Virus record (IMG/VR): IMGVR_UViG_3300045988_126281 | DNA: 64,000 nt | Source: a virus | Reading direction: 5' to 3' (one strand) | Shown: piece by piece, positions 1-64,000 of the stretch | Numbering within the stretch: the first letter of the stretch is position 1 | Layout of the letters: every line of letters begins with the position of its first letter | Made by a program: the position numbers and the translations under genes | The notes under the pieces: model-generated | Databases searched by the model: none | What the model saw: only the letters and a program-made list of their open reading frames with translations | What the model was told of the DNA's origin: nothing

Positions 1-1017
1 TAAGAAGAATTTACATTAGGATAAGGTTTTCTTTTAGAACCATAATCTTGTTTTCTACTTAAGCCTCCAATACGTTTAATATTATATTTTTTACCATTTT
101 CTTGAATCCATTTTTGAACATCAGGACTAGATATAGCTTTATTACCAGCGGCTCTGACATCATTAGAATGATTTTTATCATCAGGATTATAAAGACCTCT
201 TTTATACATAGTAAAACCGTGTTGAAGAGGAGATTCAATATTGATTAAATCATTGTTTTTACTTCCCTTATAACCTTTATTATGATATTCATAATCATTA
301 ATAAGATATTCAGCAGGAATACCACCATAATTTCTTGCATAAGACATATTAAAATGAGCTCTAACTTTATCTTTATCCATACCAGCAGGAACAGCAATAG
401 TAGGCATAGCTCCACCATGAGTTTCTTGAACAGCAAGCCCTAATGCTTCATTAAAAGGAATTTTAGCTTTATTTGCATTTACAGCAATAGAATCAAGCAT
501 ATTAGAAGACATTCTTCCAGCACCGCGAACTTTTATTTCTTTATCATAAAGATATGGTATATAATATTTTTTACTATTAGAAGTAGACCCGTGCTTACTT
601 ATAGTTTTATTTACATAATCTTCATATCCACCACTAACTTCTTTAGTAGGACTATCATTTTGTTTAACTCTACTAAAACGTCCAAGTCTAGCACTAGTTC
701 CGTCATCTTTAAGATGATTTTTATCTTTAAATTTTTCTTGAGCATTAAAAACATCTTCAGGATTAATTCCTTTAATAACTAATTCAGCAGGACTATTTCC
801 ATTAAGAATAGGTTTAGCACTAAACACTTTAACAGACTTTTTATTAGTTTTAAGAACTTCACCGTTTTCTACTTCAAGACCTCTTTTAGTATTACCAATA
901 TCAATGCCTCCTTGTTCGTGAGTTCTACCAATCATTAAATACATATTATTTCCTAATGGAGTGGCTATACCGCCAGCTACAACATTAGGTATATTTGTTC
1001 TTTTAGATTTAGACATT
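1..1017 (-). CDS. Hypothetical protein, 5' portion only (start ATG at 1017, extends beyond the window start). Possibly virion-associated.
   Basis: Reverse-complement hand translation is open from 1017 to position 1, giving MSKSKRTNIPNVVAGGIATPLGNN... It lies downstream of the tail module on the same strand. No motif recognised. Confidence 0.55.
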
Positions 1018-1050
1018 AAAATTAAAAATTTTTATATATTTTACTCGATT

Positions 1051-1128
1051 TTTAGGCTCTGTGAGCTTAATTTGTATTGTGTATGAGTAATCTATCATAA
1101 TCAAACTAAAACTTAATCAGAGCCTAAA
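1051..1128 (-). promoter_or_regulatory. Hairpin with arms tttaggctctg / cagagcctaaa. The proximal arm is the ACAGAGCCTAAAA box ~33 nt upstream of the 1017 ATG.
   Basis: The same 13-mer is also found 31 nt upstream of the 5717 ATG. Confidence 0.45.
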
Positions 1129-1149
1129 CAAATAGCCAACAAACCGAAA

Positions 1150-1524
1150 TTAACGCATTAAATAGCCGCCAAGTTTATACATTTGGATTCGGTCAAAATA
1201 TTCTTTATTAGCATCTCTTTTAGCATTAATACCACCAAGAACTTTTCTTTTACCTCCACATCTCATTTGAGAAGTATTTTGAGTAGGAATAATAATTTTA
1301 TTTTGATAGTTAGCAATATAATCACGATTGCTAAGATTGGCTTGAATATTTTGTTGTTGCTGAATAGCATTTTGCTGATTTTGAGCTTCATTTTGATTTG
1401 CTATTTGGCGTTCAGCATTTTTCTTATTAGAATAAATGCTAACACCTGTTCCAATAGCAGAAGCTAAAGCACTAATAATACTACCAATTGCAAGTGCTCC
1501 TAAAGCACACTTTTTTCTTTTCAT
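1150..1524 (-). CDS. Small membrane-anchored protein (N-terminal TM helix, Q/N-rich region)
   Basis: 124-aa ORF with hydrophobic N-terminus ALGALAIGSIISALASAIG; its 3' end overlaps the upstream gene by 4 nt, consistent with an operon. Confidence 0.45.
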   Translation of the reverse strand: MKRKKCALGALAIGSIISALASAIGTGVSIYSNKKNAERQIANQNEAQNQQNAIQQQQNIQANLSNRDYIANYQNKIIIPTQNTSQMRCGGKRKVLGGINAKRDANKEYFDRIQMYKLGGYLMR

Positions 1525-4500
1525 AATTTTTTATCTTTAGTTACGTTATATTTTAAATCTTCAAACTCAACACGTCTTTCAGAATCACTAAAAGTAAATG
1601 AAGCAATAAAATAATTTCCATAAAGTCGAGACATTATATCTCCATAAATTTGTTTCCCATTGTGTTGAGAACCTTTATTCCTAAGATAACTAAAATTCCA
1701 ATTATCTAAATCCCAATAAGGTTTTTTATAATTATCAAAAGCATTTTTAGCTTTTTCAGTATCAATCTTTATATCAATAACGCCAGTATCAACGTTATGA
1801 TTAAATACTCTTAATGTATCACCAGAATAAGGAAGTTTCAATCCCTCTACGGGCAGTTGAATATAATCTTCATTAGACTTATCTATTTTATAAAGTTTGT
1901 ATGTAAGATATTCAAGATATTTAACTGTGTCATAAATAGTAAAACTACCTTTATCTGTAATATAAGCTCCTAATATAAGTATATCGATTTGAGAATTGTT
2001 AATTAATTGTTTAGTATAATTTTCAAAATTATTATAAGAAGTATTAGTAAGATTAAAATAATCAATATTAAAAATAGATTTAAGTTGATTGTCTTTCCTG
2101 CCTGTAAAGAAATATAGTTTGTTTTTAGTATTAATACCTTCTTCAAATATATAATCATGGAAAGAAATATAATTACCAAGTTTATAATTAAAGCTTATAA
2201 TTTTATTATCTTGCTTAGTAATATCTTGATAATCAAATCTAATAAGAAGTCTATTACTTATTTTATCATTAGCAAATCTAACTCTATTGGGTTTATATTT
2301 ATTAAGCCATTGAATAATATCATTATCAAGATTATTAATTTTTCCTTGACCAAATTGATATAATCTATGAGCATCATTATCATAAAAAATATAACCAAAA
2401 TCATCAGCAATCCAAGCTCTATCATCTTGTAATCCACAAATACCCAAAGTAGAAGTAAATACTTCTTTATAGTCAATATCAAATATATCAGGCATTGCAA
2501 GTTGAACATCTTTATCTTGTGTTTTCATAGTATTGTCTCTATTAAACATAAACAAAGAATGTTCAGTATGAACAAGAAGAGTAGTACCCATTGCAAGAAG
2601 ATTAGTAATATTTCCTTTATTTTCTGTAATATCTTTATATCCTTCTAAAGGAAAAATTCTCCAAGCATTTTCATTGCTTTCATCTTGAATAACATTGCTC
2701 CTATAAATACGTTTATTATAAACATTAAGATAAGAAATATTTTTATCATAATTAGTATAAGTTTTAGGATTACTTATATCTTGATTATAATATTTTTCTT
2801 TAAATAAATCAACAGTATCAGAAGGTTCTACAATACACCCATTTCCAAAAATAAAAGTTTGATTTTCTTCAGTTTCACTTGCTTCACTAAGTTGTGTAAC
2901 ACAAACTTTAGGAGGATTTTTAAAAGATTTAGCTTCAAGCATTTTATCTTTATAAACAGCAAGTTGAAGATAAGCAGCAGGGTGAGAATATTTAAAAAGA
3001 TTATCATCTAATTGAAAATTACTTCCAAAAGCCCAAGTAGGATAATAAGCATTATATGAATAGTTAAGAATAACATTTTTGCCAGAATCAAATATAAATT
3101 TATTCCAATTATAAATTAAAAAATCATTATATGTTGAATGCCCATTAAGACCTTCTTTAAATTCTTTAACTTTACCTTCAGTAAAATATTCAATATTAGT
3201 AAATTTAATAAGATTCTTATTTTCATTAACATAAAGTTCAGTAGTATCATTAAGAAGACTTGCTTTATATATAATATATTCTCCATTAGGAAAAAGTTCT
3301 TTGATTGTAGAAGTTGGTAAAGTAATTTCAAGACAAGTCCCTAAACCGTTTTGACCTTCGGTGGCATCTCCTGCAACTTTAATATTATATTTACTAATAG
3401 GAATTTCAATATTAACAGAAGTTCCGCCTTTTTCAGGAATATTAAGATTATAAGCAAATTTAGCATTAACTACAGCTGGGTTAATAATAAAAATATCTGT
3501 TACTCCAACGTCAATATCTCCATAAACCCAATCTTGAACATCAAAACAATTTTTCTTTTCAAGTCTAAGTTTGTTATATTTAAGTTCAAGATTATCAGTA
3601 ATATCAAATTCACTACTATAAAATTTAACAGTAGTTAAATTATCAGAATCAATAGCATTATAATTTTCATTTCTAACAATAGTTTTATTAGTATAAACAG
3701 TTGAAGCAACTTTAGTAGCTTTTTGTTCTTTATTATAAAAATCAAATTTAGTAAGAACTCCAGTAGTTTTACAAGTGCTTTCAAATTGTTCATATGTAAG
3801 AAAATATCCTACATATTCATTAGGAATATAAGTATTTCCAAAATCAATTTGAAGAGTAAGTCTATGTTTAATAATATTATCTTTAAAATTACTTAATTCA
3901 ATATAAGGAACTTTAAATAAAGCATCTCCATTTTTATTAATGACTAAATTAAAATTACCTTGACCATTATTAGGCAATTTATATCCTCTTGAAACTTCTC
4001 CATATTTATTTACAAAATGAATATAAAAAGCATAGGTCTCACCAGGAATAAGAGTAGTTTCTTTTTTACGTCTATTATAAGAATTATTTGTATTAATAAA
4101 ATCAAATGAAGTTAAAGAAGAAACATCTGGAGATATTTCTCCATTTTCTTTAAAATTATTAATACTAACAGTTAATTGAACTTCACTTGGAACATTAAGA
4201 GCTGTTAAACCACGGGCATGCCAATATTGAACTCCATTATAAATTCCATCAATATCGTATTGCATATATCCACCGCCTTGACTTCCATATCCATTTCTAG
4301 TCCAATTTAAAGTAATGTTTCCAATAAGTTCATTATTACTATTATAAAGATGAGCAGTTTCAGTTTCAGTACTTCCTTGATTAAACAAACTTGTTTTAAA
4401 AATTAAAGTAGTAGCATTTAAATTAATTTTACCAAAATGGTCTGATTTAATATAACTAGGTTTAGTATTTGTGTCAACTGTATTACTTCTTTTAATTATT

Positions 4501-5717
4501 CTATTAGTATTATTTTGTTTTGTTTTAACTTTTGTTTCTATATCAGTACAACCTTTTTCATCAGCAAAATAAATGCTATGCTTATAATAATCATCATAAA
4601 CAACATTTTCTTGTTTCCATCTAAGAATTATATTAGATAAATCTATATTAGGAATATTTTCTTCATTATAATTAGCAATATAAAGCCTATTTTGATAATT
4701 AATAATATTCTTTACGTTATAAAAATTATAATTATCTGTAATAAGATTAGTAACAGAATAAGTAACACAATTATTTATTTCAAGTTTATAATTTGTTACA
4801 TTAATTTTTATATCATTAGTTTTAAATGCTTTTTGAGAATCTTTTGTGGCACAAATAAAACCTATTTGATAATATTTATATCCGAGTTGTTCTGATTTAT
4901 TAAGTCCATTAATATCAAATGTAATAGTTTCATTAGCAATTTCTATATCATCTGAAATATAATCAGAACAACCAGTCATAAAATAAAGTTTCCATTTACC
5001 AGAACTATCAGGAAGGTCATTAATCCAACCTGAATAATAATATTTAATTATATCTCGTTCAATAAGGTCAGAAACAAATATAGGATAACCTAAATGAAAC
5101 CAAGAAGTATAATCAACTTTATTAATTTTAAATCTAATAAAGAAATTATACCAACCTTTATAAGCGTTTCCAATGGTATATTCTTGGTTAATAAGTTTTG
5201 GAATATAAACTTCTGGAGCATTACTAAGTAATCCATTTTTAAGATTAACATCAGTATCATCTCCATTTATACCAAATTTACCAATATTAATGGTTCGTAA
5301 AGGAATATTAAACTTAGTATTATATTCAGCAATAGAAAGTATAAGATTACTTTGTACATTATAAGTAAATGTACCTTTTATTTCTCCTCCGTGATATTCA
5401 AATTTGTTATATGAAATCTCACAAGAATTTTTATCTTCATTATATCTAACTATTGAAGCATTTGTTGGAAAAGAATCACCTTTATAAACTATTAAAATTA
5501 ATTCTACATTACAAGGAATAACTCCAGCAATATTCCAATCATTACCAAAATTATTATTAATAAAACTTTCAATGACTCTATTATGGAAAATACTATTTTC
5601 ACTTTGTAAACAACTAAAATCATTAGAAACTTTTACATTCCTTGCATTAACAAGAATTAAATCTTCACAATCTTTCGGGTGTTTATTAAGAACAAGTTTT
5701 TTATTTATATTTGGCAT
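1521..5717 (-). CDS. Large tail or receptor-binding structural protein (1398 aa)
   Basis: Single uninterrupted 4.2-kb ORF in the structural module, N/Y/T-rich and beta-rich, typical of tail fibre or spike proteins. Confidence 0.8.
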   Translation of the reverse strand: MPNINKKLVLNKHPKDCEDLILVNARNVKVSNDFSCLQSENSIFHNRVIESFINNNFGNDWNIAGVIPCNVELILIVYKGDSFPTNASIVRYNEDKNSCEISYNKFEYHGGEIKGTFTYNVQSNLILSIAEYNTKFNIPLRTINIGKFGINGDDTDVNLKNGLLSNAPEVYIPKLINQEYTIGNAYKGWYNFFIRFKINKVDYTSWFHLGYPIFVSDLIERDIIKYYYSGWINDLPDSSGKWKLYFMTGCSDYISDDIEIANETITFDINGLNKSEQLGYKYYQIGFICATKDSQKAFKTNDIKINVTNYKLEINNCVTYSVTNLITDNYNFYNVKNIINYQNRLYIANYNEENIPNIDLSNIILRWKQENVVYDDYYKHSIYFADEKGCTDIETKVKTKQNNTNRIIKRSNTVDTNTKPSYIKSDHFGKINLNATTLIFKTSLFNQGSTETETAHLYNSNNELIGNITLNWTRNGYGSQGGGYMQYDIDGIYNGVQYWHARGLTALNVPSEVQLTVSINNFKENGEISPDVSSLTSFDFINTNNSYNRRKKETTLIPGETYAFYIHFVNKYGEVSRGYKLPNNGQGNFNLVINKNGDALFKVPYIELSNFKDNIIKHRLTLQIDFGNTYIPNEYVGYFLTYEQFESTCKTTGVLTKFDFYNKEQKATKVASTVYTNKTIVRNENYNAIDSDNLTTVKFYSSEFDITDNLELKYNKLRLEKKNCFDVQDWVYGDIDVGVTDIFIINPAVVNAKFAYNLNIPEKGGTSVNIEIPISKYNIKVAGDATEGQNGLGTCLEITLPTSTIKELFPNGEYIIYKASLLNDTTELYVNENKNLIKFTNIEYFTEGKVKEFKEGLNGHSTYNDFLIYNWNKFIFDSGKNVILNYSYNAYYPTWAFGSNFQLDDNLFKYSHPAAYLQLAVYKDKMLEAKSFKNPPKVCVTQLSEASETEENQTFIFGNGCIVEPSDTVDLFKEKYYNQDISNPKTYTNYDKNISYLNVYNKRIYRSNVIQDESNENAWRIFPLEGYKDITENKGNITNLLAMGTTLLVHTEHSLFMFNRDNTMKTQDKDVQLAMPDIFDIDYKEVFTSTLGICGLQDDRAWIADDFGYIFYDNDAHRLYQFGQGKINNLDNDIIQWLNKYKPNRVRFANDKISNRLLIRFDYQDITKQDNKIISFNYKLGNYISFHDYIFEEGINTKNKLYFFTGRKDNQLKSIFNIDYFNLTNTSYNNFENYTKQLINNSQIDILILGAYITDKGSFTIYDTVKYLEYLTYKLYKIDKSNEDYIQLPVEGLKLPYSGDTLRVFNHNVDTGVIDIKIDTEKAKNAFDNYKKPYWDLDNWNFSYLRNKGSQHNGKQIYGDIMSRLYGNYFIASFTFSDSERRVEFEDLKYNVTKDKKL

Positions 5718-5747
5718 AAATAAAAATTATTGTAGATTTTGAATCAA

Positions 5748-5760
5748 TTTTAGGCTCTGT
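5748..5760 (-). promoter_or_regulatory. ACAGAGCCTAAAA box (on the - sense strand) 31 nt upstream of the tail-protein start codon
   Basis: ttttaggctctgt on the + strand, identical to 1050..1062. Confidence 0.45.
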
Positions 5761-5841
5761 AATGAATGTTTGTCTTAAATATGATAAGTTATATATTTTT
5801 AATAAAATCATTCATTACAAGTCAAGCAAAGTACCAAAGAA

Positions 5842-6687
5842 TCAATTTCGTGGGTCAAATGTATCTATAAACAATGTGCTTCTAAATAATTTAGAAGCAT
5901 TGCTAGCATCTACATTATCACCAATAATACTTGCTTTAGCTTTATCTTTAAGAATACTCCATTGATAATAAGGATTAGTACCGTATTGAGAAGCAGCAAG
6001 ATTGAATACAGGATGCTTATAACCTCTACAAAGCATTTTATAAATACAATAATATCCAAGTGCTTCTATAAGTAAACCGTTATTAGGAATAAAAGGAAGT
6101 TCAGTATTATAATTATTGCTTTCATAAGTTTTAATAGCATCATATTCAACAACAATATAATTAGCATCATAATCAAGTTCAATAGTTTTACAATCTACTA
6201 AAATATAATGTTTAGCACAATTATAATTTCCAACAATATCAGCGACATTATATCTAGCAGGATAATCTTTGCTATTAACTCTTACAGCAATACTTCCAAT
6301 AGATTCATCTTGATTAGGAACTAAATGGTTGTCAAGAGTACTTGGGGTAACACTGGAATCAAGGTGTCCATCAGCAGATTCATCTTCCCTGCCTGTAAAG
6401 GAATTGCCACATCGACTTTGTTGACCGCCCGATATAACATCAACTTCACAACCATTTTCATCAAATACTTTAAGATTAGTACATTCTAAATCACAATCAC
6501 TTTTAGCAAATCTATTCCTAACAGTAAGTTTACGTCTTTTTCTTACAGTAGGAGTAACTTTAAGTTGCTCCATAGCATCAATACACCAAGCAGCAACTCG
6601 TGGTATCCAATCACTATCTCCAGGATTAAAGTCATTATCAATTTTAGCGATAATCCTTTCAATGGTGGTATATCTTTTGTTTTCCAT
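5842..6687 (-). CDS. Hypothetical protein
   Basis: 281-aa ORF, same strand as the structural module. Confidence 0.6.
   Translation of the reverse strand: MENKRYTTIERIIAKIDNDFNPGDSDWIPRVAAWCIDAMEQLKVTPTVRKRRKLTVRNRFAKSDCDLECTNLKVFDENGCEVDVISGGQQSRCGNSFTGREDESADGHLDSSVTPSTLDNHLVPNQDESIGSIAVRVNSKDYPARYNVADIVGNYNCAKHYILVDCKTIELDYDANYIVVEYDAIKTYESNNYNTELPFIPNNGLLIEALGYYCIYKMLCRGYKHPVFNLAASQYGTNPYYQWSILKDKAKASIIGDNVDASNASKLFRSTLFIDTFDPRN
6389..6405 (+). repeat. Dispersed motif copy CTGCCTGTAAAGGAATT (inside a CDS)
   Basis: Exact consensus copy read directly from the sequence. Confidence 0.8.
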
Positions 6688-7588
6688 GTCTAATAAAATT
6701 AATACTTCTATCTGGATATTTCATAAGATAAATTCTAATTTTATATCTAAGTCCGCAAGGAAGAGTAAAAATTTCATTTTCAGTTTTACACATAGCAGCA
6801 ATTTGTTCAAAAGTTAAACCTCTATATTTAGAACTAATTGTATCAGCAAAATCAAAAGAATAATATTTTCTATTTCTCCAAAACTTAGATTTAACAAAAT
6901 TAAGACGAAACCAATAATTACTTTCTTTAAAAACTCTATAATCAGCACCATTATATTCAAGACCAAGTTTTTTAGCTATTTTAGCTTTAGCATCATCATA
7001 AAGCTCAATACCTGCTTCAGTAAGCTCTTTTTTGCGTTTATTAGTTTCATTAAAATCAATAGTTTTTCTTTTAAAAGGAACAACTTTCTTTTCTAAATAC
7101 ATTGTTCCAACCGAATTAGCAATAGTATAAGCATCACCTTTTATAAGAAGTTCATGAATTTTATTATAATAATTAAATAACATTTCTCTATATTCAGAGA
7201 ACTTAAGATTAGCTTCTCTATTAAGAGCATTTTTAGCAATATTAAGTTTATATCCTTCAGTAAGAATATTGAGATAAGCAAGAAGTTTTATAATTTCATT
7301 ACGTTTGCCAGCAGGAGCTTTATTATAAGCAATACTTGCTTTAACTTTAAAATCTTTAGTGCCCGAACAATATTCTCCATCAATCATTTCTCTTGGATAA
7401 TTATTAAGGTCTATATTGTGGGTATCAAGCAATACTTCTTTACAGGTAGTTAGCCAAGAACGATATTTAACTGCTTTGGCAATATTTTCTCCAATTTTAT
7501 CTTCAATTTCTTTAACTTGTTTATTAACCTTTTGTTTAAAATCTAAATAAAAGGTTTTCATATCATAATCAGCAGCCCTTTTTTTCAT
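6659..7588 (-). CDS. Hypothetical protein
   Basis: 309-aa ORF, lysine-rich. Confidence 0.6.
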   Translation of the reverse strand: MKKRAADYDMKTFYLDFKQKVNKQVKEIEDKIGENIAKAVKYRSWLTTCKEVLLDTHNIDLNNYPREMIDGEYCSGTKDFKVKASIAYNKAPAGKRNEIIKLLAYLNILTEGYKLNIAKNALNREANLKFSEYREMLFNYYNKIHELLIKGDAYTIANSVGTMYLEKKVVPFKRKTIDFNETNKRKKELTEAGIELYDDAKAKIAKKLGLEYNGADYRVFKESNYWFRLNFVKSKFWRNRKYYSFDFADTISSKYRGLTFEQIAAMCKTENEIFTLPCGLRYKIRIYLMKYPDRSINFIRHGKQKIYHH

Positions 7589-7591
7589 AAT

Positions 7592-8266
7592 TTATTTCAT
7601 AAGATTAAGAGTAGGAATTTCATTAGTTTGTCTTACAATATTAGGATTAAATGTTTCAAGAACAAGTTTTTTAATATCACCAATCATATCTTCAGAAATC
7701 ATAAATTCATCATCGTCAGAATAATTATATTCTTTATTGAAATGCTCTTCTGGAATTTCAAATGGATTTTCAAAAGCAGCTTCAACTATAATTTGATTTG
7801 TAAGAAGCAATCTATCTGAATTACGAAGATTAATATAAAGATATTGATTAATATAGTCATAAGATTCGAGACAAGCCATTCCAGGAAGACAAGTATAAAA
7901 CTTAGCAGAAGGTTCTTTAATAAAAGGAATTTCAATAGGATTATCAAATCCAGTAGTTCTTATAGAAATAAAAGGATGCCCATTATCAATACGAACAGGC
8001 CCTGGAACTCTATTAAGGCTACGTTTGACTTTTTTAAGGTTTAAATCAAAAGTGTCGCTAATATCACCATCAGGACAATCAATTAAAGTAATTTTAAATC
8101 TTTGCTGAAGAACTTTATCAACATATCCATGAGAACTATAAGTATTACGAATTAGTCTATTACGAGCATGAATAATACCAAGTCTAATAGCATTTCTTAC
8201 AGGAACACTATCTGCTTGTTGAACACTATGAGCAATCTCAGAAATTAATTGATTAATAGATGCCAT
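7592..8266 (-). CDS. Hypothetical protein
   Basis: 224-aa ORF tightly packed with its neighbours. Confidence 0.6.
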   Translation of the reverse strand: MASINQLISEIAHSVQQADSVPVRNAIRLGIIHARNRLIRNTYSSHGYVDKVLQQRFKITLIDCPDGDISDTFDLNLKKVKRSLNRVPGPVRIDNGHPFISIRTTGFDNPIEIPFIKEPSAKFYTCLPGMACLESYDYINQYLYINLRNSDRLLLTNQIIVEAAFENPFEIPEEHFNKEYNYSDDDEFMISEDMIGDIKKLVLETFNPNIVRQTNEIPTLNLMK

Positions 8267-8383
8267 AATACTTTTATTAATTATTAATACAAAAATAAAC
8301 TTTATTTTTAGAAATGAAAATTTATAATAATTAAAAAGTTCTCCTATAAGTTCATTAGAACAAATAGGAGAACAATTAATACA

Positions 8384-8680
8384 TTATTCTATATTAGATT
8401 TATAATCTAATTTAAGTTTATTTAAAATAGGTTTAAAAACCCAACTCCAAGCAACTGGAGCAGCAATAGCAGAATTAATAAGAATAATATAATTAGTATA
8501 TCCAGCAAAATAATAAATTGCTGTAATAAGTAGCATGACAACTATAAATACAATTCTTTTTGGCCAAGTACCAAATTTAACAATAGGAGTATATTTATTA
8601 ATAAAATATGTTAGAATATTAATAACTAACATATAAGCGAAATCAAAATTATTAATGAGATTATAAGTTATTTGTTCCAT
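8384..8680 (-). CDS. Small integral membrane protein
   Basis: 98 aa with two to three hydrophobic helices (IVFIVVMLLITAIYYFAGY; ILINSAIAAPVAWSWVF). Confidence 0.45.
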   Translation of the reverse strand: MEQITYNLINNFDFAYMLVINILTYFINKYTPIVKFGTWPKRIVFIVVMLLITAIYYFAGYTNYIILINSAIAAPVAWSWVFKPILNKLKLDYKSNIE

Positions 8681-8723
8681 TAAAAATTATATTAATAATA
8701 GTTTTGGTGTAAATATTTGTTTA

Positions 8724-9545
8724 TTAAACATTATGAACTTCAACATAAATATTAATTAAATCATTAAGTGAGTTATAAAGTGGAATAACACTATCTCTTA
8801 TACATTTATATATAGTATTATTTTGAGAATAATATTTATTAGCATAAAGAATCATATTTCCATTATATGGAATAGGGTCTTCAACAGTACCTTTATTTTG
8901 TTCATTAATTTCAGTATAAACAGTAGCAGCATCAGTCGGAAGCCAATTTGATTGAACAGTATGTTTAAGTAGCGCTTTAAACAATCTATCGTTATATATA
9001 AGTTTAGTATTAACATCTATCTCTTTACCAATTAGTTCTTCCCATTTAGGATATATAGATTTAATATTTACAGATTCTTCATCAGATAAATTAAATTTAT
9101 TAGAAACTATTTTAATAAAAGATTCAATATCTGAATTTTTTATTAAATTATGTTTAGTAAAATCTTTTTTCTGAATATTAAAATCATTTCGCACTTTATC
9201 TTTTATAATACTAACAGTTTCAAGATATTCTTTATATTCAGAAAACTCTTCGTCAGAAATAAGCATATCAAGTTGCATTTTAGAAGCTACATTTATAAAC
9301 TTAAATTCTTCTTCTAAAGTATAATAATTTCTAATAATAGCTTTAGCGCAATCAGAATAATTAGGAAGTCCAGAAAGTTTAACCCAAGTACAAAGCCAAT
9401 AAGGTTTGTTTTCTGTTTTTCCATCAATATCAACTACATCTTCATTACCAGTTTCAATAACATAAGTATAGATATAATTGTTATTACCAAGCCTATTAAT
9501 AATTATAGGCTGTTCATTTGTCTTAAATAATTGTTTGATTTCCAT
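8724..9545 (-). CDS. Hypothetical protein
   Basis: 273-aa ORF; its 5' end overlaps the RT gene 3' end by 43 nt. Confidence 0.55.
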   Translation of the reverse strand: MEIKQLFKTNEQPIIINRLGNNNYIYTYVIETGNEDVVDIDGKTENKPYWLCTWVKLSGLPNYSDCAKAIIRNYYTLEEEFKFINVASKMQLDMLISDEEFSEYKEYLETVSIIKDKVRNDFNIQKKDFTKHNLIKNSDIESFIKIVSNKFNLSDEESVNIKSIYPKWEELIGKEIDVNTKLIYNDRLFKALLKHTVQSNWLPTDAATVYTEINEQNKGTVEDPIPYNGNMILYANKYYSQNNTIYKCIRDSVIPLYNSLNDLINIYVEVHNV

Positions 9546-10720
9546 ATTTTAATAGTAGTTGGAAGTATTTTGTTTATTATAGTTTTATAAAGTATTTTAT
9601 TAGTAGAAACAGTATAATAAGAATGACCCTTATAAATAAAATTAATTTTAAAATACTTATTATGAACATCTATATCAATAACATTTATAACCTTATCATA
9701 AAGATTAGAAATTTTAATATAAGGAGCTACCCAATTAGTATATTTAATTCCTGTAAGTTTTTGAATTTTATAAAGAAGATTTTTAGAATTACAATATTTA
9801 CACCAACCAAAATAAGAACGAAAATGAATTTCAAAATATTTTTTATCTATGGTTCTGTTAACATAAGAATATACAAGTTTCATAATATTCTTTTTAATAC
9901 TTTTTCTTAAAAGTATATAATTATGATAAAACTTATATCCAATAAAATCAATACCTCTTTTGTCAACTTCAAATATTTGATAATTTTCTTTAAGTTCTAA
10001 TTTAAGAACTTGATGTAAATACATTTTTATAAGTATTAAAATCTTTCTAAGTTCTTCTTTAGTTTTTCCTAAAATAACAATATCATCTGCATATCTAAAA
10101 TAAAATTTACATTTAACTTCTTCTTTTAGCCAATGGTCAAAATAGGTTAAATATAAATTAGCAAAGAATTGAGAAAGATAATTTCCAATAGGAACTCCAT
10201 CAGAAGATTCAATAATATCTTTAAGTAAAATTAAAAGTTTGTTATCTTTAACTTTTCTTTTTATAATTTCAAAAAGAATTTCATGGTTAATAGAAGGATA
10301 AAATTTCTTTATATCTAGTTTAAGACAATATTTAGTGTTTTCAATATTATTTTCAAGACACTTTTTTAAATCTCTGTTAAGTTTAGTAATTCCTCTTTCT
10401 TTAACACAAGAATAAGTATGAGAAATAAAAATATTAACCCAGATAGGTTCCATAATATTCATAATAGCATGATGAGTAATTCTATCGGGATAATATGGAA
10501 GTTTAAAAATTAATCTTTCTTTAGGTTCATAAATTTTAAAAGTAGTATAAGTAGAAGTATGATAGTTAAGATTTATTAAATCATTAAGAAGTTTTTCATT
10601 TTCTTCTTTTCTATGTTCATTATGTTTTATAATATCTTTTCTAAGTTTTTTATCATTACTTGCTTTGTCATCAGCATATTCAATATTATCTTTAGTACAA
10701 ATTTTTTTCAAAAAGACCAT
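9503..10720 (-). CDS. Reverse transcriptase of a diversity-generating retroelement
   Basis: RT motifs LDIKKFYPSINHEIL (motif A/3), SQFFANLYLTYFDH (motif 4), FRYADDIVILG (YxDD catalytic motif); adjacent TR/VR pair. Confidence 0.85.
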   Translation of the reverse strand: MVFLKKICTKDNIEYADDKASNDKKLRKDIIKHNEHRKEENEKLLNDLINLNYHTSTYTTFKIYEPKERLIFKLPYYPDRITHHAIMNIMEPIWVNIFISHTYSCVKERGITKLNRDLKKCLENNIENTKYCLKLDIKKFYPSINHEILFEIIKRKVKDNKLLILLKDIIESSDGVPIGNYLSQFFANLYLTYFDHWLKEEVKCKFYFRYADDIVILGKTKEELRKILILIKMYLHQVLKLELKENYQIFEVDKRGIDFIGYKFYHNYILLRKSIKKNIMKLVYSYVNRTIDKKYFEIHFRSYFGWCKYCNSKNLLYKIQKLTGIKYTNWVAPYIKISNLYDKVINVIDIDVHNKYFKINFIYKGHSYYTVSTNKILYKTIINKILPTTIKIWKSNNYLRQMNSL

Positions 10721-10854
10721 TTATTCTTTTCATAATTATATTTCTATTTATAGAGCGTTCAATATTATATTTACTAACACTATGTTCGATTGCTACGTTA
10801 TTTTTTACCAAGAGGTAAGGTTTAATATTTTGTTCATTAAAAAATTTGAAATAT

Positions 10855-10956
10855 AAAAGAAACTACGATTGGCATTAGCATTACTAACACTATTATTAGA
10901 ATTAGAATAACTAAAACTAGCATTACTGCTATCATTAGCATTACTACTAGTTAACA
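10855..10956 (-). repeat. DGR template repeat (TR), non-coding, between RT and target gene
   Basis: About 102 nt, about 75% identical to 11035..11136. All 25 mismatches fall where the TR has T on the + strand, which is A on the - (sense) strand. The sense strand is rich in AAT/AAC codons. Confidence 0.85.
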
Positions 10957-11017
10957 ATTTAACTAATAACAATCAATATTAAACCTATGTTATTAATAAA
11001 CTTATGATTATAAAAAA

Positions 11018-13396
11018 TTATATTCTAATGCAAGAAAAGAAACCACGATTGGCAGTAGCAAAACCAACACCAGCACTAGAAAGAGAACAACCAAAACCAG
11101 CAGAACCGCCATCATGAGCACGACCACCAGCGAACAGCGTTTTTTTATCAGCATTATTATTCGTGTAATGATAATCACTTTTATAAGTAACCGATGTTGC
11201 TCCAATTGTAGCAGGAATTATCTCAGCTTTGTCACCAAACACAAATGTTTTAATATAACCGTAATCCTTTGATTCAGTTCCTCTTATTTCTTTATTTAAA
11301 ATATCATCATCAAATTTTGTGTTATCAGAAGTAGCATAAATAGTATTAGCAGAATTAGCATCTGGTTTTTGTAAGATAATTCCTTCAAGATTTTTACAAT
11401 AATCACCAAATAAGTTTTCAAGCCCTCTATATTTACAAGGTGTTAATGTAATAGCATTAATAGCATAAGAACCATCAATAACAATTGTTGGTATAGAAAA
11501 ATCTTTTACTCCGCTAAAATTACCAATATCATTAAGATAACCACAAGGAGTAATAGGATTATAATTATTAAATTTTACCCAAGCATTTGATTGAGAAAAA
11601 GTGGTTAATCCATTACCAAGACCTCCTTGATGATAACCATCACTTGTTAATTCTGCATTAAATGGGAGTTGACAATTAAAATTAGCATATTCTACATAAT
11701 AACACCAACAAAGAGCCTTATAAAAATCATAACAAAGAATCTCTTGATTATTAGCAGCATTAGCTATATATGTTCTCATAGTAATACGAGAAACATTTGT
11801 AACCGGTTTACCAAGATTACTTCTATAAGGTAGTGTGTCTAAATAACTGTCTAAAGAAGAATCATTGCTTCCACCTCTATAAGCAGTAGAAGTATTCATA
11901 ACAACACAAGCCTTAGGTGTATCAGCAATAGTTCTATCAAGTGTAATTCCCCAAGCACTAATAAGCAATCTTGGGACTTCAGTCCAAGTATTATCAACTT
12001 TTGTTAATGACATTCTAAACTGACGTTTATTACCGTTTTCAAATCCTTTATAATACCATACGTTTCCAGTATCAACACGTACATCTCCATCAGTTCCATC
12101 AAGTACAGAAGCAGAGCCATCAGCCTTTTTAGACCAATCGTTAGGGTCAAGATAATATTGAACTTTATTTCCTTTAGCAACGCAGCCCTTAAATGCAGAT
12201 TGAATAGGAAGAGTACGATGCATCGACATATTACCTATACGAGCACAGGCTGAATCAGCTACTGTAATATCCCATTCAATACCATAACTTATTTGGTCAA
12301 GAAAATTAACAGAAATAGTACCATCAGCATCAACATCAATTCCTGAGCCTATCTTTACAACACCTAACTTATCCTGTGCAGCTTTTGGCAAATCATCAAA
12401 AATAAGATTTCCATCAGCTCCTTTTTTAAGATATTGTCCGGCACTACCGCCTTCAGGCAAGATTACATTCTCACCCTCTTTAATTTTTGTTACGGTACCA
12501 TCAGTAGCAATATTATATTTTACTACATGTCCATTAGCAGTATTAATATTAGCCACTCCTCCATCAGTACTGTTCCATGTAGCTACACCATAACCATAAT
12601 CAATAGATACAAGTTGAGTTCCTGTATGTAATTGTTCTATATTAAATGCCTTTATCTCAGCAGAATCTCCAATCTCTAGATGAGTATATTCTTCAAGTTT
12701 ATCAATATCAACAGAAGCAAAACTTGAAGTTTCTCCTGTTTCAAATGAAACATCTTCTATTTTAAGAGCACCATTAACTACAAAAGTAACTGTACCGTTA
12801 AAATAATTACCAATACATTTAAGTCCGTTGTTATTTGTAACAATAACTGGAATCGATTGATTAGTAGAATATTTAGCAGTAACTTCAAGATTCTTTGCCT
12901 TAGATTCATCAGAATTATCGAGATATATTGTTTCATCTGCTCCACTTCCACCACCTTTATTTCCAATAGCTCTTGCGTACCATTCTGTAAATTCTCCTTC
13001 ACGAGAAAAATAATCCCATCTATATGGAGAATAATTATCATTAACTTCAGTAGTAGTTAAAGTAACATTAAAAATAGGAATACCTCCAATACCTTCAATA
13101 ACTTGAATAGTAACTTCAGCATTTGCTATATTATTAGGTAAGTCAGACATATTAACTTGACCTTGGAACATATCATTAAGAGAAATAGTTCCTGCATAAT
13201 AAGCATCATTAAGAGATTTAAAGAACTCTTCAGAAGTACCATTAACTTTAACATTATTTGGAATATCTCCTATAATTCCATCAGACTTACCTCTCATGGA
13301 TTTAAGATATTTCCAAAGAAATATTCTATCTTTTTTATCAAGTTGAGTTATTTTCTCAATTGTATCAAAAAGTTGTCTATCTTTTGCGTTATTCAT
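11018..13396 (-). CDS. DGR target protein: tail fibre or receptor-binding protein with C-terminal variable region
   Basis: 792-aa ORF. The VR lies in its last ~40 codons (...GGSAGFGCSLSSAGVGFATANRGFFSCIRI), the Gly/Ser/Ala-rich C-terminus typical of a C-type-lectin-fold DGR target. Confidence 0.8.
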   Translation of the reverse strand: MNNAKDRQLFDTIEKITQLDKKDRIFLWKYLKSMRGKSDGIIGDIPNNVKVNGTSEEFFKSLNDAYYAGTISLNDMFQGQVNMSDLPNNIANAEVTIQVIEGIGGIPIFNVTLTTTEVNDNYSPYRWDYFSREGEFTEWYARAIGNKGGGSGADETIYLDNSDESKAKNLEVTAKYSTNQSIPVIVTNNNGLKCIGNYFNGTVTFVVNGALKIEDVSFETGETSSFASVDIDKLEEYTHLEIGDSAEIKAFNIEQLHTGTQLVSIDYGYGVATWNSTDGGVANINTANGHVVKYNIATDGTVTKIKEGENVILPEGGSAGQYLKKGADGNLIFDDLPKAAQDKLGVVKIGSGIDVDADGTISVNFLDQISYGIEWDITVADSACARIGNMSMHRTLPIQSAFKGCVAKGNKVQYYLDPNDWSKKADGSASVLDGTDGDVRVDTGNVWYYKGFENGNKRQFRMSLTKVDNTWTEVPRLLISAWGITLDRTIADTPKACVVMNTSTAYRGGSNDSSLDSYLDTLPYRSNLGKPVTNVSRITMRTYIANAANNQEILCYDFYKALCWCYYVEYANFNCQLPFNAELTSDGYHQGGLGNGLTTFSQSNAWVKFNNYNPITPCGYLNDIGNFSGVKDFSIPTIVIDGSYAINAITLTPCKYRGLENLFGDYCKNLEGIILQKPDANSANTIYATSDNTKFDDDILNKEIRGTESKDYGYIKTFVFGDKAEIIPATIGATSVTYKSDYHYTNNNADKKTLFAGGRAHDGGSAGFGCSLSSAGVGFATANRGFFSCIRI
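11035..11136 (-). repeat. DGR variable repeat (VR) within the 3' end of the target gene
   Basis: Pairs with the TR at an offset of 180 nt; differences are restricted to TR adenines on the sense strand. Confidence 0.85.
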
Positions 13397-13477
13397 TGTT
13401 ATATAAAATTAAATAAAGGTAGCACTACCAAAATAAATATTTACTTTAATAGTACTACCTTAATCCGTATTGTTTAT

Positions 13478-14446
13478 TTATTTAGCAGTCCAAGAATCTG
13501 TAGAATCAACTATAACGTTTTGTGGTGTTGTACTACCAGATTCAAATGTAAGCATAGCAGGAGTAATATTAATTGCAGGTTCAATACCAGCTTGAATAAA
13601 TATAAGAACAATATAGGTACGATTATCTCCAATACCATATTCCATACTAACTTCGATAGCACTAATACTATCAGTAGTATTATTTGCAGGATAAGTTACA
13701 ATTCCTGTATCAGAATCTAATGACCAACCTGTATAAGATTTAACAATAGATAATGATGCATTATCGGTTGCATTAGCAGTAGAACCTGATGAATAAGTAA
13801 TTTTAACATTTACTAATTTATCAATGTTATAAGAAGTACTATCAGCTGTAACATTAATACGTTTAGCTAATCCACTATATCCAGCATGCCAACTAATAAA
13901 TTCTTTTTTAGTTATAATATTTTTATCTTGTTTCCAAGGAATATTTTGTCGAGTTGTAGATTTTCCATTATAAGTAATAGAAAGATTAATGCTGAATTTA
14001 GTAGTTTCTTCTGAAACGTTAGTTCCTTTACTTCCAACAGTTGCTTCACATTTTTTCTTATCTAATGTTACATCAGATGGTAGTGCATTAGTATTTTCCA
14101 TATGTTTATTAAATCCATCAGCAACAGTATCTTGAGTAAACTCTAATCTTCCAACTTCATCACCATCAGAAGTTTCGCGATATATTTGATAACCTTTAAA
14201 TTGAAGTTTCTTAGTTCCACCACCAGCAGAAAAATTAGGAGTAGTAACTTCGGTAATTACAGGATTATCATAAATATATTCGCCAGTTCCTTTAAACAAA
14301 CAAGTTAGTTTAGCAGTAGTTCCTTTAGCGTTAGTAAAAACAACTTCTTTAGTTGCATCATTTTTTCCTATATAAGCTTCAGGAGTAACTTGAACAACAG
14401 TTTCCCCAGAAGAACCGCTTGTTTTATCTAATATTACATTAGGCAT
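13478..14446 (-). CDS. BACON-domain tail-fibre paralog
   Basis: N-terminus (MPNVILDKTSGSSGETVVQVTPEAY...GYQIYRET) is paralogous to the 14467 and 16018 ORFs. C-terminus ITPAMLTFESGSTTPQNVIVDSTDSWTAK is BACON-like and shared with the 17557 ORF. Confidence 0.7.
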   Translation of the reverse strand: MPNVILDKTSGSSGETVVQVTPEAYIGKNDATKEVVFTNAKGTTAKLTCLFKGTGEYIYDNPVITEVTTPNFSAGGGTKKLQFKGYQIYRETSDGDEVGRLEFTQDTVADGFNKHMENTNALPSDVTLDKKKCEATVGSKGTNVSEETTKFSINLSITYNGKSTTRQNIPWKQDKNIITKKEFISWHAGYSGLAKRINVTADSTSYNIDKLVNVKITYSSGSTANATDNASLSIVKSYTGWSLDSDTGIVTYPANNTTDSISAIEVSMEYGIGDNRTYIVLIFIQAGIEPAINITPAMLTFESGSTTPQNVIVDSTDSWTAK

Positions 14447-14466
14447 TATTTTTTTTAATAATTAAT

Positions 14467-16014
14467 TTATTCAGGCTTAGTACTAACTATTTCAATATAA
14501 ATATCAGGAGTAGCTTGGTCTTTACTATAAAGTTTAATATTTTCTTCAGCACAAATAATTTCTGGATAATGAGCAATAAATTTAAGAATCTTATCTTCAG
14601 ATGGCATATAATCAGGGTCTAATGTGCCTCCATCAACTGTTGCATAAACATTAGAATTAACTGCGCCACCAGTATTTCCTTCCCAATTAGCAGTTAAAAA
14701 TCCAGCACTATGATAATAAAGCGTTGTAGGAAGAAGTTGTCCACTACCAATAGATTGGTTTAAATCACTAATCCTATCATTCATTCCAAGAATAAGAAGG
14801 CCTAAACCAACAAAATATTGTTGATACTGATAGCCAGTATCAAATGGGTCTAATGAAAGATTTATAGCTCCAGGAATTTTAACATATTGCTCTTTATTCA
14901 TTGTAGGAGCAATAGCGCCAACACATTCAAGTTTCTTAATAGAATGAGTAAGTATAGGATGCTCTCTATTTATATCTGAATCTTCAAATCCAGCAATAAA
15001 ATAATGCAAATAAATATCAAGATTTGACAAATTAACATCAGTATTATTTTTAATATAAAGATTGGCCATTTCAGTAGGATTCTGAATTATTTGCCAACTA
15101 TCAAATGAATCGACTTCAATGGTTTTAGCTTCAACAGAACTATTTTTAAATACAAGTTCAGTAGGTCTAACTGTCATATAAGACTCCTTACCTGCAATAG
15201 CAAAAGTAATAATCAATTGACTAATACTATCTGCAAGTTTAACTTGCATACCTTCTCTTGTATCAGTTGATAGATTTTCTTGCCAAGAAACTGTATTTTG
15301 AGAAAGATTAATAAATGAACCTGGTTTATGGACTGTCGTAGTACCATCAACTGTTATTTCATTAGAAGCGCCAGAAGTATAAATTTGTGCATATTGAATA
15401 CCTGTATTAATTTCATAACTACCAGCTTTAGGGCCAACTGTTTTATTAATAGCAGTACTCTTATCTCCAGTTTCAATAAATTTAATAAGAGTTTTAGATT
15501 TTATTTCATTAGCTTCTTGATAAACTTGAACAGAATCAGAAGTTACAGAAGCCTCATTAAGATTTATTGAAGCATAAACAGTAGCTTTTACTTTACGAGA
15601 AGCAAGAGTTGTTCCAAGATTATCTCCAGAAACACTGCCCGTAGAAGGGTCTGTTGCCCCATTAAAATTAACATTTCCTAAAGATCTAATAGAAGTATAA
15701 TCGAAAGTTAAACGACCTGCTTCAGCACCTCCAACAGTTTCTCTATAAATTTGATAACCTTCTATAGTAGGTAAAACATTTCCACCAGCTGCTGAAATAT
15801 CATTAGGATATTCAAATCTAGTTATAATTGGTGTATCATAAACAAATCTACCAGAACCTTTAAATATACATTGAAGCACGGCAGTTTTTCCTTTAGTAGT
15901 AGTAAAAGTTACAGTTTCTTGAACATCATTTTTACCATTATAACCATTTGGAGTTATATTAACATTAGTAACTCCAGATGTTCCACTTGTTTTATTTAAA
16001 ACAGCATTTTCCAT
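14467..16014 (-). CDS. BACON-domain tail-fibre paralog
   Basis: N-terminal ~100 aa align with the 13478 ORF (LNKTSGTSGVTNVNITPNGY...GYQIYRET); internal TVRPTELVFKNSSVEAKTIEVDSFDSWQI motif. Confidence 0.7.
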   Translation of the reverse strand: MENAVLNKTSGTSGVTNVNITPNGYNGKNDVQETVTFTTTKGKTAVLQCIFKGSGRFVYDTPIITRFEYPNDISAAGGNVLPTIEGYQIYRETVGGAEAGRLTFDYTSIRSLGNVNFNGATDPSTGSVSGDNLGTTLASRKVKATVYASINLNEASVTSDSVQVYQEANEIKSKTLIKFIETGDKSTAINKTVGPKAGSYEINTGIQYAQIYTSGASNEITVDGTTTVHKPGSFINLSQNTVSWQENLSTDTREGMQVKLADSISQLIITFAIAGKESYMTVRPTELVFKNSSVEAKTIEVDSFDSWQIIQNPTEMANLYIKNNTDVNLSNLDIYLHYFIAGFEDSDINREHPILTHSIKKLECVGAIAPTMNKEQYVKIPGAINLSLDPFDTGYQYQQYFVGLGLLILGMNDRISDLNQSIGSGQLLPTTLYYHSAGFLTANWEGNTGGAVNSNVYATVDGGTLDPDYMPSEDKILKFIAHYPEIICAEENIKLYSKDQATPDIYIEIVSTKPE

Positions 16015-16017
16015 ATA

Positions 16018-17547
16018 TTAACTATTAAGAAAGCCTTCATTTGTAGTTTCAACATTAATGTCATTTCCATTATATCTAGTAGGAGCCATATTAGAAAGAT
16101 AAGAACTTTGAAGAGTAAGATTACCTTCTTTTATATTTTCAATTGGGATAGCTTGTGAATAAGGAAGAACATCAATAGTTGTAGTTTCACCAGTAAAGTT
16201 TACATTAGCTTCTTTATCAATTTGTTTATAACCTTGAGTTCCAGTAGGAGTATAACTTACGCTAAGTTTTTCAATTCCGGTAATTGCTCTTTCTGGAAGA
16301 TTTGAAGCAGAATAAAGTTCTCCATATTGGTCTTTAAGGAAATATTCAACATATACGTATTTACCAATTACAGTTTCAGGGTCGTCACCATATCCTTTAA
16401 GTTTATCGACACATTTAACATTTCTATAAAGGGTTAGCATTGTAGTTTGACGTTCTTGAGTAACTTCAAATTCCCAAAAATCTGTACAAACAATTTTACC
16501 AGTTCTGTTATCAGTAGAATTATTTCTAGCAACAGAATAACTAATTTCATAATCTGTATTAATAGAAGATACTGTAGTAGGAGTAAGCCAAAAACTATCA
16601 GAACTAAATACAGTGACAGTATTAGTATAACATTTAAACGAATTAATAGTAGCTTCCCAACTAACTCTATTTCTTTCTGGAATAATAAACGACCAAGGTT
16701 CTGCAAGAGTGGAAGTAAAAATTACATCACCACTTATTATATCAATAGTTTGTTTAACAGTCGATGATAAGTTAGAACCCCAATCAGCTTGATATTGAGG
16801 AGAAGAAGTGTGTCCAGCTTGTATTGTAACATCTTCAGGTTCTCCATATTTATAAAAAGCAGGAACTGAATTTCCAGTATAAGTTATATTAATAGAAGAT
16901 GTTTCATTTTTAGTTACTGTAAATTCAATATATTTAGTTCCACTAATATCAGTTTTAAGAATACCAGATGCTTGATATTTTAAAAGACCATCTTTATCAG
17001 AAAGTCCAAGAATATATTCTTTTGGTTTAGCAACAGTACCTTCTGTAATATAAACTTGATATATAGCATCAGCTACATAATCCATATTAGAGCTTAAATA
17101 ATTTCCTTTACCCTCTATTTCAAGAGCATTTATTTCTTTATAGTCATAAAATCTAAAAGTATTTAAAGTTAAATCAATATCTGTAAATATATTAGAATTA
17201 AAACAAGCAGCAGTCGCTCCAGTTTCAGTAGTACTATGTTGTGGAACATAAGTTTTAGAATTAGATGCTTGAACCGAAAAAGATATATCTTTATCGGTTG
17301 TATTAGGAATTGTAAACCAATAAACGTAACCTGTTCTATCTGTCCTTTTATAATGAGGAGTAACAATATATGTTTGTTTTACTTTAGGAGTACAAGTAAC
17401 CAAGCATCGAGCAATTTTTCCTTTTGTATTTCTAAATACTAAAGTTTGCTGTTTTTCGCTTGTATATGCATCAGGAACAATAGTAATTGTTGTTGGAATT
17501 GTATTTCCTGATACAGGATTAACATTTAAAAACCCTATTTTACTCAT
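16018..17547 (-). CDS. Tail-fibre paralog
   Basis: N-terminus MSKIGFLNVNPVSGNTIPTTITIVPDAY resembles the neighbouring paralogs. Confidence 0.65.
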   Translation of the reverse strand: MSKIGFLNVNPVSGNTIPTTITIVPDAYTSEKQQTLVFRNTKGKIARCLVTCTPKVKQTYIVTPHYKRTDRTGYVYWFTIPNTTDKDISFSVQASNSKTYVPQHSTTETGATAACFNSNIFTDIDLTLNTFRFYDYKEINALEIEGKGNYLSSNMDYVADAIYQVYITEGTVAKPKEYILGLSDKDGLLKYQASGILKTDISGTKYIEFTVTKNETSSINITYTGNSVPAFYKYGEPEDVTIQAGHTSSPQYQADWGSNLSSTVKQTIDIISGDVIFTSTLAEPWSFIIPERNRVSWEATINSFKCYTNTVTVFSSDSFWLTPTTVSSINTDYEISYSVARNNSTDNRTGKIVCTDFWEFEVTQERQTTMLTLYRNVKCVDKLKGYGDDPETVIGKYVYVEYFLKDQYGELYSASNLPERAITGIEKLSVSYTPTGTQGYKQIDKEANVNFTGETTTIDVLPYSQAIPIENIKEGNLTLQSSYLSNMAPTRYNGNDINVETTNEGFLNS

Positions 17548-17556
17548 ATCTTAATT

Positions 17557-18906
17557 TTATTTAGCAGTCCAAGAATCACTACTATCAATAATTACATTTT
17601 GAGGAGTAGTAGATGTTGAATCAAAAATAAGAATAGTTGGAGTTATATTAATATAATTACTTTCAAGAGATATTTCAACAGTAGTTTCCTTAACTCCTCC
17701 ATAAGTAATTGTATATTCTTGGCTTACTGTGTCGTATCCATCTTTACTTACTTCAATAGTTCCTTTTATAGTATTATTAGAAGTATTTAAGAAATCAAAA
17801 GATTTACTTGATTGAATAACTCCATCAATTTTAATAATGGCATCTGAAGGATTTGCTCTGACTATAAGTTTATAAGTATCTACAATAAGTTGAATATTTT
17901 CAACTGTTTCTTTTGTTATAGTTCTAGCAAAAGTTTGAGTAATATATCCTCTTTTGGAAACTTTAACGTTAATAGAAGTTCCAGCAGCAACAGTTATTTG
18001 TTTTTGCTTAATTCCATTTATTTCAACTGTTGCATCGCTAGGTGTAGGATTAACTCTATAAGTAAATTTATCAGGAACAATTTCTTCAAGAACTACATCA
18101 ATTGTTCTATCTTCGTCAAGAACTAAATTATCTGATTTTGTTATATATCCGTCTTTAAGAACACTCCAATTAATAGTTGTTCCTTTAGGATAATTTTTAC
18201 TTACAGAACCAATAGAAGAAACATTATTAATAATAACAGTAGAATCAGATGGAGTAGGATTAATTGTAAGTGTGTTATAAACAACTACAATTCCTTCAAG
18301 AACAATATCAATATGTCTATCGGAAGTTATAGTAATATTGTTTGTATAAGGTTTATATCCAGAAGCCTTAGCTTCAACTTTAACGACAGTTCCTCTAGTA
18401 ACTGTAAGTTGTTTTGTTACAGTTCCATTAAGTTTAACAACTGCATCAGAAGGAGTAACTGTATCAACATATAAAGTAAATGTTTCAACAGCTTCTCTTT
18501 CAAGAGTAACTCTTAAAGTTTCATCATGAGTTAAAGTTTTAGAAGCAGTATAAGTTTCATATCCATCTTTTGAAACTTCAATATTAACAACTGTACCAGC
18601 TCTATCAGTTATTTCTTTTTGAGCAACTCCATTAATTAAAACAGTTGCATCACTAGGAATTGTAATTACTCTAAGAGTATAATATTGGCTTGGTGTAGGA
18701 CTACCTCCACCATAGCAAATTGGTTGCCAATATTCTCTATCATAAATATCAGTTCCTGCAGGAACTGGTTTTCTTGAAATAAAAGAGCGTAAAGTAGAAT
18801 CATCTTCTACATAAACGCAACAAAGTTCTTCATAACTAATTGTAGGGTCAAATTCCCCATTCATAGTTAGACAAACTTTACCTAAATCTTGTTTATAAAG
18901 TTCCAT
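17557..18906 (-). CDS. Structural protein with five tandem PEGA-like Ig repeats and a C-terminal BACON-like motif
   Basis: Repeats of ~65 aa, each with P[ST]SD[AS][TV]V.[IL][ND]G...G; the protein ends ...TTPQNVIIDSSDSWTAK. Confidence 0.7.
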   Translation of the reverse strand: MELYKQDLGKVCLTMNGEFDPTISYEELCCVYVEDDSTLRSFISRKPVPAGTDIYDREYWQPICYGGGSPTPSQYYTLRVITIPSDATVLINGVAQKEITDRAGTVVNIEVSKDGYETYTASKTLTHDETLRVTLEREAVETFTLYVDTVTPSDAVVKLNGTVTKQLTVTRGTVVKVEAKASGYKPYTNNITITSDRHIDIVLEGIVVVYNTLTINPTPSDSTVIINNVSSIGSVSKNYPKGTTINWSVLKDGYITKSDNLVLDEDRTIDVVLEEIVPDKFTYRVNPTPSDATVEINGIKQKQITVAAGTSINVKVSKRGYITQTFARTITKETVENIQLIVDTYKLIVRANPSDAIIKIDGVIQSSKSFDFLNTSNNTIKGTIEVSKDGYDTVSQEYTITYGGVKETTVEISLESNYINITPTILIFDSTSTTPQNVIIDSSDSWTAK

Positions 18907-18907
18907 A

Positions 18908-19414
18908 TTAATTATTATTGTTTTGAGTAATCAAATGAGCTTTATCGATTTCGCATTTACTTTTTTTAGAATTTTTATCTAAAAAATATTGATAAAGTTT
19001 ACCACTTTCAGTAACTCTAAATCGAGTATTAGTAACACAACTAACATCTCCATAAACATGTCCGTTTTCATCAATACGATAAAGTTTTCCTCCTAAATAA
19101 ATATTATTTTCAGTACCAGCATAAATAAGTTCAAGTTGAGCTTCAATATATTTTATTAAAGTTTCAGCTTCCTTATCTTTGCTAAGTTCTTTAGCTGCGA
19201 TAGCTGCTTGGAACATATTCCAACATTGAATAATACTTTTATTAGTTCCTTTACAAGTAGAATTACAATCTCTCAAAGCATCAAGACCAAAATCAGCTAA
19301 TAATGTAAGAAGTTTATGATAAATACAAACATATTCAGAAGGTATTTTAAGATACAAATATTGAGACTTTTCAAATTGTATCTCTTCTTTATTGGCATCT
19401 TTAATTTCAGGCAT
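18908..19414 (-). CDS. Hypothetical protein
   Basis: 168-aa ORF. Confidence 0.5.
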   Translation of the reverse strand: MPEIKDANKEEIQFEKSQYLYLKIPSEYVCIYHKLLTLLADFGLDALRDCNSTCKGTNKSIIQCWNMFQAAIAAKELSKDKEAETLIKYIEAQLELIYAGTENNIYLGGKLYRIDENGHVYGDVSCVTNTRFRVTESGKLYQYFLDKNSKKSKCEIDKAHLITQNNNN

Positions 19415-19637
19415 AACTTAATGCACTAATAAGGTGTTCAAGATTAGCACAACGCGATTTATTAAAAATATTATAATTTTCAACAGCATGTAAAGCAATA
19501 TTACTAAGCATATTATTAATATAATTACAATCAGAATTTATAAAACCTTTTTCTTGTTTTTTTCCAGAAATAATATTACCATTAATTACTATATCAGCGT
19601 AATTATTAATAAGAAGCGATTTAACATTATTTTCCAT
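19407..19637 (-). CDS. Small hypothetical protein
   Basis: 76-aa ORF overlapping both neighbours by a few nt. Confidence 0.35.
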   Translation of the reverse strand: MENNVKSLLINNYADIVINGNIISGKKQEKGFINSDCNYINNMLSNIALHAVENYNIFNKSRCANLEHLISALSYA

Positions 19638-20214
19638 CTTTAAGATACTTACTAGTCACTTCATTAATAAAATCAGTAGTACGAATTGTTATTTTATTAT
19701 GTATATTATATATTCTTTGTTCTTTAGTAGCAGATTCATCAAATATAATATTAGTAATATCTTCAATTATATTGTTTTTCCAATCAGAATTAATATAATC
19801 AACAACATGTTTATTATTATTAGAATAAAGTATTAATTCATTATAAAGAGAAGCAAATTCTCCATAGACAGTATGCTTTATATTATCAATTATATTACTT
19901 CTATTGCGATTAACATTATTTGATATAATAGTAAAAGTACTAAATTTAACTATTGAATATGCCATGCCTTTAAAGGCAGTTCTAATAGATGAAACACAAC
20001 GGTCATCTTCTTTTTCTATAATGCCCTTAGTAATATAAGTTAAAAAAGAATTAAGTTTATTAGCCGCATCAAGAAGTTCAGCATTAACTTTTATTGTCTT
20101 TCTGTTTGATTCTCGTTCTTTTTTATTATCGAGAATTTTAGTAATAACTAAATAACTAAATATAACTAAAGTTGGAAGCCAACCGTATTCAAAACCTTTA
20201 AAAAGCCATTCCAT
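19627..20214 (-). CDS. Hypothetical membrane-anchored protein
   Basis: 195 aa with N-terminal hydrophobic helix WLPTLVIFSYLVITKIL. Confidence 0.5.
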   Translation of the reverse strand: MEWLFKGFEYGWLPTLVIFSYLVITKILDNKKERESNRKTIKVNAELLDAANKLNSFLTYITKGIIEKEDDRCVSSIRTAFKGMAYSIVKFSTFTIISNNVNRNRSNIIDNIKHTVYGEFASLYNELILYSNNNKHVVDYINSDWKNNIIEDITNIIFDESATKEQRIYNIHNKITIRTTDFINEVTSKYLKDGK

Positions 20215-20222
20215 ATAACAAT

Positions 20223-20275
20223 AAAAAAGACTGATAATGCCATTAATAGTATAACTATTTTTGACAGTATCAGTC
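20223..20275 (-). terminator. Rho-independent terminator downstream of the 20295..21170 gene
   Basis: Inverted repeat gactgata / tatcagtc followed on the - sense strand by a U-run (+ strand aaaaaa at 20224..20229). Confidence 0.55.
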
Positions 20276-20294
20276 CTTTACTTAATCCGTATTG

Positions 20295-21170
20295 TTAGTC
20301 AACGAGAGCTTTACAAACAGTCTCAAACGTTTCAATAGAAGCAGAACCAGTCGGAAAAGCAACCTGAATAATTTGATTAACAACATCATCAACAGTTTTT
20401 ACTTCACGAGGTTCGCTAAATTTAAGAGTAAAGATTGTATAACCAACATCAGTAGCTTTAGGCTGAGCAAGAGGGTCAAGAGGATAATTAGGATACATAT
20501 AATGAACGTCGTCCATAAGTGTATACTCAAATCCAGCATCTGCGGCAGCTTTATTAGCAAGGTCGGTTACATAATCAGTATCCCCATAAGCCTTTTTGAA
20601 AGCAGTTGTATTTGCAATATCTGCATCAATAAGATAATCAGCAGGAACTACTGTAAAATCACAATCTTTTGTGTTAGCTGTGAAAGTAAGAACTTCATCA
20701 GAATAAGCAACAGTAACATCTGTTCCGATTACATTATCTTTAAAATACTTAAGGAGAGCGGCTCCAATAGTATCTTTAGTATCAGAAGATTTAGAATGAA
20801 CAGTGGCAGACCATTTATTCCTTTCATTAAATTTAACACCTTTCTTAACAAGAATAATAGTGTAATCCTGATTAGGAATAATATCTTCTGGAAGAGTTAC
20901 AGTGTAAACAGGCTTTGCGGCAGCTTGATAAACACCTTTTACATAAGAGAAATGATGCTTATAAATAGGAAGAACAACATTTCCTGCAGCACCTTGACGA
21001 AGAAGAACAAGAACTCCTTTCTTGTTAATCTCATTGCCAGTAGCAGTAAAAGCAGTCTTACCATTAGCATCGAGATATGCAAATCCTACTTTACCAGCAT
21101 CAGAAGCAATAGCGGCATCAACTGTTTTTGTAGGATACGCAGCATTTGCACCAAGAATAAATTGTCTCAT
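20295..21170 (-). CDS. Abundant structural protein (codon usage is GC-enriched, unlike neighbours)
   Basis: 291-aa ORF, Ala/Thr/Val/Asp-rich with no low complexity, followed by a strong terminator. Confidence 0.7.
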   Translation of the reverse strand: MRQFILGANAAYPTKTVDAAIASDAGKVGFAYLDANGKTAFTATGNEINKKGVLVLLRQGAAGNVVLPIYKHHFSYVKGVYQAAAKPVYTVTLPEDIIPNQDYTIILVKKGVKFNERNKWSATVHSKSSDTKDTIGAALLKYFKDNVIGTDVTVAYSDEVLTFTANTKDCDFTVVPADYLIDADIANTTAFKKAYGDTDYVTDLANKAAADAGFEYTLMDDVHYMYPNYPLDPLAQPKATDVGYTIFTLKFSEPREVKTVDDVVNQIIQVAFPTGSASIETFETVCKALVD

Positions 21171-21187
21171 ATTCTATTATTTATTTG

Positions 21188-21856
21188 TTAACTTTGTATA
21201 CTTTGAGAAGTAGAACCAACAGAAGAAAAATACTTTTGAACAGCAGTTTCAACTATTTCATGATGAAGATAATCAGGAAGATTACAATTGACACATAAAT
21301 TTTCATTATCGTCTAAATGAACAATAGCAGGATTTTCTATGTATCTAATTAAGAGAACTTGTGGAAATTTATCGGTTGTTCCATTTTGTATCTCAATAAT
21401 CATTCCGTCATCATCAAACATTGTAACAATCGGATAAGCAACAGATGCACGATTGCAATAATCAGCATTAGTATCTTCAACTTTATCTGGTTCAACAAAT
21501 CTACACTTAATATATCGTCCATCACCATAAGAAAGTGCAAAGGAACAGAAATACATTACATTTGTCAAATTTGCTATACTAAGATGAATAGGAAGTTTAT
21601 CTTCAAATGACAAATCAATTTCATTTCTTTTATATAAAGTTCTTATAGCATTTATTGGACTAATAGTATCATTCTGAATCGTAACTTTATCTTGAAATTG
21701 CATTGTGCTATTACTCAAAACAATTTTACGAACAGTATCAACAATAGCATCATTAAGATAAGTATCAATAGACTCAGGAAGAATAGCTCTGACCAATTGC
21801 AAACCCATTGCTTGACCTAAAGTCCTAAACAATACGTGCATCTCTTGTATCGTCAT
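21188..21856 (-). CDS. Hypothetical structural protein
   Basis: 222-aa ORF in the head-tail module. Confidence 0.6.
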   Translation of the reverse strand: MTIQEMHVLFRTLGQAMGLQLVRAILPESIDTYLNDAIVDTVRKIVLSNSTMQFQDKVTIQNDTISPINAIRTLYKRNEIDLSFEDKLPIHLSIANLTNVMYFCSFALSYGDGRYIKCRFVEPDKVEDTNADYCNRASVAYPIVTMFDDDGMIIEIQNGTTDKFPQVLLIRYIENPAIVHLDDNENLCVNCNLPDYLHHEIVETAVQKYFSSVGSTSQSIQS

Positions 21857-21857
21857 A

Positions 21858-23009
21858 TTAATAGTTTTTAAGTTTATTACTTAAAGCAGAAACTACTGAA
21901 GCATTATCTGGGTTCTTAAACCAAATTACAGCCTCCTTAATATTACTTCCAATAAATTCTCCACTAGGAAGAACTATATTTTGATTATTAGGAAGTCTTG
22001 TAAGTTCTCCATGAGAAATAAGTTTTTCAATTATAGCAACAAGTCTAATGTCTTTATCGCCACAAATCTTATTAAACTTAACAGGCTCAGTAGCACTAAA
22101 TTTATCAAGATTGTTTTCTTTTACAATAGTAGATTCAGCCAAAGAAGAAATAATAGGCAGACCATAGAAATTACAATACTGAATATAAACAGCATCGAAA
22201 AGTTCTTTATCTTGAACACAGTTAAGATAATTAGACTTAGCTCTATTAACTTCTGTCCTAAACTTAGCCAGTTTTTCGGCTTCTTTTTGGTCATCTTTAA
22301 AATAAAATCGAACATTAGGGTCTGAATTAATAAAAGCAATATCTTTCGCAACATCGTTATAAAACAAGCAATGTCTATAAATAAGATACTCTTCTACATT
22401 ATCAGGATACCCATATTGATATTTAGTGCTTTCAAGAGCATTAAGTTTGACAATTTTGTTTTTAAGAGCTTCTTTAAGTTTATTGAGGTCTTGGCGTGGA
22501 AAAGCATCATATTCCTCATTAATCTTATTTTCTTGTTCTTTAATGGCAAAAAAGTCTCTCTTTTTATAATAATGAAAACTGATATTAAGAGTCTTTCCAA
22601 TCTCATCAACTTTAACTTGGAAGTTATTAAGATATTGTTTTACTCTTGTAATAAAATTTTCATTATTAGGAGCTAAACCTATAATATTAGGAAAATAAGT
22701 TTCAACCTCAGCTTTATTAGCAGAAAGAGTACGAGAAGAAGAAATTGAACTTCCAATATAATCACTACGTTTGCCAATAATTTTATCATTAGCTTTACGA
22801 TAAAGTGAATAATTTTTTACAAGAGAAATACTAACACTTCTTCTGTCAAAATATTCTCTATCAAGAGATTCATTTTCTTCACGTTGAACACCTAAATCTA
22901 CTTTAACTTCTCCTGCACCAGGTTGAAGAGCTTCAGTAGGAACTTTCTGTTCATTACTATCATTGGGAACAGCACCCATTGCGAATTTAATTGTACCAGA
23001 ATTAGCCAT
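21858..23009 (-). CDS. Hypothetical structural protein
   Basis: 383-aa ORF immediately downstream of the capsid gene. Confidence 0.6.
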   Translation of the reverse strand: MANSGTIKFAMGAVPNDSNEQKVPTEALQPGAGEVKVDLGVQREENESLDREYFDRRSVSISLVKNYSLYRKANDKIIGKRSDYIGSSISSSRTLSANKAEVETYFPNIIGLAPNNENFITRVKQYLNNFQVKVDEIGKTLNISFHYYKKRDFFAIKEQENKINEEYDAFPRQDLNKLKEALKNKIVKLNALESTKYQYGYPDNVEEYLIYRHCLFYNDVAKDIAFINSDPNVRFYFKDDQKEAEKLAKFRTEVNRAKSNYLNCVQDKELFDAVYIQYCNFYGLPIISSLAESTIVKENNLDKFSATEPVKFNKICGDKDIRLVAIIEKLISHGELTRLPNNQNIVLPSGEFIGSNIKEAVIWFKNPDNASVVSALSNKLKNY

Positions 23010-23035
23010 AACTTAGTTGTTTATATTTTTATTTA

Positions 23036-24508
23036 TTAGAGCGAACACTTCAGTAAGAACATCTTTGTAGAGTTGTTCACCTGAAGTCCAATAGAAGATT
23101 TAACCTCATAACGAGCCATATCAACTTCTGTAGCTGCATGATTGGTATTAGGTAGACCCCAGCAAGCTGGAATATCAGTCATACCCTCGATAACCTTAGC
23201 TTTGTAAATCTGACCTTTCTGACGAACAAGACGAACATTACGTTCTCCCTCATAAGTAGAAAAATCAATAAATGCAGCTTGATGAGAAGTAAGAGGATAG
23301 CCTGTACGAGGGTGAATCATACCATTTTGTTTTGCAGCTTCGGCAATAGTTCCTTTATCAAAGAAAGAACAATGCTTAGCTGTAATTGTATGACCTTCTA
23401 CAGTCTTATACTTACGGAAATAAGCACCATACTCAAGACCATCACCGGAACCTTGAATTTCTTTTTCACCAAGAGGAGTAAGGAAACCATTTTCTTTAGC
23501 ATCAAGCTTCATAGCCTCATCAAAGTCCTCAAGGAAACCTTTACCGCCCATGAGTACAATATCCATTGTACCAGTATCAGTATCTCTTTCAAGAACATCA
23601 CCAACAGTTCTCTTAATCTTAGAAAGAGTAAGATACTCTCCATAGGTATCATAATTAGATTCACGGCAAATTTCAAGCATACCAGCAGTATGAGGAATTG
23701 GTTTACTGTTATCTCTATCTTTAAGACCAATTTCACCATTTACGTTACGGTTATATTCGGCAAGCCAAAGTCTTTCCTCATTCATAACACGCATTGTAAG
23801 GTTAAATTGACGCATTTCCTCGTTAATCCAAAGTTTAGAAGAACCGCCTTGAGCATTCTTAAACTCATATTGAGTAATTACGTTAGCAAGATTACCTGCA
23901 ATTTCTTTAGAATATCTATGGAACTCAAGCTGAGAAGTCATCTTACCATAAGACATAGAATTGCTTCTATTACCTTTAGAGTAAGATTCACTAATAGTAG
24001 GAGCACTCATAGACCAATACATTCCTTGCTTAAGGAAATCTGGATTTACATAAGCTTCTGGATTAGGAGTTGTAAGTTTAAGAATATAGGCATATCCATA
24101 AGGACTTTCACCTAAATCTTTTTGAATACGAACTTGGGTCATTCCATCAGGAGCAATAAGACCATATTGCTCAATAAACCAATGAGTAGCAAAATGAACC
24201 TCAAATTCAACACCACCTTTACCAGGAGTAGTATTATCAGGATTGAAATAAGTAACCATATCAGTAAACTTCATTCTACCCATAACAGGCCAAGTCCACT
24301 GAACAGTATCAATATCAACAACTCCTGCTTTACCTTGACCCTCAGTCATAAATGTAAGAGGGAATCTATCATCGTCCATACCATAATTATAAGTAAGGAA
24401 CGAATTAATTTCTACTGGCTTTTGAAGTTGAAGATATGCAATGCTTTCTTCATTAGAATATCCTCTGTCCTCATAACGACCAGAAGAAATTTTACGCATT
24501 TTATACAT
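23036..24508 (-). CDS. Major capsid protein (inferred)
   Basis: 490-aa ORF with GC-enriched codons. It sits in the canonical terminase-portal-scaffold-capsid order. No diagnostic motif was verified. Confidence 0.65.
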   Translation of the reverse strand: MYKMRKISSGRYEDRGYSNEESIAYLQLQKPVEINSFLTYNYGMDDDRFPLTFMTEGQGKAGVVDIDTVQWTWPVMGRMKFTDMVTYFNPDNTTPGKGGVEFEVHFATHWFIEQYGLIAPDGMTQVRIQKDLGESPYGYAYILKLTTPNPEAYVNPDFLKQGMYWSMSAPTISESYSKGNRSNSMSYGKMTSQLEFHRYSKEIAGNLANVITQYEFKNAQGGSSKLWINEEMRQFNLTMRVMNEERLWLAEYNRNVNGEIGLKDRDNSKPIPHTAGMLEICRESNYDTYGEYLTLSKIKRTVGDVLERDTDTGTMDIVLMGGKGFLEDFDEAMKLDAKENGFLTPLGEKEIQGSGDGLEYGAYFRKYKTVEGHTITAKHCSFFDKGTIAEAAKQNGMIHPRTGYPLTSHQAAFIDFSTYEGERNVRLVRQKGQIYKAKVIEGMTDIPACWGLPNTNHAATEVDMARYEVKSSIGLQVNNSTKMFLLKCSL

Positions 24509-24550
24509 ACGACTTAAACTTTTAAATTAAACATAAACAACAAGAAAAGA

Positions 24551-25837
24551 TTAATAACCAAGGTCAATATCTTTTCCATTCTTTGCATCGTTAGTAGTAG
24601 GTTTAGTAATCTTTAAAGTAGATTTATTATTTTGTTTGGCTTTAAGTCTAATAGATTTAACTTCTTTTTCATTAATAGCCATATCTACAAGATTAGAATA
24701 ATTACCACCAACAAATGTTAGATAAGCACGAAGAATTTCATCATCTCTACGAGCATTTTGGTCTTGGGCTGCCAAATCTCTCTGATATTGAGAAAAACCT
24801 TCTTTATCAACTCTATAAAGATAATTGAAGAAATCATTAGGCGTAACAGTAAGTTTTTGTCCATTTCTATTAATAATAATAGATTCAGGAATTTGATAAT
24901 TAGCAATTTTTCTACTATCTATAACTTCTTTAACGCCATTCCAATAATCTTGGTAATAACGTATTTCTTCGTCTTGTGCTTTCTTTGCTTCTTCTGCAAG
25001 TTTAGCTTTTCGGTCAGCATCATATTGTTTAAGATTATTAAGTTCATCTTCTGCAATAGTAGCAAGACTACCACTAGATTTAAGATAATCTATATAACCT
25101 TCAACATCGCCTTTAGCACCTCTTTCTTTCCAAGCAGTACGAATAATTTCTTTTTGCTGTTCCTCGTTATCTTTGTCTAAAGTGACATCACTTCTATCAA
25201 CAACTTCATTAAATCCTTCAAGACTATTTCCATTAGCTTTATAATAGTTAATGGCATCTTTAATAAAAGGATATTGAGTAAACAAAGTATTAAGAGCAGC
25301 TTCAGCTACATCATTTTTCGATACTTCAACAACGGCATCAATGTAACTTTTTATACCATTAGCGGTATTTTCAAATTGTATAGGTTTTTCGTCATCATCG
25401 ACAATTTCAGTGCCAACAGCTTTTATAATGTTGTCAATAGTAATATCATTTTCATTTGTATCATCTACATTGAAATTTTTAATCCAATCAGCAACATCTT
25501 TAGCTTCCTTAAAAATAGCACCTTTATCATCAATGACATTTCCGTTTTCATCAACTGTATAAGTTTTATCATCAAGTTCAAATTTAGTACCAGAAGAATA
25601 TTTAGATTTATTTTCTTCAGAACCTTCATCTTTTTTATCTTCTTTAGGCTCTTCTTTTTCTTCATTAGTAGTACAATTTCCTAAATCAGTAGTACCATTA
25701 GAAGTTTCTACTTTACCAGTAGAAATATTAGTTTTTTCGTCCGTTGGAGGAATAGGTTCATTTCCTTTTCCACCATCAGTAGGAGGAGTAACATCTGTAC
25801 TTGTCTCACCTCCAAAACCAAAATCAAAATCAGGCAT
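24551..25837 (-). CDS. Acidic coiled-coil protein, scaffold-like
   Basis: 428 aa, very D/E/K-rich with a predicted coiled coil (DADRKAKLAEEAKKAQDEEIRYYQDYWN); lies between the portal and capsid genes. Confidence 0.55.
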   Translation of the reverse strand: MPDFDFGFGGETSTDVTPPTDGGKGNEPIPPTDEKTNISTGKVETSNGTTDLGNCTTNEEKEEPKEDKKDEGSEENKSKYSSGTKFELDDKTYTVDENGNVIDDKGAIFKEAKDVADWIKNFNVDDTNENDITIDNIIKAVGTEIVDDDEKPIQFENTANGIKSYIDAVVEVSKNDVAEAALNTLFTQYPFIKDAINYYKANGNSLEGFNEVVDRSDVTLDKDNEEQQKEIIRTAWKERGAKGDVEGYIDYLKSSGSLATIAEDELNNLKQYDADRKAKLAEEAKKAQDEEIRYYQDYWNGVKEVIDSRKIANYQIPESIIINRNGQKLTVTPNDFFNYLYRVDKEGFSQYQRDLAAQDQNARRDDEILRAYLTFVGGNYSNLVDMAINEKEVKSIRLKAKQNNKSTLKITKPTTNDAKNGKDIDLGY

Positions 25838-26092
25838 ATCTTTATCAGTTTTAAGAAGTTTACTTTATGCAATTATACAAATTTCATTAATAAGTTCAAC
25901 AATAAAATCATTAATAACTTTATTAAAAACCAATTTAATAAATAATACTGTGAAATATAAAACTAAAATATTTTATAAATTTCAATCAATTTTAAGCCGC
26001 TCTGATGCAAAATAGTCTATATCTGATTAGTACCACATTCAATACTATAAAAGTGCATTAGAGCGCAAAGAAAGTGCTAATAAGGCAAAATT

Positions 26093-26139
26093 AAACTGCC
26101 TGTAAAGGAGTATTCAGTCGATTCCTTTACAGGCAGTTT
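26093..26139. terminator. Perfect 17-bp inverted repeat of the dispersed motif (aaactgcctgtaaagga / tcctttacaggcagttt) with a 13-nt loop
   Basis: Read directly from the sequence; intergenic between the portal 3' end and the scaffold-like gene start. Confidence 0.6.
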
Positions 26140-26168
26140 GCTATTAAATCATCATTTCCAATATCATC

Positions 26169-28586
26169 TTATTTTTTACTTCCAGATTTAGTATCATATT
26201 TATTCTTATTTTCTTTAGCAATTTTAAGTTTAGTATCAATATCCTTTTCTTTAACTTGTCTATCTCGTTCTGCATTAAAGAAATCAATAGCCATCTTTTG
26301 ACGTTCAATACTATTTTTATCTTGCTGGATAGCATTACGTTGAGCTTCAAGTCTATCAATACCTTCTTGTTTTTCAGTATCAGAAACATTTCCAGGATAA
26401 GAAACCATATTAGCATCAGCACGAATAAGTTCAATTTGTTTATCAATTTCACCTTCAAGAAGTTTAGTCTTTCTATCTTCTTCTCCTTTCATCTGTATCT
26501 TTTGCAACTCAAATTCTTGCTTCATTTGTTCTAATTGTTGGTCGAGTTGCTTAAGTTCATTTTCATGAGCTATCTTTTCATCATTAAATCTATTAATAAG
26601 TTTAACGATAGCAGCAACATTATCTCCTTGAATTGCAGCAACAGCAGAAGTAAGGTCACCATTTTGAGCAGCACTAAAAGCAAATTGTTTAAGTTGGTCA
26701 AGTTTTTCTTGTTCTTTAATAGAATTTTTAGCTTTAATTACGTAATCAGCATAAATGTGCTTATCAATATCAACAGAAACATATTTAAGATTATTTTCAT
26801 CATCACGATAAGAAGTATCAAGTCCATCAATCCACGCAAATTTAGAATAATCCATATCACGAGCATAATCTCTTTCACGCATTAAATCCATCATATATTC
26901 TATAATAACAGAACCCATACTGCCTCTGACAATGGCTTCTTGAGTAGTTCCTTTACCAGCAGAATTAGCAATATCCCCATATCTTTGAGGAGTCATATCA
27001 ACTTGCATCTTAGCTGTATTTTCAATATCAGCTAAAAGATTAGTAAGTTGAGTAAGATAATCTCCAATATTATTTTGAAGAAATCTTACTTGTTGAGCAC
27101 GAAGCATTCCTTGGTCTTCACTATCATCAATATAAAGAACTCCATCAGCAATCATTTTATAAATTGTATCTTCTGGGACTTTACCAAGAAGAGATTTAGC
27201 TATCATAAGGACATTAAGTTTATTTTTGGCAAGAACCATTTCTCTATGATAAGCAACAATATTATAAAATACTTGGAATGGAGTAACAATATCAAGAATA
27301 CTAAACTTACCAAAACCAGGAAATAATTCATTCATTCCATTATAAGGAAGTTTACCATTTCTATTATAAGCAATGGCACGAGCTTTATATGGATAAATAG
27401 CATATTGTCTACAACCTATCCTTGTAGATTCATATACTTGTGGAACATAAATATATTCCATAGAAATATCTCCAATATCAAAATTTAATTCATAATCATC
27501 TTCTTCCATTCTAGTAGAAATAAATCCTGCTTGATTTTGATAAGTAACAATACATCTTCTAATTTCACCTCTCCAAACTACATGCCAAACATCGTAAAGA
27601 TTACTATTTAAATCTCTAATCATGCTAGGCTCTTTACTAAAGAAAGCTCTATCTTCTTTATTAAATCTACTACAAATATCTGGATAAAACCTTTCATAAG
27701 TAGCAAAATCAAGAGGAGTTGTAGGATGCCCGTTTAAAGCATAATAATCTTCAAGAAATTTTCTATCTACATCAGTAAGATATTCATCAAATTCATCAAT
27801 TATCTGTTGATATGTAAGTTTACGTCTTTCAGCAAACATATCATAATCTTCAGCAAACATATTATCATTAGGAATAGGAAAAGCATCTCTTAAAGAAACA
27901 ACTCGTTTAATAATTTTTTCTCCAATAACATCGGTATAAGTGTAACATTCACCAAATGTTACCCATTCAAAATATGCTCTTGAATAAATAAGTTTATCTT
28001 CTGTAATATCACGAATTACATTAAGAATTTCTTGTCCTTGAGCAGATATATCATCAATATATTTTTCATTAAAATCTGCAATAAATTCTTCAATATTAAA
28101 TTGTTCTTGAGGATTAAATTGTTGAGGGTCATTACCTTGATTAACCCAATTAGCATAACTTTCTTGAATTTTTGCAGCTATTTGTTCTTGAACAATAAAA
28201 GCAAGTTCTTGACGAAGTTTTGAATTTCTTGCAAGAATTACTTCTGGATTATTAGCACCAACAATAAAATCATGAGGATTTTTGATATATTCAGAAACAT
28301 ATCTTCTAATAACACCTTTCATAATATCGTAATTCCTCATTGTAGCAGGAAAACGAGTATATTTTTCATTAGTAGCATTATAAGGATTTAGAATCTTTTT
28401 ATAAAATTCAGAAGGAATATCACCTTTAAGAACTCTATATTTTTTTTCTAAATCAGAACTATTTCTAATATTCTGACCTTGTGCTATAATCCAATCACAA
28501 CAGCCAGCATACCATTCAGGTTTATTTTTCTCGGCATTACTAACTCGCTGACGAGGAAAATCATATTCTCTTGGAAGTTCAACCAT
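26169..28586 (-). CDS. Portal protein (inferred)
   Basis: 805-aa ORF immediately downstream of the terminase gene; acidic coiled-coil C-terminus. Confidence 0.65.
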   Translation of the reverse strand: MVELPREYDFPRQRVSNAEKNKPEWYAGCCDWIIAQGQNIRNSSDLEKKYRVLKGDIPSEFYKKILNPYNATNEKYTRFPATMRNYDIMKGVIRRYVSEYIKNPHDFIVGANNPEVILARNSKLRQELAFIVQEQIAAKIQESYANWVNQGNDPQQFNPQEQFNIEEFIADFNEKYIDDISAQGQEILNVIRDITEDKLIYSRAYFEWVTFGECYTYTDVIGEKIIKRVVSLRDAFPIPNDNMFAEDYDMFAERRKLTYQQIIDEFDEYLTDVDRKFLEDYYALNGHPTTPLDFATYERFYPDICSRFNKEDRAFFSKEPSMIRDLNSNLYDVWHVVWRGEIRRCIVTYQNQAGFISTRMEEDDYELNFDIGDISMEYIYVPQVYESTRIGCRQYAIYPYKARAIAYNRNGKLPYNGMNELFPGFGKFSILDIVTPFQVFYNIVAYHREMVLAKNKLNVLMIAKSLLGKVPEDTIYKMIADGVLYIDDSEDQGMLRAQQVRFLQNNIGDYLTQLTNLLADIENTAKMQVDMTPQRYGDIANSAGKGTTQEAIVRGSMGSVIIEYMMDLMRERDYARDMDYSKFAWIDGLDTSYRDDENNLKYVSVDIDKHIYADYVIKAKNSIKEQEKLDQLKQFAFSAAQNGDLTSAVAAIQGDNVAAIVKLINRFNDEKIAHENELKQLDQQLEQMKQEFELQKIQMKGEEDRKTKLLEGEIDKQIELIRADANMVSYPGNVSDTEKQEGIDRLEAQRNAIQQDKNSIERQKMAIDFFNAERDRQVKEKDIDTKLKIAKENKNKYDTKSGSKK

Positions 28587-28598
28587 CTCAATTAAATT

Positions 28599-30836
28599 TT
28601 AAAACCAATCTCTATTTAAAATATCAACTTGTTCAAGATTTTCCTCATCAAGAGGTTTTCTACTTGTAAGTTCAGATTCAGCTCTGAGTTGCATAGCTTT
28701 CCATTCTATGCCACGAAGTATCATTTCAGATACTCTATCAAAATTACCTTTACTATTCCATTTCTTAAGTTCAAGAATAGTTTGATAATCATAAATAGTA
28801 TGAAAATTTCTTATAGGATTTCCAAATTCATCTTTACCAATTTCTTCATAAAGAAATTCTTTAAGAAGTCTAATACCATCAAGTTTTCTTGTAGCAGAAC
28901 CCATATTATAACCATAAGTTGAACTTGTTTTACCTTTTAATGTAGAATCCCAAACATATAAAGGCTCAAATGAAAGATAACGAAGTGCATTCCACTTTCT
29001 AAAATTAGAAACAGTTTCACCTCTATTAACCTCAACATTTGTAGTTCCAATGCAATTATAATATTTAGCTAAAAGATAACAAATATGGTCAGCTTCTTCA
29101 AGTTTATCAGTACGACCATAATAAGAAGCAACAAGTTTTTGTTTATATCCATTAACAGCACAAGGATTCATCCAAACTTTAATACTGTTATGAGAATGAC
29201 GATTAGTAATTTCATTTTTATCTTTATCGATACCAACGGGGTCATAAGTTATACTATAACGACCATTAGGTATTTCTTTCTTCGTTTGATAAGCATTTGA
29301 AATAATATCATATTCGGGAAAGAAAAAAATTCTAACACACCCATGAGGGTTTTCATTACTTCTACGAGGAACACCTTGAATATAATCAAATACTTGTTTT
29401 CCTTGTTCTCTCAATAATTTATTTGAAGTAAATTTAACACCTCCAGCAACTTCTTCTAATGCTCCGTCAATATAAAATTTTAAATCTTCATCAATACGAA
29501 GTCTATTTTCCCAAGCAGTAAGTTCTTCAGAACTAAATATATTTTCAGTAGCACTACTAAAAGATTCAGCAGGAAAATTAGCATATTGTCCAAGATAATT
29601 GATATAATCTGCATAAGTTTTAGCACTTTCTTTTTTCTTAATACGTTCTCTTTTTGCTATTTCAAGACCTACAAGTATATTACTATTTCCATTTTCATCA
29701 ACTCCTTTAACACCAGAAATTTCTCCTTGAAGTCCCCAACAATAAGGCTTAAAAAAACCACAAACTTCATTACGAGAATCTCTATCCCAAACATTTTCAA
29801 AAGGCATAAAATTAAAAGTTTTAGGATTATAAAAATTCTGTTCAAAAGTTTGCATATTACCAGAAGTAGCAGTTCCCCAAGCACAAAGAAAACCAGTTGT
29901 ATAAGCACCTGTTCTCATAGCAGGTTCAGTAACATTCATAAATTCATCAAAATTTTCCATAGTAGAAACTTCTTCTACTTTGACTTTAATAGCATCTTTA
30001 CCAATTGCACAATCAGGATTGTTCATAGCAGAAACAGAAATTAAAGAACTACCCCAAGATTTATCTGCTTCTGTACCATTAGGTAACTTATAACCAAGAC
30101 GAAAATCAGTTTTCATTGTACTAAGAATACCTCTAACAAAAGGAGTATTTTGTTCATAAAAACGAATATCTTGTATAGCAAAATCTGTAAGACCTCCTTT
30201 TTGAGTAAGATATTTTGAATCAGCAGCTATATGAATAACTACTTTACGAGATTGAAGATTTACAGTATTTGCAGAATCAGAAGCCATAATATAAGAAAAT
30301 CCTCCACGACGAGTTTTATCTATAAGAAAATGAAAACCATTATTTTGTGCAAATTCCATAGCATGAAACGTCCAAAATTGAGCATCAATAAATTTAGGAA
30401 AATTATAATATTTTTCAGCAGTATTTATATTACCAACTTTAACAGTACTTTCTTTTAATTGCTCGATACGTGTATAATTAAGAAAATTATAATGAGAACC
30501 TGTAATTCTAACATTATGAATACTGCCATCAGGATATAAAAGGCAAGGTGCAGTAAAACCATTTTTACGTCTATATTGTTCTCTTTTTCTTACTTGACGA
30601 TGAGGAATACTATCAACTTTATAATTAGTAAACACTTTATTTCTATTAAAATAATCAGCCATTTCAACAAAGAGTTCAGTATTAATAAATCTAACACCTG
30701 GCTGAATATTCATAAGAAAACCTCCACTATCGCCTATAAGAAATAAATCATCTGGGTCTTTATATCCACAATCTTTAGCATGTTTATAATGTGATTTATC
30801 CTCATTAATGAACGATAAAAAAGGATAATTATCCAT
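28599..30836 (-). CDS. Terminase large subunit (inferred)
   Basis: 745-aa ORF at the head of the morphogenesis operon; possible deviant P-loop DKTRRGGFS. Confidence 0.6.
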   Translation of the reverse strand: MDNYPFLSFINEDKSHYKHAKDCGYKDPDDLFLIGDSGGFLMNIQPGVRFINTELFVEMADYFNRNKVFTNYKVDSIPHRQVRKREQYRRKNGFTAPCLLYPDGSIHNVRITGSHYNFLNYTRIEQLKESTVKVGNINTAEKYYNFPKFIDAQFWTFHAMEFAQNNGFHFLIDKTRRGGFSYIMASDSANTVNLQSRKVVIHIAADSKYLTQKGGLTDFAIQDIRFYEQNTPFVRGILSTMKTDFRLGYKLPNGTEADKSWGSSLISVSAMNNPDCAIGKDAIKVKVEEVSTMENFDEFMNVTEPAMRTGAYTTGFLCAWGTATSGNMQTFEQNFYNPKTFNFMPFENVWDRDSRNEVCGFFKPYCWGLQGEISGVKGVDENGNSNILVGLEIAKRERIKKKESAKTYADYINYLGQYANFPAESFSSATENIFSSEELTAWENRLRIDEDLKFYIDGALEEVAGGVKFTSNKLLREQGKQVFDYIQGVPRRSNENPHGCVRIFFFPEYDIISNAYQTKKEIPNGRYSITYDPVGIDKDKNEITNRHSHNSIKVWMNPCAVNGYKQKLVASYYGRTDKLEEADHICYLLAKYYNCIGTTNVEVNRGETVSNFRKWNALRYLSFEPLYVWDSTLKGKTSSTYGYNMGSATRKLDGIRLLKEFLYEEIGKDEFGNPIRNFHTIYDYQTILELKKWNSKGNFDRVSEMILRGIEWKAMQLRAESELTSRKPLDEENLEQVDILNRDWF

Positions 30837-31169
30837 TTATTTTAAAATTAAACCAATTAAAAGACCTATAATACAGCCACTACTTATAATAGTAACTGTT
30901 TTATAAGTCTTTATATTTTTAGAAAGTTTTTCGTTAAGAACTGTTGCATTAGCAACAGTTTTTCGACATTCTCCAATAACAATATTTTGTTCTATAATAT
31001 ATTTATCTTTTTGGATTATAAGAGAATCTTTTAAAATATTAAGGTCTTTATAATATTCTCGTTCAATAAGTTTAGCATTAATTTGTTTAATTTGTTCAAG
31101 ATTAAGAGTAATACTAGTATCAGCTTTTTGGTAAACTCCCTGTAAAGGAATGTGTTTATTACTTGCCAT
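30837..31169 (-). CDS. Lysis-associated membrane protein (C-terminal TM anchor, coiled coil)
   Basis: Probable start MASNKH; C-terminus VTIISSGCIIGLLIGLILK; adjacent to the endolysin. Confidence 0.4.
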   Translation of the reverse strand: MASNKHIPLQGVYQKADTSITLNLEQIKQINAKLIEREYYKDLNILKDSLIIQKDKYIIEQNIVIGECRKTVANATVLNEKLSKNIKTYKTVTIISSGCIIGLLIGLILK

Positions 31170-31464
31170 CAACAAGTTCCCAAAAGTATTTAATACTACC
31201 AGAATCATTAAGATTCTTAATATATTCAAGTTGCATTTCATAATAATTATTTGTAAAATTAATTCTATTATTAATATTGTTAATATTAGCATTAATAGAA
31301 TCTCTTTGATTCTTTCGATAAGTAGTATCTATTTTGGCATTCATATATTTATCTAAATCAGATTTAAGAACTTTAATTGTCCAACCTTGATAAAAACAAA
31401 ATCCAGCTAAAAAGAAAACTACTATGGTTAAAAGTATTAATAAGAAATTCATTTTAATTTTCAT
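31159..31464 (-). CDS. Signal-anchor periplasmic protein, i-spanin-like
   Basis: 101 aa with N-terminal TM helix FLLILLTIVVFFLAGFCFY followed by a hydrophilic coiled coil. Confidence 0.45.
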   Translation of the reverse strand: MKIKMNFLLILLTIVVFFLAGFCFYQGWTIKVLKSDLDKYMNAKIDTTYRKNQRDSINANINNINNRINFTNNYYEMQLEYIKNLNDSGSIKYFWELVDGK

Positions 31465-31465
31465 A

Positions 31466-31882
31466 TTAAAGATGTTTAAGATTATAAAGAAGAGCTTCAG
31501 TAATTTTATTTGTAGGTGTCATACCAAGACTTGCAGAAATAGCTATTGCAGCAGCTGAACAGCCTCTATTAACACAATCATCAAAAATTTCATTAGCAAT
31601 TTTTTGAACTCGAACAGAATCTAATTCAAATTTGTCCCAATATTCTTCTTTATAAATATCTTTGATACAAGCGGTAAGCCAATTATTAGCCTTAAGTCTT
31701 TTATTAATCCCAATAAGACCATTAGTTCTTTTATCTTCATCTATAACTTTCCAAATTCTTGATTTAGGGTGTGCTCTTCGACTAATACCCATATATGTTT
31801 CTCCACCAGCATCATTAGGGTCATTCACATATCCTCCTTCATGAAAGATAGTTCTTTGAAAGGCAATGTCAAAATTAGCCAT
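31466..31882 (-). CDS. Endolysin, GH108-family N-acetylmuramidase domain
   Basis: N-terminal motif FHEGGYVNDPNDAGGETYMGI matches the GH108 signature EGGxxNDPxDxGGxTxxGI. Confidence 0.7.
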   Translation of the reverse strand: MANFDIAFQRTIFHEGGYVNDPNDAGGETYMGISRRAHPKSRIWKVIDEDKRTNGLIGINKRLKANNWLTACIKDIYKEEYWDKFELDSVRVQKIANEIFDDCVNRGCSAAAIAISASLGMTPTNKITEALLYNLKHL

Positions 31883-31888
31883 AACTCA

Positions 31889-32170
31889 TTAACAAATAAA
31901 CCAATCATTTGCAAGAATATCACTATTAGAAGGATTCCAATGCTCTACACAAGGAACATTATCTTCATTAATCCAACAAGAAGAAATAATAGCATTTCCT
32001 TTAACGCTACCGTAATGCTCAGCAATCTTTTTAAGATTAGGGTCAAAACATTTATCAGAAGTAATTAAAAATTCTGGTTTAATCCAAAGAAATTTACCAG
32101 TTCCGTTCCAAGCTTTCCTAGAAACTTGTTCTCCAGCTTTAAGCTTATAAAGTGCTTCACTAAAATCCAT
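31889..32170 (-). CDS. DUF2829-like small protein (Tad2-like)
   Basis: 93 aa; the FSEALYKLKAGEQVSRKAWNGTGKFLWIK ... LANDWFIC pattern resembles DUF2829. Confidence 0.5.
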   Translation of the reverse strand: MDFSEALYKLKAGEQVSRKAWNGTGKFLWIKPEFLITSDKCFDPNLKKIAEHYGSVKGNAIISSCWINEDNVPCVEHWNPSNSDILANDWFIC

Positions 32171-32179
32171 AATTTTATT

Positions 32180-32548
32180 TTAATTGTTTAATGTACGTTT
32201 AATCCAACCTTTATAATATTTCATTTGAGAAGGTTTCTTATCAACAATATCAGTATATTTTCTGATACGTTCAAGTTTATATTTATAATAAAAAGTATTA
32301 GCTTTAGCATCTTTAATTGAATCTATATAAAGTTTTATTTTTTCATCTCTTTTAGCAAGTTCAACTTCATATAAATCTATACAATCTTGTTTAATACTTA
32401 ACTGCCTGTAAAGGGAATCAATAACTTTTGTAGTACTATCTTGATAATTTCTATTAACTTTATCAGCATCAATTACAATAGTTTCAATTCTTCTTCCACA
32501 ACTTATAAGAAGAAAACTGAAAATTAATAAAATTTGTAATTTTTTCAT
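32180..32548 (-). CDS. Lipoprotein, possible outer-membrane spanin
   Basis: Signal peptide with lipobox LLISCG; 122 aa; lies beside the lysis genes. Confidence 0.5.
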   Translation of the reverse strand: MKKLQILLIFSFLLISCGRRIETIVIDADKVNRNYQDSTTKVIDSLYRQLSIKQDCIDLYEVELAKRDEKIKLYIDSIKDAKANTFYYKYKLERIRKYTDIVDKKPSQMKYYKGWIKRTLNN

Positions 32549-32550
32549 AT

Positions 32551-33549
32551 TTAATCAAAAAGACTTTTAGAAGAAACACGAGTAGCTTGAACTTCTTTAT
32601 AACGGTCAAGAAGTATTCTTTTAACTTCATTATTAAGATAATTCATTTTATAAAATGTAGTTTTAGGAACAGGATTATTTTTAATATGATAAAGTCCATC
32701 AGGAAATCTTTTAGGCATATTATATTTATTAAGAACAAAATCAGAATCAATATGACAAAGCCATAAGCCTTTACAAGGTATTCCAAGAATAAATTCAACC
32801 ATATAAGCATACATACTTAATTGAAGATTATAAACGCTTCCATTACAATCTGGAAGATTATTTACAGGAGCAAGAAGAGTATCGTTTTTTCTAACCCATT
32901 CGTTTGTTTCTTGAGCAGGTTTAGTACTTTTATCTTTTTTATAGTACCCAGATTCAAATTTAAGCCCTCCCCTATTTGTTTTCCAATCTCCAATAACAAA
33001 ACCATCATCTCTTATACAAAGAATATCAATAGTTCCTGAAATAAGATAATCAATAAGAAAAGCACCTATTTCTGAATAAATTTTATATCCTTTAGAAATA
33101 TAAAAATCAAATACATTATAAATTTGAGGATATTGATTATTAGTAATAAATTTAAATTCTTCAATATCGAGTTCTTTAACTTTTATATCAATATTAGGAA
33201 GGTCTGCAACAGTTATCATTTGACCATTAGGAAGCCTCATATATTTGATTGCTTCTCTAAACATTGAACTGCCCTTAACCCCATCTTCAAGTCCATTATG
33301 AGTTTTAGTACCACGAGCACAAGCTTCATCTTTAATAGCATCCCATTGAGCCTCAATTCTTTTTTCAGACATACCAAGTTCTTTAGCTTTACGTTTAAGC
33401 CAATAATCTTTATCAAACTTGTTATGATAACTACCTAAAAGTGTAGTAACAGATTTATAATCATTTCCTAAAGTATCATTATATTTATGCGGCCCTTCAT
33501 CAAAAACAAGTCTAACATCTTGGTATCGAGTATCTCTAAGAGTTAACAT
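32551..33549 (-). CDS. PD-(D/E)xK-family nuclease (exonuclease or Cas4-like)
   Basis: Motif ...GTIDILCIRDDGFVIGDWKTN, read as D...D/E.K. Confidence 0.5.
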   Translation of the reverse strand: MLTLRDTRYQDVRLVFDEGPHKYNDTLGNDYKSVTTLLGSYHNKFDKDYWLKRKAKELGMSEKRIEAQWDAIKDEACARGTKTHNGLEDGVKGSSMFREAIKYMRLPNGQMITVADLPNIDIKVKELDIEEFKFITNNQYPQIYNVFDFYISKGYKIYSEIGAFLIDYLISGTIDILCIRDDGFVIGDWKTNRGGLKFESGYYKKDKSTKPAQETNEWVRKNDTLLAPVNNLPDCNGSVYNLQLSMYAYMVEFILGIPCKGLWLCHIDSDFVLNKYNMPKRFPDGLYHIKNNPVPKTTFYKMNYLNNEVKRILLDRYKEVQATRVSSKSLFD

Positions 33550-33561
33550 TGTAACTTTATG

Positions 33562-34188
33562 TTAAATTTCCTCATCAGCATCCATTGAAGAAGTAATAGA
33601 TTTACCACCTCTTGCAATCTGTTCTTCTTCTTCATTACGAAGATTTTCATAAGCTTCTTTAATAGCTTTAGTAAGATTAGGAATTTCTACAATCCTTTTA
33701 TTAACAGCATCAATAAGATTAAGTATAGTAATGATGTCTTCTGTTGTTATAGCCCCATTAAGTTTTTTGTTAAGTTCTTCATTAATTCTATTAGCAGCAA
33801 TAGAAGAAATATGTACAGATTTTTGAAGAGTTTCAAGAGCAACACCAGCTTCAGTTATATTTTGTTTATAATACTTATCGATAAGTTTTAAAACAAGACT
33901 GTCAGGTGTATAATTTTCTTCAAGATTAAAATTTTCTATTGCTTCTTTAAGGCATTCATTATCACTACACCCTTTTTGTCTACAAGGACTTTTTGGGTCT
34001 CCAAGATAATAAATAACTCCGCATTCAGCAATATATCTTTTTTTATCTTGAGTTTTATCTCTGCTATAAAGAGCTAAAACATCTTTATCAAGTAGTTGTC
34101 GTGGATTAGGAGCACAAGGCATTCCTGATTCATCAACACTAATAATTTTATCAATATTTACTTTAAACTTCATAATAATCTTCGTCAC
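33562..34188 (-). CDS. Hypothetical protein
   Basis: 208-aa ORF. Confidence 0.5.
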   Translation of the reverse strand: MTKIIMKFKVNIDKIISVDESGMPCAPNPRQLLDKDVLALYSRDKTQDKKRYIAECGVIYYLGDPKSPCRQKGCSDNECLKEAIENFNLEENYTPDSLVLKLIDKYYKQNITEAGVALETLQKSVHISSIAANRINEELNKKLNGAITTEDIITILNLIDAVNKRIVEIPNLTKAIKEAYENLRNEEEEQIARGGKSITSSMDADEEI

Positions 34189-34717
34189 TTAATGCTTGAT
34201 AAGCATCTTCAACATCTTGCTCGAAAGGAACATAATCTAACATAGACCAAGCAAATAACCAAGTTTCAGCATAAACTTTACCAAATCTTGTAAGTAACTT
34301 TTCATATTTAGATTTTTGTTCAATTCTAACTTTACGCATATAAGTAAGATATTGTCGTTTAATTCTAACTCGTTCAGCACATTCTTCTTTAAGTTCTCGA
34401 TAGAATTGTTTAAAATCTTCACGAGTCATATGATGACGACTAAGAGCAATAAGTTTTCTTTCCGATTTAAGTTCAACAGCAACTTCATTCTTTCCAAGCA
34501 TACCTATGTATGGAATTGCAACAACTTTATTATTTTTAATTCCATCATAGATGCACTCTTCAAGATTTTTAATAATATCTGACATAATTTTATTATCTTC
34601 TTCAGTAGGAAGATTAAGAGCAAGAACTACATCTTTATAATTCCATTTTTTAATTAAGCCAGAATCTATATCTTCATATGAATCAGAAATATCTTGATTA
34701 ATTAAAGGCTCTTCCAT
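34163..34717 (-). CDS. Hypothetical protein
   Basis: 184-aa ORF. Confidence 0.5.
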   Translation of the reverse strand: MEEPLINQDISDSYEDIDSGLIKKWNYKDVVLALNLPTEEDNKIMSDIIKNLEECIYDGIKNNKVVAIPYIGMLGKNEVAVELKSERKLIALSRHHMTREDFKQFYRELKEECAERVRIKRQYLTYMRKVRIEQKSKYEKLLTRFGKVYAETWLFAWSMLDYVPFEQDVEDAYQALSDEDYYEV

Positions 34718-35219
34718 TTAATTGAACTTTAAAAGGGTCTTCAAGTTGGTATCCAATTTTAAAAGCTCCTTTAATAGCACTTTCAGGAATAATTTTAAAT
34801 TCAAGTCCAATAGCATCAAAAGAAATTTCACGAGTAGCACATTTTTTTGCTAATTCTGAATCAGAATTAATAAAATCAATTATACGACTAACATTAGCTT
34901 TAGTATTAATTGGACAATGAGTTGCAAGTTCAATATCACTTTTATTAATAACAAGACCATCTCCTACTTTAAATTCTTCTTTAAAAGTTTCAGTGTACTT
35001 TGCAAGAATAGGAATAACTTTAATAGTTTGTGGTTTAGAATTTTTACCTAAAAAAGCAAGGTCAAAAGAAGTTGTTTGATATGCTAATGCAACAATACAA
35101 TAATACTTTGGAAGTTTAATATCTTTTGTAAGATTCTCAAGAACTTTTGGAGTAATCTCATCAAGACTTTCAGGTACAGCTATTGCAAAATTAGCTTTGT
35201 TATTTACAAGATTGTACAT
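34698..35219 (-). CDS. Hypothetical protein
   Basis: 173-aa ORF. Confidence 0.5.
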   Translation of the reverse strand: MYNLVNNKANFAIAVPESLDEITPKVLENLTKDIKLPKYYCIVALAYQTTSFDLAFLGKNSKPQTIKVIPILAKYTETFKEEFKVGDGLVINKSDIELATHCPINTKANVSRIIDFINSDSELAKKCATREISFDAIGLEFKIIPESAIKGAFKIGYQLEDPFKVQLNGRAFN

Positions 35220-35294
35220 AATATTTTAATGTTTTGGTTTAATCATTTTTCTTGGGTCTACAATAGAACCACCTTCTTTAAGTGTTTTCATAAT

Positions 35295-35771
35295 TTAAAT
35301 ATTAATTCCAGCAGAAGTAATTTCTGGATTAAGTTCTATAACAACAAATTTAGCATCTGCTAAACTAACGTTAGAAATAAAATTATATTTATCAATAACT
35401 TTAATAGTTCCATTAGGAATACATCTTATTATATGTCTATCTAATAAACAATTAATAGCTCTATAATAAGTTGTTTTAGATTTACCATAAAAGTTTACAG
35501 CAGCTTTAACAATCTCATCTTGAACCATTTGTTTATTATTATAAACACACCAATAAATAGCAGTAAGGCATTCTCTTTCAGCTTTAGGAAGTTCAAGGGT
35601 ACAAGTGAATATTTTACAAAGATTAAGAAATTTAATATCTATATCACTATTCCCTTTAGATTTAGTATTATCACAAACAAACTTAACTATTTCTTCATCT
35701 TGAACAAAATGTGAAGATTCAAAATCAGTATAAGTTTTATGACCAGTTCTATCATCAACATTAAGATTCAT
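35295..35771 (-). CDS. Hypothetical protein (first gene of the leftward block)
   Basis: 158-aa ORF. Confidence 0.5.
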   Translation of the reverse strand: MNLNVDDRTGHKTYTDFESSHFVQDEEIVKFVCDNTKSKGNSDIDIKFLNLCKIFTCTLELPKAERECLTAIYWCVYNNKQMVQDEIVKAAVNFYGKSKTTYYRAINCLLDRHIIRCIPNGTIKVIDKYNFISNVSLADAKFVVIELNPEITSAGINI

Positions 35772-35855
35772 TATATCATAACTTTTACAATTTCTGCAAC
35801 TAATATACGCATTTTTTGTAAAAATTCAAATAATGTTTATATTAGTCTTAGTAAT

Positions 35856-35873
35856 CCTGCCTGTAAAGGAATT
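35856..35873 (+). repeat. Dispersed motif copy cctgcctgtaaaggaatt in the divergent promoter region
   Basis: Exact core copy read directly. Confidence 0.8.
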
Positions 35874-35906
35874 GTTATATTTAATGATATTATTATACCT
35901 TATGAT

Positions 35907-36554
35907 ATGATTAATAAAACTGAAATAAAATTTACTGCCTTTAGTATTACTTCTGTTCGTGCTGAACAAAAATCAGAAGATAATAATGCAACTCCTAAAT
36001 TTAGAATTAATACTGATAAAAAAGGACAAATGTATTTTAGAGTTAAGCAAGAAGAATTTAATCGTCTTGAAAGACTTAGACAAAGTATTGCTTGTACTCC
36101 TTTTGAAGTTAAAGATAAATATCCAAGTTCAATGCCTGTTGATACTGTTATTAATGATGGAATTTATTGTTTAATTGAGCCTTATAAATTATTTGAAATA
36201 GCTGACAGACTTCCAAAGAATTGTTTTAAATATTTTCTTATTCTTTGTAAAGAACTTCTTCCTGATACAAATATTATTACTTTAGTTGGAACAGAAGTTG
36301 CTAAAAAATATGGTTTTGATGTTAGTCATATTCAAAACTATAATGCTATTCTTTGTGATTTGCAAATTATAGTTAGAACTGATGTTCAAAGTACTTTTGT
36401 AATTAATCATAATATTATTTATAAAGGTGACCTTAATAAATTTTCTAAAAACTATAAAGAAATTTATAATGATTCTGTTCCAGAACGTATTAATTATACA
36501 AAGATAAAACTTAGTAATAAAAAAGCTTATGTTAACAAGAATAAAACGGATTAA
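35907..36554 (+). CDS. RepL-like replication initiator paralog 1
   Basis: C-terminal TFVINHNIIYKGDLNKFSKNYKEIY is paralogous to MYVVNHNMIFKGNLEKFIATYNELY of the 37587 ORF. Start moved to an internal ATG at 35907 to avoid overlap with the divergent gene. Confidence 0.5.
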   Translation: MINKTEIKFTAFSITSVRAEQKSEDNNATPKFRINTDKKGQMYFRVKQEEFNRLERLRQSIACTPFEVKDKYPSSMPVDTVINDGIYCLIEPYKLFEIADRLPKNCFKYFLILCKELLPDTNIITLVGTEVAKKYGFDVSHIQNYNAILCDLQIIVRTDVQSTFVINHNIIYKGDLNKFSKNYKEIYNDSVPERINYTKIKLSNKKAYVNKNKTD

Positions 36555-36789
36555 ATTTGCCGATGAAGAACAATATGTTATTGAATATTGCATCGATGCT
36601 AATGAATGGAATTTTATCATTAATGAAGATAATGATTTTCCTAAATATTTTAATAATGTTGAAATAGCTGAAGATTATGCACAACAGTTTGAACAATATC
36701 ATTTTCTTACTAGTTATGTTAATAATACAGGTAGATATAATGCTAATATTGAAGAAGAAATTAAAATGATTGAACAAGTAAAATTATGA
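36529..36789 (+). CDS. Small hypothetical protein
   Basis: 86-aa ORF. Confidence 0.35.
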   Translation: MLTRIKRIKFADEEQYVIEYCIDANEWNFIINEDNDFPKYFNNVEIAEDYAQQFEQYHFLTSYVNNTGRYNANIEEEIKMIEQVKL

Positions 36790-37028
36790 AAGAATTTTAT
36801 AAGCATTCAAAAAATTATCGTTGGAGTATCAGTCATATTCATACAAAATGTGCTAATTATAAAGACGATTATAAAAAAGTTTTATTTAAACCTGGTTTTC
36901 GTTGTCATAAATTTATTTTAGATAAAAGTATTGCTTTTTATTTTAATATCCATTATAAAAATTATATTAGTAGTTATATATTAACTGTGCCATATATAAT
37001 AAAAAGAATTAATTCTAACTGTGCTTAA
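36786..37028 (+). CDS. Small hypothetical protein
   Basis: 80-aa ORF. Confidence 0.35.
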   Translation: MKEFYKHSKNYRWSISHIHTKCANYKDDYKKVLFKPGFRCHKFILDKSIAFYFNIHYKNYISSYILTVPYIIKRINSNCA

Positions 37029-37274
37029 CCTCATAATTGTAATAAATATACTATAACACATTCAAGTCGTCTTAGTCGTGATGATTAAGGCGGCTTTTAT
37101 TATGCTTATGAATATATAAAAATAAAATTATTAAAATTATAAAATTTAGTTTATAATAGTCTTAATGAAGATTATAACAAACTTCTGATTATCTTTCATT
37201 AGAAAAGATTAATCTTGTTATAGATGGTTCTGATTAGTGCGCTTGCCCTTGTTCAGTAGCAGATTATTACAACC

Positions 37275-37395
37275 CTGCCCGTAGAGGAATGAGCTATTGC
37301 AATTCCAATTGTTGCTTATGGTAAGATTCATAATGATATTTGTTGTAATCATTATCTTATTAGTGGGCAAGATGATGCCATTCCTTTACAGGCAG
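37275..37395. repeat. Inverted pair of the motif (ctgcccgtagaggaatg ... cattcctttacaggcag) bracketing ~90 nt of non-coding DNA
   Basis: Read directly. Confidence 0.7.
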
Positions 37396-37586
37396 TTGAA
37401 TCCAATGATACTTAGTGTGCCTTTGAACCTAATGTTATTAAATATGTTAATGATTTTGTTTGATATAATACTGGTATATCTATAAGATATAATACTGTCA
37501 TATAGTTAAGTGATTGATTATTAATATATTAGAAAATCATAACTATGAGCTGGAGTTCACAATTATGAATTTTTTAGTGTCGTTGT

Positions 37587-38195
37587 GTGAACTATATCCG
37601 ACAAATTACTATTTTTGTGAAGTATGATTCATTCTTTAATAATTTAATTATGGAGTTTAAGTTTAATAAAAGAGTACTTAAAGGTTATGGTATTAAAGTT
37701 AGTGCTAAAGCGGTTAAAGAAGCATCTAAAATAATGCCTACAACTTTTAATTTAGATTATGATTCTGCTACTAAATCTTGTTTTGATGAAGTTGTTAATG
37801 GCTATATGATTAGTCTTAATAAAGATTATGTTAAGAAAGAACCATATAGTATTATTAGCATTGCTTTAACTTTAAACTTTCCTAAACTTTCTAGACCTGC
37901 ATTGCTTCTTGTTGGTTATATTGCTTCTAAAATTCAATTTGATTCAAACTATATTGAGCTTAAAGAAAAAGATTTTGCTGGATATTCTGGACTATGTAAT
38001 AAATCTTTCTTTGATGGAATAAAAGAACTTGTTGATATTAAAGTTCTCGCTATTACTAATCGTAAATCTATGTATGTTGTTAATCATAATATGATATTTA
38101 AAGGTAATCTTGAAAAGTTTATTGCTACTTATAATGAACTTTATGGAAAACCTTGTGTTGTTGATGAGCAAGGACGTATTGTTATTGATAAATAA
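37587..38195 (+). CDS. RepL-like replication initiator (start possibly at 37650, MEFKFNK)
   Basis: Overall resemblance to firmicute and crAss RepL; paralogous to 35907..36554. Confidence 0.6.
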   Translation: MNYIRQITIFVKYDSFFNNLIMEFKFNKRVLKGYGIKVSAKAVKEASKIMPTTFNLDYDSATKSCFDEVVNGYMISLNKDYVKKEPYSIISIALTLNFPKLSRPALLLVGYIASKIQFDSNYIELKEKDFAGYSGLCNKSFFDGIKELVDIKVLAITNRKSMYVVNHNMIFKGNLEKFIATYNELYGKPCVVDEQGRIVIDK

Positions 38196-38204
38196 GATAT
38201 TGTT

Positions 38205-38405
38205 ATGAGTTATCAAAATGATATTACAATTCGTAAAACTGTTGTTTATAACGGTTATTGCAATAATATAATTAATGATATTAATTATTATAATTATCTT
38301 AAGCGTTGTTGTTATATAATTGGTTCTGCTGTAAGAAATCCTAATAATGCTGATGTTGTAAGTAATTGTAATCTTAAACTTATAGATATAAAATATGATA
38401 AATAA
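38205..38405 (+). CDS. Small hypothetical protein
   Basis: 66-aa ORF. Confidence 0.3.
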   Translation: MSYQNDITIRKTVVYNGYCNNIINDINYYNYLKRCCYIIGSAVRNPNNADVVSNCNLKLIDIKYDK

Positions 38406-38556
38406 AGAAATGATGGGACAGGTGGAATTGATAATTCTGCTTGTCCTATTTCTTTTATTGTTGTTTGTGATGAAGTTTGTTATGTTATTTGTTTTGCTGA
38501 TTATAATTTTCTTTGAGGAAAAATCGAAAAGCTGCTCGCTGTATTATTGTCATAAT

Positions 38557-38700
38557 CTAGTATTATTCTAATACTAGATTATTCTAATATAATATAATAT
38601 AATATATAAATAAATATATAATATAATATAAATAATATATTATTATATAATAATATTATATAAATATAATATTATTATAATGTAGTATTGGATAAAGACC
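38557..38700. repeat. Hairpin ctagtatta-ttc-taatactag followed by an irregular (TA/ATA/TAA)n low-complexity tract
   Basis: Read directly; about 140 nt of almost pure A/T with 2-3-nt periodicity. Confidence 0.7.
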
Positions 38701-39440
38701 GAAGTCTTGGTAATAAAGTTTGTAATAAAGTTATAGATTTTATTTATGATAATAATAATGATTTTCTTATAGGTAAATTTAATGATTTTATTTATGTTGA
38801 ATTTATTATTAATAATATAATTTTTAGTTATAGTAAAAATATAATTGAAATATAAGATAAAGTTTATTATAAAATTTATATTAGATTTGAAGTTATTGAT
38901 ATTATTAAAATTAATGTTAAAAATAGAATTAAAAGAAGTAATCATTTTATAGAAGGTAGTTAATGTAATTGAATTTAAATAAATGGTGTTATTATTAAAT
39001 ATTTTATTATTGATGGAAAATGATATAATCATAGTGCTAATAAAATTTATAATATTTATAATAAAAATATTGTTTTTCTTTGTAATGAAAATGGACATAA
39101 TGATAGAATTAGTCTTTTGTGTGTAAGATAAGATTATATTATAGGAAATGATATTGTTGAAATTTGTGTTTAATTTTGTTGTCAAATTGGTTATAAAGTT
39201 AATAGAAGTAATATTTATTTTTATTGTGTTGTTATTAATAGTGAAGATTATTATAGGCGGAATAAATATATTATTGTTAAAGGTGGCCACCTTATAAGAA
39301 ATTACATTGTTGAATTTAATAATGTAAAATTAAATATAATTATTAATTTTATTGCAATAAGAAATATTAATTGTTTTATTGCTATGAATGATTGTGCTGA
39401 TTATTATGAAATTAAATATATAGTGTGAGTTTAGTTTATT
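38700..39440 (+). other. Non-coding, C-depleted region (about 2% C against about 15% G on the + strand)
   Basis: About 16 C in about 740 nt counted by eye. Contains GGTGGCCACC palindrome and GGCCACCTTATA[AG]GAA direct repeats at 39285 and 39453. Confidence 0.6.
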
Positions 39441-39519
39441 TGTGTAAGACTGGGCCACCTTATAGGAAGCCCCGGGTGCTTCAATAAGACTTGAAGTCCC
39501 CCGTCAACTTCCATGTGAA

Positions 39520-39529
39520 AACCTCAAAC
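39520..39529 (+). promoter_or_regulatory. Candidate promoter box AACCTCAAAC (copy 1) with downstream TATTATA...TTGG
   Basis: One of four + strand copies, all upstream of GC-enriched genes. Confidence 0.4.
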
Positions 39530-39643
39530 TTGGCTACTATTATATTCTTGGAATTACTGAAATAATTAATTCTATCACATCAGATGATGATACTTATTCT
39601 GATGTTGATGTTTCTTTCGTATCTACTAAATCAAGTTTATCTT

Positions 39644-40117
39644 ATGAAAACTCTTGATTCTCTAACAGTTGCTCTTGCTGAAGGCACAAGAGTTACTGTT
39701 CGTAATGGCAAACTCTTTGTCATTACTAATGCCGAACTGCCTTCTGTTAATGACACTATTTGTACTGCGTTTCTTGATAAGAAGCAGTTTGTGTCTGCTC
39801 TTCTTAAGCACAGTGGTGCTTCCAAGTTTGTTAATGACAAACTCATAGAGGAGCTTGATGTCAAAGTTGGGGACAATTATGTCACTAAACGTGTGTACAA
39901 CGACTATGCTGTTGCTTACGCTGCATCTCATTGCTCCTATGTTCTTCAGCCTACTCTTATGGAAGCTGGAGATACTTATGACAAAGCAAACGGAGAACTT
40001 GGAGTTATCGAAACAAGTTATATCAAGTTTGACATTGTTAGTGTTGAACCTGATGAAGCTATGTCTGCTGCACTTACTAAGTATGCGGCTGCCGAACGTG
40101 ATTTCTTCGGATTCTAA
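39644..40117 (+). CDS. Hypothetical protein, GC-enriched codon usage, C-terminal ...ERDFFGF
   Basis: Start MKTLDSL; clean 158-aa ORF with composition distinct from the AT-rich neighbours. Confidence 0.6.
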   Translation: MKTLDSLTVALAEGTRVTVRNGKLFVITNAELPSVNDTICTAFLDKKQFVSALLKHSGASKFVNDKLIEELDVKVGDNYVTKRVYNDYAVAYAASHCSYVLQPTLMEAGDTYDKANGELGVIETSYIKFDIVSVEPDEAMSAALTKYAAAERDFFGF

Positions 40118-40171
40118 TGTTCATTTGCTCCTCCTTATCACGGAGGAGGAGCATTTAATGATGCTTTCGTT

Positions 40172-40423
40172 ATGAAAATTCTTGCTTATCTTGTATTTGG
40201 ACTTGATAAAGTCATTTACAATGTGTTTGGAGTTGTTACTCCAATAAAACGTGCTTATTGGCGTCGTAAAGCGAAAGAGATTCAAAAAGCTCTTGATTAT
40301 CAACATAATAAAGTAGCTAAATATAATAGTTATGCTGCCAATAAAATGACTGGCAGGTTTTATGTTGAAAAGTATGGTATAATTGATTCTATTCGTGAAC
40401 TCAATCATCCTGGTAGGATATAG
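40172..40423 (+). CDS. Small hypothetical protein
   Basis: 83-aa ORF followed by a strong terminator. Confidence 0.45.
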   Translation: MKILAYLVFGLDKVIYNVFGVVTPIKRAYWRRKAKEIQKALDYQHNKVAKYNSYAANKMTGRFYVEKYGIIDSIRELNHPGRI

Positions 40424-40427
40424 GACA

Positions 40428-40462
40428 GTTCTGGTACTAGAGATAGTACCAGAACTTCTTTT
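40428..40462 (+). terminator. Rho-independent terminator
   Basis: 11-bp perfect stem gttctggtact / agtaccagaac, loop agagat, then ttctttt. Confidence 0.7.
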
Positions 40463-40466
40463 ACAA

Positions 40467-40476
40467 AACCTCAAAC
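40467..40476 (+). promoter_or_regulatory. Candidate promoter box AACCTCAAAC (copy 2)
   Basis: aaaacctcaaacttatactattataactttggg, near-identical to copy 1. Confidence 0.4.
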
Positions 40477-40572
40477 TTATACTATTATAACTTTGGGTAT
40501 TAATTCGTTCTGAACCTGTTTTGCTTATGATGATAACAGTTGTGAAAACTCTTATCATCATTCTTTTTATAT

Positions 40573-40582
40573 AACCTCAAAC
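40573..40582 (+). promoter_or_regulatory. Candidate promoter box AACCTCAAAC (copy 3)
   Basis: ataacctcaaacggaaacgattaagatattgg. Confidence 0.35.
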
Positions 40583-40825
40583 GGAAACGATTAAGATATT
40601 GGTAGAAGTAATAGTAACAGTTATTTTTATCTTATAAGGTTTTACTCTTCTCAGCGGCCTTATAATAATATTATGAGAAGATACTTATAAACTTATGTGT
40701 GGAATAATAAGTATTAATTTAGAAACACTTATGGTTCAAGTATTGCCTTTACTTGTGTTACAGCCATTATCATGCGAAAAGGCAAAATGGCACTATCTTA
40801 TGGTAGTGCCATTATTTTTTATATT

Positions 40826-40835
40826 AACCTCAAAC
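40826..40835 (+). promoter_or_regulatory. Candidate promoter box AACCTCAAAC (copy 4), ~70 nt upstream of the 40907 ATG
   Basis: ttaacctcaaacatgacaattataatattgg. Confidence 0.4.
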
Positions 40836-40906
40836 ATGACAATTATAATATTGGCTGACATAATGATAAGCATTATGTTAACCATAACTTTAAAGTTTGT
40901 TATATT

Positions 40907-41503
40907 ATGGCAGATGCTATTACAAATGCTCCTGAAGTACAAGGTACTCCAGTTGAGCCTGTTGAAGCACAAGTTGCTTCTGTTGCTCCTAATGGAAGCA
41001 AATCAATTAAAGACATTATTAGTAGCATTATGGCTACTGGTAATGCTGTAAAGTATAGGGCTTGCTTAGTTAAGTCTTGTAGAGTTGAAGAAGAAGATAA
41101 TTATACTAGAGTTAGTATTACTCTTGGTAATGAAGTTACTGGTTTTCTTCCAGATGCTTCTGGTAATTATCTTCCTGCTCAAGTTACTACCGTATTCAGC
41201 TCCGGATTTGCCTTGTCGGCTTGTCTTAAAAATAATGAAGACATAAGTTGGCTTGCCGGCATTATAAACGAAAACCCAAATGCCATTCGTGTTCTTCTTC
41301 CTGGTAGTAAAATTGATATTATTCGTCAGCTTGTAAAAGCAGGTGAAGAGTACATCAATCCTTTCACTACAAAATCAGCTGAAGATATTGTTCCAAGTGT
41401 CTTTGACCATGATACTTACATTACTCATATTGTAGGTATTGAACTTGGTAAAAATGGTTCAAAGTTTGCTGATATGCTTGCTATGAAAGTTATGGGATTT
41501 TAA
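40907..41503 (+). CDS. Hypothetical protein, GC-enriched, C-terminal ...AMKVMGF
   Basis: 198-aa clean ORF. Confidence 0.65.
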   Translation: MADAITNAPEVQGTPVEPVEAQVASVAPNGSKSIKDIISSIMATGNAVKYRACLVKSCRVEEEDNYTRVSITLGNEVTGFLPDASGNYLPAQVTTVFSSGFALSACLKNNEDISWLAGIINENPNAIRVLLPGSKIDIIRQLVKAGEEYINPFTTKSAEDIVPSVFDHDTYITHIVGIELGKNGSKFADMLAMKVMGF

Positions 41504-41542
41504 TCTCATAATACTTATAATGTAACTTATAGATATAATAAT

Positions 41543-41625
41543 ACTGTCAATAGTAGTTTTGTAACATTAGGTTTCGACTAAAATAAATTTTAGTCTTAAA
41601 TTTAATACAGACTACTATTGACAAT
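41543..41625 (+). promoter_or_regulatory. Nested inverted repeats: outer actgtcaatagtagt / actactattgacaat, inner gactaaaa / ttttagtc
   Basis: Read directly; intergenic between the 40907 and 41716 genes. Confidence 0.5.
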
Positions 41626-41715
41626 ATTATTTATATTTACTATTTTTGACACAAACAAACCACGAGTGAGTTTGTTAATAATAAGACTTCTATTAATCAA
41701 AAACAATTTCAAATT

Positions 41716-42363
41716 ATGGCTAAAATGGCTGCTGCTCTTACAGATGAGCAAAAAAGTAAACTTGCAGAAATTTCTGCTAACGCTACTGAATCTACTGATT
41801 CTAAAGAGAACAAAGGTGCAAAACGTAATCGTATTGACCCTGAAAAGGCTAATGAAAACAAAAAGCCTGCTACTGAAAAGCCATATGCTCGTAAACCTTT
41901 TGTAAAAGGTGATGGAAATTACCATAAACCTTTTAAAGGTAATACCGCAGAGAATATAGACGCTATCATTGAGCGTTTTGGTGAGTTTAATGTTAAGATT
42001 GCTACTCTTATGAAGTACAATGCTGAGATTAGACGTTTCACTGCTCTTGGTATTCTTAATTGGCTTACACAAAAAGGTGTTATCAATGCCAAGTCTAAAT
42101 ACGTTACTTTCAAATGGAACAAGTTCGTTGTTCGAGTTGATGGTCTTAATAAAGAATTTTCTTACAAAGAAGATTTCTTTATCAATGCTCTTGTAGCCAG
42201 CTTTGCAAGTCTTGCTAATTATGCAACGTTTATAATTAATGATTTCATTAAATATGAAATTGAGGCTGATGCTAATGATGTTCTCAATAGCACTGACATT
42301 GATGAACTTACCATCAAAGATGGCTTTGATAAGCCAAAAGAGGAAGTAACAGATTCTGAATAA
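41716..42363 (+). CDS. Hypothetical basic protein
   Basis: 215 aa, GC-enriched; the stop codon is immediately followed by a copy of the dispersed motif. Confidence 0.65.
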   Translation: MAKMAAALTDEQKSKLAEISANATESTDSKENKGAKRNRIDPEKANENKKPATEKPYARKPFVKGDGNYHKPFKGNTAENIDAIIERFGEFNVKIATLMKYNAEIRRFTALGILNWLTQKGVINAKSKYVTFKWNKFVVRVDGLNKEFSYKEDFFINALVASFASLANYATFIINDFIKYEIEADANDVLNSTDIDELTIKDGFDKPKEEVTDSE

Positions 42364-42621
42364 ACTGCCTGTAAAGGAATTGCACAATATATTGCTTCTA
42401 TTAGTTCTATTAACAAAAGTCCCACTGATAAAGAGTCTGGAACTAATAGAAGCATTATTAAAACAAATATTATAGATATGATTGATTTTACTAATCCTTA
42501 TGTCTATATTATTGGTATAATTCTTCTTTATGCTATTATTATGATTCTTAAAGTTCTAATAAGAATTTGTGATAAAAGAGCTAATGATAACATTTATAAG
42601 GATTATCCCTCTAAAGGCAGG
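42362..42621. repeat. Motif copy aaactgcctgtaaaggaatt and a degenerate inverted copy tccctctaaaggcagg bracketing ~225 nt
   Basis: Read directly; the second copy has two core mismatches. Confidence 0.5.
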
Positions 42622-42913
42622 AAAGATTAAACTATCAATAAATTTTATTTTCTTATGTTTACTTGGTTTACAGTACTTTGTTACGGTTTATGTACCAAAA
42701 CATTGGATAAAATATTCGGTCTTAATAAAACTGAAGACCCACTTGAAAGACTTGCTAAAATTGAAGAAGCAAATGAAAGAAAAAGACAATAATATGTCAA
42801 TAGAAATATCTAATGATTATTATGCTAATGATTATGATGATATTTCTGAGAAACAAACAAATGAATCAGTAGATGATTCTGACGATGACGCTGCTGAAAC
42901 ATTTGGTTACTAA
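42569..42913 (+). CDS. Uncertain small ORF(s) with acidic C-terminus ...DDSDDDAAETFGY; true start unclear
   Basis: The long ORF form begins in low-complexity sequence that includes a motif copy. Alternative short ORFs at 42656..42793 and 42795..42913. Confidence 0.3.
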   Translation: MIKELMITFIRIIPLKAGKIKLSINFIFLCLLGLQYFVTVYVPKHWIKYSVLIKLKTHLKDLLKLKKQMKEKDNNMSIEISNDYYANDYDDISEKQTNESVDDSDDDAAETFGY

Positions 42914-42973
42914 GGTTGTTTTATTAGTATTATAACTATTACTCGTTGTGAAATGCGTAATAGTTTTCTTTAT

Positions 42974-43127
42974 GGAAGTATCGTTTGAATTGGCAAGACT
43001 ATTAATAAATGAAACAATTATTACAATAGTAATATTAATATTCAAGATAAGTATTGAGTTAGGTTACAAAACTTTTCCGGCCATTCTCATTTAATTAATA
43101 ATATAGGTTCGAATCCTGTTACTTCCA
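42974..43127 (+). ncRNA. tRNA-like element: clear 3' half (T-arm ATAGG-TTCGAAT-CCTGT, acceptor TACTTCC) pairing with GGAAGTA about 150 nt upstream. Possibly an intron-containing or degenerate tRNA.
   Basis: The acceptor-stem complementarity is 7/7 and a D-arm-like GTTT-GAATTGGCA-AGAC is present. The anticodon arm could not be folded cleanly. Confidence 0.25.
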
Positions 43128-43147
43128 CAAATTAAAATTTTAATATT

Positions 43148-43369
43148 ATGAATGACGAAAATAAAAAAGCATTTTGTGATTTAATGTCATTTCAAATTCC
43201 TATTCTTATTTGGATTATGACATTAATTGTAGCACTTAGTGGTGCTGGAAATTATATGAATGCTAATAATATTTCATTTTTTCCTATTGGGATTTTTATA
43301 ATTCTTATTGGAATAATAAATCTTATTGGTATTGTTCTTGTTATTAAAAATCACGATAAAAATATATAA
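43148..43369 (+). CDS. Small integral membrane protein (two TM helices)
   Basis: 73 aa: ILIWIMTLIVALSGAG; FFPIGIFIILIGIINLIGIVLVI. Confidence 0.45.
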   Translation: MNDENKKAFCDLMSFQIPILIWIMTLIVALSGAGNYMNANNISFFPIGIFIILIGIINLIGIVLVIKNHDKNI

Positions 43370-43381
43370 AACTTTAATATT

Positions 43382-43454
43382 GACTTCATAGCTCAGTTGG
43401 TAGAGCATAACACTTTTAATGTTAGGGTCACGAGTTCGAGCCTCGTTGGAGTCA
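43382..43454 (+). tRNA. tRNA-Lys (anticodon TTT)
   Basis: Cloverleaf folded by hand: acceptor GACTTCA/TGGAGTC, D-arm AGCTCAGTTGGTAGAGC, anticodon stem-loop TAACA-CTTTTAA-TGTTA, T-arm ACGAG-TTCGAGC-CTCGT. Confidence 0.85.
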
Positions 43455-43532
43455 CAGCACTAATTCTTTGTGCTATTATGGTTTTATGTGTTTCTCAAGT
43501 ACTATCTGTTGTGAAACACATAGTACTTTCTT

Positions 43533-43619
43533 GCTTTGGTGGTGAAATTGGTAGACACGAGGGACTTAAAATCCCTTGGACTGAAATAGTCCTTACGGGT
43601 TCGATTCCCGTCCGAAGCA
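43533..43619 (+). tRNA. tRNA-Leu (anticodon TAA), type II with long variable arm
   Basis: Acceptor GCTTTGG/CCGAAGC, anticodon stem-loop AGGGA-CTTAAAA-TCCCT, variable arm GGACT-GAAAT-AGTCC, T-arm ACGGG-TTCGATT-CCCGT. Confidence 0.85.
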
Positions 43620-43626
43620 CTAATTT

Positions 43627-43697
43627 TGAAGTATGGTGTAATGGCAGCACAAGAGATTTTGGTTCTCTTTGTAGAGGTTCAAATCCTCTTACTTCAA
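43627..43697 (+). tRNA. tRNA-Gln (anticodon TTG)
   Basis: Perfect 7-bp acceptor TGAAGTA/TACTTCA, anticodon stem-loop AGAGA-TTTTGGT-TCTCT, T-arm GAGGTTCAAATCCTC. Confidence 0.8.
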
Positions 43698-44021
43698 CAA
43701 AACGTTGTGATAACGAATCCAAGATATTTTTCAAAGTCAATTGTTGTCATAGAACTATTAATGAATTTGTAAGTATCCTTTATCTTGGAAATTCAATTAT
43801 TGCAGTAATTGAATTTGGTAATGCTGGTATTAATAAGATTACACCATATCTTTATTAATATCAGCATTATTTTTGTTTGTTATTTCAATTCTTTGATCAC
43901 TTCCTTGGCTTCTGAATAACTTTTATTCTATAAATGATAAACTATATCACTTATAGTAATAACATCATCAGAAAGCCTGTAAATCGAGTAAAAATAATAA
44001 AATTTATAAATTTTTAATATT

Positions 44022-44225
44022 ATGATTATTGATTTTGATGATTATGATGGATATAATATTGCATCAATAATTGCTGATAAACTTCCTAATTTAATGGATT
44101 GTATTACTATTAAAACAAGGTGTAGACAAATTTCTGGTAAAGTTATACATATTGAAAAAGAATATGACACTATTAGAAATTGTGTTAAAGCTATTGTTAG
44201 AATTGATTATAAAATTCCTAAATAA
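44022..44225 (+). CDS. Small hypothetical protein
   Basis: 67-aa ORF. Confidence 0.35.
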   Translation: MIIDFDDYDGYNIASIIADKLPNLMDCITIKTRCRQISGKVIHIEKEYDTIRNCVKAIVRIDYKIPK

Positions 44226-44231
44226 TAAAAT

Positions 44232-44603
44232 ATGATTTGGAAAGTTTACGATAGAACCGATACTCTATTAGAAACTATTGTTTCTAATATTGATTATTCT
44301 AATAAAGATACTATAACATTATCTAATAATAAGACTTATAGTATAGCTTACTGTGATAAAAAAGAAAAAATTATTTATATTGATAGATTAATATCAGAGA
44401 TTGTACAATATTACGATATTCTTACAAACAAACAATTTTTTAGTAGTATTAATCCAAATTATATTCCTAATATTAATGAAAAAGTTGCTTTTACAAATAT
44501 AATAGATACATGTAAAGGATTTGTTGAAGATAAAATTATTGATATTGATGGATTCAATAATATTACTATTATAAAACTTTATATTAGAATAAATAAAGAA
44601 TAA
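44232..44603 (+). CDS. Hypothetical protein
   Basis: 123-aa ORF. Confidence 0.45.
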   Translation: MIWKVYDRTDTLLETIVSNIDYSNKDTITLSNNKTYSIAYCDKKEKIIYIDRLISEIVQYYDILTNKQFFSSINPNYIPNINEKVAFTNIIDTCKGFVEDKIIDIDGFNNITIIKLYIRINKE

Positions 44604-44606
44604 AAT

Positions 44607-44924
44607 ATGATTGAACAAGTTAATCACCCTGCTCATTACCAAAATAATGGCAAAGAATGTATAGACCTTATGGTTGAAAAATATGGTCTTCGTGCTACTA
44701 TTGATTTTTGTATTCTTAACGCATTTAAATATATTTTTAGATGCGGTAAAAAAGAAGGTAATCCTGATTATCAAGAATTAAATAAAGCCGAATGGTATCT
44801 AAATTGGGCTGATAAACATAATATTTTCTCTGATATAGAAACTATGACTAATATTCTTGAACTTCAAAATAAGATTAATAATCTTAGAAGAGATATTGAA
44901 GCTAATGGTTCCAATAGCCAATAG
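44607..44924 (+). CDS. DUF3310-like phage protein
   Basis: N-terminal VNHPAHYQNNGKECIDLM matches the conserved HP.HY...E.ID signature of DUF3310. Confidence 0.5.
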   Translation: MIEQVNHPAHYQNNGKECIDLMVEKYGLRATIDFCILNAFKYIFRCGKKEGNPDYQELNKAEWYLNWADKHNIFSDIETMTNILELQNKINNLRRDIEANGSNSQ

Positions 44925-44944
44925 CAATCCCTTTACAGGCAGGA

Positions 44945-44977
44945 GTGGGTGCGCAAGCACCCACGGTTCTGTTCTTT
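44945..44977 (+). terminator. Terminator: GC-rich 8-bp stem gtgggtgc / gcacccac with GCAA tetraloop, then a T-rich run, immediately after a motif copy
   Basis: Read directly; follows the stop of the 44607..44924 gene. Confidence 0.6.
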
Positions 44978-45030
44978 GAGCAATTAAGACTAATCTCATT
45001 AAACTTTGTCTTATAAATGTTAACAATTAA

Positions 45031-45345
45031 TTGCGTAAAGTGATGAAAAATTATGATGAAGCAACTTGTGTTAAAGAACTTAATAAAAAAGTAAGTTGCG
45101 AAGTTGTTGATTCTGTTATTAATGTCCTTATTGGAGCTACCGATTTAGGAAATAGCAGTTGGGGAAAAATTGATTTCCTTAGAAGATATTGTGGTTATAG
45201 ACAAATCTTTGTCAAAGAACTTCCAAAACTTACTAAGAAAGTTCATATTGCTCGTGATGTTGAAGACACTGAAGTTACTCCTAAAAGAAGAAAAAAAGGA
45301 CTTCTTATTGATGCTAAAGTTAATATAAACTTTAAGTATAAATAA
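45031..45345 (+). CDS. Hypothetical protein
   Basis: 104-aa ORF. Confidence 0.45.
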   Translation: MRKVMKNYDEATCVKELNKKVSCEVVDSVINVLIGATDLGNSSWGKIDFLRRYCGYRQIFVKELPKLTKKVHIARDVEDTEVTPKRRKKGLLIDAKVNINFKYK

Positions 45346-45348
45346 GTC

Positions 45349-45813
45349 ATGCCTACATTTGACCTTTCTCTTGTAAAAAAGCCTAAAATCAAGAGAAAAG
45401 ATAGTTTTAACAAAACTAAAGGCAAATATACTATTATTCAAAGAAATGTTAAAGGTGTTTGTTGTATTACTTTAGAAGGTTTTTATTATGTTCAATTTGG
45501 TGAACATTTATATAAATTTACTTCTGAAAGTTATAATACTGTTACTAATGATTATTATTCTAAACAATTAGTTAATGGTAAAATTGTTCATATTAAAACA
45601 CTTAAAGATAATAATAAGTGGGATGGTGAATATTTTCCATTTGCTCCTGGAGTAATAGTTAAAGGTAATATTGTACGACATAATACTCTTAATAATTATT
45701 TCTTTGATTTAAAAGGAACTTATTGTGATTGGAAATATCTTGAAACAACTGAAAGTTTTAAGTTCTTTCGAGATAACTATGAAACAATAAGAGCAAATCA
45801 AAATAATGGATAA
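45349..45813 (+). CDS. Hypothetical protein
   Basis: 154-aa ORF. Confidence 0.5.
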   Translation: MPTFDLSLVKKPKIKRKDSFNKTKGKYTIIQRNVKGVCCITLEGFYYVQFGEHLYKFTSESYNTVTNDYYSKQLVNGKIVHIKTLKDNNKWDGEYFPFAPGVIVKGNIVRHNTLNNYFFDLKGTYCDWKYLETTESFKFFRDNYETIRANQNNG

Positions 45814-47269
45814 CCTTGAAATTGTAAGTAACAATACAATAAAAAGAACTAATCCAAATATAAATTTTACACAAAGTCAACAAGTGGCTATTGATGGACT
45901 TCTTGAGTTCATTAATAGCCCTTTTGATTCTGGTAAATTTATTAATGGATTAATAGGTTCGGGCGGTACTGGTAAAACTTTTACTATTAATTATATAATT
46001 AATGCCTGTAATTATGCTATAAGTACAATTCGTTGTACTGCTCCAACTCATAAAGCTTGTAGAGTTTTAAGTCAAGCTCTTAATGGACTTAAAGTTGAAA
46101 CTATACAATCTACATTTGGTTTTAGACTTGATACTAAACTTGAAGATTTTGATTATAATAATCCAAGATTTTCTCCAGTTAGTACTCCTAAACTTGAGAA
46201 TATCAAAGTTTTAATAATAGATGAAAGTTCTATGCTTCCTGCTAAACTTGTTAATTATATTATTAAAATTTGTAAGCCTCTTGAAATTAAAATTATTTTT
46301 ATTGGAGATTCAAGTCAATTACCACCTGTAAATGAAAAAACAAGTACTGCTTTTAATGTTTGTAATAAACTATATCAACTTACTGAAATAGTAAGACAAG
46401 AAGATAATAATCCTATATTATTTCTTTTAAATATACTTCGAGAAGATATTAAAAATAATACTTATAAATTTATTTCTTATATTAATGCTAATCTAAATTC
46501 ACAAAACGTTAATGAATTTGGAGATGGATATTTTATTTGTAATCCTAATGATTTTACTCAATTAATTGATGAAAGATTTAGAGATGAAGAATATCTTAAA
46601 AATATTAATCTTTATAAAATCATTGGATATACAAATGATAAAGTTGCTATATGGAATAATTTTGTAAGAAATAGAATTATTAAAGATGCTGATAAAACTA
46701 TTATTAATAAAAATGATTTAATCATGTCTTATCAGACTATTGTAAATGAATTTAATTCAATAGTTATTAATAATAGTGAAGAATATATAGTTAAAGATAT
46801 TATTAATTATACTGATACTACTTATGGATTTAAAGGATTTCTTGTTAAATTTCAAATGGTTAATGGTGGAAATGTAACAACTCCTTTATTTATTCTTGAC
46901 CATACTGATAGATTTAGTATTACTAAATATATACAAGTTATTGGAGAACTTGTTAAAGCTGCTAAATTTGCTAACGGAGCTACAAGAAGTAAACGTTGGA
47001 AAGAATATTTTGAATTCAAAAAGAAATATCTTATTATGTGTAATATTAAAAATGCTACACAAGTTCTTTATCAAAGAGATATTGATTATGGATTTGCTAT
47101 TACTTCTCATCGTTCACAAGGTTCTACTTATGATAATGTTTTTGTCGATATGAAAGATATTATATTTGATAAAAACAATAATATTTATAATAATAAAGCT
47201 GAAATGCTTCGTAGACTTTATGTAGCTTGTAGTAGAACTCGACATAAACTTTATATTTGTTATGGGTAA
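45806..47269 (+). CDS. SF1B DNA helicase (Dda/RecD/PIF1-like)
   Basis: Walker A GSGGTGKTF, Walker B LIIDESSM, motif VI AITSHRSQGSTYDNVFV. Confidence 0.85.
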   Translation: MDNLEIVSNNTIKRTNPNINFTQSQQVAIDGLLEFINSPFDSGKFINGLIGSGGTGKTFTINYIINACNYAISTIRCTAPTHKACRVLSQALNGLKVETIQSTFGFRLDTKLEDFDYNNPRFSPVSTPKLENIKVLIIDESSMLPAKLVNYIIKICKPLEIKIIFIGDSSQLPPVNEKTSTAFNVCNKLYQLTEIVRQEDNNPILFLLNILREDIKNNTYKFISYINANLNSQNVNEFGDGYFICNPNDFTQLIDERFRDEEYLKNINLYKIIGYTNDKVAIWNNFVRNRIIKDADKTIINKNDLIMSYQTIVNEFNSIVINNSEEYIVKDIINYTDTTYGFKGFLVKFQMVNGGNVTTPLFILDHTDRFSITKYIQVIGELVKAAKFANGATRSKRWKEYFEFKKKYLIMCNIKNATQVLYQRDIDYGFAITSHRSQGSTYDNVFVDMKDIIFDKNNNIYNNKAEMLRRLYVACSRTRHKLYICYG

Positions 47270-47771
47270 GCGGAATAAAGATAATAATAATTTTCAAGAT
47301 AATATTATTAGCAAACTCCCTGTAAAAGAATGCAATTACTGTCTTGGCTGTCCTGCTCGTCTTTATACTCCTAATGAATTTATAGTTTATGGTAAAGGAA
47401 ATGTTTGTTCTCCAATAATGTTTGTTATTTATGATTCTTATAAACATAAACAAGACAATATTAAATTACTTAAAGATGTTTATCAAGAATTATTTCAAAA
47501 AGATATTTTTGAAGAACATTATGTTACTACTGCTGTTAAATGCGAATGTCAAAATGAAATACTAATGCAAAGTTTTATTAATTGCAGAAATTTACTTTGT
47601 GACGAAATTACAAGTATTATGCCTAATAAAATAATTGTTGTTGGTAACATTCGTATTAATTTTGGTGATAAATATAAAATATATTATATTCCTAATATTT
47701 ATTCTTTACTATATGGAGAGAAAAATATTGCTAAATTTAAAGAACGATTATTAGAAGCAATTTATGATTAA
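47262..47771 (+). CDS. Possible family-4-type uracil-DNA glycosylase
   Basis: Cys cluster CNYCLGCPARL and GKGNVCSPIMFVIYDS, loosely resembling the Cx2C...GE[AG]PG core of UDG family 4. Confidence 0.35.
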   Translation: MGKRNKDNNNFQDNIISKLPVKECNYCLGCPARLYTPNEFIVYGKGNVCSPIMFVIYDSYKHKQDNIKLLKDVYQELFQKDIFEEHYVTTAVKCECQNEILMQSFINCRNLLCDEITSIMPNKIIVVGNIRINFGDKYKIYYIPNIYSLLYGEKNIAKFKERLLEAIYD

Positions 47772-50124
47772 TATTTGGTGCTATGATGTAGAGATATTAC
47801 CAAATTTCTTTAGTATAACATTTGTTAATCTTAGTTCATATACTAAAACTTTTAAAGATAGTTGTAATATTACTATTAAAAAAGGTAAAGAAAAACGTAT
47901 TCCAATTCCACTTACTGAAAAATATAAAGTTAGTGATATTAAAACAATGCTGGATTCAGTTGAATCTAAAACGTTTTGGATTTCAGATTTTAACGATAGT
48001 CAATTACTTACTATGATTGGCTTTATCAATTCGTTACAAGCTAAAAAAGACAGTAATAAAAACGTTTTTACGCACTGTTATGGTTACAACTCTGGAGCAT
48101 ACGATAAACTGATGGTTGCTTGCTTGCTGATGTATTACAATATGTTTTCAAGTACTAAAGAACTTATTAGAAAACTTTATGATACAAGTAAAAAGATAAT
48201 TGACCTTCAAGATAATGAAGAAATATCAAGAAAAGATTATTATCTTGATTCTCTTCGTAAATATCCTCTTCCTTATTATGACGTAGATTTAATGAAAGTA
48301 TTTGCACTTAATAAGGCTGGAACTATTATTGGTTCTGATGGAAAAAAATCTTATTATGGTAAAAGTCTTAAGCAAACAAGTATTAATCTTAAATGGTATG
48401 AACTTCTTGAATATGAACTCCCTCCTATTTGTGAAAAAGATGCTGAACTTTATTATAATAATCAACGTTATTCCGGTTTTACTTATGAACAACTTAATAG
48501 TGTTATAGATAAATGGGATAGATTTATGATTCCTGAATATGTTGAACCAACTATGCATTATAATAAAAATGATGTTTTTATTGTATGTGAAATGGCTCGA
48601 TTATATTCTGATGAAATAAAACTTCGTTATTCTATTTCTAATGCTTATGAAGTAAATGTTCTTAACAGTTCTCGTAGTAATGTTGCTGATATTCTTTTTA
48701 CAAAGTTTTATTCTGAATTTTCTAATCTTACTCCAAAACAATGGCAAGGTAAGAAAACAGAAAGACATAGTTATCCTCTTAAAAAAGTAATTTTTGATAA
48801 TATTAAATTTAAAACTAAACCTTTACAAGATTTACTTGAAGAACTTAAGAAAACTACTCTTTATAGTGTTGGCAAAGATGCACTTAATAAAACTATTGTA
48901 ATTGGTAATACTAAATATACTTTAGCTACTGGTGGATTACATAGTCAAGACCCTCCTCGTGTATTAAAAAGCAAACTTATTGAATGCGATCCCTCTACGG
49001 GCAGGAGCCGAGCCGTAGGCGAGGCAATTACTGATTTTAATTGGGATAATTATACTGATGATAGTTATGTGTATATACACGCTGATGTATCAAGTTTTTA
49101 TCCAAGTCTTATGACTGTTTATAAAATTGCTCCTGAGCATCTTGATACTGGTTGCTTTACTAAACTTGTTGGGTGGTTAAGAGATACTCGTGTTAAAGCT
49201 AAACATAGTGAAGAAGATATAATTGATGGTATTCCTAAAGATATTCTTGCACAAGCTCTTAAAATTGTAATTAATTCAATTTATGGAAAACTTGGTTCAG
49301 AATTTGGTAATCTTTTTGATAGATTGGCAGTTCTTAAAGTTACTATTAATGGACAACTTTTTGCATTTATGCTTAGTGAGGAACTTGAACTTAATGATAT
49401 TCCTGTAATTTCTGCTAATACAGATGGTATTGTTGTTAAAGTAAGAAAAGATAAATATTCAACTTTTCAACAAATTTATAAAAATTGGGAAAAATATACT
49501 GGATTAAGTCTTGATGAAGAATTTTATTCTGCTTATATAGATAGAGATATAAATAATTATTTTAGCATTGAACTTAATGGTAAATATACTTATAAAGGAG
49601 ATTTAAATCCTGATATGTATAAAGTAGATTTATCAAAAGGCTATAACGCTCCTATTGTTGCTAAAGCAGCTATTGAATTTTTGGCTCATAATAAACCTGT
49701 TCTTGAAACTCTTTATGAGTGTAAAGATATTCTTGACTTTTGTAAAACACAAAATATCGGAAGACAATTTCATACTGAATTTTATAAAGGTCAAACTAAA
49801 GAAATATTACAAAGACAAATTAGATTTTATGTTTCTATGATTGGAGGAAATTTATTTAAAGTTTCTAAAGAAGGAACTTTGAATAATCTTTGTGCTGGGT
49901 ATAAAGTTAATATTCTTAATACTCTTGATGATACACCAATTGAATTAAGGAATATTAATTATTCTTATTATGCTGATGAAGCATATAAGATTATAGACCC
50001 TATTAAATTAGGTATTAGTCCTAATCAAAAAGGTAATCCAAATACTAAAATTAAATCTGGTAAGTCTTTGCTTAAAAAGAATGCTCAAGCATATTTTAAT
50101 CTTTTTGATGATGAAGAAGATTGA
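47764..50124 (+). CDS. Family B DNA polymerase
   Basis: Motif A DVSSFYPSL (DxxSLYPS), motif B KIVINSIYGKLG (KxxxNSxYG), motif C-like ANTDGIVV. Confidence 0.9.
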   Translation: MINIWCYDVEILPNFFSITFVNLSSYTKTFKDSCNITIKKGKEKRIPIPLTEKYKVSDIKTMLDSVESKTFWISDFNDSQLLTMIGFINSLQAKKDSNKNVFTHCYGYNSGAYDKLMVACLLMYYNMFSSTKELIRKLYDTSKKIIDLQDNEEISRKDYYLDSLRKYPLPYYDVDLMKVFALNKAGTIIGSDGKKSYYGKSLKQTSINLKWYELLEYELPPICEKDAELYYNNQRYSGFTYEQLNSVIDKWDRFMIPEYVEPTMHYNKNDVFIVCEMARLYSDEIKLRYSISNAYEVNVLNSSRSNVADILFTKFYSEFSNLTPKQWQGKKTERHSYPLKKVIFDNIKFKTKPLQDLLEELKKTTLYSVGKDALNKTIVIGNTKYTLATGGLHSQDPPRVLKSKLIECDPSTGRSRAVGEAITDFNWDNYTDDSYVYIHADVSSFYPSLMTVYKIAPEHLDTGCFTKLVGWLRDTRVKAKHSEEDIIDGIPKDILAQALKIVINSIYGKLGSEFGNLFDRLAVLKVTINGQLFAFMLSEELELNDIPVISANTDGIVVKVRKDKYSTFQQIYKNWEKYTGLSLDEEFYSAYIDRDINNYFSIELNGKYTYKGDLNPDMYKVDLSKGYNAPIVAKAAIEFLAHNKPVLETLYECKDILDFCKTQNIGRQFHTEFYKGQTKEILQRQIRFYVSMIGGNLFKVSKEGTLNNLCAGYKVNILNTLDDTPIELRNINYSYYADEAYKIIDPIKLGISPNQKGNPNTKIKSGKSLLKKNAQAYFNLFDDEED
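48989..49027 (-). repeat. Motif copy atccctctacgggcagg plus a GC-rich extension, embedded in frame in the polB CDS
   Basis: The 39-nt GC-rich island encodes DPSTGRSRAVGEA. Its sequence architecture is near-identical to the intergenic element at 44927..44964. Confidence 0.7.
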
Positions 50125-51535
50125 TATTTATGAAAAAGCTGTACAAAGTTTAATGGAGGAGTTTCAAGCTCATAAGGGTAAAGGATATTGTTATATTTAT
50201 CCTCCTGCTAATCCAATAACTTTTGTTACTCAATTTATACAAAGAATAAAAAATAAACGTTCTTTTGCTAAAATACTTGTAGTTGTAGAAGATTGGTCTT
50301 TAGTAGATAAATGTAAATCTGCCTTTAAAGGAATGGTATCTATTGAAGATTATGATAATTTTATAGCAGATATTACTTTTCTTAGTACAAAATGGATTAA
50401 TACTTCTTTTAATTATAAATATACATTTGGTGTTACTATTGGATTAAATAATAATTATCCAATCTATGCTTATTTTAACAGAACGTGCCAATTTGTACTT
50501 GGTATTCTTACTAAAGATAACATGAATGCTGATTTTAAATATGGAATAAGCCGTCAACTTCCATTACTTAATATTAATCTTGATGAAAGTAATGTAACTG
50601 CTGCAAGAGTTAATACTCCTGTAAATGAATATAGAATACCTCTTCAATTTACTGAAGCAGATAAAGAAATTTATGATAAATATAATGCTTTCATAAAAAG
50701 TTGTAATACTATTTTTGGTGGTCTTGATAATATTACAAAATGTAGAATTGGAGATAAAGATAATGGAATAAGTGCTATGGATTTTAGATATAGACTTGCT
50801 ATTAATAACGGTTGGTCTGAAAAACTTGATACTAATACTGAATTTAATAGACAAATTGATGAAATATATAATCCTGTAAGTCTTTATCAAAGAGCAGAAT
50901 CATTTTTTAATATTACAAGAGCCAGACGTGAACTTGTAATGAATAATGAAAATAAATTTGATTCTATTCTTAATATTGTAAAAGATAATATTACTAAAAA
51001 AATACTTGTTGTTTGTAAAGATGGCAACTATGCAAATAAACTAATGAAGTATCTAAATAATGCAATTAAAGAATACGACAAAAAAGAAATTGCTGGTTGT
51101 TATCATGATGAAGTAGAAGCAAGATATTTTTCTGATAATTTTGGTAATCCTATTGTTTATAAATCGGGTAAACATAAAGGCGAACCAAGACTTTTTAAAT
51201 CTGCTATTGTAAGTACTTATTTTGAAGAGTTGTTTAATTCTAATAAAATAAATGTACTTATTATTAAAGAAAGTTCAAATAATAAACTTTCAGTTAATGC
51301 TGACATTATTATTTATACAAGTAGTTTACTTGCCGATATATTTGATTTTAAGAAAAGATATATAAATGTAACATTTACTAATAATATTACTACTCTTTAT
51401 AAAATATTTTATAGTGGAAGCATAGAAGAAGATTCGATTAATAGAGAAATACCTTCTACACTTATTTCGGTGCATGAAAATAACGAATTGCAAAAATTGC
51501 AACTGAATAAGACCACTAATGAGATAATCATATAA
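50108..51535 (+). CDS. Hypothetical protein (start MMKKIDIYE; overlaps the polymerase stop)
   Basis: About 475-aa ORF, no motif recognised. Confidence 0.55.
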   Translation: MMKKIDIYEKAVQSLMEEFQAHKGKGYCYIYPPANPITFVTQFIQRIKNKRSFAKILVVVEDWSLVDKCKSAFKGMVSIEDYDNFIADITFLSTKWINTSFNYKYTFGVTIGLNNNYPIYAYFNRTCQFVLGILTKDNMNADFKYGISRQLPLLNINLDESNVTAARVNTPVNEYRIPLQFTEADKEIYDKYNAFIKSCNTIFGGLDNITKCRIGDKDNGISAMDFRYRLAINNGWSEKLDTNTEFNRQIDEIYNPVSLYQRAESFFNITRARRELVMNNENKFDSILNIVKDNITKKILVVCKDGNYANKLMKYLNNAIKEYDKKEIAGCYHDEVEARYFSDNFGNPIVYKSGKHKGEPRLFKSAIVSTYFEELFNSNKINVLIIKESSNNKLSVNADIIIYTSSLLADIFDFKKRYINVTFTNNITTLYKIFYSGSIEEDSINREIPSTLISVHENNELQKLQLNKTTNEIII

Positions 51536-51615
51536 TAATTTTAATGATAAATTTTGTTATTAAATTAGAAAATGTTATATTTGTATCAGTTAATTAAACA
51601 CACGTTCTTTGAAAT

Positions 51616-52569
51616 ATGAATGATGCCAAAGGAGAAACTTCTAATGAGCTTCTTAATGAAAATCCAAGTGGAAGTTTAAAAGAAAATGAAAAGGCACATC
51701 AACATCAAGTAGTTGTTCAAGAACAAGGTGGAGATTTAAATCGTCTTAATCTTTTTGATGAAACTCAACTTGCTGCTGCTGAAAACTTTTTAACTAAAGT
51801 TATGCGTAGCGAAAAAGGTGGAATCAAATCTGTTAATGATGGTTTAGCTGTTCTTATGAGAGCTAAAGATTTAAATCTTCCTTTTAGTACTTGTCTTGAA
51901 CATATTCATGTTATTAATGGAAAAACTGGTGTTGATGTTCATATCATCAAAGCATTGCTACTGAGGGCAGGTTGTACTTGGGAATGTCTAAAAGACTATC
52001 AACCTCTGTATGAATATACAGACAGTATTAATGTTTATGTTGATGGCTCTCTTCCTGATTATTGTGTAAGATGTGTTTCTTCACAAGAAGCAGAAGATAA
52101 ACGTTCTAAAGCTGGAGATAAAGATGATAAAGTCTATGTATATCCTGTTAAATTTTACAAAGATTTTAATGGGAATATTTATAGAGAATATCAACTTAAC
52201 AGTAAATGTCAACTTGTTGCTAATCGTAGTCAAGCAATTGAAATTCAAAAAGGTGGTAAAATTCCTATTTTTAGAATTCCTTCTGTTCCTGTTGATTATG
52301 TTACTGAATATCATTTTACTCGTTGGATAAATGATAAATGTGTATTTGCAAATAGTAGATTTACATTTAGTGAGGCTAATGCCGCAGGTCTTTTTGAAAA
52401 AGATACTTATAAAAAATATCCAAGAGTTCTTATTCAGCATCGTGCTTTTACTTATGGTGCTCGTGATATTGCGAGTGATGTTCTATTTGGAGTTATGGAA
52501 ACTTCAGAACTCAAAATTGTTAATTCTATTGACATTGATGAACAAGATGTTATAGATATTAATAATTGA
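51616..52569 (+). CDS. Possible RecT-like ssDNA-annealing protein
   Basis: Segment LPFSTCLEHIHVINGKTGVDVHIIKALLLRAG resembles the RecT-family core; weak. Confidence 0.4.
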   Translation: MNDAKGETSNELLNENPSGSLKENEKAHQHQVVVQEQGGDLNRLNLFDETQLAAAENFLTKVMRSEKGGIKSVNDGLAVLMRAKDLNLPFSTCLEHIHVINGKTGVDVHIIKALLLRAGCTWECLKDYQPLYEYTDSINVYVDGSLPDYCVRCVSSQEAEDKRSKAGDKDDKVYVYPVKFYKDFNGNIYREYQLNSKCQLVANRSQAIEIQKGGKIPIFRIPSVPVDYVTEYHFTRWINDKCVFANSRFTFSEANAAGLFEKDTYKKYPRVLIQHRAFTYGARDIASDVLFGVMETSELKIVNSIDIDEQDVIDINN

Positions 52570-52642
52570 AATTAAAGTGAAACTTACACTCAATTAAGTT
52601 ATAAAAACAATAATCGTTTAACTTTTCAAAATTCATTTTATT

Positions 52643-53449
52643 ATGAAAGAGACAACTTCAAAGAAAATGAGCTTCGGCTTTGGTGTAGTAGTTAGTGGTC
52701 AGAGAAATACTACTTATGCTCCTGAACTTGTTGCACTTACTACCAAAGGTGGTTTCAGACTTACACCTCCTGTTACAAAGGCTCTTGGTCTTCAGCACGG
52801 GGACAATGTAATGTTCATTTCTAATGAAGACACTATTGATGCTGCTATTCGTGAGCATGTTACTGAACTTGTTGATTTCTGCTCTGCCAACGGTCTTGAC
52901 ATTGACACTCCAGAAGCTGCTATTGCAATTCATAAGGAGTTCGATGTGTGGGCTATTGCTAAGGGTATTCAAGAGTTCAACAAAGATGGTTCAGTTAAGA
53001 CTACTACTGAGCGTCTGAGCAAAGAACAGAGAGAGGCTTATGCTCGTCAGAACTTTGATGCTATGGTTGCTTCTGTTGAAGCTAACGGAGATGACGAAAC
53101 AAAAGCTGCTCTTGAAGCTGCTGAAACCAATGAGGACAAAGTTGCTGTTCTTGCTACATTCGTTCGTGGTACTGAACTTCCTAAACTTACTGGTTCTAAA
53201 TGTGCTAATTCTTCTGCTATGCTTGGAACAGGCACTGTTCTTACCTTTACAGATTCTAATGTTTGGGGTAAGCTCAAGAACGGTATGAATCGTGAAGAGC
53301 TTAGCACAAAAGCTCGTGTATTCTCTGTTGATATTGAGAATATTCAGCATACTGAAGTTTATGATGGAACCAAAAATGTTGAGATTCCTATTCTTCTAAT
53401 TGGTTCTTCTGTTGATGTTGACGGTGGTCGTATCAAGAATGAGGACTAA
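52643..53449 (+). CDS. Hypothetical protein, GC-enriched codons
   Basis: 268-aa clean ORF. Confidence 0.6.
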   Translation: MKETTSKKMSFGFGVVVSGQRNTTYAPELVALTTKGGFRLTPPVTKALGLQHGDNVMFISNEDTIDAAIREHVTELVDFCSANGLDIDTPEAAIAIHKEFDVWAIAKGIQEFNKDGSVKTTTERLSKEQREAYARQNFDAMVASVEANGDDETKAALEAAETNEDKVAVLATFVRGTELPKLTGSKCANSSAMLGTGTVLTFTDSNVWGKLKNGMNREELSTKARVFSVDIENIQHTEVYDGTKNVEIPILLIGSSVDVDGGRIKNED

Positions 53450-53568
53450 TTTGGTTCTAAAATAATCATTCGTATTTCAAGTGATAATTGAGTTGGAAGT
53501 AATAAAAGTAATTAGTTACTTCCAACTCTTTTTATATCTAATGTTTAATTAAACAAAAATTACAAATT

Positions 53569-54510
53569 ATGCCCGATGCAACTGTTAATGGAGCGCAAAG
53601 TGCACAAGCTGCTCCAGAAGTAAAAAAAGTTATTCGTAGAGGTATTAGTAATGCCACTACTGGAACCGCTCGTTTAAAATTTAGCGAAAATGATGCTAAT
53701 CCTTCTAATGGACTTTTCCTTGCTCATGTTGAAAATGTAGAAATTACAGAAGCTACTATTGGTGAGGATAAAACCGGTATTCCTTCTTTTGCTGGACTTA
53801 CTATTCCTTTCTTAAATATTTATTTTGCTTCTAATGATGCAGACGCTAATCGTCGTAAATATGTAAGACTTAGGTTTAGTCCAGTTGAATCTTCTGTTGA
53901 AACTATTCCTGGAGGAAAAGGTGCTTGGAAAGTTGATAGAGTTCTTAATTGGCTCAAACATATTCTTGACGTCTTTGTTCTTAAAGGACGTGAGATGACA
54001 GAAGAAGAAATTGCTGCACTTTCTCTTTCTTATGAGGATTTTGATGAGCAAGGAGAGTATGTTAATGTTGATGGAGAAACTGTTGTTGCAGCTTGGAAAA
54101 CACTCTTTGAGAATTTCGTAAATATTCTTGTTAGAGGTAAAGACGGTGCTCCTTATTATAAGTCCAATGACGGAAAGTTTATTACCGTTTGGATTAAACT
54201 TCTTCGTTATATTAAAGCCGGAAAGAAAGGTTGGCAAGAAGTTGATGGAGGAAATCTTACTTTTCCTCAATTTGTAGGCGAAGGTGCTATTGAGATTTAT
54301 AAGCAAAATGTTCCTCCTGTTATTAGAGTAGATGTTACTCGTGAAAACATTCGTCCTATGAAACTCGATAAGCCTAAGACTCCTAATATGCCTGCTGGAC
54401 TTCCTGGAGGAGTTTCTATTGACGCAGGAATAGGTCTTGGAGGAGGACTTGGTTCTGATGGATTTATGCCTGGAGCTGGAATAGGCATAGAAGATATGCC
54501 TGATTTTTAA
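53569..54510 (+). CDS. Protein with bacterial-SSB-like C-terminal tail (Gly-rich linker plus acidic tip ...EDMPDF)
   Basis: The C-terminal 40 aa PAGLPGGVSIDAGIGLGGGLGSDGFMPGAGIGIEDMPDF mimic the SSB intrinsically disordered linker and DDDIPF tip. Confidence 0.55.
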   Translation: MPDATVNGAQSAQAAPEVKKVIRRGISNATTGTARLKFSENDANPSNGLFLAHVENVEITEATIGEDKTGIPSFAGLTIPFLNIYFASNDADANRRKYVRLRFSPVESSVETIPGGKGAWKVDRVLNWLKHILDVFVLKGREMTEEEIAALSLSYEDFDEQGEYVNVDGETVVAAWKTLFENFVNILVRGKDGAPYYKSNDGKFITVWIKLLRYIKAGKKGWQEVDGGNLTFPQFVGEGAIEIYKQNVPPVIRVDVTRENIRPMKLDKPKTPNMPAGLPGGVSIDAGIGLGGGLGSDGFMPGAGIGIEDMPDF

Positions 54511-54572
54511 CATATAATTGCTGTTATTAGGGGCTATGAGATTCTTCTTGTAGTCCCTTTTCTTTTATTCAG

Positions 54573-55760
54573 ATGGGAAGAAATGTTAATTCATCTAATC
54601 TTAGTAAAAATTATATTCTTTCTAAAGTTAGTCAAGTTACTATTTTTAGTACATATTTTGATTTACCTGTTCAGATAATTAATAATTGTATTGAAACTGG
54701 CGAATTAATACTTTCTCCTATCAGAAATGACCAACATCCGACTTGTGGTTTTCGATATGATAATCGAGGTAGATTAAAATTTAAAGATTTTGCTGGATAT
54801 TTTTGGGGAGATTGTTTTGATGCTGTTGCTTTAGTTTTATCTACTATAAAAGGAAAACAATATAATGTTTCTAATAAAAATGATTTTATTGCTATTCTTA
54901 CTCACATAACTTATACTTTTAAAAATATATTTTATGGTACTGAAATAGATACAAATGCTATTTCTTTAATAAGTAATAGTCTTGAACTTATTAAGAAAAA
55001 GAAACCTATTATAGAACTTGTTGTTCGTGAATGGACTGAAGAAGATAAAAAATATTGGAATAATTTTGGTATTACTTTACAATATCTTAATCTTAATTTT
55101 GTTTATCCAATAGACCAATATTATATTGACAGAAAAATTAATCCTCAACCTAAATATTTTTATAAAGAAAGCGACCCTTGTTATGCTTATTATCTTGGTA
55201 AAGATAAAAATAATATTATGAATATTAAACTTTATTTTCCTAATAGGCATCATCAATGTACTCGTTTTATTACTAATTGTAATCATCTTGAAGGTATTCT
55301 TAATTTAACAAGAAATGATTATGATTTTATTGTTATTACTAAGTCTACTAAAGATAGATTAAGTATTGGTTGTACCTTACTTTCAACTTCACTCTTTTAC
55401 AGGCAGGATGCCAAAAACAAAATTGGAGTTATTAATATTCCTCATGAAACATATAAACTTAGAAGTTTTGAATATGATTGGCTTAAGTCTAAACTTTCTA
55501 TAAATGGTATTATTGTTTCATTAATGGATAATGATAGAACAGGTTATCTTGAAGCTCAGTGGCTTCGTAAAAAATATGATATTGTTCCTTTAATTATTCC
55601 AAAAGAATATGAAAGTAAAGATTTTGCTGAACTTCGTTCTAAAGTTACTTTTGATAATATTATAGAACTTATAAAATCTACTATTAATAAAGTTGAAGAA
55701 TATGAGAAAACAAAAGAATATATTAGGAATAAAGAAACGAGTGATATTAGCCCGTTTTGA
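54573..55760 (+). CDS. DNA primase (DnaG-like zinc-binding plus TOPRIM)
   Basis: N-terminal Cys/His cluster HPTCGFRYD...GDCFD and TOPRIM DxD motif LMDNDRTG. Confidence 0.65.
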   Translation: MGRNVNSSNLSKNYILSKVSQVTIFSTYFDLPVQIINNCIETGELILSPIRNDQHPTCGFRYDNRGRLKFKDFAGYFWGDCFDAVALVLSTIKGKQYNVSNKNDFIAILTHITYTFKNIFYGTEIDTNAISLISNSLELIKKKKPIIELVVREWTEEDKKYWNNFGITLQYLNLNFVYPIDQYYIDRKINPQPKYFYKESDPCYAYYLGKDKNNIMNIKLYFPNRHHQCTRFITNCNHLEGILNLTRNDYDFIVITKSTKDRLSIGCTLLSTSLFYRQDAKNKIGVINIPHETYKLRSFEYDWLKSKLSINGIIVSLMDNDRTGYLEAQWLRKKYDIVPLIIPKEYESKDFAELRSKVTFDNIIELIKSTINKVEEYEKTKEYIRNKETSDISPF

Positions 55761-55776
55761 TTTTAATTCAATAGTT

Positions 55777-56181
55777 ATGGAAGCTATTGATGAAAATGAT
55801 GAAAAATCTTTAGATAAACAAAGTGAAAAAGATAATATTAATTATTTCTTTAATAATCTTTGTTTAAAAAATAAAGATATTGTTCTTTATGGAGAAATAA
55901 ATCTTGAAGATAAAAAAGATATTAAATATCTTGAAAAATATAAAAATATTATTTGTAATCCTGATGCTATTAGTAATTGGATTGAATCTAATTTTGATTA
56001 TGAAAAAGGTACTATAACTTCTAATTGTGAAGGAGTTTATAAAGGTTATCAAACTTGGCAATTTCTCAAATGGTTTAAGTATAATTATTGTCTTATTGGT
56101 AAACCAAAAAGAATACTTATTTATCATTATCCTACTAATATTATTCGTAAAAATGCTCCTCAATGGTTTACTAATTCCTAA
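55777..56181 (+). CDS. Hypothetical protein
   Basis: Start MEAIDEN, chosen to avoid overlap with the primase gene. Confidence 0.45.
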   Translation: MEAIDENDEKSLDKQSEKDNINYFFNNLCLKNKDIVLYGEINLEDKKDIKYLEKYKNIICNPDAISNWIESNFDYEKGTITSNCEGVYKGYQTWQFLKWFKYNYCLIGKPKRILIYHYPTNIIRKNAPQWFTNS

Positions 56182-56224
56182 ATATCAACTTATTAGAACT
56201 GAAGGTTTAGAAAGTAAAGTTTTA

Positions 56225-56377
56225 ATGGCAGGAGATGATATTATTACTATTGAAATTGCTTTTAATACTAAAGTTCAATCTGAAAAAATTAAAGATATTG
56301 TAGAAAAAGAAATCATTTATACTATTGTTGATTATGAAGGTAAAGTAATTAAATCTTATAATACTATATATGACTGA
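56225..56377 (+). CDS. Small hypothetical protein (MAGDDIITIE...)
   Basis: Protein-like C-terminal half of ORF 56027..56377. Confidence 0.3.
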   Translation: MAGDDIITIEIAFNTKVQSEKIKDIVEKEIIYTIVDYEGKVIKSYNTIYD

Positions 56378-56951
56378 CATTATTGTTAATACAAATTATC
56401 AAATGTATGATGATATACAATTTGGTAATTTTAGTTATTTACTTTCTAAACAAGACATTGAAACATCTCTTAAACAAACTTTAAGAGAACTTGATTGTAC
56501 TAAACTTTATAAAGATAAACTTATTTATACTGTTCATACTACTCAATATGAAAATTCTGTAAATCTTTATATAAGATTACTTTTACGTCTTAATAATCAA
56601 ATTCTTTATAATATTTATTTTGATAAACTTCAAAAGCAACATCAAATTAATATTAAATTTGAAGAAGAATTTAAATTACAAAATAATATTATTAAAACAG
56701 TTAAAAAGAAAAAAGAAAAAACTATTAAATATCCTAATAAATATATTAGACACGAAACTACTAATCTTTATACTGGAAAAATAGAATATATTTATGATAA
56801 TCTTTGTACTGGAGATTCATTCACGAGTGATAACCCAGACCTACTTCCTGAACTAAATGAAAGAAAAACTAAACGTAATAAAATTAAAACTATTCCTATT
56901 GTAGGAAAAGTTATTTTTGATTTTAAAAGAAAAACAAATGGAAAAGTTTAA
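56370..56951 (+). CDS. Hypothetical protein
   Basis: 193-aa ORF. Confidence 0.5.
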   Translation: MTDIIVNTNYQMYDDIQFGNFSYLLSKQDIETSLKQTLRELDCTKLYKDKLIYTVHTTQYENSVNLYIRLLLRLNNQILYNIYFDKLQKQHQINIKFEEEFKLQNNIIKTVKKKKEKTIKYPNKYIRHETTNLYTGKIEYIYDNLCTGDSFTSDNPDLLPELNERKTKRNKIKTIPIVGKVIFDFKRKTNGKV

Positions 56952-57141
56952 ACCAGGAGATGTAGTTTATTTTATGTATAAAGATAGAATAAACAAAGGA
57001 TTTGTAGAATATTATATTCCAAGTAGAAAAGCGTATAAAATACGTAATCATCTTACTAATGTTTCTCAATATAAAATATGGAGAAGTAAATTAGGACTTA
57101 TTATTAGTCTTATAAGACGTATGACAGATAAAACCTGTTAA
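56917..57141 (+). CDS. Small hypothetical protein
   Basis: 74-aa ORF. Confidence 0.4.
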   Translation: MILKEKQMEKFKPGDVVYFMYKDRINKGFVEYYIPSRKAYKIRNHLTNVSQYKIWRSKLGLIISLIRRMTDKTC

Positions 57142-57142
57142 T

Positions 57143-58372
57143 ATGATTAAAATTCCATTTCCTTTTATTAAAGGTTTTTATAGAAGAAATAATTACGGAG
57201 AGCCTTATGTTTGGTATGGAGAAGTTATTGGTACTAATAGTATTAAAGTTTATCATGGAATTGTAGGAAAAAGTATTTCTAATCAAATTCTTTTTACAAC
57301 AAGAGATGCAGATAAAGAACTTCAAAGTAAAATTAAAGCCAAACTTAAAGAAGGTTATATTACCATAGATGAAATAAGAGATTGTGGAAGCCTCCCCGTA
57401 GAGGAATCATTACAAGATTTTCTTGATAAATATCTTCCTATTGTTAGAACTACTGATAGCGGTACAACTTTAGCTATGCTTGCTAAAATATTTGATAATA
57501 CTAATAATAAACTTTTTAATAATAATCAATATTATCTTGGGCAATGGAAGATTAATGGTCTTCGTTGTATTATTCGTGCTGAAATTGATGAACAAGATAT
57601 TTTTAAAAGACCGAAACTTAAATTTATTAGTCGTGAAGGTACTATTTGGAAAAGTTTAGGTAATCTTGAAGAATATCTTTTACAAGTTATTCCAAAAGAT
57701 GTAATTGATTCTATTATTTACTATGATTTTGCTCTTGATGGCGAACTTTATCTTCCTGGGTATTCAGTAAATCAAATTAATCATATTGTTAAAGATTCAA
57801 CTTGCATTGAAAATTCTAAAATTCAATATTGGTGTTATGATTTAGTTGCCAGCGATATTGTTGCTAAAGAAAGATATAATTATCTTTTAGATAAACTTGG
57901 AAATTTTATTCCAAAATTTGTTTATAAAGAACAACATATACATAATACTAATCGCTTTGTTCTTCTTCCAAGTACAACTATTACTACTGAAATAGAAGCT
58001 CTTTCTGAAAGAAATAATTATATAGATTTAGGTTTTGAAGGTCTTATTCTTAAAGTTCCGGATGTAGAATATGCTTATGGAAAACGTAGTCCTAAATATA
58101 TGATTAAATATAAATCTACTAATGATGGAATATTTACTATTGTGGATATTTATCCAGAAGATAAAAGAGATATTCCTTTAATTAAAGTTAAAAATGATAT
58201 TAATGATGCTACTTTTGAAGTTCATATAAATGGAACTTTTGAATACCAAAAAGATATTCTTAAAAATCGTGATAAATATATTAATAAACAATTATTTATT
58301 ACTTTTGGAGAAAGAAGTGGTGTTAATCAAGTTCCTTTTCATGTTAAAGAAGTTAGATTTTGTAATTATTAA
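57143..58372 (+). CDS. ATP-dependent DNA ligase (nucleotidyltransferase superfamily)
   Basis: Motif I variant WKINGLR (KxNGxR rather than KxDGxR), motif III FALDGELY, motif IV EGLILK, motif V K-x-K. Confidence 0.65.
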   Translation: MIKIPFPFIKGFYRRNNYGEPYVWYGEVIGTNSIKVYHGIVGKSISNQILFTTRDADKELQSKIKAKLKEGYITIDEIRDCGSLPVEESLQDFLDKYLPIVRTTDSGTTLAMLAKIFDNTNNKLFNNNQYYLGQWKINGLRCIIRAEIDEQDIFKRPKLKFISREGTIWKSLGNLEEYLLQVIPKDVIDSIIYYDFALDGELYLPGYSVNQINHIVKDSTCIENSKIQYWCYDLVASDIVAKERYNYLLDKLGNFIPKFVYKEQHIHNTNRFVLLPSTTITTEIEALSERNNYIDLGFEGLILKVPDVEYAYGKRSPKYMIKYKSTNDGIFTIVDIYPEDKRDIPLIKVKNDINDATFEVHINGTFEYQKDILKNRDKYINKQLFITFGERSGVNQVPFHVKEVRFCNY

Positions 58373-58759
58373 ATGAGTATTTATAAATATAATATACTTA
58401 ATCCTGTTACTGATAAACATAAACCACATTATGTTGAAAAATGTAATTGGTTTATTTTTCCTACTACTAAACGATATAGATATTATGTTGAAGTAAGTAA
58501 ATTAAATGATAGAGGAATAACTGAATATTATCTTCTTCTTTCTGAAAAAAAATTTGATGAAAATTGTCGTATTTGTGATTATAGTGTTTATCACGGTAAT
58601 AAAATTCACCCAAGAGGAGAATTAAAAGATTATCTTATTCAAGAAAGTAAAGAAAGAGGAAATCTTTATTGTACTTATAAATGTACTGAAGAAAGTGAAA
58701 TTGTTTTTGATACTGGAGAAATTAAAGTTGTTCCTTATGATGTATATCATATAGTATAA
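58373..58759 (+). CDS. Hypothetical Cys-rich protein
   Basis: 128 aa with CRICDYS...CTYKCTEE. Confidence 0.5.
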   Translation: MSIYKYNILNPVTDKHKPHYVEKCNWFIFPTTKRYRYYVEVSKLNDRGITEYYLLLSEKKFDENCRICDYSVYHGNKIHPRGELKDYLIQESKERGNLYCTYKCTEESEIVFDTGEIKVVPYDVYHIV

Positions 58760-58762
58760 GAA

Positions 58763-58790
58763 AGCGGTTGGAACTCCAGCCGCTTTTATT
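58763..58790 (+). terminator. Rho-independent terminator (agcggttgg-aact-ccagccgct then tttt)
   Basis: 9-bp stem with one G-U pair, followed by TTTTATT. Confidence 0.65.
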
Positions 58791-58960
58791 ATGCTTATTC
58801 GGCTATAATGCCTATTTACTTGACTTCTAAAGCATTTATTTTAATCAAATGATTAACTATATCGATTTGATATGAAAGCGATTCAGCAAGGCTGAAAATC
58901 GAGCAAAAATTATAATAATTTTTATTTTGTATTTATTAAATTATTATTATCTTTGTAAAT

Positions 58961-59686
58961 ATGAAACCAACAGTAATTGGAATTATTAAAGATGCTAATG
59001 GTATTAGCGATATTATTGCATCAATGCTTGCTTATATTAAAATTAATGGTTCTACTAATGCTAACTATAAAGATTGGAAATTTGAATATGACAATCGTAT
59101 GATGTATGATTTAGACCTAAATCATACTATATGTGATATAGATAAAATACTTAAATCAATAACTCAAAATGTTTTTGGAGTTAATTTTACTATTTGGGAA
59201 AATAGTATTAAAAAATATAATATTAATTATGTTTATGATGTTAAGCAAAATATTTGTATTAATTCTGATAGAATTGATAATATAAATCAACATATTATTC
59301 CTGACAATTATTTAAACAGTATTTGTAAAATTAAAGAATATTTTATTGATACTGATAAAAATAATTGTGTTACTATTAAAGGTCTTTGCAATATAATTGA
59401 AACATTTCTTAATGAAACTATAGAAAAAGATTTTTTTTATAAAAGACTTTTTCGTGAAATTGAAAGGGATATTAAATTTTATCCTTTTAAAGTTATTGCT
59501 AATATAGATAAAGATAAAAGTAATCTTGTTACTAATTGGATTCAAAGTTCTAATTCCTTTACAGGGGAAGTGCTACAAATCAGTCCTTTTAATGCTGATG
59601 AACCTTATAGTAAAGATAACTTTAATGGTGAAGAATGTTTTAATTTATTTTATAAAATATTAAACTATTATAAACAATGGATATAA
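58961..59686 (+). CDS. Hypothetical protein
   Basis: 241-aa ORF. Confidence 0.5.
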   Translation: MKPTVIGIIKDANGISDIIASMLAYIKINGSTNANYKDWKFEYDNRMMYDLDLNHTICDIDKILKSITQNVFGVNFTIWENSIKKYNINYVYDVKQNICINSDRIDNINQHIIPDNYLNSICKIKEYFIDTDKNNCVTIKGLCNIIETFLNETIEKDFFYKRLFREIERDIKFYPFKVIANIDKDKSNLVTNWIQSSNSFTGEVLQISPFNADEPYSKDNFNGEECFNLFYKILNYYKQWI

Positions 59687-59967
59687 AAGATAGACTTAAA
59701 ATTGCAAGAGACATTCAAGATAAATGTCTTATTAATAAAATAGAATGTGATGTAAAAACTAATTTTCATGAAACTGAATCAAAAAACAATAATACATGTA
59801 AGTACCCTAATATATATCCTTATATTTCTATTTGGATACTTCCTAAAAATAAACGTGAATATTGTTCTTCTCTTTATCTTTGGAATGATGATGAAAATAT
59901 AAAAGAACTTGATAAATATAAGTGTTTTATGGATACATTAGAAAAATTAATAAAAGAATGCGATTAG
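59677..59967 (+). CDS. Small hypothetical protein
   Basis: 96-aa ORF. Confidence 0.4.
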   Translation: MDIKDRLKIARDIQDKCLINKIECDVKTNFHETESKNNNTCKYPNIYPYISIWILPKNKREYCSSLYLWNDDENIKELDKYKCFMDTLEKLIKECD

Positions 59968-60821
59968 TTTCTTTTTCTGTTAGTCCTATTGATAATCATA
60001 ACAAAATTAAAAAAGTTGCAGAATGTGCAAGAATTTGTTATGCTTCTGAAAATAAAGGAGATGATTCTAAAGATTTTGAATTAGTTAAAAGACTTCAACA
60101 CGATAAACATTTTAGTATGTTTAGACATATTACTTTTTATTATATTATTCCTGTTAAATCTATTAATAAAGAATGTCTTTTTAAATTTAAAAATACTCCA
60201 TACGTTGGTTATGCTAAATATAAAGGAAATTATTATTTAGCTTGTAATGGTCAATTTGTTCTTGAGCATCAAAATTTAATTAATCAATGTATTCAACCCG
60301 AATGGGAAGTTGAAAAAGAAAAATTTCAAGGAAATTATATTACTGAAAAATTAATTAGATATACTTTTAAAATTAATACTCAGATAAGTACTACACGAGA
60401 ACTTAATCGTGTTAGTCCTAATAATATTGCTGAACAATCTACAAGATATGTTGATTTTAATAAAAAATTAGGTATTCAAATTGCAACTCCTCATTGGTTT
60501 TATGGTTTAACTACCTGTAAAAGAATGTTGGCTAAACTTATGTTTAAAACTACTGAATGGAATTATAAACTTGCTAAAAAAGTTCTTGGTCTTAAACCAC
60601 AAGATGCAAGAGAATTTCTTTGTCTTGGAACTAATTCAGTTGTAGTTTATACATATTCATTAAAAGAATGGAGGCATATTCTTGATTTGAGATATTTTGG
60701 TACAACTGGTATTCCTCATCCTAATGCTTATGCAGTGGCTTCTGCTATTAAAAAGATATTTAAAGAGCATTATGATATTGATATTAATGAAAAAGGTTTT
60801 GAATCAAGTAGAATAAAATAA
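59958..60821 (+). CDS. thyX: Flavin-dependent thymidylate synthase ThyX
   Basis: Start MRLVSFS; KVAECARICYAS and HFSMFRHITFYY match the ThyX N-terminal core; S.RY motif ...EQSTRYVDF. Confidence 0.7.
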   Translation: MRLVSFSVSPIDNHNKIKKVAECARICYASENKGDDSKDFELVKRLQHDKHFSMFRHITFYYIIPVKSINKECLFKFKNTPYVGYAKYKGNYYLACNGQFVLEHQNLINQCIQPEWEVEKEKFQGNYITEKLIRYTFKINTQISTTRELNRVSPNNIAEQSTRYVDFNKKLGIQIATPHWFYGLTTCKRMLAKLMFKTTEWNYKLAKKVLGLKPQDAREFLCLGTNSVVVYTYSLKEWRHILDLRYFGTTGIPHPNAYAVASAIKKIFKEHYDIDINEKGFESSRIK

Positions 60822-60824
60822 ATT

Positions 60825-61592
60825 ATGGCAAATCTTTATGAAATAGATAATCATCTTCAATACATTATTAATGAAATTGAAGAAAGTGGTGGTGAAGTTT
60901 CAGACGAAACTTTAAAAGAACTTGAAATTACTCAAGAAGAACTTAATAAAAAACTTACTTCTTATTGTCAAGTTATCCAAGTTTATAAGAATAAACTTGA
61001 AGCTGCTAAAGCAGAAAAGAAAAGAATTAATGACCTTCAAAATGTTCGTAAAAATGTTATTGAGCGTATGAAAAATTATATGCTTGATGCTGTTCAAAAA
61101 TACGGATATGATGGAAAGTCTGGAAATAAAATTGTTGAACTTGATACTTTTAAAATTTATACTACTAATAAGAAAGCTATTGCAATTGATGAAGAACGAA
61201 ATGAAATTCTTCGTAAATGTATGATTTCATATATTATCGATTTAACAAGAAATGGTATTCTTGAAACTGGTGATGAAGTTGATTTAACTTACCTTCTTGA
61301 AGCATTAAATCAATTTGCTATTAGTGAATATGGAGAAGAATTTGAGCCATTTACTATGGCAGATTTAAAATCTTCTGGAATTAAAATTGAAGTTTCAAGT
61401 ACTTTATTTGATTTATTTAAAGATAAAGGTTATCTTGCTAAATTTATAGGAGATAATCTTGTTAATCTTACTATAACCAATGATACTAAAACAGAAGATA
61501 TTAAATTTTATAACGCTGAAGCAATTAGTATAGAACAGCCAGGTGTTACTATTGCTAAAGAAGAAATTAATACTTCTTTAACTATTAAGTAA
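60825..61592 (+). CDS. Hypothetical protein
   Basis: 255-aa ORF with a coiled-coil N-terminus. Confidence 0.55.
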   Translation: MANLYEIDNHLQYIINEIEESGGEVSDETLKELEITQEELNKKLTSYCQVIQVYKNKLEAAKAEKKRINDLQNVRKNVIERMKNYMLDAVQKYGYDGKSGNKIVELDTFKIYTTNKKAIAIDEERNEILRKCMISYIIDLTRNGILETGDEVDLTYLLEALNQFAISEYGEEFEPFTMADLKSSGIKIEVSSTLFDLFKDKGYLAKFIGDNLVNLTITNDTKTEDIKFYNAEAISIEQPGVTIAKEEINTSLTIK

Positions 61593-62246
61593 ATGATTAA
61601 AAATTATAGCGTACTTCCAGCAGCAAAAGATATTCGAGAACATATTGAAATTGAATATTCTTTTGCTGCTCAAAAGTTTTTTGGTGCTAAAGGACAAGCT
61701 CTTAGTAAACTTTATCAGTTTCTTGACCAAGTTTATAAAGATTCTTCTCCTGAAGTTATCAAAGAACTTTCTAATATAATGAATTATTATTCTAATACAG
61801 GTAATTTTAGTCCTATAACGCTTAATGATGAAGAATTTAATATGCATGGATATAATATTCGTAATAAAAATATTGTTAAATACTCTACCGCTATTGTTAA
61901 TAAAGCCGCATATTCTCTTCCATTTGATGTTAAGACAGATAGACTTTATATTACTGTAAATGGAGAAATAACTAATTGGTATCTTCATAGATGTGCAATT
62001 CCTTTACGGGCAGGCAAACAAGATTATACAATATATGCTCCAATTAAACTTTTTGCTTGGTCTGCTGTAAGCAATAAAGGTATTATTGCTGTTTCTCCTA
62101 TTGTTGAAATTAAAAAACTTCTTAAATATTATAAACTTGAAATTCTTCAAGATAATGTTATTGAAGTAGATAAGAAATATGGTGAATTAAATAAAACTTA
62201 TACAAAAGATGGCTTATTTAGTAAAGGGAGCACCATTCAGATATAA
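61593..62246 (+). CDS. Hypothetical protein
   Basis: 217-aa ORF. Confidence 0.5.
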   Translation: MIKNYSVLPAAKDIREHIEIEYSFAAQKFFGAKGQALSKLYQFLDQVYKDSSPEVIKELSNIMNYYSNTGNFSPITLNDEEFNMHGYNIRNKNIVKYSTAIVNKAAYSLPFDVKTDRLYITVNGEITNWYLHRCAIPLRAGKQDYTIYAPIKLFAWSAVSNKGIIAVSPIVEIKKLLKYYKLEILQDNVIEVDKKYGELNKTYTKDGLFSKGSTIQI

Positions 62247-62289
62247 AGGTGCTATTGATGTTTCAGATTGTCATTCTTCAAGAGAAGTT

Positions 62290-63246
62290 ATGGAAAAAGC
62301 TCATTTAGCTTGGAATGTTGATAAATGTGAGCTTTATGCTAAAATGCCAAGAATGCTTGGTAACTTTCCAGAATCTGATATTGATAGTTTTAATTTTGGT
62401 TTAAACCAATATAGAAATGTTCCTAAAGCTTATGGAACCTATCGTACTGATTGTAATTATCCGCTTGGACTTGTTGGTGAAAAATATGAAATAGTTCAAA
62501 ATACAGAAGCTTTTACTTTCTTTGATGATGCTATTGGTAAAAATCAAGCTATTTTTCAAACAGCTGGTTACTTTGGAAGAGGTGAAAGAATATTTGTTTC
62601 TGCTAAACTTCCTAATAATATTCTTGTTAATGGCGACCCAGTAGATAATTATCTTGTATTTACTAATTCTCATGATGGAAGTTCTGGAGTTAAAATTCTT
62701 TTTACTCCTATTAGAGTTATTTGTCAAAACACTCTTAATGCAGCTATTAAAACTTCAACCAACTATGTAAGTTTTAGACATACTCAATCAATTCATGATA
62801 ATATTGATATAGCTCATCAAATACTTGGTATTTGTGATGTTATGGGACGTAATGTTGGCGATTATTATCGTGAACTTGCCGCAACTGAAATGAAAGATGC
62901 TGAAGTTGATGATTATCTTTGTAGAGTTGTTCTTTCTAAAACTGAATACGGAAATCTTATTACTAATGGCTTTACTCCTACACAATTAGTTAATCGTAGT
63001 TATCATGCTGCTAACGATAATGAAATTTCTACTCAAAAAGTTAATATTCTTAGTAGTATGCGCGAATATTATGAATATGGAATAGGACAAGAAAGAATAA
63101 AAGGTACTGCTTGGGGTGCTTTTAATGCTGTTTCTGGTTATTATTCTAATCTTGAAAATAATTCAGGAATTAAACGTATGGATGCTCTTCTTTATGGAAG
63201 TAGAGCTAATATTCTTAAATATGCTGTTAATAATATAGCTGCTTAA
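62290..63246 (+). CDS. DUF932-like phage/plasmid protein
   Basis: Motif YLVFTNSHDGSSGVKILFTPIRVICQNTL matches the NSHDGS...R.VC.N core of DUF932. Confidence 0.5.
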   Translation: MEKAHLAWNVDKCELYAKMPRMLGNFPESDIDSFNFGLNQYRNVPKAYGTYRTDCNYPLGLVGEKYEIVQNTEAFTFFDDAIGKNQAIFQTAGYFGRGERIFVSAKLPNNILVNGDPVDNYLVFTNSHDGSSGVKILFTPIRVICQNTLNAAIKTSTNYVSFRHTQSIHDNIDIAHQILGICDVMGRNVGDYYRELAATEMKDAEVDDYLCRVVLSKTEYGNLITNGFTPTQLVNRSYHAANDNEISTQKVNILSSMREYYEYGIGQERIKGTAWGAFNAVSGYYSNLENNSGIKRMDALLYGSRANILKYAVNNIAA

Positions 63247-63247
63247 T

Positions 63248-63676
63248 ATGGAAATAAAAATTAAATTATTATCAGATAAAGCTAAACTCCCTGTAAAGGG
63301 AACTGATGATTCAGCTGGTTATGACCTTACTGTTGCTTCTGCATTTTGGGATAGAAGTAATAATGTAATTTCTTATGGATTTGGAATCGCTATTGAAATT
63401 CCTAAAGGTTGGGTTGGTCTTATTTTTCCTCGTTCTTCTGTTTATAAAAAGAATCTTGATTTAACTAATTGTGTTGGAGTTATTGACTCTGATTATCGTG
63501 GAGAAATTAGTGCTAAATTTAGACTCCTTAATCCAAATGCTGATAATATTTACGTTGTTGGAGAAAGAGCTGCTCAAATAGTTTTTGTTCAACACGGAAA
63601 TATCGATTTTAAGGTATCAAATGAGCTTTCTGAAACTTTAAGAGGAGCTGGAGGTTATGGACACACTGGAGATTAA
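63248..63676 (+). CDS. dut: dUTPase
   Basis: Motifs AGYDL, PRSSVYKK, GVIDSDYRGEI and a C-terminal Gly-rich RGAGGYGHTG. Confidence 0.9.
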   Translation: MEIKIKLLSDKAKLPVKGTDDSAGYDLTVASAFWDRSNNVISYGFGIAIEIPKGWVGLIFPRSSVYKKNLDLTNCVGVIDSDYRGEISAKFRLLNPNADNIYVVGERAAQIVFVQHGNIDFKVSNELSETLRGAGGYGHTGD

Positions 63677-63679
63677 ATT

Positions 63680-63943
63680 ATGATTTTTTATTATACTCTT
63701 AATATTCGTTATTGTGATATTTCTAAAAAGAAAATAGATAATATTGAATGTTCTTGTGCTACTAATGGTGTTCAGCGTTCTATTAAAGATATTTCTGATT
63801 ATTATCAAAATCTTTATGATTGGGTCATAATAGATTGTGATGCTGAAATACAAATTTGGAAAAGTATTAAATTTACTATTCTTGATTTTATTTTTAAATT
63901 TGATTGGATTAGAAATAAATTTACTAAAATTGAAAAAGATTAA
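63680..63943 (+). CDS. Small hypothetical Cys-containing protein
   Basis: 87-aa ORF. Confidence 0.45.
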   Translation: MIFYYTLNIRYCDISKKKIDNIECSCATNGVQRSIKDISDYYQNLYDWVIIDCDAEIQIWKSIKFTILDFIFKFDWIRNKFTKIEKD

Positions 63944-63964
63944 TGTTTAACTGCCTGTAAAGGG

Positions 63965-64000
<36 letters not shown>

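What the first reader, a model, noticed from the sequence alone, without database searches (positions are those of the whole stretch)
9503..13396. Complete diversity-generating retroelement: RT, 102-nt TR, and an adenine-mutated VR at the 3' end of a 792-aa tail-fibre gene
TR (10855..10956) and VR (11035..11136) align at a constant +180 offset. Over ~98 aligned positions I count 25 mismatches. Every one lies where the TR has T on the + strand, which is A on the transcribed - strand. 25 of the 31 TR adenines differ and 6 are conserved. Homology stops abruptly at 10957/11137. This is the canonical A-to-N mutagenic homing signature. The upstream ORF 9503..10720 carries RT motifs including FRYADDIVIL. 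The TR sense strand is packed with AAT/AAC codons. The VR lies in the Gly/Ser-rich C-terminus of the target, consistent with a C-type-lectin-fold receptor-binding tip. No separate accessory (avd-like) ORF is evident between target and RT, which is atypical and worth checking. The phage could therefore hypermutate a receptor-binding protein.
Basis: partly seen in the sequence, partly recalled or inferred. Interest (0 to 1): 0.8.

Follow-up and report, generated by a model that had tools for sequence, protein, structure and literature searches.

The report
Avd-less tail-fibre DGR in a crAss-like phage
This is a genuine, probably active diversity-generating retroelement that rewrites the receptor-binding tip of a tail-fibre protein in a crAss-like gut phage. 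Elements of this compact, accessory-gene-free type are already well described in such phages.

Summary
TR 10855..10956 and VR 11035..11136 align without gaps at +180. There are 25 mismatches, all at TR adenines on the coding (-) strand, and 0 of 71 non-adenine positions differ (P about 2e-18).

Sister genomes (93-95% identical) keep the TR but carry different VRs. Of 31 adenine columns, 22 vary; of 71 other columns, 2 vary. A more distant relative's VR follows its own TR at 6 of 6 non-adenine differences.

The missing avd is not atypical. Target-VR-TR-RT without Avd is the published "lineage 3 / architecture A" layout of crAss-like phage DGRs.

Additional findings:
- A covariation-supported structured RNA lies in the TR-RT spacer.
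- TR adenines followed by G become G about 95% of the time in this RT clade.
- Two sister genomes have an adenine-mutagenised TR.
- The window's RT start is shifted by an A7/A6 homopolymer frameshift.

Verdict: a new member of a known kind.

The parts
11018..13396 (-). DGR target gene, 792 aa. It is a tail (fibre) protein. The N-terminal 360 aa have no recognisable family.
   Evidence: ORF. Residues 361-790 match phrog_5302 'tail protein' at 3e-78. tblastn finds tail or tail-collar fibre proteins of crAss-like phages next to their RTs. There is no Pfam or PDB sequence hit.
11021..12316 (-). C-terminal 432-aa region of the target. It contains an FGE-type C-type-lectin fold that carries the VR at its end.
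11035..11136 (-). Variable repeat (VR). It encodes residues 754-787 and ends 5 codons before the stop at 11018-11020.
   Evidence: The VR differs among sister genomes almost only at TR-adenine columns.
10957..11017 (-). VR-TR intergenic spacer, 61 nt. It is AT-rich and conserved among sister genomes. It has no GC-rich IMH-adjacent hairpin. It carries an AGGTT motif about 30 nt upstream of the TR.
   Evidence: Alignment. Hairpin survey. AGGT motif present in 21 of 52 distinct upstream flanks.
10855..10956 (-). Template repeat (TR), non-coding, with 31 adenines. In the target's frame it reads AAT x9, AGT x8, AGC x1.
   Evidence: It is nearly invariant among sister genomes, with 2 polymorphic columns.
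10730..10831 (-). Conserved structured RNA in the TR-RT spacer. P1 hairpin: UUACC 10818-10814, loop UCUU, GGUAA 10809-10805. P2 stem at about 10783-10751, with an invariant UAGUA/GAA internal loop.
   Evidence: RNAalifold: 12 pairs, 8 of them with compensatory changes. CM R1 gives one hit per locus, always just upstream of the RT: 84 hits in 85 sources, 86.4 bits in the window. 98.4% of cells are paired, 0 of 500 shuffles reach this, and slid controls give 34-79%. Sub-threshold Rfam hits to RT-17 and RT-18.
9503..10720 (-). DGR reverse transcriptase, 405 aa as an ORF. Residues 6-325 align with bRT. Residues 326-405 are a C-terminal extension that bRT lacks.
   Evidence: The C-terminal extension is conserved in 68 related loci.
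10702..10733 (-). Ancestral RT start (ATG at 10733) and an A7 homopolymer (10702-10708). The extra A puts the first 10 ancestral codons out of frame in this genome.
   Evidence: Alignments. Close relatives encode 409-aa RTs starting MKRINGLFEK.

Best explanation
The region is a complete diversity-generating retroelement of the accessory-gene-free type (Wu et al. lineage 3 / architecture A) that is common in crAss-like phages.

All parts lie on the - strand in this order: tail-fibre target gene, VR, 61-nt gap, TR, 134-nt structured spacer, RT.

Inferred mechanism, by analogy with the Bordetella phage BPP-1 system:
1. A transcript covering the TR and the spacer is bound by the RT.
2. [quoted passage not shown]
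3. The cDNA replaces the VR.
4. This rewrites up to 22 codons in the last 34 residues of a C-type-lectin-fold receptor-binding domain, while scaffold positions encoded by non-adenine bases stay fixed.

What is shown here:
- the anatomy;
- RT family membership;
- the adenine-only TR/VR differences;
- the CLec fold (from a model);
- a conserved RNA structure in the spacer;
- from sister genomes, that VRs were rewritten from their own TRs after the lineages split.

What is inferred: cDNA priming by the spacer RNA, how the VR rather than the TR is chosen as recipient, and how the system works without Avd.

In this RT clade, adenines followed by G are almost always converted to G. The nine AGY codons of the TR therefore act as near-fixed glycine codons. 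Real diversification rests on the 22 remaining adenines (AAT x9 plus TTA, ACT, GAT and TAT), giving about 5e12 protein variants.
For: - Adenine specificity: 25 of 25 mismatches on 31 adenines, 0 of 71 elsewhere; P = 1.7e-18.
- RT: RVT_1 at 1.3e-18, phrog_1423 at 2.7e-102, bRT 8ub7_A at E 8.6e-40 with IGNYLSQ and YADD aligned.
- Target and VR position.
- CLec fold.
- Same architecture in cr7_1 and LMMB and in 76 of 83 sequences scanned (82 fetched loci plus the window).
- Homing after divergence: across 4 distinct VRs of the species, 22 of 31 adenine columns are polymorphic against 2 of 71 non-adenine columns. For the first trio of genomes, Fisher P = 3e-12.
- Concerted TR-VR change: L003's VR follows its own TR at 6 of 6 non-adenine TR differences, and L083's TR T>C is mirrored in its VR.
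- About 24 related 698-aa targets have invariant flanks and a hypervariable last 35 aa.
- Spacer RNA.
- Literature: PMC7290462, PMC12386605, PMC5758913.
Against: - No experiment and no read-level data were available. Activity in this particular genome is inferred.
- The window's RT start is displaced by a 1-nt homopolymer difference, so the first 10 ancestral residues are replaced.
- None of the target-recognition elements defined in BPP-1 is visible: no GC-rich IMH, no IMH/IMH* mismatches, no stable hairpin after the VR (PMC3240598).
- Six contigs of one sister lineage, from several samples, share one identical VR. Turnover at the consensus level is therefore not fast.
Confidence: 0.9

Rival explanations
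1. The cassette is a recently inactivated relic. The TR/VR signature records past homing, but the RT of this genome is crippled by the frameshift at its start, so the VR is now frozen.
For: - The window has A7 where all close relatives have A6, which shifts the ancestral start codon out of frame.
- DGR decay is common in this clade. L107 has lost the TR and 285 RT codons. L110 has lost both TR and RT. L106 keeps only 25 RT codons. L090 and L091 have a TR with only 3 adenines left.
- The literature reports many incomplete cassettes in alpha crAss-like phages (PMC7290462).
Against: - An in-frame ATG at 10720 restores the ORF. Only about 10 N-terminal residues, upstream of the region that aligns with bRT, are replaced.
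- The catalytic motifs, the TR (31 adenines) and the spacer RNA are all intact.
- The VR has 0 of 71 non-adenine mismatches, although flanking DNA differs by 5-7% between strains.
- A homopolymer length error in the assembly is equally possible.
Confidence: 0.15
2. The ORF immediately downstream of the RT (8724..9545, 273 aa) is a cryptic accessory factor that replaces Avd. On this reading the cassette is target-VR-TR-RT-accessory.
For: - It overlaps the RT 3' end by 43 nt.
- A homologue lies directly after the RT in 72 RT-anchored loci.
- Starting from p273 itself, 29 of 30 full-length homologues have an RT or an RT remnant just upstream.
- The N-terminal domain alone is the gene next to the RT in cr7_1.
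- It is absent from cr3_1, the nearest relative that lacks a DGR.
Against: - It is retained where the RT and TR are deleted (L107, L110, L106).
- Its C-terminal half is a widespread phage domain, annotated as carbohydrate-binding, that occurs without any RT in 47 of 50 loci.
- It has no Avd, HRDC or other Pfam match.
- LMMB-type cassettes carry an unrelated 94-aa ORF in that position.
- Conserved tail-module synteny explains the linkage.
Confidence: 0.08
3. This is not a retroelement at all. It is a tandem-like duplication of the gene's 3' end that diverged under AT-biased mutation.
For: The genome has 28% G+C, and the non-coding copy is the AT-richer one.
Against: - Divergence is confined to one base on one strand (25 of 25).
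- Sister genomes show the VR re-randomised at exactly those columns while the TR stays constant.
- A DGR-clade RT and a conserved spacer RNA sit next to the repeat.
Confidence: 0.01

Closest known systems
DGR of crAssphage LMMB and other alpha (Intestiviridae), delta, epsilon and zeta crAss-like phages (Morozova 2020, PMC7290462; PMC12386605; PMC11054128)
   Same: - Order target-VR-TR-RT on one strand, with no avd.
- The target is a tail (collar) fibre protein, homologous over its C-terminal 430 aa (30% identity to LMMB, 47% to cr7_1).
- The RT is 52-55% identical.
- TR and VR 3' ends are identical.
- The VR has a Gly-rich scaffold.
   Different: - The host phage is a different lineage. Its TerL is 74% identical to Diorhovirus cr3_1, which has no DGR. 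There is no megablast-level DNA match in the phage collection.
- The target is longer (792 aa against 486 aa) and has an unrelated N-terminal half.
- The VR-TR distance is 180 nt against 270 nt.
Bordetella phage BPP-1 DGR (mtd-avd-TR-brt), the experimentally defined prototype
   Same: - The RT is homologous over its whole catalytic core (E 9e-40).
- Mismatches are adenine-specific.
- The VR lies at the C-terminus of a CLec-fold receptor-binding protein.
- A spacer of about 130-140 nt with a structured RNA lies between TR and RT (RT-10 motif in BPP-1, PMC5737381).
   Different: - No Avd.
- No (GC)14 plus 21-bp IMH/IMH* asymmetry, and no cruciform after the VR (PMC3240598).
- The RT has an extra 80-aa C-terminal extension.
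- The TR uses AAT and AGT rather than AAC.
- Adenines before G are converted to G about 95% of the time, whereas in the out-group DGRs sampled such adenines are rare and mostly unchanged.
Thermus aquaticus variable protein TaqVP (PDB 5vf4) and FGE-type CLec proteins (TvpA, CarF/CotH-like)
   Different: Sequence identity is about 10%. The comparison rests on a predicted model, not a solved structure.
Rfam RT-17 (RF03020) and RT-18 (RF03021) RNA motifs (Weinberg 2017)
   Same: The position is upstream of an RT gene. A 5' hairpin CCUC-UUGG and a second stem with a UAGUA...GAA internal loop align to the models.
   Different: Scores are 31.5 and 29.4 bits, below the gathering thresholds of 40.4 and 41.3. 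None of 11 related loci passes the threshold. This is a related but uncatalogued variant.

Membership tests
Diversity-generating retroelement (DGR) | Reverse transcriptase of the DGR clade, with the [I/L/V]GxxxSQ motif and a YxDD catalytic site | tested here: met
   PIGNYLSQ and FRYADDIVIL are present in the ORF. Best PDB match is Bordetella bRT 8ub7_A at E 8.6e-40 over residues 6-325, far ahead of group II intron and retron RTs at E 1e-16 or weaker.
Diversity-generating retroelement (DGR) | A TR/VR repeat pair whose differences are confined to TR adenines | tested here: met
   25 of 25 mismatches fall on adenines and 0 of 71 elsewhere; P = 1.7e-18.
Diversity-generating retroelement (DGR) | VR inside a protein-coding target gene (usually its 3' end), TR non-coding and next to the RT | tested here: met
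   The VR ends 5 codons before the stop of the 792-aa ORF. The TR lies 134 nt upstream of the RT ORF on the same strand.
Diversity-generating retroelement (DGR) | Variable residues displayed on a C-type-lectin (or Ig) fold | tested here: met
Diversity-generating retroelement (DGR) | Evidence of ongoing or recent mutagenic homing (VR variation at adenine positions in populations) | tested here: met
   Among four distinct VRs of the species, 22 of 31 adenine columns are polymorphic against 2 of 71 others. There is concerted TR-VR change at 6 of 6 sites in L003. Only assembled consensus sequences were compared; read-level heterogeneity was not tested.
Diversity-generating retroelement (DGR) | Accessory gene (avd, HRDC, etc.). 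Present in most DGRs but not defining. | tested here: not met
   No ORF lies between target and RT other than the TR read-through. Neighbouring ORFs have no Avd or HRDC Pfam hit. The downstream 273-aa ORF is probably structural.
BPP-1-type target recognition (IMH/IMH* plus cruciform) | GC-rich IMH core, IMH/IMH* mismatches at the repeat's 3' end, and a stable hairpin within about 35 bp downstream of the VR | tested here: not met
   TR and VR are identical up to ...GGTTTCTTTT and then diverge completely. That stretch is AT-rich. Only weak AT-only hairpins follow the VR, and no hairpin is conserved across the family.
Wu et al. 2018 lineage 3 / architecture A DGRs | Target-TR-RT order without accessory genes; RT clusters with Bacteroidales-associated lineage 3; CLec3-class VR | tested here: inconclusive
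   The architecture is met. The nearest annotated RTs include LMMB's, which its authors placed in lineage 3. No RT phylogeny against the Wu reference set was run here. The LMMB paper notes that crAss VRs deviate from the CLec3 consensus.
Rfam RT-17 / RT-18 RNA | Score at or above the family gathering threshold | tested here: not met
   31.5 bits against 40.4, and 29.4 bits against 41.3. Eleven related loci give no hit at the gathering threshold.
Crassvirales (crAss-like phage) as host genome | crAss-type major capsid protein, portal and large terminase, with the typical two-block gene orientation | tested here: met
   phrog_11589, phrog_6547 and phrog_6681 match at E 1e-135 or better. TerL is 74% identical and MCP 76% identical to cr3_1, Intestiviridae. 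GC skew switches sign near 36 kb.

The most novel reading that the evidence does not exclude
The RT clade to which this element belongs has an intrinsic, near-deterministic context rule: a template adenine whose 3' neighbour is G is copied as G. This would arise by incorporating C, for example by re-using the just-copied G as template. TR 'AGY' codons would then be hard-wired glycine codons rather than variable positions.

The same Avd-less lineage has no TR/VR asymmetry at the repeat's 3' end. It may therefore occasionally home into its own TR and destroy it, as seen in two sister genomes. Together these would be natural, selection-independent read-outs of how an Avd-free DGR works.
Probability: 0.4. 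Interest if true: 0.6.

Novelty: new member of a known kind. Interest (0 to 1): 0.35.

Why it matters
As a DGR in a crAss-like phage it adds one more lineage, a Diorhovirus-related Intestiviridae phage, to a documented phenomenon. It marks the 792-aa protein as the likely host-recognition determinant of this phage.

The wider value lies in the comparative by-products. Avd-less "lineage 3" DGRs have no known mechanism. This work yields three things that could guide reconstitution of such a system:
- a spacer RNA with strong covariation and an invariant UAGUA/GAA loop;
- a clade-specific AG-to-GG outcome, seen even at synonymous sites and in a non-coding mutagenised TR;
- natural cases of TR self-mutagenesis.

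The AG rule also changes the calculated repertoire size, from about 1e18 to about 5e12 protein variants.

Tried and rejected
- Second VR elsewhere in the window: none found by an adenine-masked scan on both strands.
- Exact or masked TR pattern in IMG/VR: no hits. The same-species genomes came instead from the metagenome scan and from exact-protein look-ups of near-identical RTs. The window's own RT protein is not on record.
- Sequence-level CLec evidence for the target: none in Pfam or PDB, even with a profile.
- First AF2 run with a shallow alignment failed (pLDDT 42). Adding the p-crAssphage gp54-like subfamily to the alignment rescued it.
- BPP-1-like hairpin after the VR: not found in the window and not conserved in the family.
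- Sigma-70 promoter scan: uninformative in 28% G+C DNA, with 43 hits against 29 expected.
- Single-sequence folding of the spacer is not significant (z -0.55). Only the comparative analysis supports the structure.
- The 273-aa downstream ORF as an Avd substitute: considered and largely rejected.
- Glycine selection as the full explanation of AGY-to-GGY: rejected, because the same bias holds at codon positions 2 and 3. It is 101 of 106 at fourfold-degenerate sites.

Full report
OBSERVATION

TR 10855..10956 and VR 11035..11136 align without gaps at a constant +180 offset. Of 102 positions, 25 differ. Every difference lies where the + strand TR has T, which is A on the - strand that carries all genes here. 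Of the 31 TR adenines, 25 are changed, and 0 of 71 other positions differ. The hypergeometric probability of that distribution is 1.7e-18. An adenine-masked scan of both strands of the 64-kb window finds only this pair. The repeat finder recovers it independently. In the target's reading frame the TR reads AAT x9, AGT x8, AGC x1 and no AAC. Adenines sit mainly at codon positions 1 and 2.

WHAT IT IS

On the - strand the order is as follows:
- a 792-aa ORF (13396 to 11018), with the VR ending 5 codons before its stop;
- 61 nt of intergenic sequence;
- the TR;
- 134 nt of spacer;
- a 405-aa ORF (10720 to 9503).

The 405-aa protein is a reverse transcriptase: Pfam RVT_1 at 1.3e-18 and phrog_1423 at 2.7e-102. 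Its best solved relative is the Bordetella DGR enzyme bRT (8ub7_A, E 8.6e-40, residues 6-325), well ahead of retron and group II intron RTs. The DGR hallmarks IGNYLSQ and YADD are aligned.

Residues 361-790 of the target match a phage tail-protein family (phrog_5302, 3e-78). They also match tail or tail-collar fibre proteins that sit next to RTs in crAss-like phages. Neither Pfam nor the PDB matches the target by sequence.

The genome itself is a crAss-like phage:
- major capsid, portal and terminase families match at E 1e-135 or better;
- TerL is 74% identical to cr3_1, Intestiviridae, genus Diorhovirus;
- G+C is about 28%;
- there is no DNA-level match in the phage collection.

cr3_1 lacks the RT, the target and four neighbouring ORFs, while the flanks are syntenic. 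The DGR therefore sits in a swapped tail-fibre module.

IS IT ACTIVE?

The window's exact RT protein is not on record, and its TR pattern is absent from IMG/VR. A metagenome scan and look-ups of 96-98% identical RTs gave nine loci of the same species (L083-L091). A more distant relative, L003, came from an earlier scan.

In the alignment the TRs are almost invariant, while the VRs differ. Across the four distinct VRs of the species:
- 22 of 31 TR-adenine columns are polymorphic;
- only 2 of 71 non-adenine columns are polymorphic;
- for the first trio of genomes, Fisher P = 3e-12.

Where TRs differ at non-adenine positions, each VR follows its own TR. This holds at 6 of 6 sites between the window and L003, and for the T>C polymorphism of L083. 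That concerted change shows that VRs were rewritten from their TRs after these lineages separated.

At protein level, about 24 genomes carry 698-aa homologues with invariant flanks and a hypervariable last 35 residues around a fixed scaffold, GG.A...AGFG..S..GVG.A.A.RGFFS.

Against rapid turnover, six contigs of one lineage, from several samples, share one identical VR.

THE MISSING AVD

It is not. crAssphage LMMB was published with exactly this target-VR-TR-RT layout and no avd, and was assigned to lineage 3 (PMC7290462). Wu et al. report that 29% of DGRs have no accessory gene and that lineage 3 "notably lacks avd" (PMC5758913). DGRs are described in alpha, delta, epsilon and zeta crAss-like phages, with CLec-tipped tail fibres as targets (PMC12386605).

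My adenine-tolerant detector finds the same compact arrangement in 76 of the 83 sequences scanned (82 fetched loci plus the window). The VR-to-TR offset is 134-355 nt and the TR-to-RT spacer is 112-190 nt.

I also examined the 273-aa ORF that overlaps the RT 3' end (8724..9545).
- For a link with the RT: a homologue follows the RT in 72 loci. Starting from that protein, 29 of 30 full-length homologues have an RT or an RT remnant just upstream.
- Against an accessory role: it persists where the RT and TR have been deleted (L107, L110, L106). Its C-terminal half is a widespread domain annotated as carbohydrate-binding.

I therefore read it as a tail-module gene, not an Avd substitute.

HOW IT LIKELY WORKS

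By analogy with BPP-1, a TR-spacer transcript is reverse-transcribed with misincorporation opposite adenines, and the cDNA replaces the VR.

The spacer is not inert.
- It gives sub-threshold Rfam hits to RT-17 and RT-18 (31.5 and 29.4 bits). These motifs were found upstream of RT genes. Their sibling RT-10 lies between TR and brt in BPP-1 (PMC5737381).
- RNAalifold on 17 diverse spacers predicts a 5-bp hairpin (UUGCC-UCUU-GGCAA; UUACC...GGUAA in the window at 10818-10805). It also predicts a longer stem enclosing an invariant UAGUA/GAA internal loop. Eight of the 12 pairs show compensatory changes.
- A covariance model finds exactly one hit per locus, always just upstream of the RT: 84 hits in 85 sources across 1.02 Mb.
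- 98.4% of cells are paired, 0 of 500 shuffles reach this, and slid controls give 34-79%.

From my own knowledge, AGUA/GAA is the loop-E / sarcin-ricin signature.

What remains unknown is recipient choice. BPP-1 uses a (GC)14 element, a 21-bp IMH with 5 mismatches to IMH*, and a cruciform (PMC3240598). Here TR and VR are identical up to ...GGTTTCTTTT and then diverge. That stretch is AT-rich, and no conserved hairpin follows the VR.

The RT also has an 80-residue C-terminal extension that bRT lacks. It is conserved in 68 related loci and its role is unknown.

THINGS FOUND IN PASSING

1. Context rule for adenines before G.
   - All nine TR adenines followed by G are G in the window's VR.
   - At those nine columns, 35 of the 36 bases across the four distinct VRs of the species are G.
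   - Over 73 distinct TR/VR pairs of this RT clade, AG becomes GG in 94-97% of 473 sites.
   - The bias holds in all three codon positions. It is 101 of 106 at fourfold-degenerate third positions, with no C or T. Glycine selection therefore cannot be the whole cause.
   - In 11 out-group phage DGRs, AG adenines are rare and mostly unchanged: 21 of 26 stay A.
   - A 2026 study of bRT found that the 3' neighbour is the main determinant of the error spectrum. It proposed re-use of the preceding template base (PMC12875486). The pattern here would be an extreme, clade-specific version of that effect.
   - It cuts the theoretical repertoire from about 1.3e18 to about 4.9e12 proteins.

2. Mutagenised TR in sister genomes. 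In L090 and L091 the sequence at the TR position differs from the species TR at 28 of its 31 adenines. Apart from one known polymorphism it differs nowhere else, and only 3 adenines are left. It is not a copy of the current VR. The TR itself has been mutagenised, either by misdirected homing or by conversion from an earlier VR. Its AG sites are 8 G and 1 A.

3. RT start. The window's RT start is displaced by an A7 run (10702-10708) where relatives have A6. Relatives start MKRINGLFEK at the ATG that corresponds to window 10733.

4. Recoded relatives. Many related RT loci lie on contigs of about 180 kb and carry in-frame stops under the standard code.

VERDICT

This is a real, complete and probably functional DGR. 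It is a new member of a well-described kind. Interest in the element itself is modest. The comparative observations on the Avd-less clade are the part worth following up.

Noticed in passing
window TR 10855..10956 / VR 11035..11136; loci L001-L091: TR adenines followed by G are almost always G in the VR. This holds at 9 of 9 sites in the window and at 94-97% of 473 sites in 73 TR/VR pairs of this RT clade. It holds in all codon positions, including 101 of 106 fourfold-degenerate sites. AAT adenines, by contrast, show a mixed spectrum. In 11 out-group DGRs, AG adenines are rare and mostly unchanged. This suggests a clade-specific mechanistic bias (compare the slippage model in PMC12875486).
   Followed up: partly
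L090:2778-2879 and L091:2778-2879 (sister genomes; equivalent to window 10855..10956): The sequence at the TR position is itself adenine-mutagenised. It differs from the species TR at 28 of 31 adenines and otherwise only at one known polymorphism, so 3 adenines remain. It is independent of the current VR (19 differences). The RT ORF is intact. This looks like homing into the TR, or conversion from an earlier VR, in a system whose TR and VR 3' ends are identical.
   Followed up: partly
window 10702..10733 (-): All close relatives start the RT at an ATG equivalent to window 10733 (MKRINGLFEKICTK..., 409 aa). The window has A7 instead of A6 at 10702-10708, which puts that start out of frame. The ORF instead begins at 10720 (MVFLKKICTK..., 405 aa). 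This could be a real frameshift or a homopolymer assembly error.
   Followed up: partly
window 8724..9545 (-): A 273-aa ORF overlaps the RT 3' end by 43 nt. It is tightly linked to this RT clade (29 of 30 full-length homologues follow an RT). It is nevertheless retained where the RT and TR are deleted (L107, L110, L106). The N-terminal domain corresponds to cr7_1 gp04. The C-terminal domain is a widespread 'carbohydrate binding'-annotated phage domain. It is absent from cr3_1.
   Followed up: yes
window 9503..9760 (-), RT residues 326-405: The RT carries an 80-residue, probably beta-rich C-terminal extension that Bordetella bRT lacks. It is conserved in 68 related loci and matches no family. 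It might compensate for the missing Avd, but this was not tested.
   Followed up: partly
L107, L110, L106/L109 (IMG/VR contigs related to the window): These are natural decay variants of the cassette. L107 joins the VR 3' end (window 11036) to RT codon 286 (window 9866). L110 has the target stop followed directly by the 273-aa gene. L106 keeps only the last 25 RT codons behind a different upstream module.
   Followed up: partly
L004-L061 and others (contigs of 105-200 kb); L056:7192-7965, L059:7289-7927: Many relatives of the RT, and of the downstream gene, carry in-frame stop codons under the standard code (7 in one 260-codon gene). This fits the stop-codon recoding reported for large crAss-like phages. 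The window itself reads cleanly with code 11.
   Followed up: no
window 10980..10990 (-) and the equivalent position in 21 of 52 distinct loci: An AGGT(T) motif recurs 14-60 nt upstream of the TR in otherwise unalignable VR-TR intergenic regions. It could be a promoter element or part of the RNA's 5' end.
   Followed up: no
window 13416..13461 (-): A long terminator-like hairpin followed by a T-run lies between the upstream gene (13478..14446) and the target gene's start. The target and DGR may therefore form their own transcription unit.
   Followed up: no
window 13478..17652 (-): Four consecutive ORFs upstream of the target (322, 515, 509 and 449 aa) share repeated N- and C-terminal segments (repeat families D4, D7, D14). 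They have no counterpart in cr3_1, so they look like a paralogous set of tail or fibre proteins in the same variable module.
   Followed up: no
L086:4543-5154, L087, L089 (contigs of 22-29 kb): In three sister contigs, homology to the window stops inside the 273-aa gene (window 9191). It is followed by unrelated sequence with a Thia_YuaJ (thiamine transporter) hit near the contig end. This could be an assembly chimera or a recombination junction.
   Followed up: no

What the first reader, a model, noticed from the sequence alone, without database searches (positions are those of the whole stretch)
31889..32170. DUF2829-like (Tad2-like) small protein beside the lysis cassette: candidate anti-defence gene
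The 93-aa protein has the N-terminal FSEAL..LK.G..V.R..WNG pattern and the C-terminal ...DW..I/V ending that I associate with DUF2829. This fold is reported for Thoeris anti-defence protein Tad2, which sequesters cyclic-ADPR signals. If correct, this phage may counter Thoeris-like signalling immunity in Bacteroidales.
Basis: partly seen in the sequence, partly recalled or inferred. Interest (0 to 1): 0.55.

Follow-up and report, generated by a model that had tools for sequence, protein, structure and literature searches.

The report
Tad2-like signal sponge in crAss-like phage
A 93-residue gene beside the lysis genes of a crAss-like gut phage is a clear member of the Tad2 family, small phage proteins that soak up the alarm molecules of bacterial TIR/Thoeris immunity. 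This is a sound but fairly routine family assignment, and which molecule it binds is still unknown.

Summary
Window 31889..32170 (-) is a 93-aa ORF with the stated N- and C-terminal motifs. It matches Pfam PF11195 (Tad2-like, formerly DUF2829) end to end at E=1.3e-17, 64.5 bits against a cut-off of 25.

An AlphaFold2 model (pLDDT 91.6) matches only solved Tad2 structures in the PDB. All 24 hits with E<=1e-3 are SptTad2, HgmTad2/AcrIIA7, ModTad2 or SPO1 Tad2, and the next hit has E=1.

The residues that hold the ADP-ribose signal in SPO1 Tad2 and HgmTad2 are kept: W21, N22, G23, W78, S81, S83, D84. The gene is under purifying selection (dN/dS 0.15-0.33). It keeps the same slot (lipoprotein | Tad2 | GH108 endolysin) in related crAss-like contigs.

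The most likely function is a homo-oligomeric sponge for a TIR-made ADPR-derived signal. The ligand is not resolved, because the His-ADPR binder ModTad2 keeps the same core residues. The cyclic-dinucleotide pocket of HgmTad2 is not conserved.

The clade is at most 46% identical to any other cluster. It carries rare substitutions on the adenine wall of the pocket (W66, N68, H77, N79).

Verdict: a new member of a known family, of modest interest.

The parts
31889..32170 (-). Tad2-like (PF11195/DUF2829) gene, 93 aa, single domain, soluble and acidic (pI 5.6)
   Evidence: ORF. Pfam 64.5 bits, E=1.3e-17. PDB sequence hits to HgmTad2, SPO1 Tad2, ModTad2 and SptTad2. AF2 model pLDDT 91.6. Foldseek finds only Tad2 structures. 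dN/dS 0.15-0.33. No TM segment and net charge -2.4.
32102..32110 (-). Codons for W21-N22-G23, the 'WNG' loop. It corresponds to SPO1 W25/N26 and HgmTad2 W21/N22/G23, which contact the diphosphate and riboses of gcADPR.
   Evidence: Sequence read directly. Residue roles come from 10.1101/2023.05.01.538930 and PMC10680739. Among 149 representatives: W 148/149, N 126/149, G 125/149.
31919..31939 (-). Codons for W78-N-P-S81-N-S83-D84, the second half of the signal pocket. It corresponds to SPO1 W73/S76/T78/D79 and HgmTad2 W87/S90/T92/D93.
   Evidence: Sequence read directly. Alignments. HgmTad2 S90A/T92A/D93A and W21A/N22A lose gcADPR binding.
31991..32077 (-). Residues 32-60, the variable insertion between beta2 and the core strand (29 residues, with a predicted helix at 44-53). 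In HgmTad2 the corresponding region builds the second, cyclic-dinucleotide pocket.
   Evidence: Insertion length is 29, against 24 in SPO1 and ModTad2 and 41 in HgmTad2. Secondary structure from the model. Allelic variation clusters in residues 32-50: 10/19 against 14/74 positions, Fisher p=0.006.
31466..31882 (-). Context: GH108 endolysin, 6 nt downstream of the Tad2 stop
   Evidence: PF05838 E=4.4e-22; phrog_315 endolysin.
32180..32548 (-). Context: 122-aa predicted lipoprotein (MKKLQILLIFSFLLISC...), 9 nt upstream of the Tad2 start. Its C-terminus has a weak match to PG_binding_3.
   Evidence: ORF and sequence. PF09374 at 23.3 bits, just under the cut-off of 24.6.

Best explanation
The gene encodes a Tad2-family 'sponge'. 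It is a small cytoplasmic protein that, by homology, assembles into a homotetramer. Its inter-subunit pockets would be built from the WNG loop (W21/N22/G23) and the W78-x-x-S81-x-S83-D84 segment. These pockets would capture an ADP-ribose-derived second messenger made by a host TIR-domain (Thoeris-type) sensor during infection. The downstream effector would then never be activated, and the crAss-like phage would complete its cycle. Shown here: the ORF, family membership, the fold, conservation of the pocket core, purifying selection, and conserved synteny. Inferred: tetramerisation, the identity of the ligand (3'cADPR or 2'cADPR most likely), and inhibition of a Bacteroidales Thoeris system.
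For: Pfam PF11195 full-length hit at 64.5 bits.

phmmer against the PDB finds HgmTad2/AcrIIA7 (1e-9), SPO1 Tad2 (1.9e-8), ModTad2 and SptTad2.

The AF2 model has pLDDT 91.6 and the helix, beta-sheet, short-helices order described for Tad2. Foldseek against the PDB returns 24 hits with E<=1e-3, all of them Tad2 structures with TM up to 0.73; the next hit has E=1.

Pocket residues W21, N22, W78, S81 and D84 are invariant in a 45-sequence alignment. Across 275 aligned family members they are kept in 88-99% of sequences (W21 273, N22 252, W78 257, S81 241, D84 262 of 275). These are the residues that contact gcADPR in SPO1 Tad2, and whose mutation abolishes gcADPR binding in HgmTad2.

dN/dS is 0.15-0.33 among four alleles. 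The slot between the lipoprotein and GH108 is the same in six related contigs.

The protein is acidic and has no TM segment, like SPO1 Tad2 and ModTad2.

Targets plausibly exist in the host group. Gut Bacteroides TIR domains produce v-cADPR-x and cADPR (PMC9092222). AbTir-type v-cADPR is 2'cADPR. Type V Thoeris, which signals with 3'cADPR, is reported as especially enriched in Bacteroidota. HgmTad2 itself is described as encoded by Bacteroides phages.
Against: The conserved core residues are equally conserved in ModTad2, which binds His-ADPR and does not inhibit type I Thoeris. They therefore do not identify the ligand.

The protein is only 27-37% identical to every experimentally tested Tad2.

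Several positions lining the adenine side of the pocket carry residues that are rare in the family: W66 in 1/149 representatives, N68 in 2/149, E76 and H77 in 0/149, N79 in 3/149. This could change or weaken binding.

The gene sits in a tight array with lysis and packaging genes rather than in an obvious early region. No separate promoter or terminator could be identified. Expression timing is therefore unknown.

The host of this particular phage was not determined.
Confidence: 0.8

Rival explanations
1. It is a dual-specificity sponge. Besides the ADPR-signal pocket, the 29-residue insertion would form a second pocket at the dimer interface that sequesters a cyclic nucleotide. HgmTad2 and SptTad2 do this with cGG/cGAMP, and ModTad2 does it with cUMP/cCMP. 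This adds to the best explanation rather than replacing it.
For: Second pockets at the A-C interface are documented for both long-insertion (HgmTad2) and short-insertion (MoTad2) family members. Amino-acid variation among the crAss-clade alleles is concentrated in residues 32-50 of the insertion (10/19 against 14/74 positions, p=0.006), which fits an evolving ligand or interface surface. Bacteroides encode cGG-producing CBASS, according to PMC10680739.
Against: The insertion is 29 residues, not the 35-41 reported for CDN binders. The HgmTad2 CDN contacts are not kept in either alignment: S47 becomes C41 or a gap, F70 becomes S63 or G58, N85 becomes E76, and D34/L36 are deleted or changed. The 'VKSLP' loop is absent. 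The residues of the MoTad2 cUMP pocket are not given in the text I could read, so that pocket could not be tested.
Confidence: 0.2
2. It is an anti-CRISPR of the AcrIIA7 type. The tetramer's basic groove would bind tracrRNA and prevent assembly of the Cas9 RNP.
For: The best PDB sequence hits are the AcrIIA7 entries 8kbi and 9kzr. A 2026 paper reports tracrRNA binding by head-less AcrIIA7 through K58, K66, K71, K93 and R101 (PMC13133391). The equivalents of K58, K66 and R101 are K11, K19 and K48 here (numbering derived from P0023).
Against: The K71 equivalent, whose mutation abolished RNA binding, is T24 here. The K93 loop is deleted or realigned. The protein is acidic (pI 5.6, net charge -2.4), whereas HgmTad2/AcrIIA7 has pI 7.9. 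An independent study found no Cas9 inhibition by HgmTad2 in vitro or in vivo. The reported activity needs micromolar protein pre-incubated with the RNA.
Confidence: 0.04
3. It is a lysis-cassette accessory protein, such as a regulator or partner of the GH108 endolysin, or a DUF2829 protein with some function unrelated to immune signals.
For: It is tightly packed between a lipoprotein and the endolysin, with gaps of 9 and 6 nt. A DUF2829 gene also sits directly upstream of GH108 in two more distant crAss-like contigs. PHROGs labels the matching families 'unknown function', and one of them 'transcriptional regulator'.
Against: It has no signal peptide or TM segment. The sponge pocket residues are fully conserved. 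In the related phage ctbg_1 the DUF2829 gene lies elsewhere, upstream of the nuclease, so linkage to the endolysin is not obligatory. No DUF2829 member is known to act in lysis (my own knowledge, consistent with the papers read here).
Confidence: 0.04

Closest known systems
SPO1 Tad2 (gp34.65; PDB 8SME/8SMF/8SMG)
   Same: Single-domain protein of about 90 aa, 37% identical over the full length. Same fold. W25/N26/W73/S76/T78/D79 correspond to W21/N22/W78/S81/S83/D84. Both are acidic.
   Different: The insertion is 29 residues against 24. The adenine contacts I63 and T65 are W66 and N68 here. The host phylum and phage type differ (Bacillus myovirus against a crAss-like podovirus).
HgmTad2 / AcrIIA7 (PDB 8KBI-8KBM, 8WJC, 9KZR), from Bacteroides/Phocaeicola phages or prophages
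   Same: Best sequence hit in the PDB (E=1e-9) and a structural match at TM 0.70. The gcADPR-site residues W21/N22/G23, W87, S90 and D93 are kept. It comes from the same host order.
   Different: 31-32% identity. HgmTad2 has a 41-residue insertion that forms a cGG/cGAMP pocket (S47, F70, R31/N85), which is not conserved here. HgmTad2 is the C-terminal part of a 150-aa protein with an N-terminal head domain. The window protein has no such extension.
ModTad2 / MoTad2 (PDB 8V3E, 9EIB), Myroides odoratus prophage
   Same: 33% identity, the same fold (TM 0.66-0.68) and the same conserved core residues. The host is also in Bacteroidota.
   Different: ModTad2 binds His-ADPR (type II Thoeris) and cUMP/cCMP, and does not block type I Thoeris. 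The residues that set this specificity are not available to me, so I cannot say which ligand class the window protein follows.
Divergent DUF2829 proteins of other crAss-like phages (ctbg_1 AXH74485.1; L010 3644-3997; L011 1160-1495)
   Same: Same Pfam family, and the same or a neighbouring genome slot in related Crassvirales.
   Different: They align with the window protein only over about 20 N-terminal residues by BLASTP. They have lost the WNG loop and W78, and they carry a long 'IIPKMTSL' insertion. They represent a different subfamily and probably a different ligand.

Membership tests
Tad2-like / DUF2829 (Pfam PF11195) | Profile HMM score above the curated gathering threshold over the whole domain | tested here: met
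   64.5 bits against 25, E=1.3e-17, residues 1-92 on profile 1-72/73. Precomputed PF11195 on all close homologues.
Tad2-like / DUF2829 (Pfam PF11195) | Tad2 fold: N-terminal helix, antiparallel beta-sheet, short helices in the loops | tested here: met
   AF2 pLDDT 91.6, with elements H3-11, E16-18, E27-31, E34-37, H44-53, E55-58, E61-67, E73-77, H82-86, E90-92. All 24 Foldseek PDB hits with E<=1e-3 are Tad2 structures.
Tad2 signal sponge (functional class) | Conserved ADPR-signal pocket residues (SPO1 W25, N26, W73, S76, T78, D79; HgmTad2 W21, N22, G23, W87, S90, T92, D93) | tested here: met
   The query has W21, N22, G23, W78, S81, S83 (Ser for Thr) and D84.
Tad2 signal sponge (functional class) | Homotetramer with pockets formed between protomers | not testable with these tools
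   Only monomer prediction was available. Tetramers are reported for SPO1 Tad2, HgmTad2, ModTad2 and AcrIIA7.
Tad2 signal sponge (functional class) | High-affinity binding of a TIR-derived signal and inhibition of Thoeris defence | not testable with these tools
   Needs biochemistry or phage assays.
HgmTad2/SptTad2-type dual sponge (gcADPR plus cyclic dinucleotide) | Insertion of 35-41 residues between beta2 and beta5, forming the CDN cavity | tested here: not met
   The insertion is 29 residues, against 41 in HgmTad2 by the same measure. The criterion comes from PMC10680739.
HgmTad2/SptTad2-type dual sponge (gcADPR plus cyclic dinucleotide) | CDN-contact residues S47, F70 and R31/N85, whose mutation abolishes cGG/cGAMP binding | tested here: not met
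   R31 becomes K31, which is conservative. S47 becomes C41 or a gap, F70 becomes S63 or G58, and N85 becomes E76, in both the phmmer and MAFFT alignments.
AcrIIA7 (tracrRNA-binding anti-CRISPR) | Basic groove residues K58, K66, K71, K93 and R101 (pdAcrIIA7 numbering) | tested here: inconclusive
   The equivalents are K11, K19, T24 (lost), a deleted or shifted loop, and K48. The overall charge is acidic, pI 5.6 against 7.9.
ModTad2-type (His-ADPR / type II Thoeris sponge) | Residues that select His-ADPR over gcADPR | not tested
   The determinants are not stated in the texts available to me. Identity to ModTad2 is 33%, no closer than to the type I inhibitors.

The most novel reading that the evidence does not exclude
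The crAss-clade Tad2 keeps the ribose/phosphate-binding core but has a rebuilt adenine wall. W66, N68, E76, H77, N79 and N82 are each present in 0-3 of 149 non-redundant relatives, and most are invariant within the clade. It also has an intermediate, fast-varying 29-residue insertion. This could mean it is tuned to a TIR product that no Tad2 has been shown to sequester, for example the canonical cADPR that several Bacteroides TIR domains make, or an undescribed Bacteroidales signal. The insertion might form a new second pocket.
Probability: 0.15. Interest if true: 0.6.

Novelty: new member of a known kind. Interest (0 to 1): 0.3.

Why it matters
crAss-like phages are the most abundant phages of the human gut, and very little is known about how they evade Bacteroidales immunity. 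A canonical Tad2 sponge conserved in one crAss-like lineage would imply that TIR/Thoeris-type signalling immunity exerts real selective pressure on these phages. A divergent DUF2829 subtype sits in the same slot in related lineages. Together they give two natural variants whose ligand preferences could be compared. In practice it is a small, easily expressed protein that could serve as a probe for the signalling molecules made by Bacteroidales TIR systems. The assignment itself follows from a standard Pfam scan, so the advance is incremental.

Tried and rejected
- **Word-indexed protein search.** Searching with the single sequence found only 6 close relatives. I had to seed a profile with PDB-derived Tad2 sequences to get an alignment deep enough for structure prediction.
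- **Literature searches.** Searching 'crAss' plus 'Tad2' was swamped by Neurospora crassa/ADAT Tad2 papers. 'DUF2829' plus 'crAss' returned nothing. A broader search returned only general crAss papers. I therefore found no prior description, but this is not proof of absence.
- **Placement among the 18 Tad2 homologues with measured specificities (PMC12393519).** No supplementary files are held for that paper, so this could not be done. Only the six homologues from 10.1101/2023.05.01.538930 plus HgmTad2 could be compared. The query is about equally distant from all of them (24-37%), so phylogenetic transfer of specificity was rejected.
- **Promoter/terminator scan of 30.5-36.5 kb.** It found no more sites than shuffled sequence, and no terminator flanks the gene. 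It is uninformative for expression timing.
- **NCBIfam.** No model matches the protein.
- **Orthology with the DUF2829 protein of the nearest GenBank phage (ctbg_1).** Rejected, because only 20 N-terminal residues align.
- **GenBank phages.** No record has a homologue above about 40% identity.
- **Antisense ORF 31769..32068 (+).** Rejected as the coding frame on the family-hit and dN/dS evidence for the minus strand.

Full report
**1. The observation**

The window has a 93-codon ORF on the minus strand from ATG 32170 to the stop at 31889 (DNA). The product is MDFSEALYKLKAGEQVSRKAWNGTGKFLWIKPEFLITSDKCFDPNLKKIAEHYGSVKGNAIISSCWINEDNVPCVEHWNPSNSDILANDWFIC.

The ORF is packed 9 nt after a 122-aa ORF with a lipoprotein-type signal peptide (32180..32548). 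It lies 6 nt before a 138-aa GH108 muramidase (31466..31882; PF05838 E=4.4e-22, PHROG endolysin). Two small overlapping membrane-protein ORFs and the large terminase follow the muramidase. 'Beside the lysis cassette' is therefore correct.

**2. What the window is**

Megablast of 28-36 kb hits only crAss-like phages. The best hit is MH616963 (Whopevirus animalis, Intestiviridae), at about 76% identity over the terminase-to-nuclease stretch.

The rest of the window fits this assignment. A close relative carries a Crass_capsid gene downstream. The plus-strand block carries an SF1 helicase, an ATP-dependent DNA ligase, ThyX and a DUF932 protein. The exact protein is also encoded on a 90,224-bp metagenome scaffold.

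**3. Family membership**

- Pfam gives a single hit, PF11195 'Thoeris anti-defense 2-like domain'. It scores E=1.3e-17 and 64.5 bits against a gathering score of 25, and it covers the whole protein and the whole model.
- phmmer against PDB sequences finds HgmTad2/AcrIIA7 (8KBI, 1e-9; 9KZR), SPO1 Tad2 (8SME, 1.9e-8), ModTad2 (8V3E, 9EIB) and SptTad2 (8WJD). Nothing else is credible.
- A profile search returned at least 7,998 PF11195 proteins.
- An exhaustive phmmer search of 1.84 billion representatives gave 439 hits at E<=1e-3. Only one representative, the protein's own cluster, exceeded 50% identity. The next best are 42-46% identical.
- GenBank phages have nothing above about 40% identity.

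This is a distinct small clade inside a very large known family.

**4. Structure**

The AlphaFold2 model was built on a 45-sequence alignment. It has mean pLDDT 91.6 and no low-confidence segment. Its element order is helix, strands, helix 44-53, strands, helix 82-86, strand. That is the architecture described for SPO1 Tad2.

Foldseek against the PDB returned 24 hits with E<=1e-3, and every one is a Tad2-family structure. They include SptTad2 (7e-7, TM 0.73), HgmTad2/AcrIIA7 (TM 0.70), ModTad2 and SPO1 Tad2. The 25th hit has E=1.0.

**5. The pocket**

In SPO1 Tad2, 1''-3' gcADPR is held by W25, N26, W73 and D79. T78, S76, I63, T65, D67 and H71 contribute as well. In HgmTad2 the same site uses W21, N22, G23, W87, L88, S90, T92 and D93. 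The W21A/N22A and S90A/T92A/D93A mutants lose binding.

The window protein has W21, N22, G23, W78, S81, S83 and D84 at these positions. F3, A6, R18, W21, N22, W78, S81, D84, L86, D89 and W90 are invariant in the 45-sequence alignment.

The adenine-side wall is unusual. The equivalents of SPO1 I63/T65 (HgmTad2 M76/A78) are W66 and N68. The family's near-invariant Gly before the second Trp is H77, and HgmTad2 L88 is N79. Among 149 representatives that are non-redundant at 50% identity, these residues occur as follows:

| Residue in query | Count among 149 representatives |
|---|---|
| W66 | 1 |
| N68 | 2 |
| E76 | 0 |
| H77 | 0 |
| N79 | 3 |
| N82 | 2 |
| T24 | 3 |
| A20 | 4 |

No representative shares three or more of the nine clade-specific residues. 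Within the clade, W66, N68, E76, N79 and N82 are invariant. H77 varies in one allele, to Asn.

**6. The second pocket**

HgmTad2 and SptTad2 bind cGG/cGAMP through a 35-41-residue insertion, using S47, F70 and R31/N85. By one consistent measure the insertion is 29 residues here, 24 in SPO1 Tad2 and ModTad2, and 41 in HgmTad2. The HgmTad2 CDN contacts are not conserved in either alignment, so an HgmTad2-like CDN site is not predicted.

MoTad2, with a short insertion, still binds cUMP at the same interface. A different second site therefore cannot be excluded. Amino-acid differences among eight clade sequences are enriched in residues 32-50 (10/19 against 14/74 positions, Fisher p=0.006). The sequences are related, so this is only indicative.

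**7. Is it a functioning gene?**

Four alleles (the window, L002, L006 and L007) give dN/dS of 0.15-0.33 at dS of 0.2-0.36. The gene occupies the same position between the lipoprotein and GH108 in all related contigs recovered. It has no TM segment and is acidic (pI 5.6), like SPO1 Tad2 and ModTad2.

**8. What it most likely does**

By homology it is a tetrameric sponge for a TIR-derived ADPR-based signal. Plausible targets exist in the host group:

- Gut Bacteroides TIR domains produce v-cADPR-x and cADPR, in vitro and in mice.
- AbTir-type v-cADPR is 2'cADPR.
- A recent preprint reports type V Thoeris, which signals with 3'cADPR, as especially enriched in Bacteroidota.
- HgmTad2 is described as encoded by Bacteroides phages.

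The ligand cannot be named. Family members inhibit types I, II and IV Thoeris, CBASS and Pycsar. ModTad2, which does not block type I Thoeris, has the same core residues. The query is 27-37% identical to every tested homologue.

**9. Rivals**

- **AcrIIA7-type tracrRNA binding.** This is unlikely. The K71 equivalent is Thr, the K93 loop is missing, and the protein is acidic. An independent study found no Cas9 inhibition by HgmTad2.
- **A role in lysis.** Only gene position supports this.
- **An additional cyclic-nucleotide pocket.** This is possible but unsupported by residue conservation.

**10. Comparison within crAss-like phages**

The nearest GenBank phage, ctbg_1, annotates a DUF2829 protein upstream of the nuclease rather than next to GH108. 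That protein aligns with the window protein only over 20 residues.

Two more distant contigs (L010 and L011, with GH108 60% identical) carry a DUF2829 gene directly upstream of GH108. It is of the ctbg_1 type: the WNG loop and W78 are lost, and there is a long 'IIPKMTSL' insertion. L012 to L017 have none. The region is therefore a variable slot that has hosted at least two DUF2829 subtypes.

I found no paper in the held library that links DUF2829 or Tad2 with crAss-like phages.

**11. Verdict**

This is a new member, a distinct clade, of a well-characterised family, and a routine Pfam scan would identify it. Interest is modest at 0.3. The only less ordinary aspects are the rebuilt adenine wall of the pocket and the coexistence of two DUF2829 subtypes in the same slot of related crAss-like genomes.

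Noticed in passing
L010 3644-3997; L011 1160-1495; L001 8489-8794: Other crAss-like phages carry a different DUF2829 subtype of 101-117 aa. It sits directly upstream of GH108 (L010, L011) or upstream of the PD-(D/E)XK nuclease (ctbg_1). It has lost the WNG loop and the second pocket Trp, but it keeps a long 'IIPKMTSL' insertion resembling the HgmTad2 'VKSLP' cyclic-dinucleotide loop. It may be a sponge that has given up the gcADPR site.
   Followed up: partly
window 32180-32548 (-) and 31466-31882 (-): The 122-aa lipoprotein upstream of Tad2 has a weak C-terminal match to PG_binding_3 (23.3 bits, cut-off 24.6). That domain normally follows GH108 in endolysins. The GH108 protein here is only 138 aa and has no such domain of its own.
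   Followed up: no
window 31159-31464 (-) and 30837-31292 (-): Two overlapping small ORFs with N-terminal hydrophobic segments lie between the endolysin and the terminase. They have only weak hits (Rz-like spanin E=0.004). They are probable holin/spanin candidates and are conserved in relatives (97-101 aa and 123 aa genes in L002-L005).
   Followed up: no
window 31889-32170 (-), residues 32-50 and 83: Among eight clade sequences, amino-acid changes cluster in the insertion (residues 32-50). Position 83 is the adenine-contacting Thr of SPO1 Tad2 and HgmTad2, and it is Ser, Thr or Asp in different alleles.
   Followed up: partly
P0023 (150 aa, Phocaeicola vulgatus; seen on 856 contigs): In the displayed alignment, the part of P0023 after its 48-residue N-terminal head matches the 8KBI chain residue for residue. 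This agrees with the 2026 AcrIIA7 paper, which says the metagenomic clone lacks the 48-residue head domain.
   Followed up: partly
window 33562-45000: At least 13 ORFs of 120-270 aa around the strand-switch region have no significant Pfam match, and 10 of them also have no PHROG match. If this phage carries further anti-defence or early genes, this is where to look.
   Followed up: no
window 45806-47269, 57143-58372, 59922-60821, 62209-63246 (+): The plus-strand block encodes an SF1/PIF1-like helicase, an ATP-dependent DNA ligase, a ThyX thymidylate synthase and a DUF932 protein. This is a replication and nucleotide-metabolism module typical of crAss-like genomes.
   Followed up: no

What the first reader, a model, noticed from the sequence alone, without database searches (positions are those of the whole stretch)
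38700..39640. Strongly C-depleted non-coding segment with GGCCACCTTATA[AG]GAA direct repeats and a GGTGGCCACC palindrome next to the (TA/ATA)n tract, forming a candidate origin or structured-RNA region
From about 38700 to 39440 the + strand has only about 16 C in about 740 nt, while G is about 15%. The one long ORF across it (- strand, 38643..39290) is N/I low-complexity and not credible. The segment ends with two direct repeats (39285..39300, 39453..39468), a perfect 10-bp palindrome at 39282..39291, and hairpins gaagc-cccgggt-gcttc and gaagt-cccccgtca-acttc. It is preceded by a hairpin and ~140 nt of irregular TA/ATA repeats (38557..38700) that could act as a DNA-unwinding element. It sits between the two RepL-like genes and the first rightward GC-enriched gene. 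A G-less transcript from the - strand or a C-less transcript from the + strand, an R-loop-prone replication origin, or iteron-like initiator binding sites are all possible.
Basis: seen in the sequence. Interest (0 to 1): 0.6.

Follow-up and report, generated by a model that had tools for sequence, protein, structure and literature searches.

The report
Cytosine-free spacer in crAss-like phages
A roughly 0.9 kb stretch of this crAss-like gut phage has lost nearly all cytosines on one strand; related phages carry the same zone, always ending at one conserved C-rich motif, so it is probably a footprint of recurrent single-strandedness beside the genome end, not a gene or structured RNA.

Summary
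**Observation: confirmed.** 38700-39440 has 19 C in 741 nt against 104 G. This is the window-wide minimum (17 C per 740 nt; mean 105, next lowest 60).

**Not an artefact.** Two independent assemblies carry the identical zone.

**Context.** The window is a crAss-like phage. A + strand C-poor zone of 0.4-1.3 kb follows or overlaps the RepL-like gene in about ten lineages, p-crAssphage included. It ends at a conserved motif pair, CCCC(C/G)GGT… and CCCCCGTCA, whose starts lie 28-29 nt apart, just upstream of the first replication-block gene.

**Anatomy in this clade.**
- The 5' block (hairpin plus TA tract) is 98-99% conserved, more than the flanking genes.
- The 3' block is about 94% conserved.
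- The middle evolves freely but stays C-free.

**Coding.** The middle keeps this phage's codon signature on the + strand (T at third position 0.69). It has 8 stops in 249 codons, the rate expected if every C in the phage's own genes became T. No ORF on either strand is conserved.

**RNA structure.** None detected; no Rfam hit.

**Best reading (confidence about 0.4).** The middle is dispensable, decaying coding-derived and duplicated DNA. It lies in a position-defined zone of strand-specific cytosine loss, likely from recurrent single-strandedness upstream of a boundary site that probably marks the terminal-repeat edge.

**Rivals.** A selected C-free transcript or R-loop, or an iteron-type origin.

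The parts
35907..36554 (+). RepL-like paralog A. The likely true start is inside ORF 35739-36554.
   Evidence: It is a distant paralog of RepL-like B (31% identity over 103 aa, E 2e-10) and of p-crAssphage gp88 (E 7e-6). The first ~56 codons of the ORF overlap the divergent - strand ORF 35295-35771. The internal start is my inference.
37587..38195 (+). RepL-like protein B, homologous to p-crAssphage gp88, which is annotated as RepL.
   Evidence: 29% identity, E 7e-12 to gp88. No Pfam or PHROG hit. The AF2 model is poor overall (pLDDT 48), but residues 100-165 have a winged-helix-like topology. No significant similarity to P1 RepL (E 0.13).
38515..38815 (+). 5' conserved block: hairpin, TA/ATA tract and the first ~125 nt of the C-poor zone.
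   Evidence: 98.3% and 99.0% identical to L015 and L212, against 80-93.5% for the upstream genes and 83-89% for the downstream gene.
38552..38582 (.). 14-bp-stem hairpin at the left edge of the zone.
   Evidence: ssDNA fold of 38530-38710 gives z -5.2. L015 has a compensatory G:C to A:T change at 38559/38574.
38583..38690 (.). Irregular TA/ATA tract with a second hairpin at 38646-38679.
   Evidence: TRF arrays of period 5 to 43. 15-bp stem. One mismatch, at 38613, among three relatives. No period-3 signal (z -0.5).
38710..38733 (+). Two tandem 12-mers, GTAATAAAGTT(T/A), with a further copy at 38467-38478.
   Evidence: L015 has 3+2 copies. This is weak evidence for iteron-like sites.
38557..39440 (+). 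The cytosine-depleted zone on the + strand.
   Evidence: 19 C against 104 G in 38700-39440. By threshold it spans 38540-39457. GC skew is +0.54 to +0.91.
38682..39428 (+). A single + strand frame with the phage's codon signature, broken by 8 stops: decayed coding-derived sequence.
   Evidence: T at third position 0.69, C 0.016, G 0.024; real genes have T3 0.58-0.69 and C3 0.02-0.05. Period-3 z = 43. Stops are TAA x5 and TGA x3, or 3.2 per 100 codons. Converting every C to T in the window's own genes gives 3.20 per 100. There is no selection against stops (10.0 expected, P 0.34).
38643..39290 (-). 215-aa N/I/F-rich ORF: the antisense shadow of the + strand periodicity, not a gene.
   Evidence: 70% of its codons start with A, which excludes stops. 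It is not conserved in L015, which has at most 126 open codons and only 10 shared residues. No family hit.
39104..39392 (+). Two decayed tandem copies (39104-39239 and 39257-39392) of the terminal unit.
   Evidence: Direct repeats at spacings of 153 and 168 nt. The alignment of 39104-39239 to 39425-39560, with C collapsed to T, scores 119 against shuffles of 89.9 +/- 6.3.
39282..39300 (+). Internal copy of the lineage motif (G)GCCACCTTATAAGAA, including the GGTGGCCACC palindrome. It holds 4 of the few cytosines in the zone.
   Evidence: Relatives keep 1-4 internal copies with the CCACC cytosines intact. The palindrome is not conserved.
39436..39643 (+). 3' conserved block: the terminal unit, the C5 motif pair, a promoter-like box and the leader up to the start codon.
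   Evidence: About 94% identical to L015 and L212.
39470..39482 (+). Motif 1, CCCCGGGTGCTTC (family consensus CCCC(C/G)GGTGCT or GGTCAT).
   Evidence: Present in every lineage except some p-crAssphage strains, which carry GGGGTGGGTCAT instead.
39497..39506 (+). Motif 2, TCCCCCGTCA. The core CCCCCGTCA is invariant, and this is the only exact CCCCCGT in the window.
   Evidence: Its 9 columns are invariant across 21 lineage representatives. Single occurrence in the window. The starts of motif 1 and motif 2 are 28-29 nt apart.
39534..39551 (+). Conserved box CTACTATTATATTCTTGG, a candidate host-type promoter element for the downstream operon.
   Evidence: Similar ACTATATTATTCTTG boxes lie about 45-60 nt after motif 2 in two other lineages. 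The promoter assignment is my inference from the Bacteroides TAnnTTTG consensus, recalled from memory.
39644..40117 (+). First gene of the rightward (replication) block.
   Evidence: Non-coding-type conservation ends at ATG 39644. The protein is 76-81% identical in relatives. It has no family hit and is not similar to the p-crAssphage SSB gp02.

Best explanation
The segment has three parts.

**The functional parts are the two conserved flanks.**
- Left flank (38515-38815): a hairpin, a TA-rich tract and short 12-mer repeats.
- Right flank (39436-39643): a family-wide pair of C5 motifs, CCCC(C/G)GGT… and CCCCCGTCA. A promoter-like box and the leader of the first replication-block gene follow.

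**The ~0.6 kb between them is dispensable DNA.** It is made of decayed coding-derived sequence and decayed tandem copies of the terminal unit.

**Why it is C-free (inferred).**
- The middle sits in a position-defined zone where + strand cytosines are continually lost and not replaced.
- The most likely cause is that the + strand here is recurrently single-stranded. It could be displaced by an R-loop or by strand-displacement synthesis, or exposed by resection.
- Single-stranded cytosine deaminates to uracil, and copying then fixes C to T on that strand only.
- The process stops at the C5 motif pair, a protein-recognised boundary.
- In p-crAssphage-type genomes that boundary most probably coincides with the left edge of the ~1.9-2.5 kb terminal direct repeat (the concatemer junction).

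**Shown:**
- the composition;
- the family-wide conservation and the sharp motif-defined 3' end;
- the coding-type periodicity with unselected stops;
- the unit duplications;
- the lack of a conserved ORF or RNA structure.

**Inferred:**
- single-strandedness;
- deamination as the cause;
- the terminal-repeat boundary.
For: **1. Position-defined, not gene-defined.**
- The zone always ends at the motif pair.
- Its left end varies by lineage: inside the RepL CDS in p-crAssphage, about 80 nt before the RepL stop in the L019 group, and about 360 nt after RepL in the window.

**2. It acts on functional coding sequence too.** p-crAssphage RepL gp88 inside the zone is intact but avoids C.
- Leu CTN/TTR is 4/5, against 50/20 in PolB.
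- Arg CGN/AGR is 1/8.
- C at codon position 1 is 0.053, against about 0.14.

**3. The window zone looks like former coding DNA.**
- It keeps the phage's codon-position signature in one + frame (T at third position 0.69; period-3 z = 43).
- C is removed from codon positions 1 and 2.
- Stops occur at 3.2 per 100 codons; converting all C to T in the phage's own genes gives 3.20.
- Stops are not selected against.

**4. T absorbs most of the C deficit in this lineage.** T is 44% and A 39.5%, while G stays at 14%.

**5. Sequence is unconstrained but composition is kept.**
- The middle is about 75% identical over its alignable part, with lengths of 620, 962 and 510 nt.
- The flanks are 94-99% identical.
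- Unit duplications are ongoing.

**6. Terminal-repeat link.**
- crAssphage genomes are linear, with terminal direct repeats of 1853-2452 bp and a single GC-skew switch about 30 kb from one end (PMC6712665; PMC8862349).
- In p-crAssphage, motif 2 (record position 84) and a purine/pyrimidine inverted repeat (switch near 1982) are about 1.88-1.90 kb apart.
- That distance is 1773-2610 nt across 22 strains.
- The stretch between them has GC skew 0.06, against 0.25 further downstream.

**7. Feasibility, from my own knowledge.** Single-stranded DNA deaminates about 100-fold faster than duplex DNA. The phages encode RecT, a PD-(D/E)XK nuclease, SSB and UDG (annotations).
Against: - No direct evidence of single-strandedness, R-loops, nicks or termini exists for this phage.
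- The terminal-repeat placement rests on length agreement in other strains. For the reference it is off by about 25-45 nt.
- In the window clade the left edge of the zone is abrupt, at the hairpin, rather than a gradient. That fits a unit bounded by two sites better than overshooting resection.
- A mirror G-poor zone, expected at the other repeat boundary under a resection model, is absent from 39.5-45.5 kb of the window.
- Other lineages are A-rich rather than T-rich in the zone: A 48%, T 30% in L019. Simple C to T conversion does not explain their composition.
- The C-to-T-collapsed codon model fits the zone worse than a composition-matched independent model (-4.92 against -4.78 bits per codon).
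- No ancestral gene could be identified.
- In the decayed units, the bases aligned to former C positions are not enriched for T beyond the background composition.
- The polymorphism-spectrum test among 14 p-crAssphage strains was inconclusive.
- crAss002 has the motif but only mild C depletion.
Confidence: 0.4

Rival explanations
1. The C-free composition is itself selected, because the + strand or its transcript has to be C-free.

A rightward, long untranslated transcript would start in the TA tract and run to the C5 motifs. Three versions are possible:
- (a) The RNA cannot be loaded by Rho, because it has no C-rich rut site. It would then read through into the replication genes.
- (b) The RNA forms a persistent R-loop that primes or activates replication.
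- (c) The displaced strand and the RNA stay unstructured as a loading platform.
For: - GC skew of +0.54 to +0.91 is the polarity that favours R-loops and disfavours Rho (the mechanisms are from my own knowledge).
- In the window clade the zone is bounded on both sides by conserved blocks, like a transcription unit.
- The composition is kept while the sequence drifts.
- The crAss-like phage phi14:2 makes very abundant rightward long non-coding RNAs from long intergenic regions near the start of its genome (10.1101/2020.03.07.982082).
- The genes just downstream of the motif are the most expressed in p-crAssphage metatranscriptomes (PMC10983915).
- The - strand RNA would be almost structure-free (-48.7 kcal/mol for 741 nt).
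Against: - The phi14:2 non-coding region is not C-depleted.
- The zone extends into the translated RepL CDS in p-crAssphage, where Rho evasion is unnecessary.
- There are few G clusters of the kind that nucleate R-loops.
- P1 repL/oriL shows no skew.
- The coding-type periodicity and unselected stops look like decay, not design.
- No promoter was identified above chance (23 sites found, 22.9 expected).
Confidence: 0.25
2. This is a classical initiator-driven origin. The RepL-like winged-helix protein would bind repeated sites (the 16-mer GGCCACCTTATARGAA copies and/or the 12-mers GTAATAAAGTTT). It would then melt the adjacent TA-rich tract. The C depletion would be incidental.
For: - RepL-like genes lie immediately upstream.
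- The TA tract with hairpins is the most conserved DNA in the neighbourhood.
- Internal 16-mer copies keep their cytosines in all relatives, with 1-4 internal copies each.
- 12-mer tandem repeats flank the TA tract.
- Ori-Finder and nanopore coverage place p-crAssphage origins around this locus (PMC10983915).
Against: - The 16-mer copies are 150-230 nt apart, not in helical phase. There are only 2 in the window, and they belong to decaying tandem units.
- The 16-mer is lineage-specific. Only the C5 pair is conserved across the family.
- The cumulative GC-skew minimum is 2.7 kb to the left.
- The 'RepL' identity is weak: no Pfam hit and E 0.13 to P1 RepL. One related phage record annotates the homolog as a transcription regulator.
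- This model does not explain the strand-specific C loss.
Confidence: 0.15
3. This is a defence-avoidance segment. A strand without C cannot carry any palindromic restriction site that contains a G:C pair. The zone would therefore be a restriction-proof leading or terminal piece of DNA, exposed before the anti-defence genes act.
For: - The strict one-strand C depletion removes such sites by construction.
- The location is at or near the probable genome terminus.
- T7 offers a precedent: a leading end is followed by an early anti-restriction gene (annotation).
Against: - Only about 1% of the genome would be protected.
- The zone carries no conserved gene whose early expression it could shield.
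- If the terminal repeat starts at the motif, the zone is internal to the right end, not at the leading left end.
Confidence: 0.07
4. The zone is a real protein-coding gene. It would be either the 215-aa - strand ORF or a + strand gene read with recoded stop codons, as in some crAss-like phages.
For: - Very strong period-3 signal (z = 43).
- The - strand ORF is longer than in any of 5000 shuffles.
- Gene callers call an ORF there.
- In some relatives the last unit forms a 67-103 aa ORF that ends inside motif 1.
- p-crAssphage gp01 is annotated across the motif.
Against: - The - strand ORF is explained by A at 70% of its first codon positions and is not conserved.
- The + frame has TAA x5 and TGA x3, no start codons, and no selection against stops.
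- The window encodes no suppressor tRNA, and its other long ORFs are intact under the standard code.
- The small ORFs of relatives are frame-shifted or broken in the window and in close p-crAssphage strains.
- No family hit.
Confidence: 0.03

Closest known systems
Short-repeat arrays flanking the terminal repeat of phage T7 (the CCTAAAG-type array right of the left repeat; the concatemer-junction region)
   Same: - A non-coding array of degenerate tandem repeats with marked strand asymmetry. T7 positions 201-350 have 4-8 G per 50 nt against 11-20 C.
- It lies directly beside a terminal direct repeat and upstream of the early promoters.
   Different: - T7's array is about 170 bp, built of 7-8-nt units, and only moderately skewed.
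- Here the zone is 0.4-1.3 kb, with 150-230-nt units plus coding-derived sequence, almost complete loss of one base, and a conserved C5 motif pair as the boundary.
- Adjacency to the repeat is inferred here, not mapped.
Strand-asymmetric composition of vertebrate mitochondrial DNA and its D-loop region (deamination of the strand left single-stranded during replication)
   Same: One base is nearly eliminated on one strand, to a few percent. The effect depends on position relative to replication landmarks and acts on coding and non-coding sequence alike. This comparison comes from my own knowledge and was not tested here.
   Different: The mitochondrial effect is genome-wide and graded. Here it is confined to under 1.3 kb and ends at a sharp motif. 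No replication mechanism is known for these phages.
Transcription-primed or R-loop origins (ColE1 RNA II, T4 oriF/oriG, the mitochondrial light-strand promoter and CSB region)
   Same: A few hundred nucleotides with a G-rich, C-poor non-template strand lie between an upstream AT-rich or promoter region and a defined downstream site.
   Different: Those origins rely on G clusters and specific RNA folds, and neither is seen here. No transcript or RNase H site is known.
Iteron-type plasmid and phage origins, and the phage P1 repL/oriL lytic replicon
   Same: An initiator-like winged-helix gene lies next to direct repeats and an AT-rich tract.
   Different: - The repeats here are widely spaced and decaying.
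- P1 oriL lies inside repL, has no GC skew (-0.05), and its protein is not detectably related.
Long non-coding early RNAs of the crAss-like phage phi14:2 (intergenic regions g004-g006)
   Same: A long non-coding stretch at the head of the rightward early/replication block of a crAss-like genome. In phi14:2 it is transcribed rightward at very high level and its function is unknown.
   Different: The phi14:2 region has ordinary C content and belongs to another family (Steigviridae). No C5 motif pair was looked for there.

Membership tests
Iteron-type replication origin | Three or more directly repeated initiator-binding sites of about 17-22 bp, closely spaced in helical phase | tested here: not met
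   The window has two 16-mer copies 168 nt apart. L015 has five, at spacings of 153-226 nt. The only closely spaced repeats are two tandem 12-mers.
Iteron-type replication origin | An adjacent AT-rich, easily melted region | tested here: met
   38557-38700 is 91% A+T. It carries hairpins (z -5.2) and is 98-99% conserved.
Iteron-type replication origin | A cognate initiator gene next to the repeats that binds them | tested here: inconclusive
   The RepL-like gene lies upstream. It has no Pfam hit, only a winged-helix-like core in a poor model, and is annotated as a transcription regulator in one record. Binding is not testable here.
P1-type RepL/oriL replicon | Initiator homologous to P1 RepL, with the origin inside or beside its gene | tested here: not met
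   BLASTP of P1 RepL against the window protein gives E 0.13. P1 repL has GC skew -0.05.
R-loop / transcription-primed origin | Strong positive GC skew of the non-template strand downstream of a promoter | tested here: inconclusive
   The skew of +0.54 to +0.91 is met. No promoter stands out above chance and G clusters are few.
R-loop / transcription-primed origin | A persistent RNA-DNA hybrid and an RNA-to-DNA transition at a defined site | not testable with these tools
   This needs DRIP, S1 mapping or 5'-end mapping.
Structured non-coding RNA | A conserved secondary structure with covariation, or a match to a known family | tested here: not met
   No Rfam match. Folding z is -0.8 and -0.2. 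RNAalifold finds no pairs across 21 representatives of the motif block.
Protein-coding gene | An open frame conserved in relatives, with start and stop and selection against internal stops | tested here: not met
   - The + frame has 8 stops in 249 codons against 10.0 expected.
- The - strand ORF is not conserved.
- The small ORFs of relatives are broken in the window.
Terminal-repeat-adjacent repeat array / concatemer-junction region (T7-like) | Lies at the boundary of the terminal direct repeat | tested here: inconclusive
   Published repeat lengths are 1853-2452 bp. The motif-to-inverted-repeat distance is 1773-2610 nt in 22 strains and 1879 nt in the reference. The enclosed segment has GC skew 0.06. 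No termini data exist for this phage.
Terminal-repeat-adjacent repeat array / concatemer-junction region (T7-like) | Non-coding degenerate tandem repeats with strand asymmetry | tested here: met
   T7 comparison.
N4-type hairpin promoters for a virion RNA polymerase | A conserved short hairpin (5-7 bp stem, 3-nt loop) at each early promoter | tested here: not met
   The pairing partners around CCCCCGTCA differ between lineages, and no consensus pairing is found. The loops here are 7-9 nt.

The most novel reading that the evidence does not exclude
The C-free zone plus the double C5 motif may be a purpose-built, family-wide cis device of Intestiviridae crAss-like phages, not a mutational scar. 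It would be a 'C-less cassette' marking the concatemer junction and the head of the replication operon. Its one-strand absence of cytosine would be read mechanistically. For example, an RNA or DNA polymerase, primase or helicase would travel a template that needs no C (or G) until it meets the C5 stop or start signal. Alternatively, a transcript that Rho cannot load would couple genome circularisation or concatemer formation to early-gene read-through.
Probability: 0.2. Interest if true: 0.8.

Novelty: new variant of a known kind. Interest (0 to 1): 0.6.

Why it matters
**Why the family matters.** crAss-like phages are the most abundant viruses of the human gut. Their replication origin, packaging signals and early promoters are still unknown.

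**What this analysis adds.** It defines a compact, easily recognisable landmark found in about ten lineages, including prototypical crAssphage and the cultured crAss002. The landmark is a zone with almost no cytosine on one strand that ends at an invariant CCCCCGTCA motif, with a second C5 motif whose start lies 28-29 nt upstream. I found no description of it in the papers searched.

**If it marks the terminal-repeat boundary:**
- It gives a sequence-based way to linearise and orient crAss-like metagenomic genomes.
- It points to the protein-binding site to test for terminase or initiator binding.

**If the C loss is a deamination footprint:** it is a rare case in a phage where genome mechanics can be read from composition alone.

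**Practical points.**
- Gene callers place a spurious 180-215 aa ORF on the - strand here.
- Assemblies often break in this zone.

Tried and rejected
**Homology and family searches**
- *Near-identical DNA among deposited phages:* no match.
- *PHROG and Pfam scans of the ORF, the conceptual + frame and the neighbouring genes:* no hits.
- *Rfam:* no credible hit.
- *Ancestral gene of the zone:* I translated every ORF of the window and relatives after converting C to T, then ran BLASTP. Only low-complexity noise came back.
- *Homologs of the last 84-codon frame:* only 67-103 aa gene-caller ORFs from close relatives, not conserved in the window.

**Ideas tested and dropped**
- *Stop-codon recoding:* rejected. 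The stops are mixed TAA and TGA, and the window has no suppressor tRNA.
- *CCCCCGT as a RepL-associated site at both RepL paralogs:* rejected. The copy near the second paralog belongs to a dispersed 22-nt element found on both strands throughout p-crAssphage.
- *P1 repL/oriL as an analogue with similar skew:* rejected.
- *phi14:2 non-coding RNA region as an analogue with similar composition:* rejected.
- *Mirror G-poor zone downstream in the window, predicted by a resection model:* not found.

**Inconclusive or unavailable**
- *Polymorphism spectrum among 14 p-crAssphage strains, to separate mutation bias from selection:* inconclusive, because a divergent strain spoils the polarisation.
- *Assembled terminal repeats among IMG/VR contigs:* none of the 29 stretches returned lies on a contig that carries the motif twice.
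- *The long-read crAssphage record with mapped repeat coordinates (MK415399):* not in the collections.
- *Structure of the RepL-like protein:* the model is too poor for a fold search (pLDDT 48). A profile against PDB gave nothing meaningful.
- *Loose motif scan of viral contigs:* mostly chance hits in GC-rich phages, filtered by upstream C content. One metagenome hit (L214) is a chance match in a GC-rich contig that is not phage-like.
Full report
**What the window is.**
- The 786-aa ORF at 47764-50124 is a family B DNA polymerase. It is 54% identical to gp16 of prototypical crAssphage (Carjivirus communis, BK010471) and 58% to the best fragment.
- Genes left of about 35.8 kb lie on the - strand; genes to the right lie on the + strand.
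- Cumulative GC skew reaches its minimum at 35.8-36.0 kb.
- So the window is a crAss-like phage of the Intestiviridae type, with a genome of about 90.2 kb.
- The finding lies 2.7-3.5 kb to the right of the point where the two gene blocks diverge.

- 38700-39440 contains 19 C, 104 G, 293 A and 325 T.
- No other 740-nt window of the 64 kb comes close: the minimum is 17 C, the mean 105 and the next independent minimum 60.
- GC skew is +0.54 to +0.91.
- The same phage was assembled independently from two ENA samples, with 0 and 2 mismatches over 5.9 and 8.2 kb including the zone. The composition is therefore not an assembly artefact.

**It is a family-wide feature.**
- The ORF at 37587-38195 is a homolog of p-crAssphage gp88, annotated RepL (29% identity, E 7e-12). 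35739-36554 is a distant paralog.
- I fetched 42 loci around RepL homologs from IMG/VR and further loci by motif.
- In p-crAssphage and in about ten lineages in all, a + strand C-poor stretch of 0.4-1.3 kb follows or overlaps the RepL-like gene.
- In these lineages it ends at the same pair of motifs. Motif 1 is CCCC(C/G)GGT(G/C)(C/A)T, replaced by GGGGTGGGTCAT in many p-crAssphage strains. Motif 2 is CCCCCGTCA. Their starts lie 28-29 nt apart.
- In a 21-representative alignment the nine CCCCCGTCA columns are invariant.
- In the window the motifs are at 39470-39482 and 39497-39506. This is the only exact CCCCCGT in 64 kb.
- The cultured phage crAss002 carries ATACCCCCGTCAAG about 220 nt upstream of the first gene of its replication block, with only mild C depletion upstream.
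- The left end of the zone is not tied to genes. It starts 146 nt into the RepL CDS in p-crAssphage, about 80 nt before the RepL stop in the L019 group, and after two small ORFs and a hairpin in the window.

**Anatomy within the window's own clade.** I aligned the window with two relatives, L015 and L212.

| Segment | Coordinates | Identity to relatives |
|---|---|---|
| Upstream genes | left of 38515 | 80-93.5% |
| 5' block (hairpin, TA tract, first ~125 nt of zone) | 38515-38815 | 98.3-99.0% |
| Middle | 38816-39435 | ~75% over the alignable part; lengths 620, 962 and 510 nt |
| 3' block (terminal unit, motif pair, leader) | 39436-39643 | ~94% |
| Downstream gene | from 39644 | 83-89% |

- The 5' block is the best-conserved DNA in the neighbourhood.
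- Its first hairpin (38552-38582) carries a compensatory G:C to A:T change in L015.
- As ssDNA the tract folds far better than shuffles (z -5.2).
- The middle stays C-poor in all three genomes.
- The flanks are therefore the constrained elements. In the middle only the composition is constrained.

**What the middle is made of.**
- *Decayed tandem copies.* Its last ~350 nt are decayed tandem copies, 153 and 168 nt apart, of the terminal unit. 39104-39239 aligns to 39425-39560 with a C-to-T-collapsed score of 119, against shuffles of 89.9 +/- 6.3.
- *Copy number in relatives.* Relatives have 1-4 internal copies of the lineage-specific CCACCTTATAGGAA motif, with its cytosines retained.
- *Recent duplication.* Several p-crAssphage strains carry two complete motif blocks about 360 nt apart.
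- *Period-3 signal.* The zone has a very strong three-base periodicity in one + strand frame starting at 38682 (z = 43). T at the third position is 0.69, C 0.016 and G 0.024.
- *This is the phage's codon signature.* Real genes of the window and of p-crAssphage have T3 0.58-0.69, C3 0.02-0.05 and G3 0.03-0.07. Truly non-coding pieces, such as the TA tract and 41504-41715, have no periodicity.
- *Where C is lost.* In the zone C is missing from codon positions 1 and 2 (0.048 and 0.016), against about 0.14-0.17 in genes.
- *Stops.* The frame holds 8 stops in 249 codons (TAA x5, TGA x3), or 3.2 per 100. Converting every C to T in the window's own long genes gives 3.20 per 100. The number is no lower than position-specific composition predicts (10.0 expected, P 0.34). 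Nothing selects against stops.
- *Phase shifts.* L015 has the same local periodicity, with three phase shifts.
- *The - strand ORF.* The 215-aa ORF exceeds all 5000 shuffles. This is only because 70% of its codons begin with A, the complement of the + strand T3. It is not conserved in the closest relative.
- *Small + strand ORFs.* Those called in relatives (67-103 aa, ending inside motif 1) and p-crAssphage gp01 (ending in motif 2) are broken in the window and in close p-crAssphage strains.

I conclude that the middle is coding-derived DNA that no longer codes. I could not identify the ancestral gene. The C-to-T-collapsed codon model fits only partly.

**The zone acts on live genes too.** In p-crAssphage most of RepL gp88 lies inside the zone and is intact, but its codon choice avoids C.

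| Measure | RepL gp88 in the zone | Comparison |
|---|---|---|
| Leu CTN/TTR | 4/5 | PolB 50/20 |
| Arg CGN/AGR | 1/8 | PolB 12/17 |
| C at codon position 1 | 0.053 | other genes ~0.14 |

A pressure that follows position rather than function, and that stops at a fixed site, is most simply a regional strand-specific mutational bias.

**No evidence for RNA structure.**
- The zone folds no better than dinucleotide shuffles as + or - strand RNA (z -0.8 and -0.2).
- Rfam has nothing.
- RNAalifold predicts no pair for the conserved motif block across 21 representatives.
The sequence is conserved, which points to a protein or DNA site.
- A further box (CTACTATTATATTCTTGG, 39534-39551) is shared with two other lineages. 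It may be the host-type promoter of the downstream operon (inference).

**Link to the genome ends.**
- Long-read studies show that crAssphage genomes are linear, with terminal direct repeats of 1853 bp (reference) to 2452 bp. They have a single internal GC-skew switch about 30 kb from one repeat (PMC6712665; PMC8862349). That places the repeat at this locus.
- In the reference, motif 2 is at record position 84. A purine-rich/pyrimidine-rich inverted repeat switches strand bias near position 1982.
- By an automatic criterion the two are 1879 nt apart in the reference and 1773-2610 nt apart in 22 strains. This matches the published range.
- The segment between them has GC skew 0.06, against 0.25 further downstream.
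- I therefore infer that the repeat runs from about the motif pair to that inverted repeat. The C-free zone would be the last unique DNA before the right-hand repeat copy, or, in concatemers and circles, the DNA just upstream of the junction.
- This is an inference from lengths in other strains.
- In the window a 21-nt inverted repeat at 41537-41631 lies about 2.05 kb after the motif. It is a candidate for the other boundary.

**How it most likely works.**
- *Proposal.* The + strand between the left block and the C5 pair is repeatedly exposed as single-stranded DNA. The cause could be an R-loop behind polymerases that pause or stop at the motif, nick-primed strand displacement, or resection at the repeat boundary.
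- *Consequence.* Cytosines on the exposed strand deaminate, and the change is fixed as C to T. Dispensable sequence there loses essentially all C. Essential sequence keeps only the cytosines it needs: RepL codons, the CCACC of the lineage motif, and the C5 pair.
- *What fits.* The one-strand effect with normal G, the sharp motif-defined end, the independence from gene content, the coding signature with unselected stops, and, in this lineage, the shift of the missing C mostly into T.
- *What does not fit.* See the evidence-against list: the abrupt left edge in this clade, the A-rich zones of other lineages, no mirror zone, an inconclusive polymorphism test, and no direct evidence of single-strandedness.
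- *Main rival.* The C-free composition is selected, as a Rho-proof or R-loop-forming transcript or an unstructured strand. The bounded, unit-like shape of the zone in this clade and the phi14:2 non-coding RNAs favour it. The overlap with a translated gene, and the normal composition of the phi14:2 region, count against it.
- *Classical iteron origin.* It cannot be excluded for the conserved 5' block, but it does not explain the composition.

**Comparison with known systems.**
- The nearest analogue I could check is the strand-asymmetric short-repeat array next to the T7 terminal repeat. It is much shorter and only moderately skewed.
- P1 repL/oriL is not an analogue.
- I found no description of the C-free zone or the C5 motif pair in the crAss literature I could search.

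**Verdict.**
- The coding and structured-RNA readings are rejected.
- The origin and R-loop readings remain possible but unproven.
- The best-supported account is a mutational (or compositional) strand-specific zone bounded by a conserved site at the probable terminal-repeat edge.
- It is a new variant of a known kind of phage cis-region. It gives directly testable predictions for where crAss-like genomes end and where their early and replication programme starts.

Noticed in passing
L001/L204 (BK010471 record positions 6027, 10174, 16631, 18156, 35846, 39091, 42683, 50977, 51405, 58520, 58726): p-crAssphage carries a dispersed 22-nt element, GACCCCCCGT(A/G)GAGGATGGA. At least 11 copies lie on both strands in 70 kb, mostly inside protein-coding genes, including the giant RNA polymerase gene. 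It shares the CCCCCGT core with motif 2. The window has no such copies.
   Followed up: partly
L001:1735-2330 (BK010471 record coordinates): A ~215-nt G/A/T-rich, C-poor stretch (GC skew +0.78) is followed directly by a C/T-rich, G-poor stretch (skew -0.54). Together they form an imperfect purine/pyrimidine inverted repeat in a non-coding gap. Its distance from motif 2 matches published terminal-repeat lengths.
   Followed up: partly
window 38559 and 38574: The hairpin 38552-38582 shows a compensatory double change (G:C in the window and L212, A:T in L015) inside an otherwise 98-99% identical block.
   Followed up: yes
window 41537-41557 and 41611-41631: A 21-nt inverted repeat, 95% complementary with 53 nt between the arms, lies in a non-coding gap with no period-3 signal. 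It is about 2.05 kb downstream of motif 2 and is a candidate for the other terminal-repeat boundary or a terminator.
   Followed up: no
window 43382-43698: A cluster of three tRNA genes: Lys(ttt), Leu(taa) and Gln(ttg). None is a suppressor.
   Followed up: yes
window 37030-37586, 40424-40694, 42914-43381: These gaps between ORFs of 150 aa or more have strong coding-type period-3 signals (z 9.9, 12.8 and 22). They probably hold short genes, some matching the 50-149 aa ORFs listed, or further decayed genes.
   Followed up: no
window 35739-35771: The ORFs 35295-35771 (-) and 35739-36554 (+) overlap head to head. The first ~56 codons of the + ORF look like an antisense shadow, so the real divergent intergenic region is probably about 35772-35906. 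That is where cumulative GC skew is lowest.
   Followed up: partly
IMG/VR and metagenome contigs (L004/L012, L016/L148, L056, L058, L064, L068, L069, L073, L074, L080, L082): Many assembled contigs of crAss-like phages begin or end within about 1 kb of the motif pair, often inside the C-poor zone. This suggests assembly breaks caused by the extreme composition, the tandem units or the terminal repeat.
   Followed up: partly
L208:4439-4981 (= window 38643-39185, - strand): The public gene calls for the two ENA assemblies include a 180-aa - strand protein across the zone. This is the spurious shadow ORF.
   Followed up: yes
L214 (JAEIGA010327200.1): The 19-nt query CCACCTTATAGGAAGCCCC also matches a GC-rich contig that is not phage-like. 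There a G5/C5 hairpin follows it and there is no C-poor zone. This is a chance match, not a relative.
   Followed up: yes
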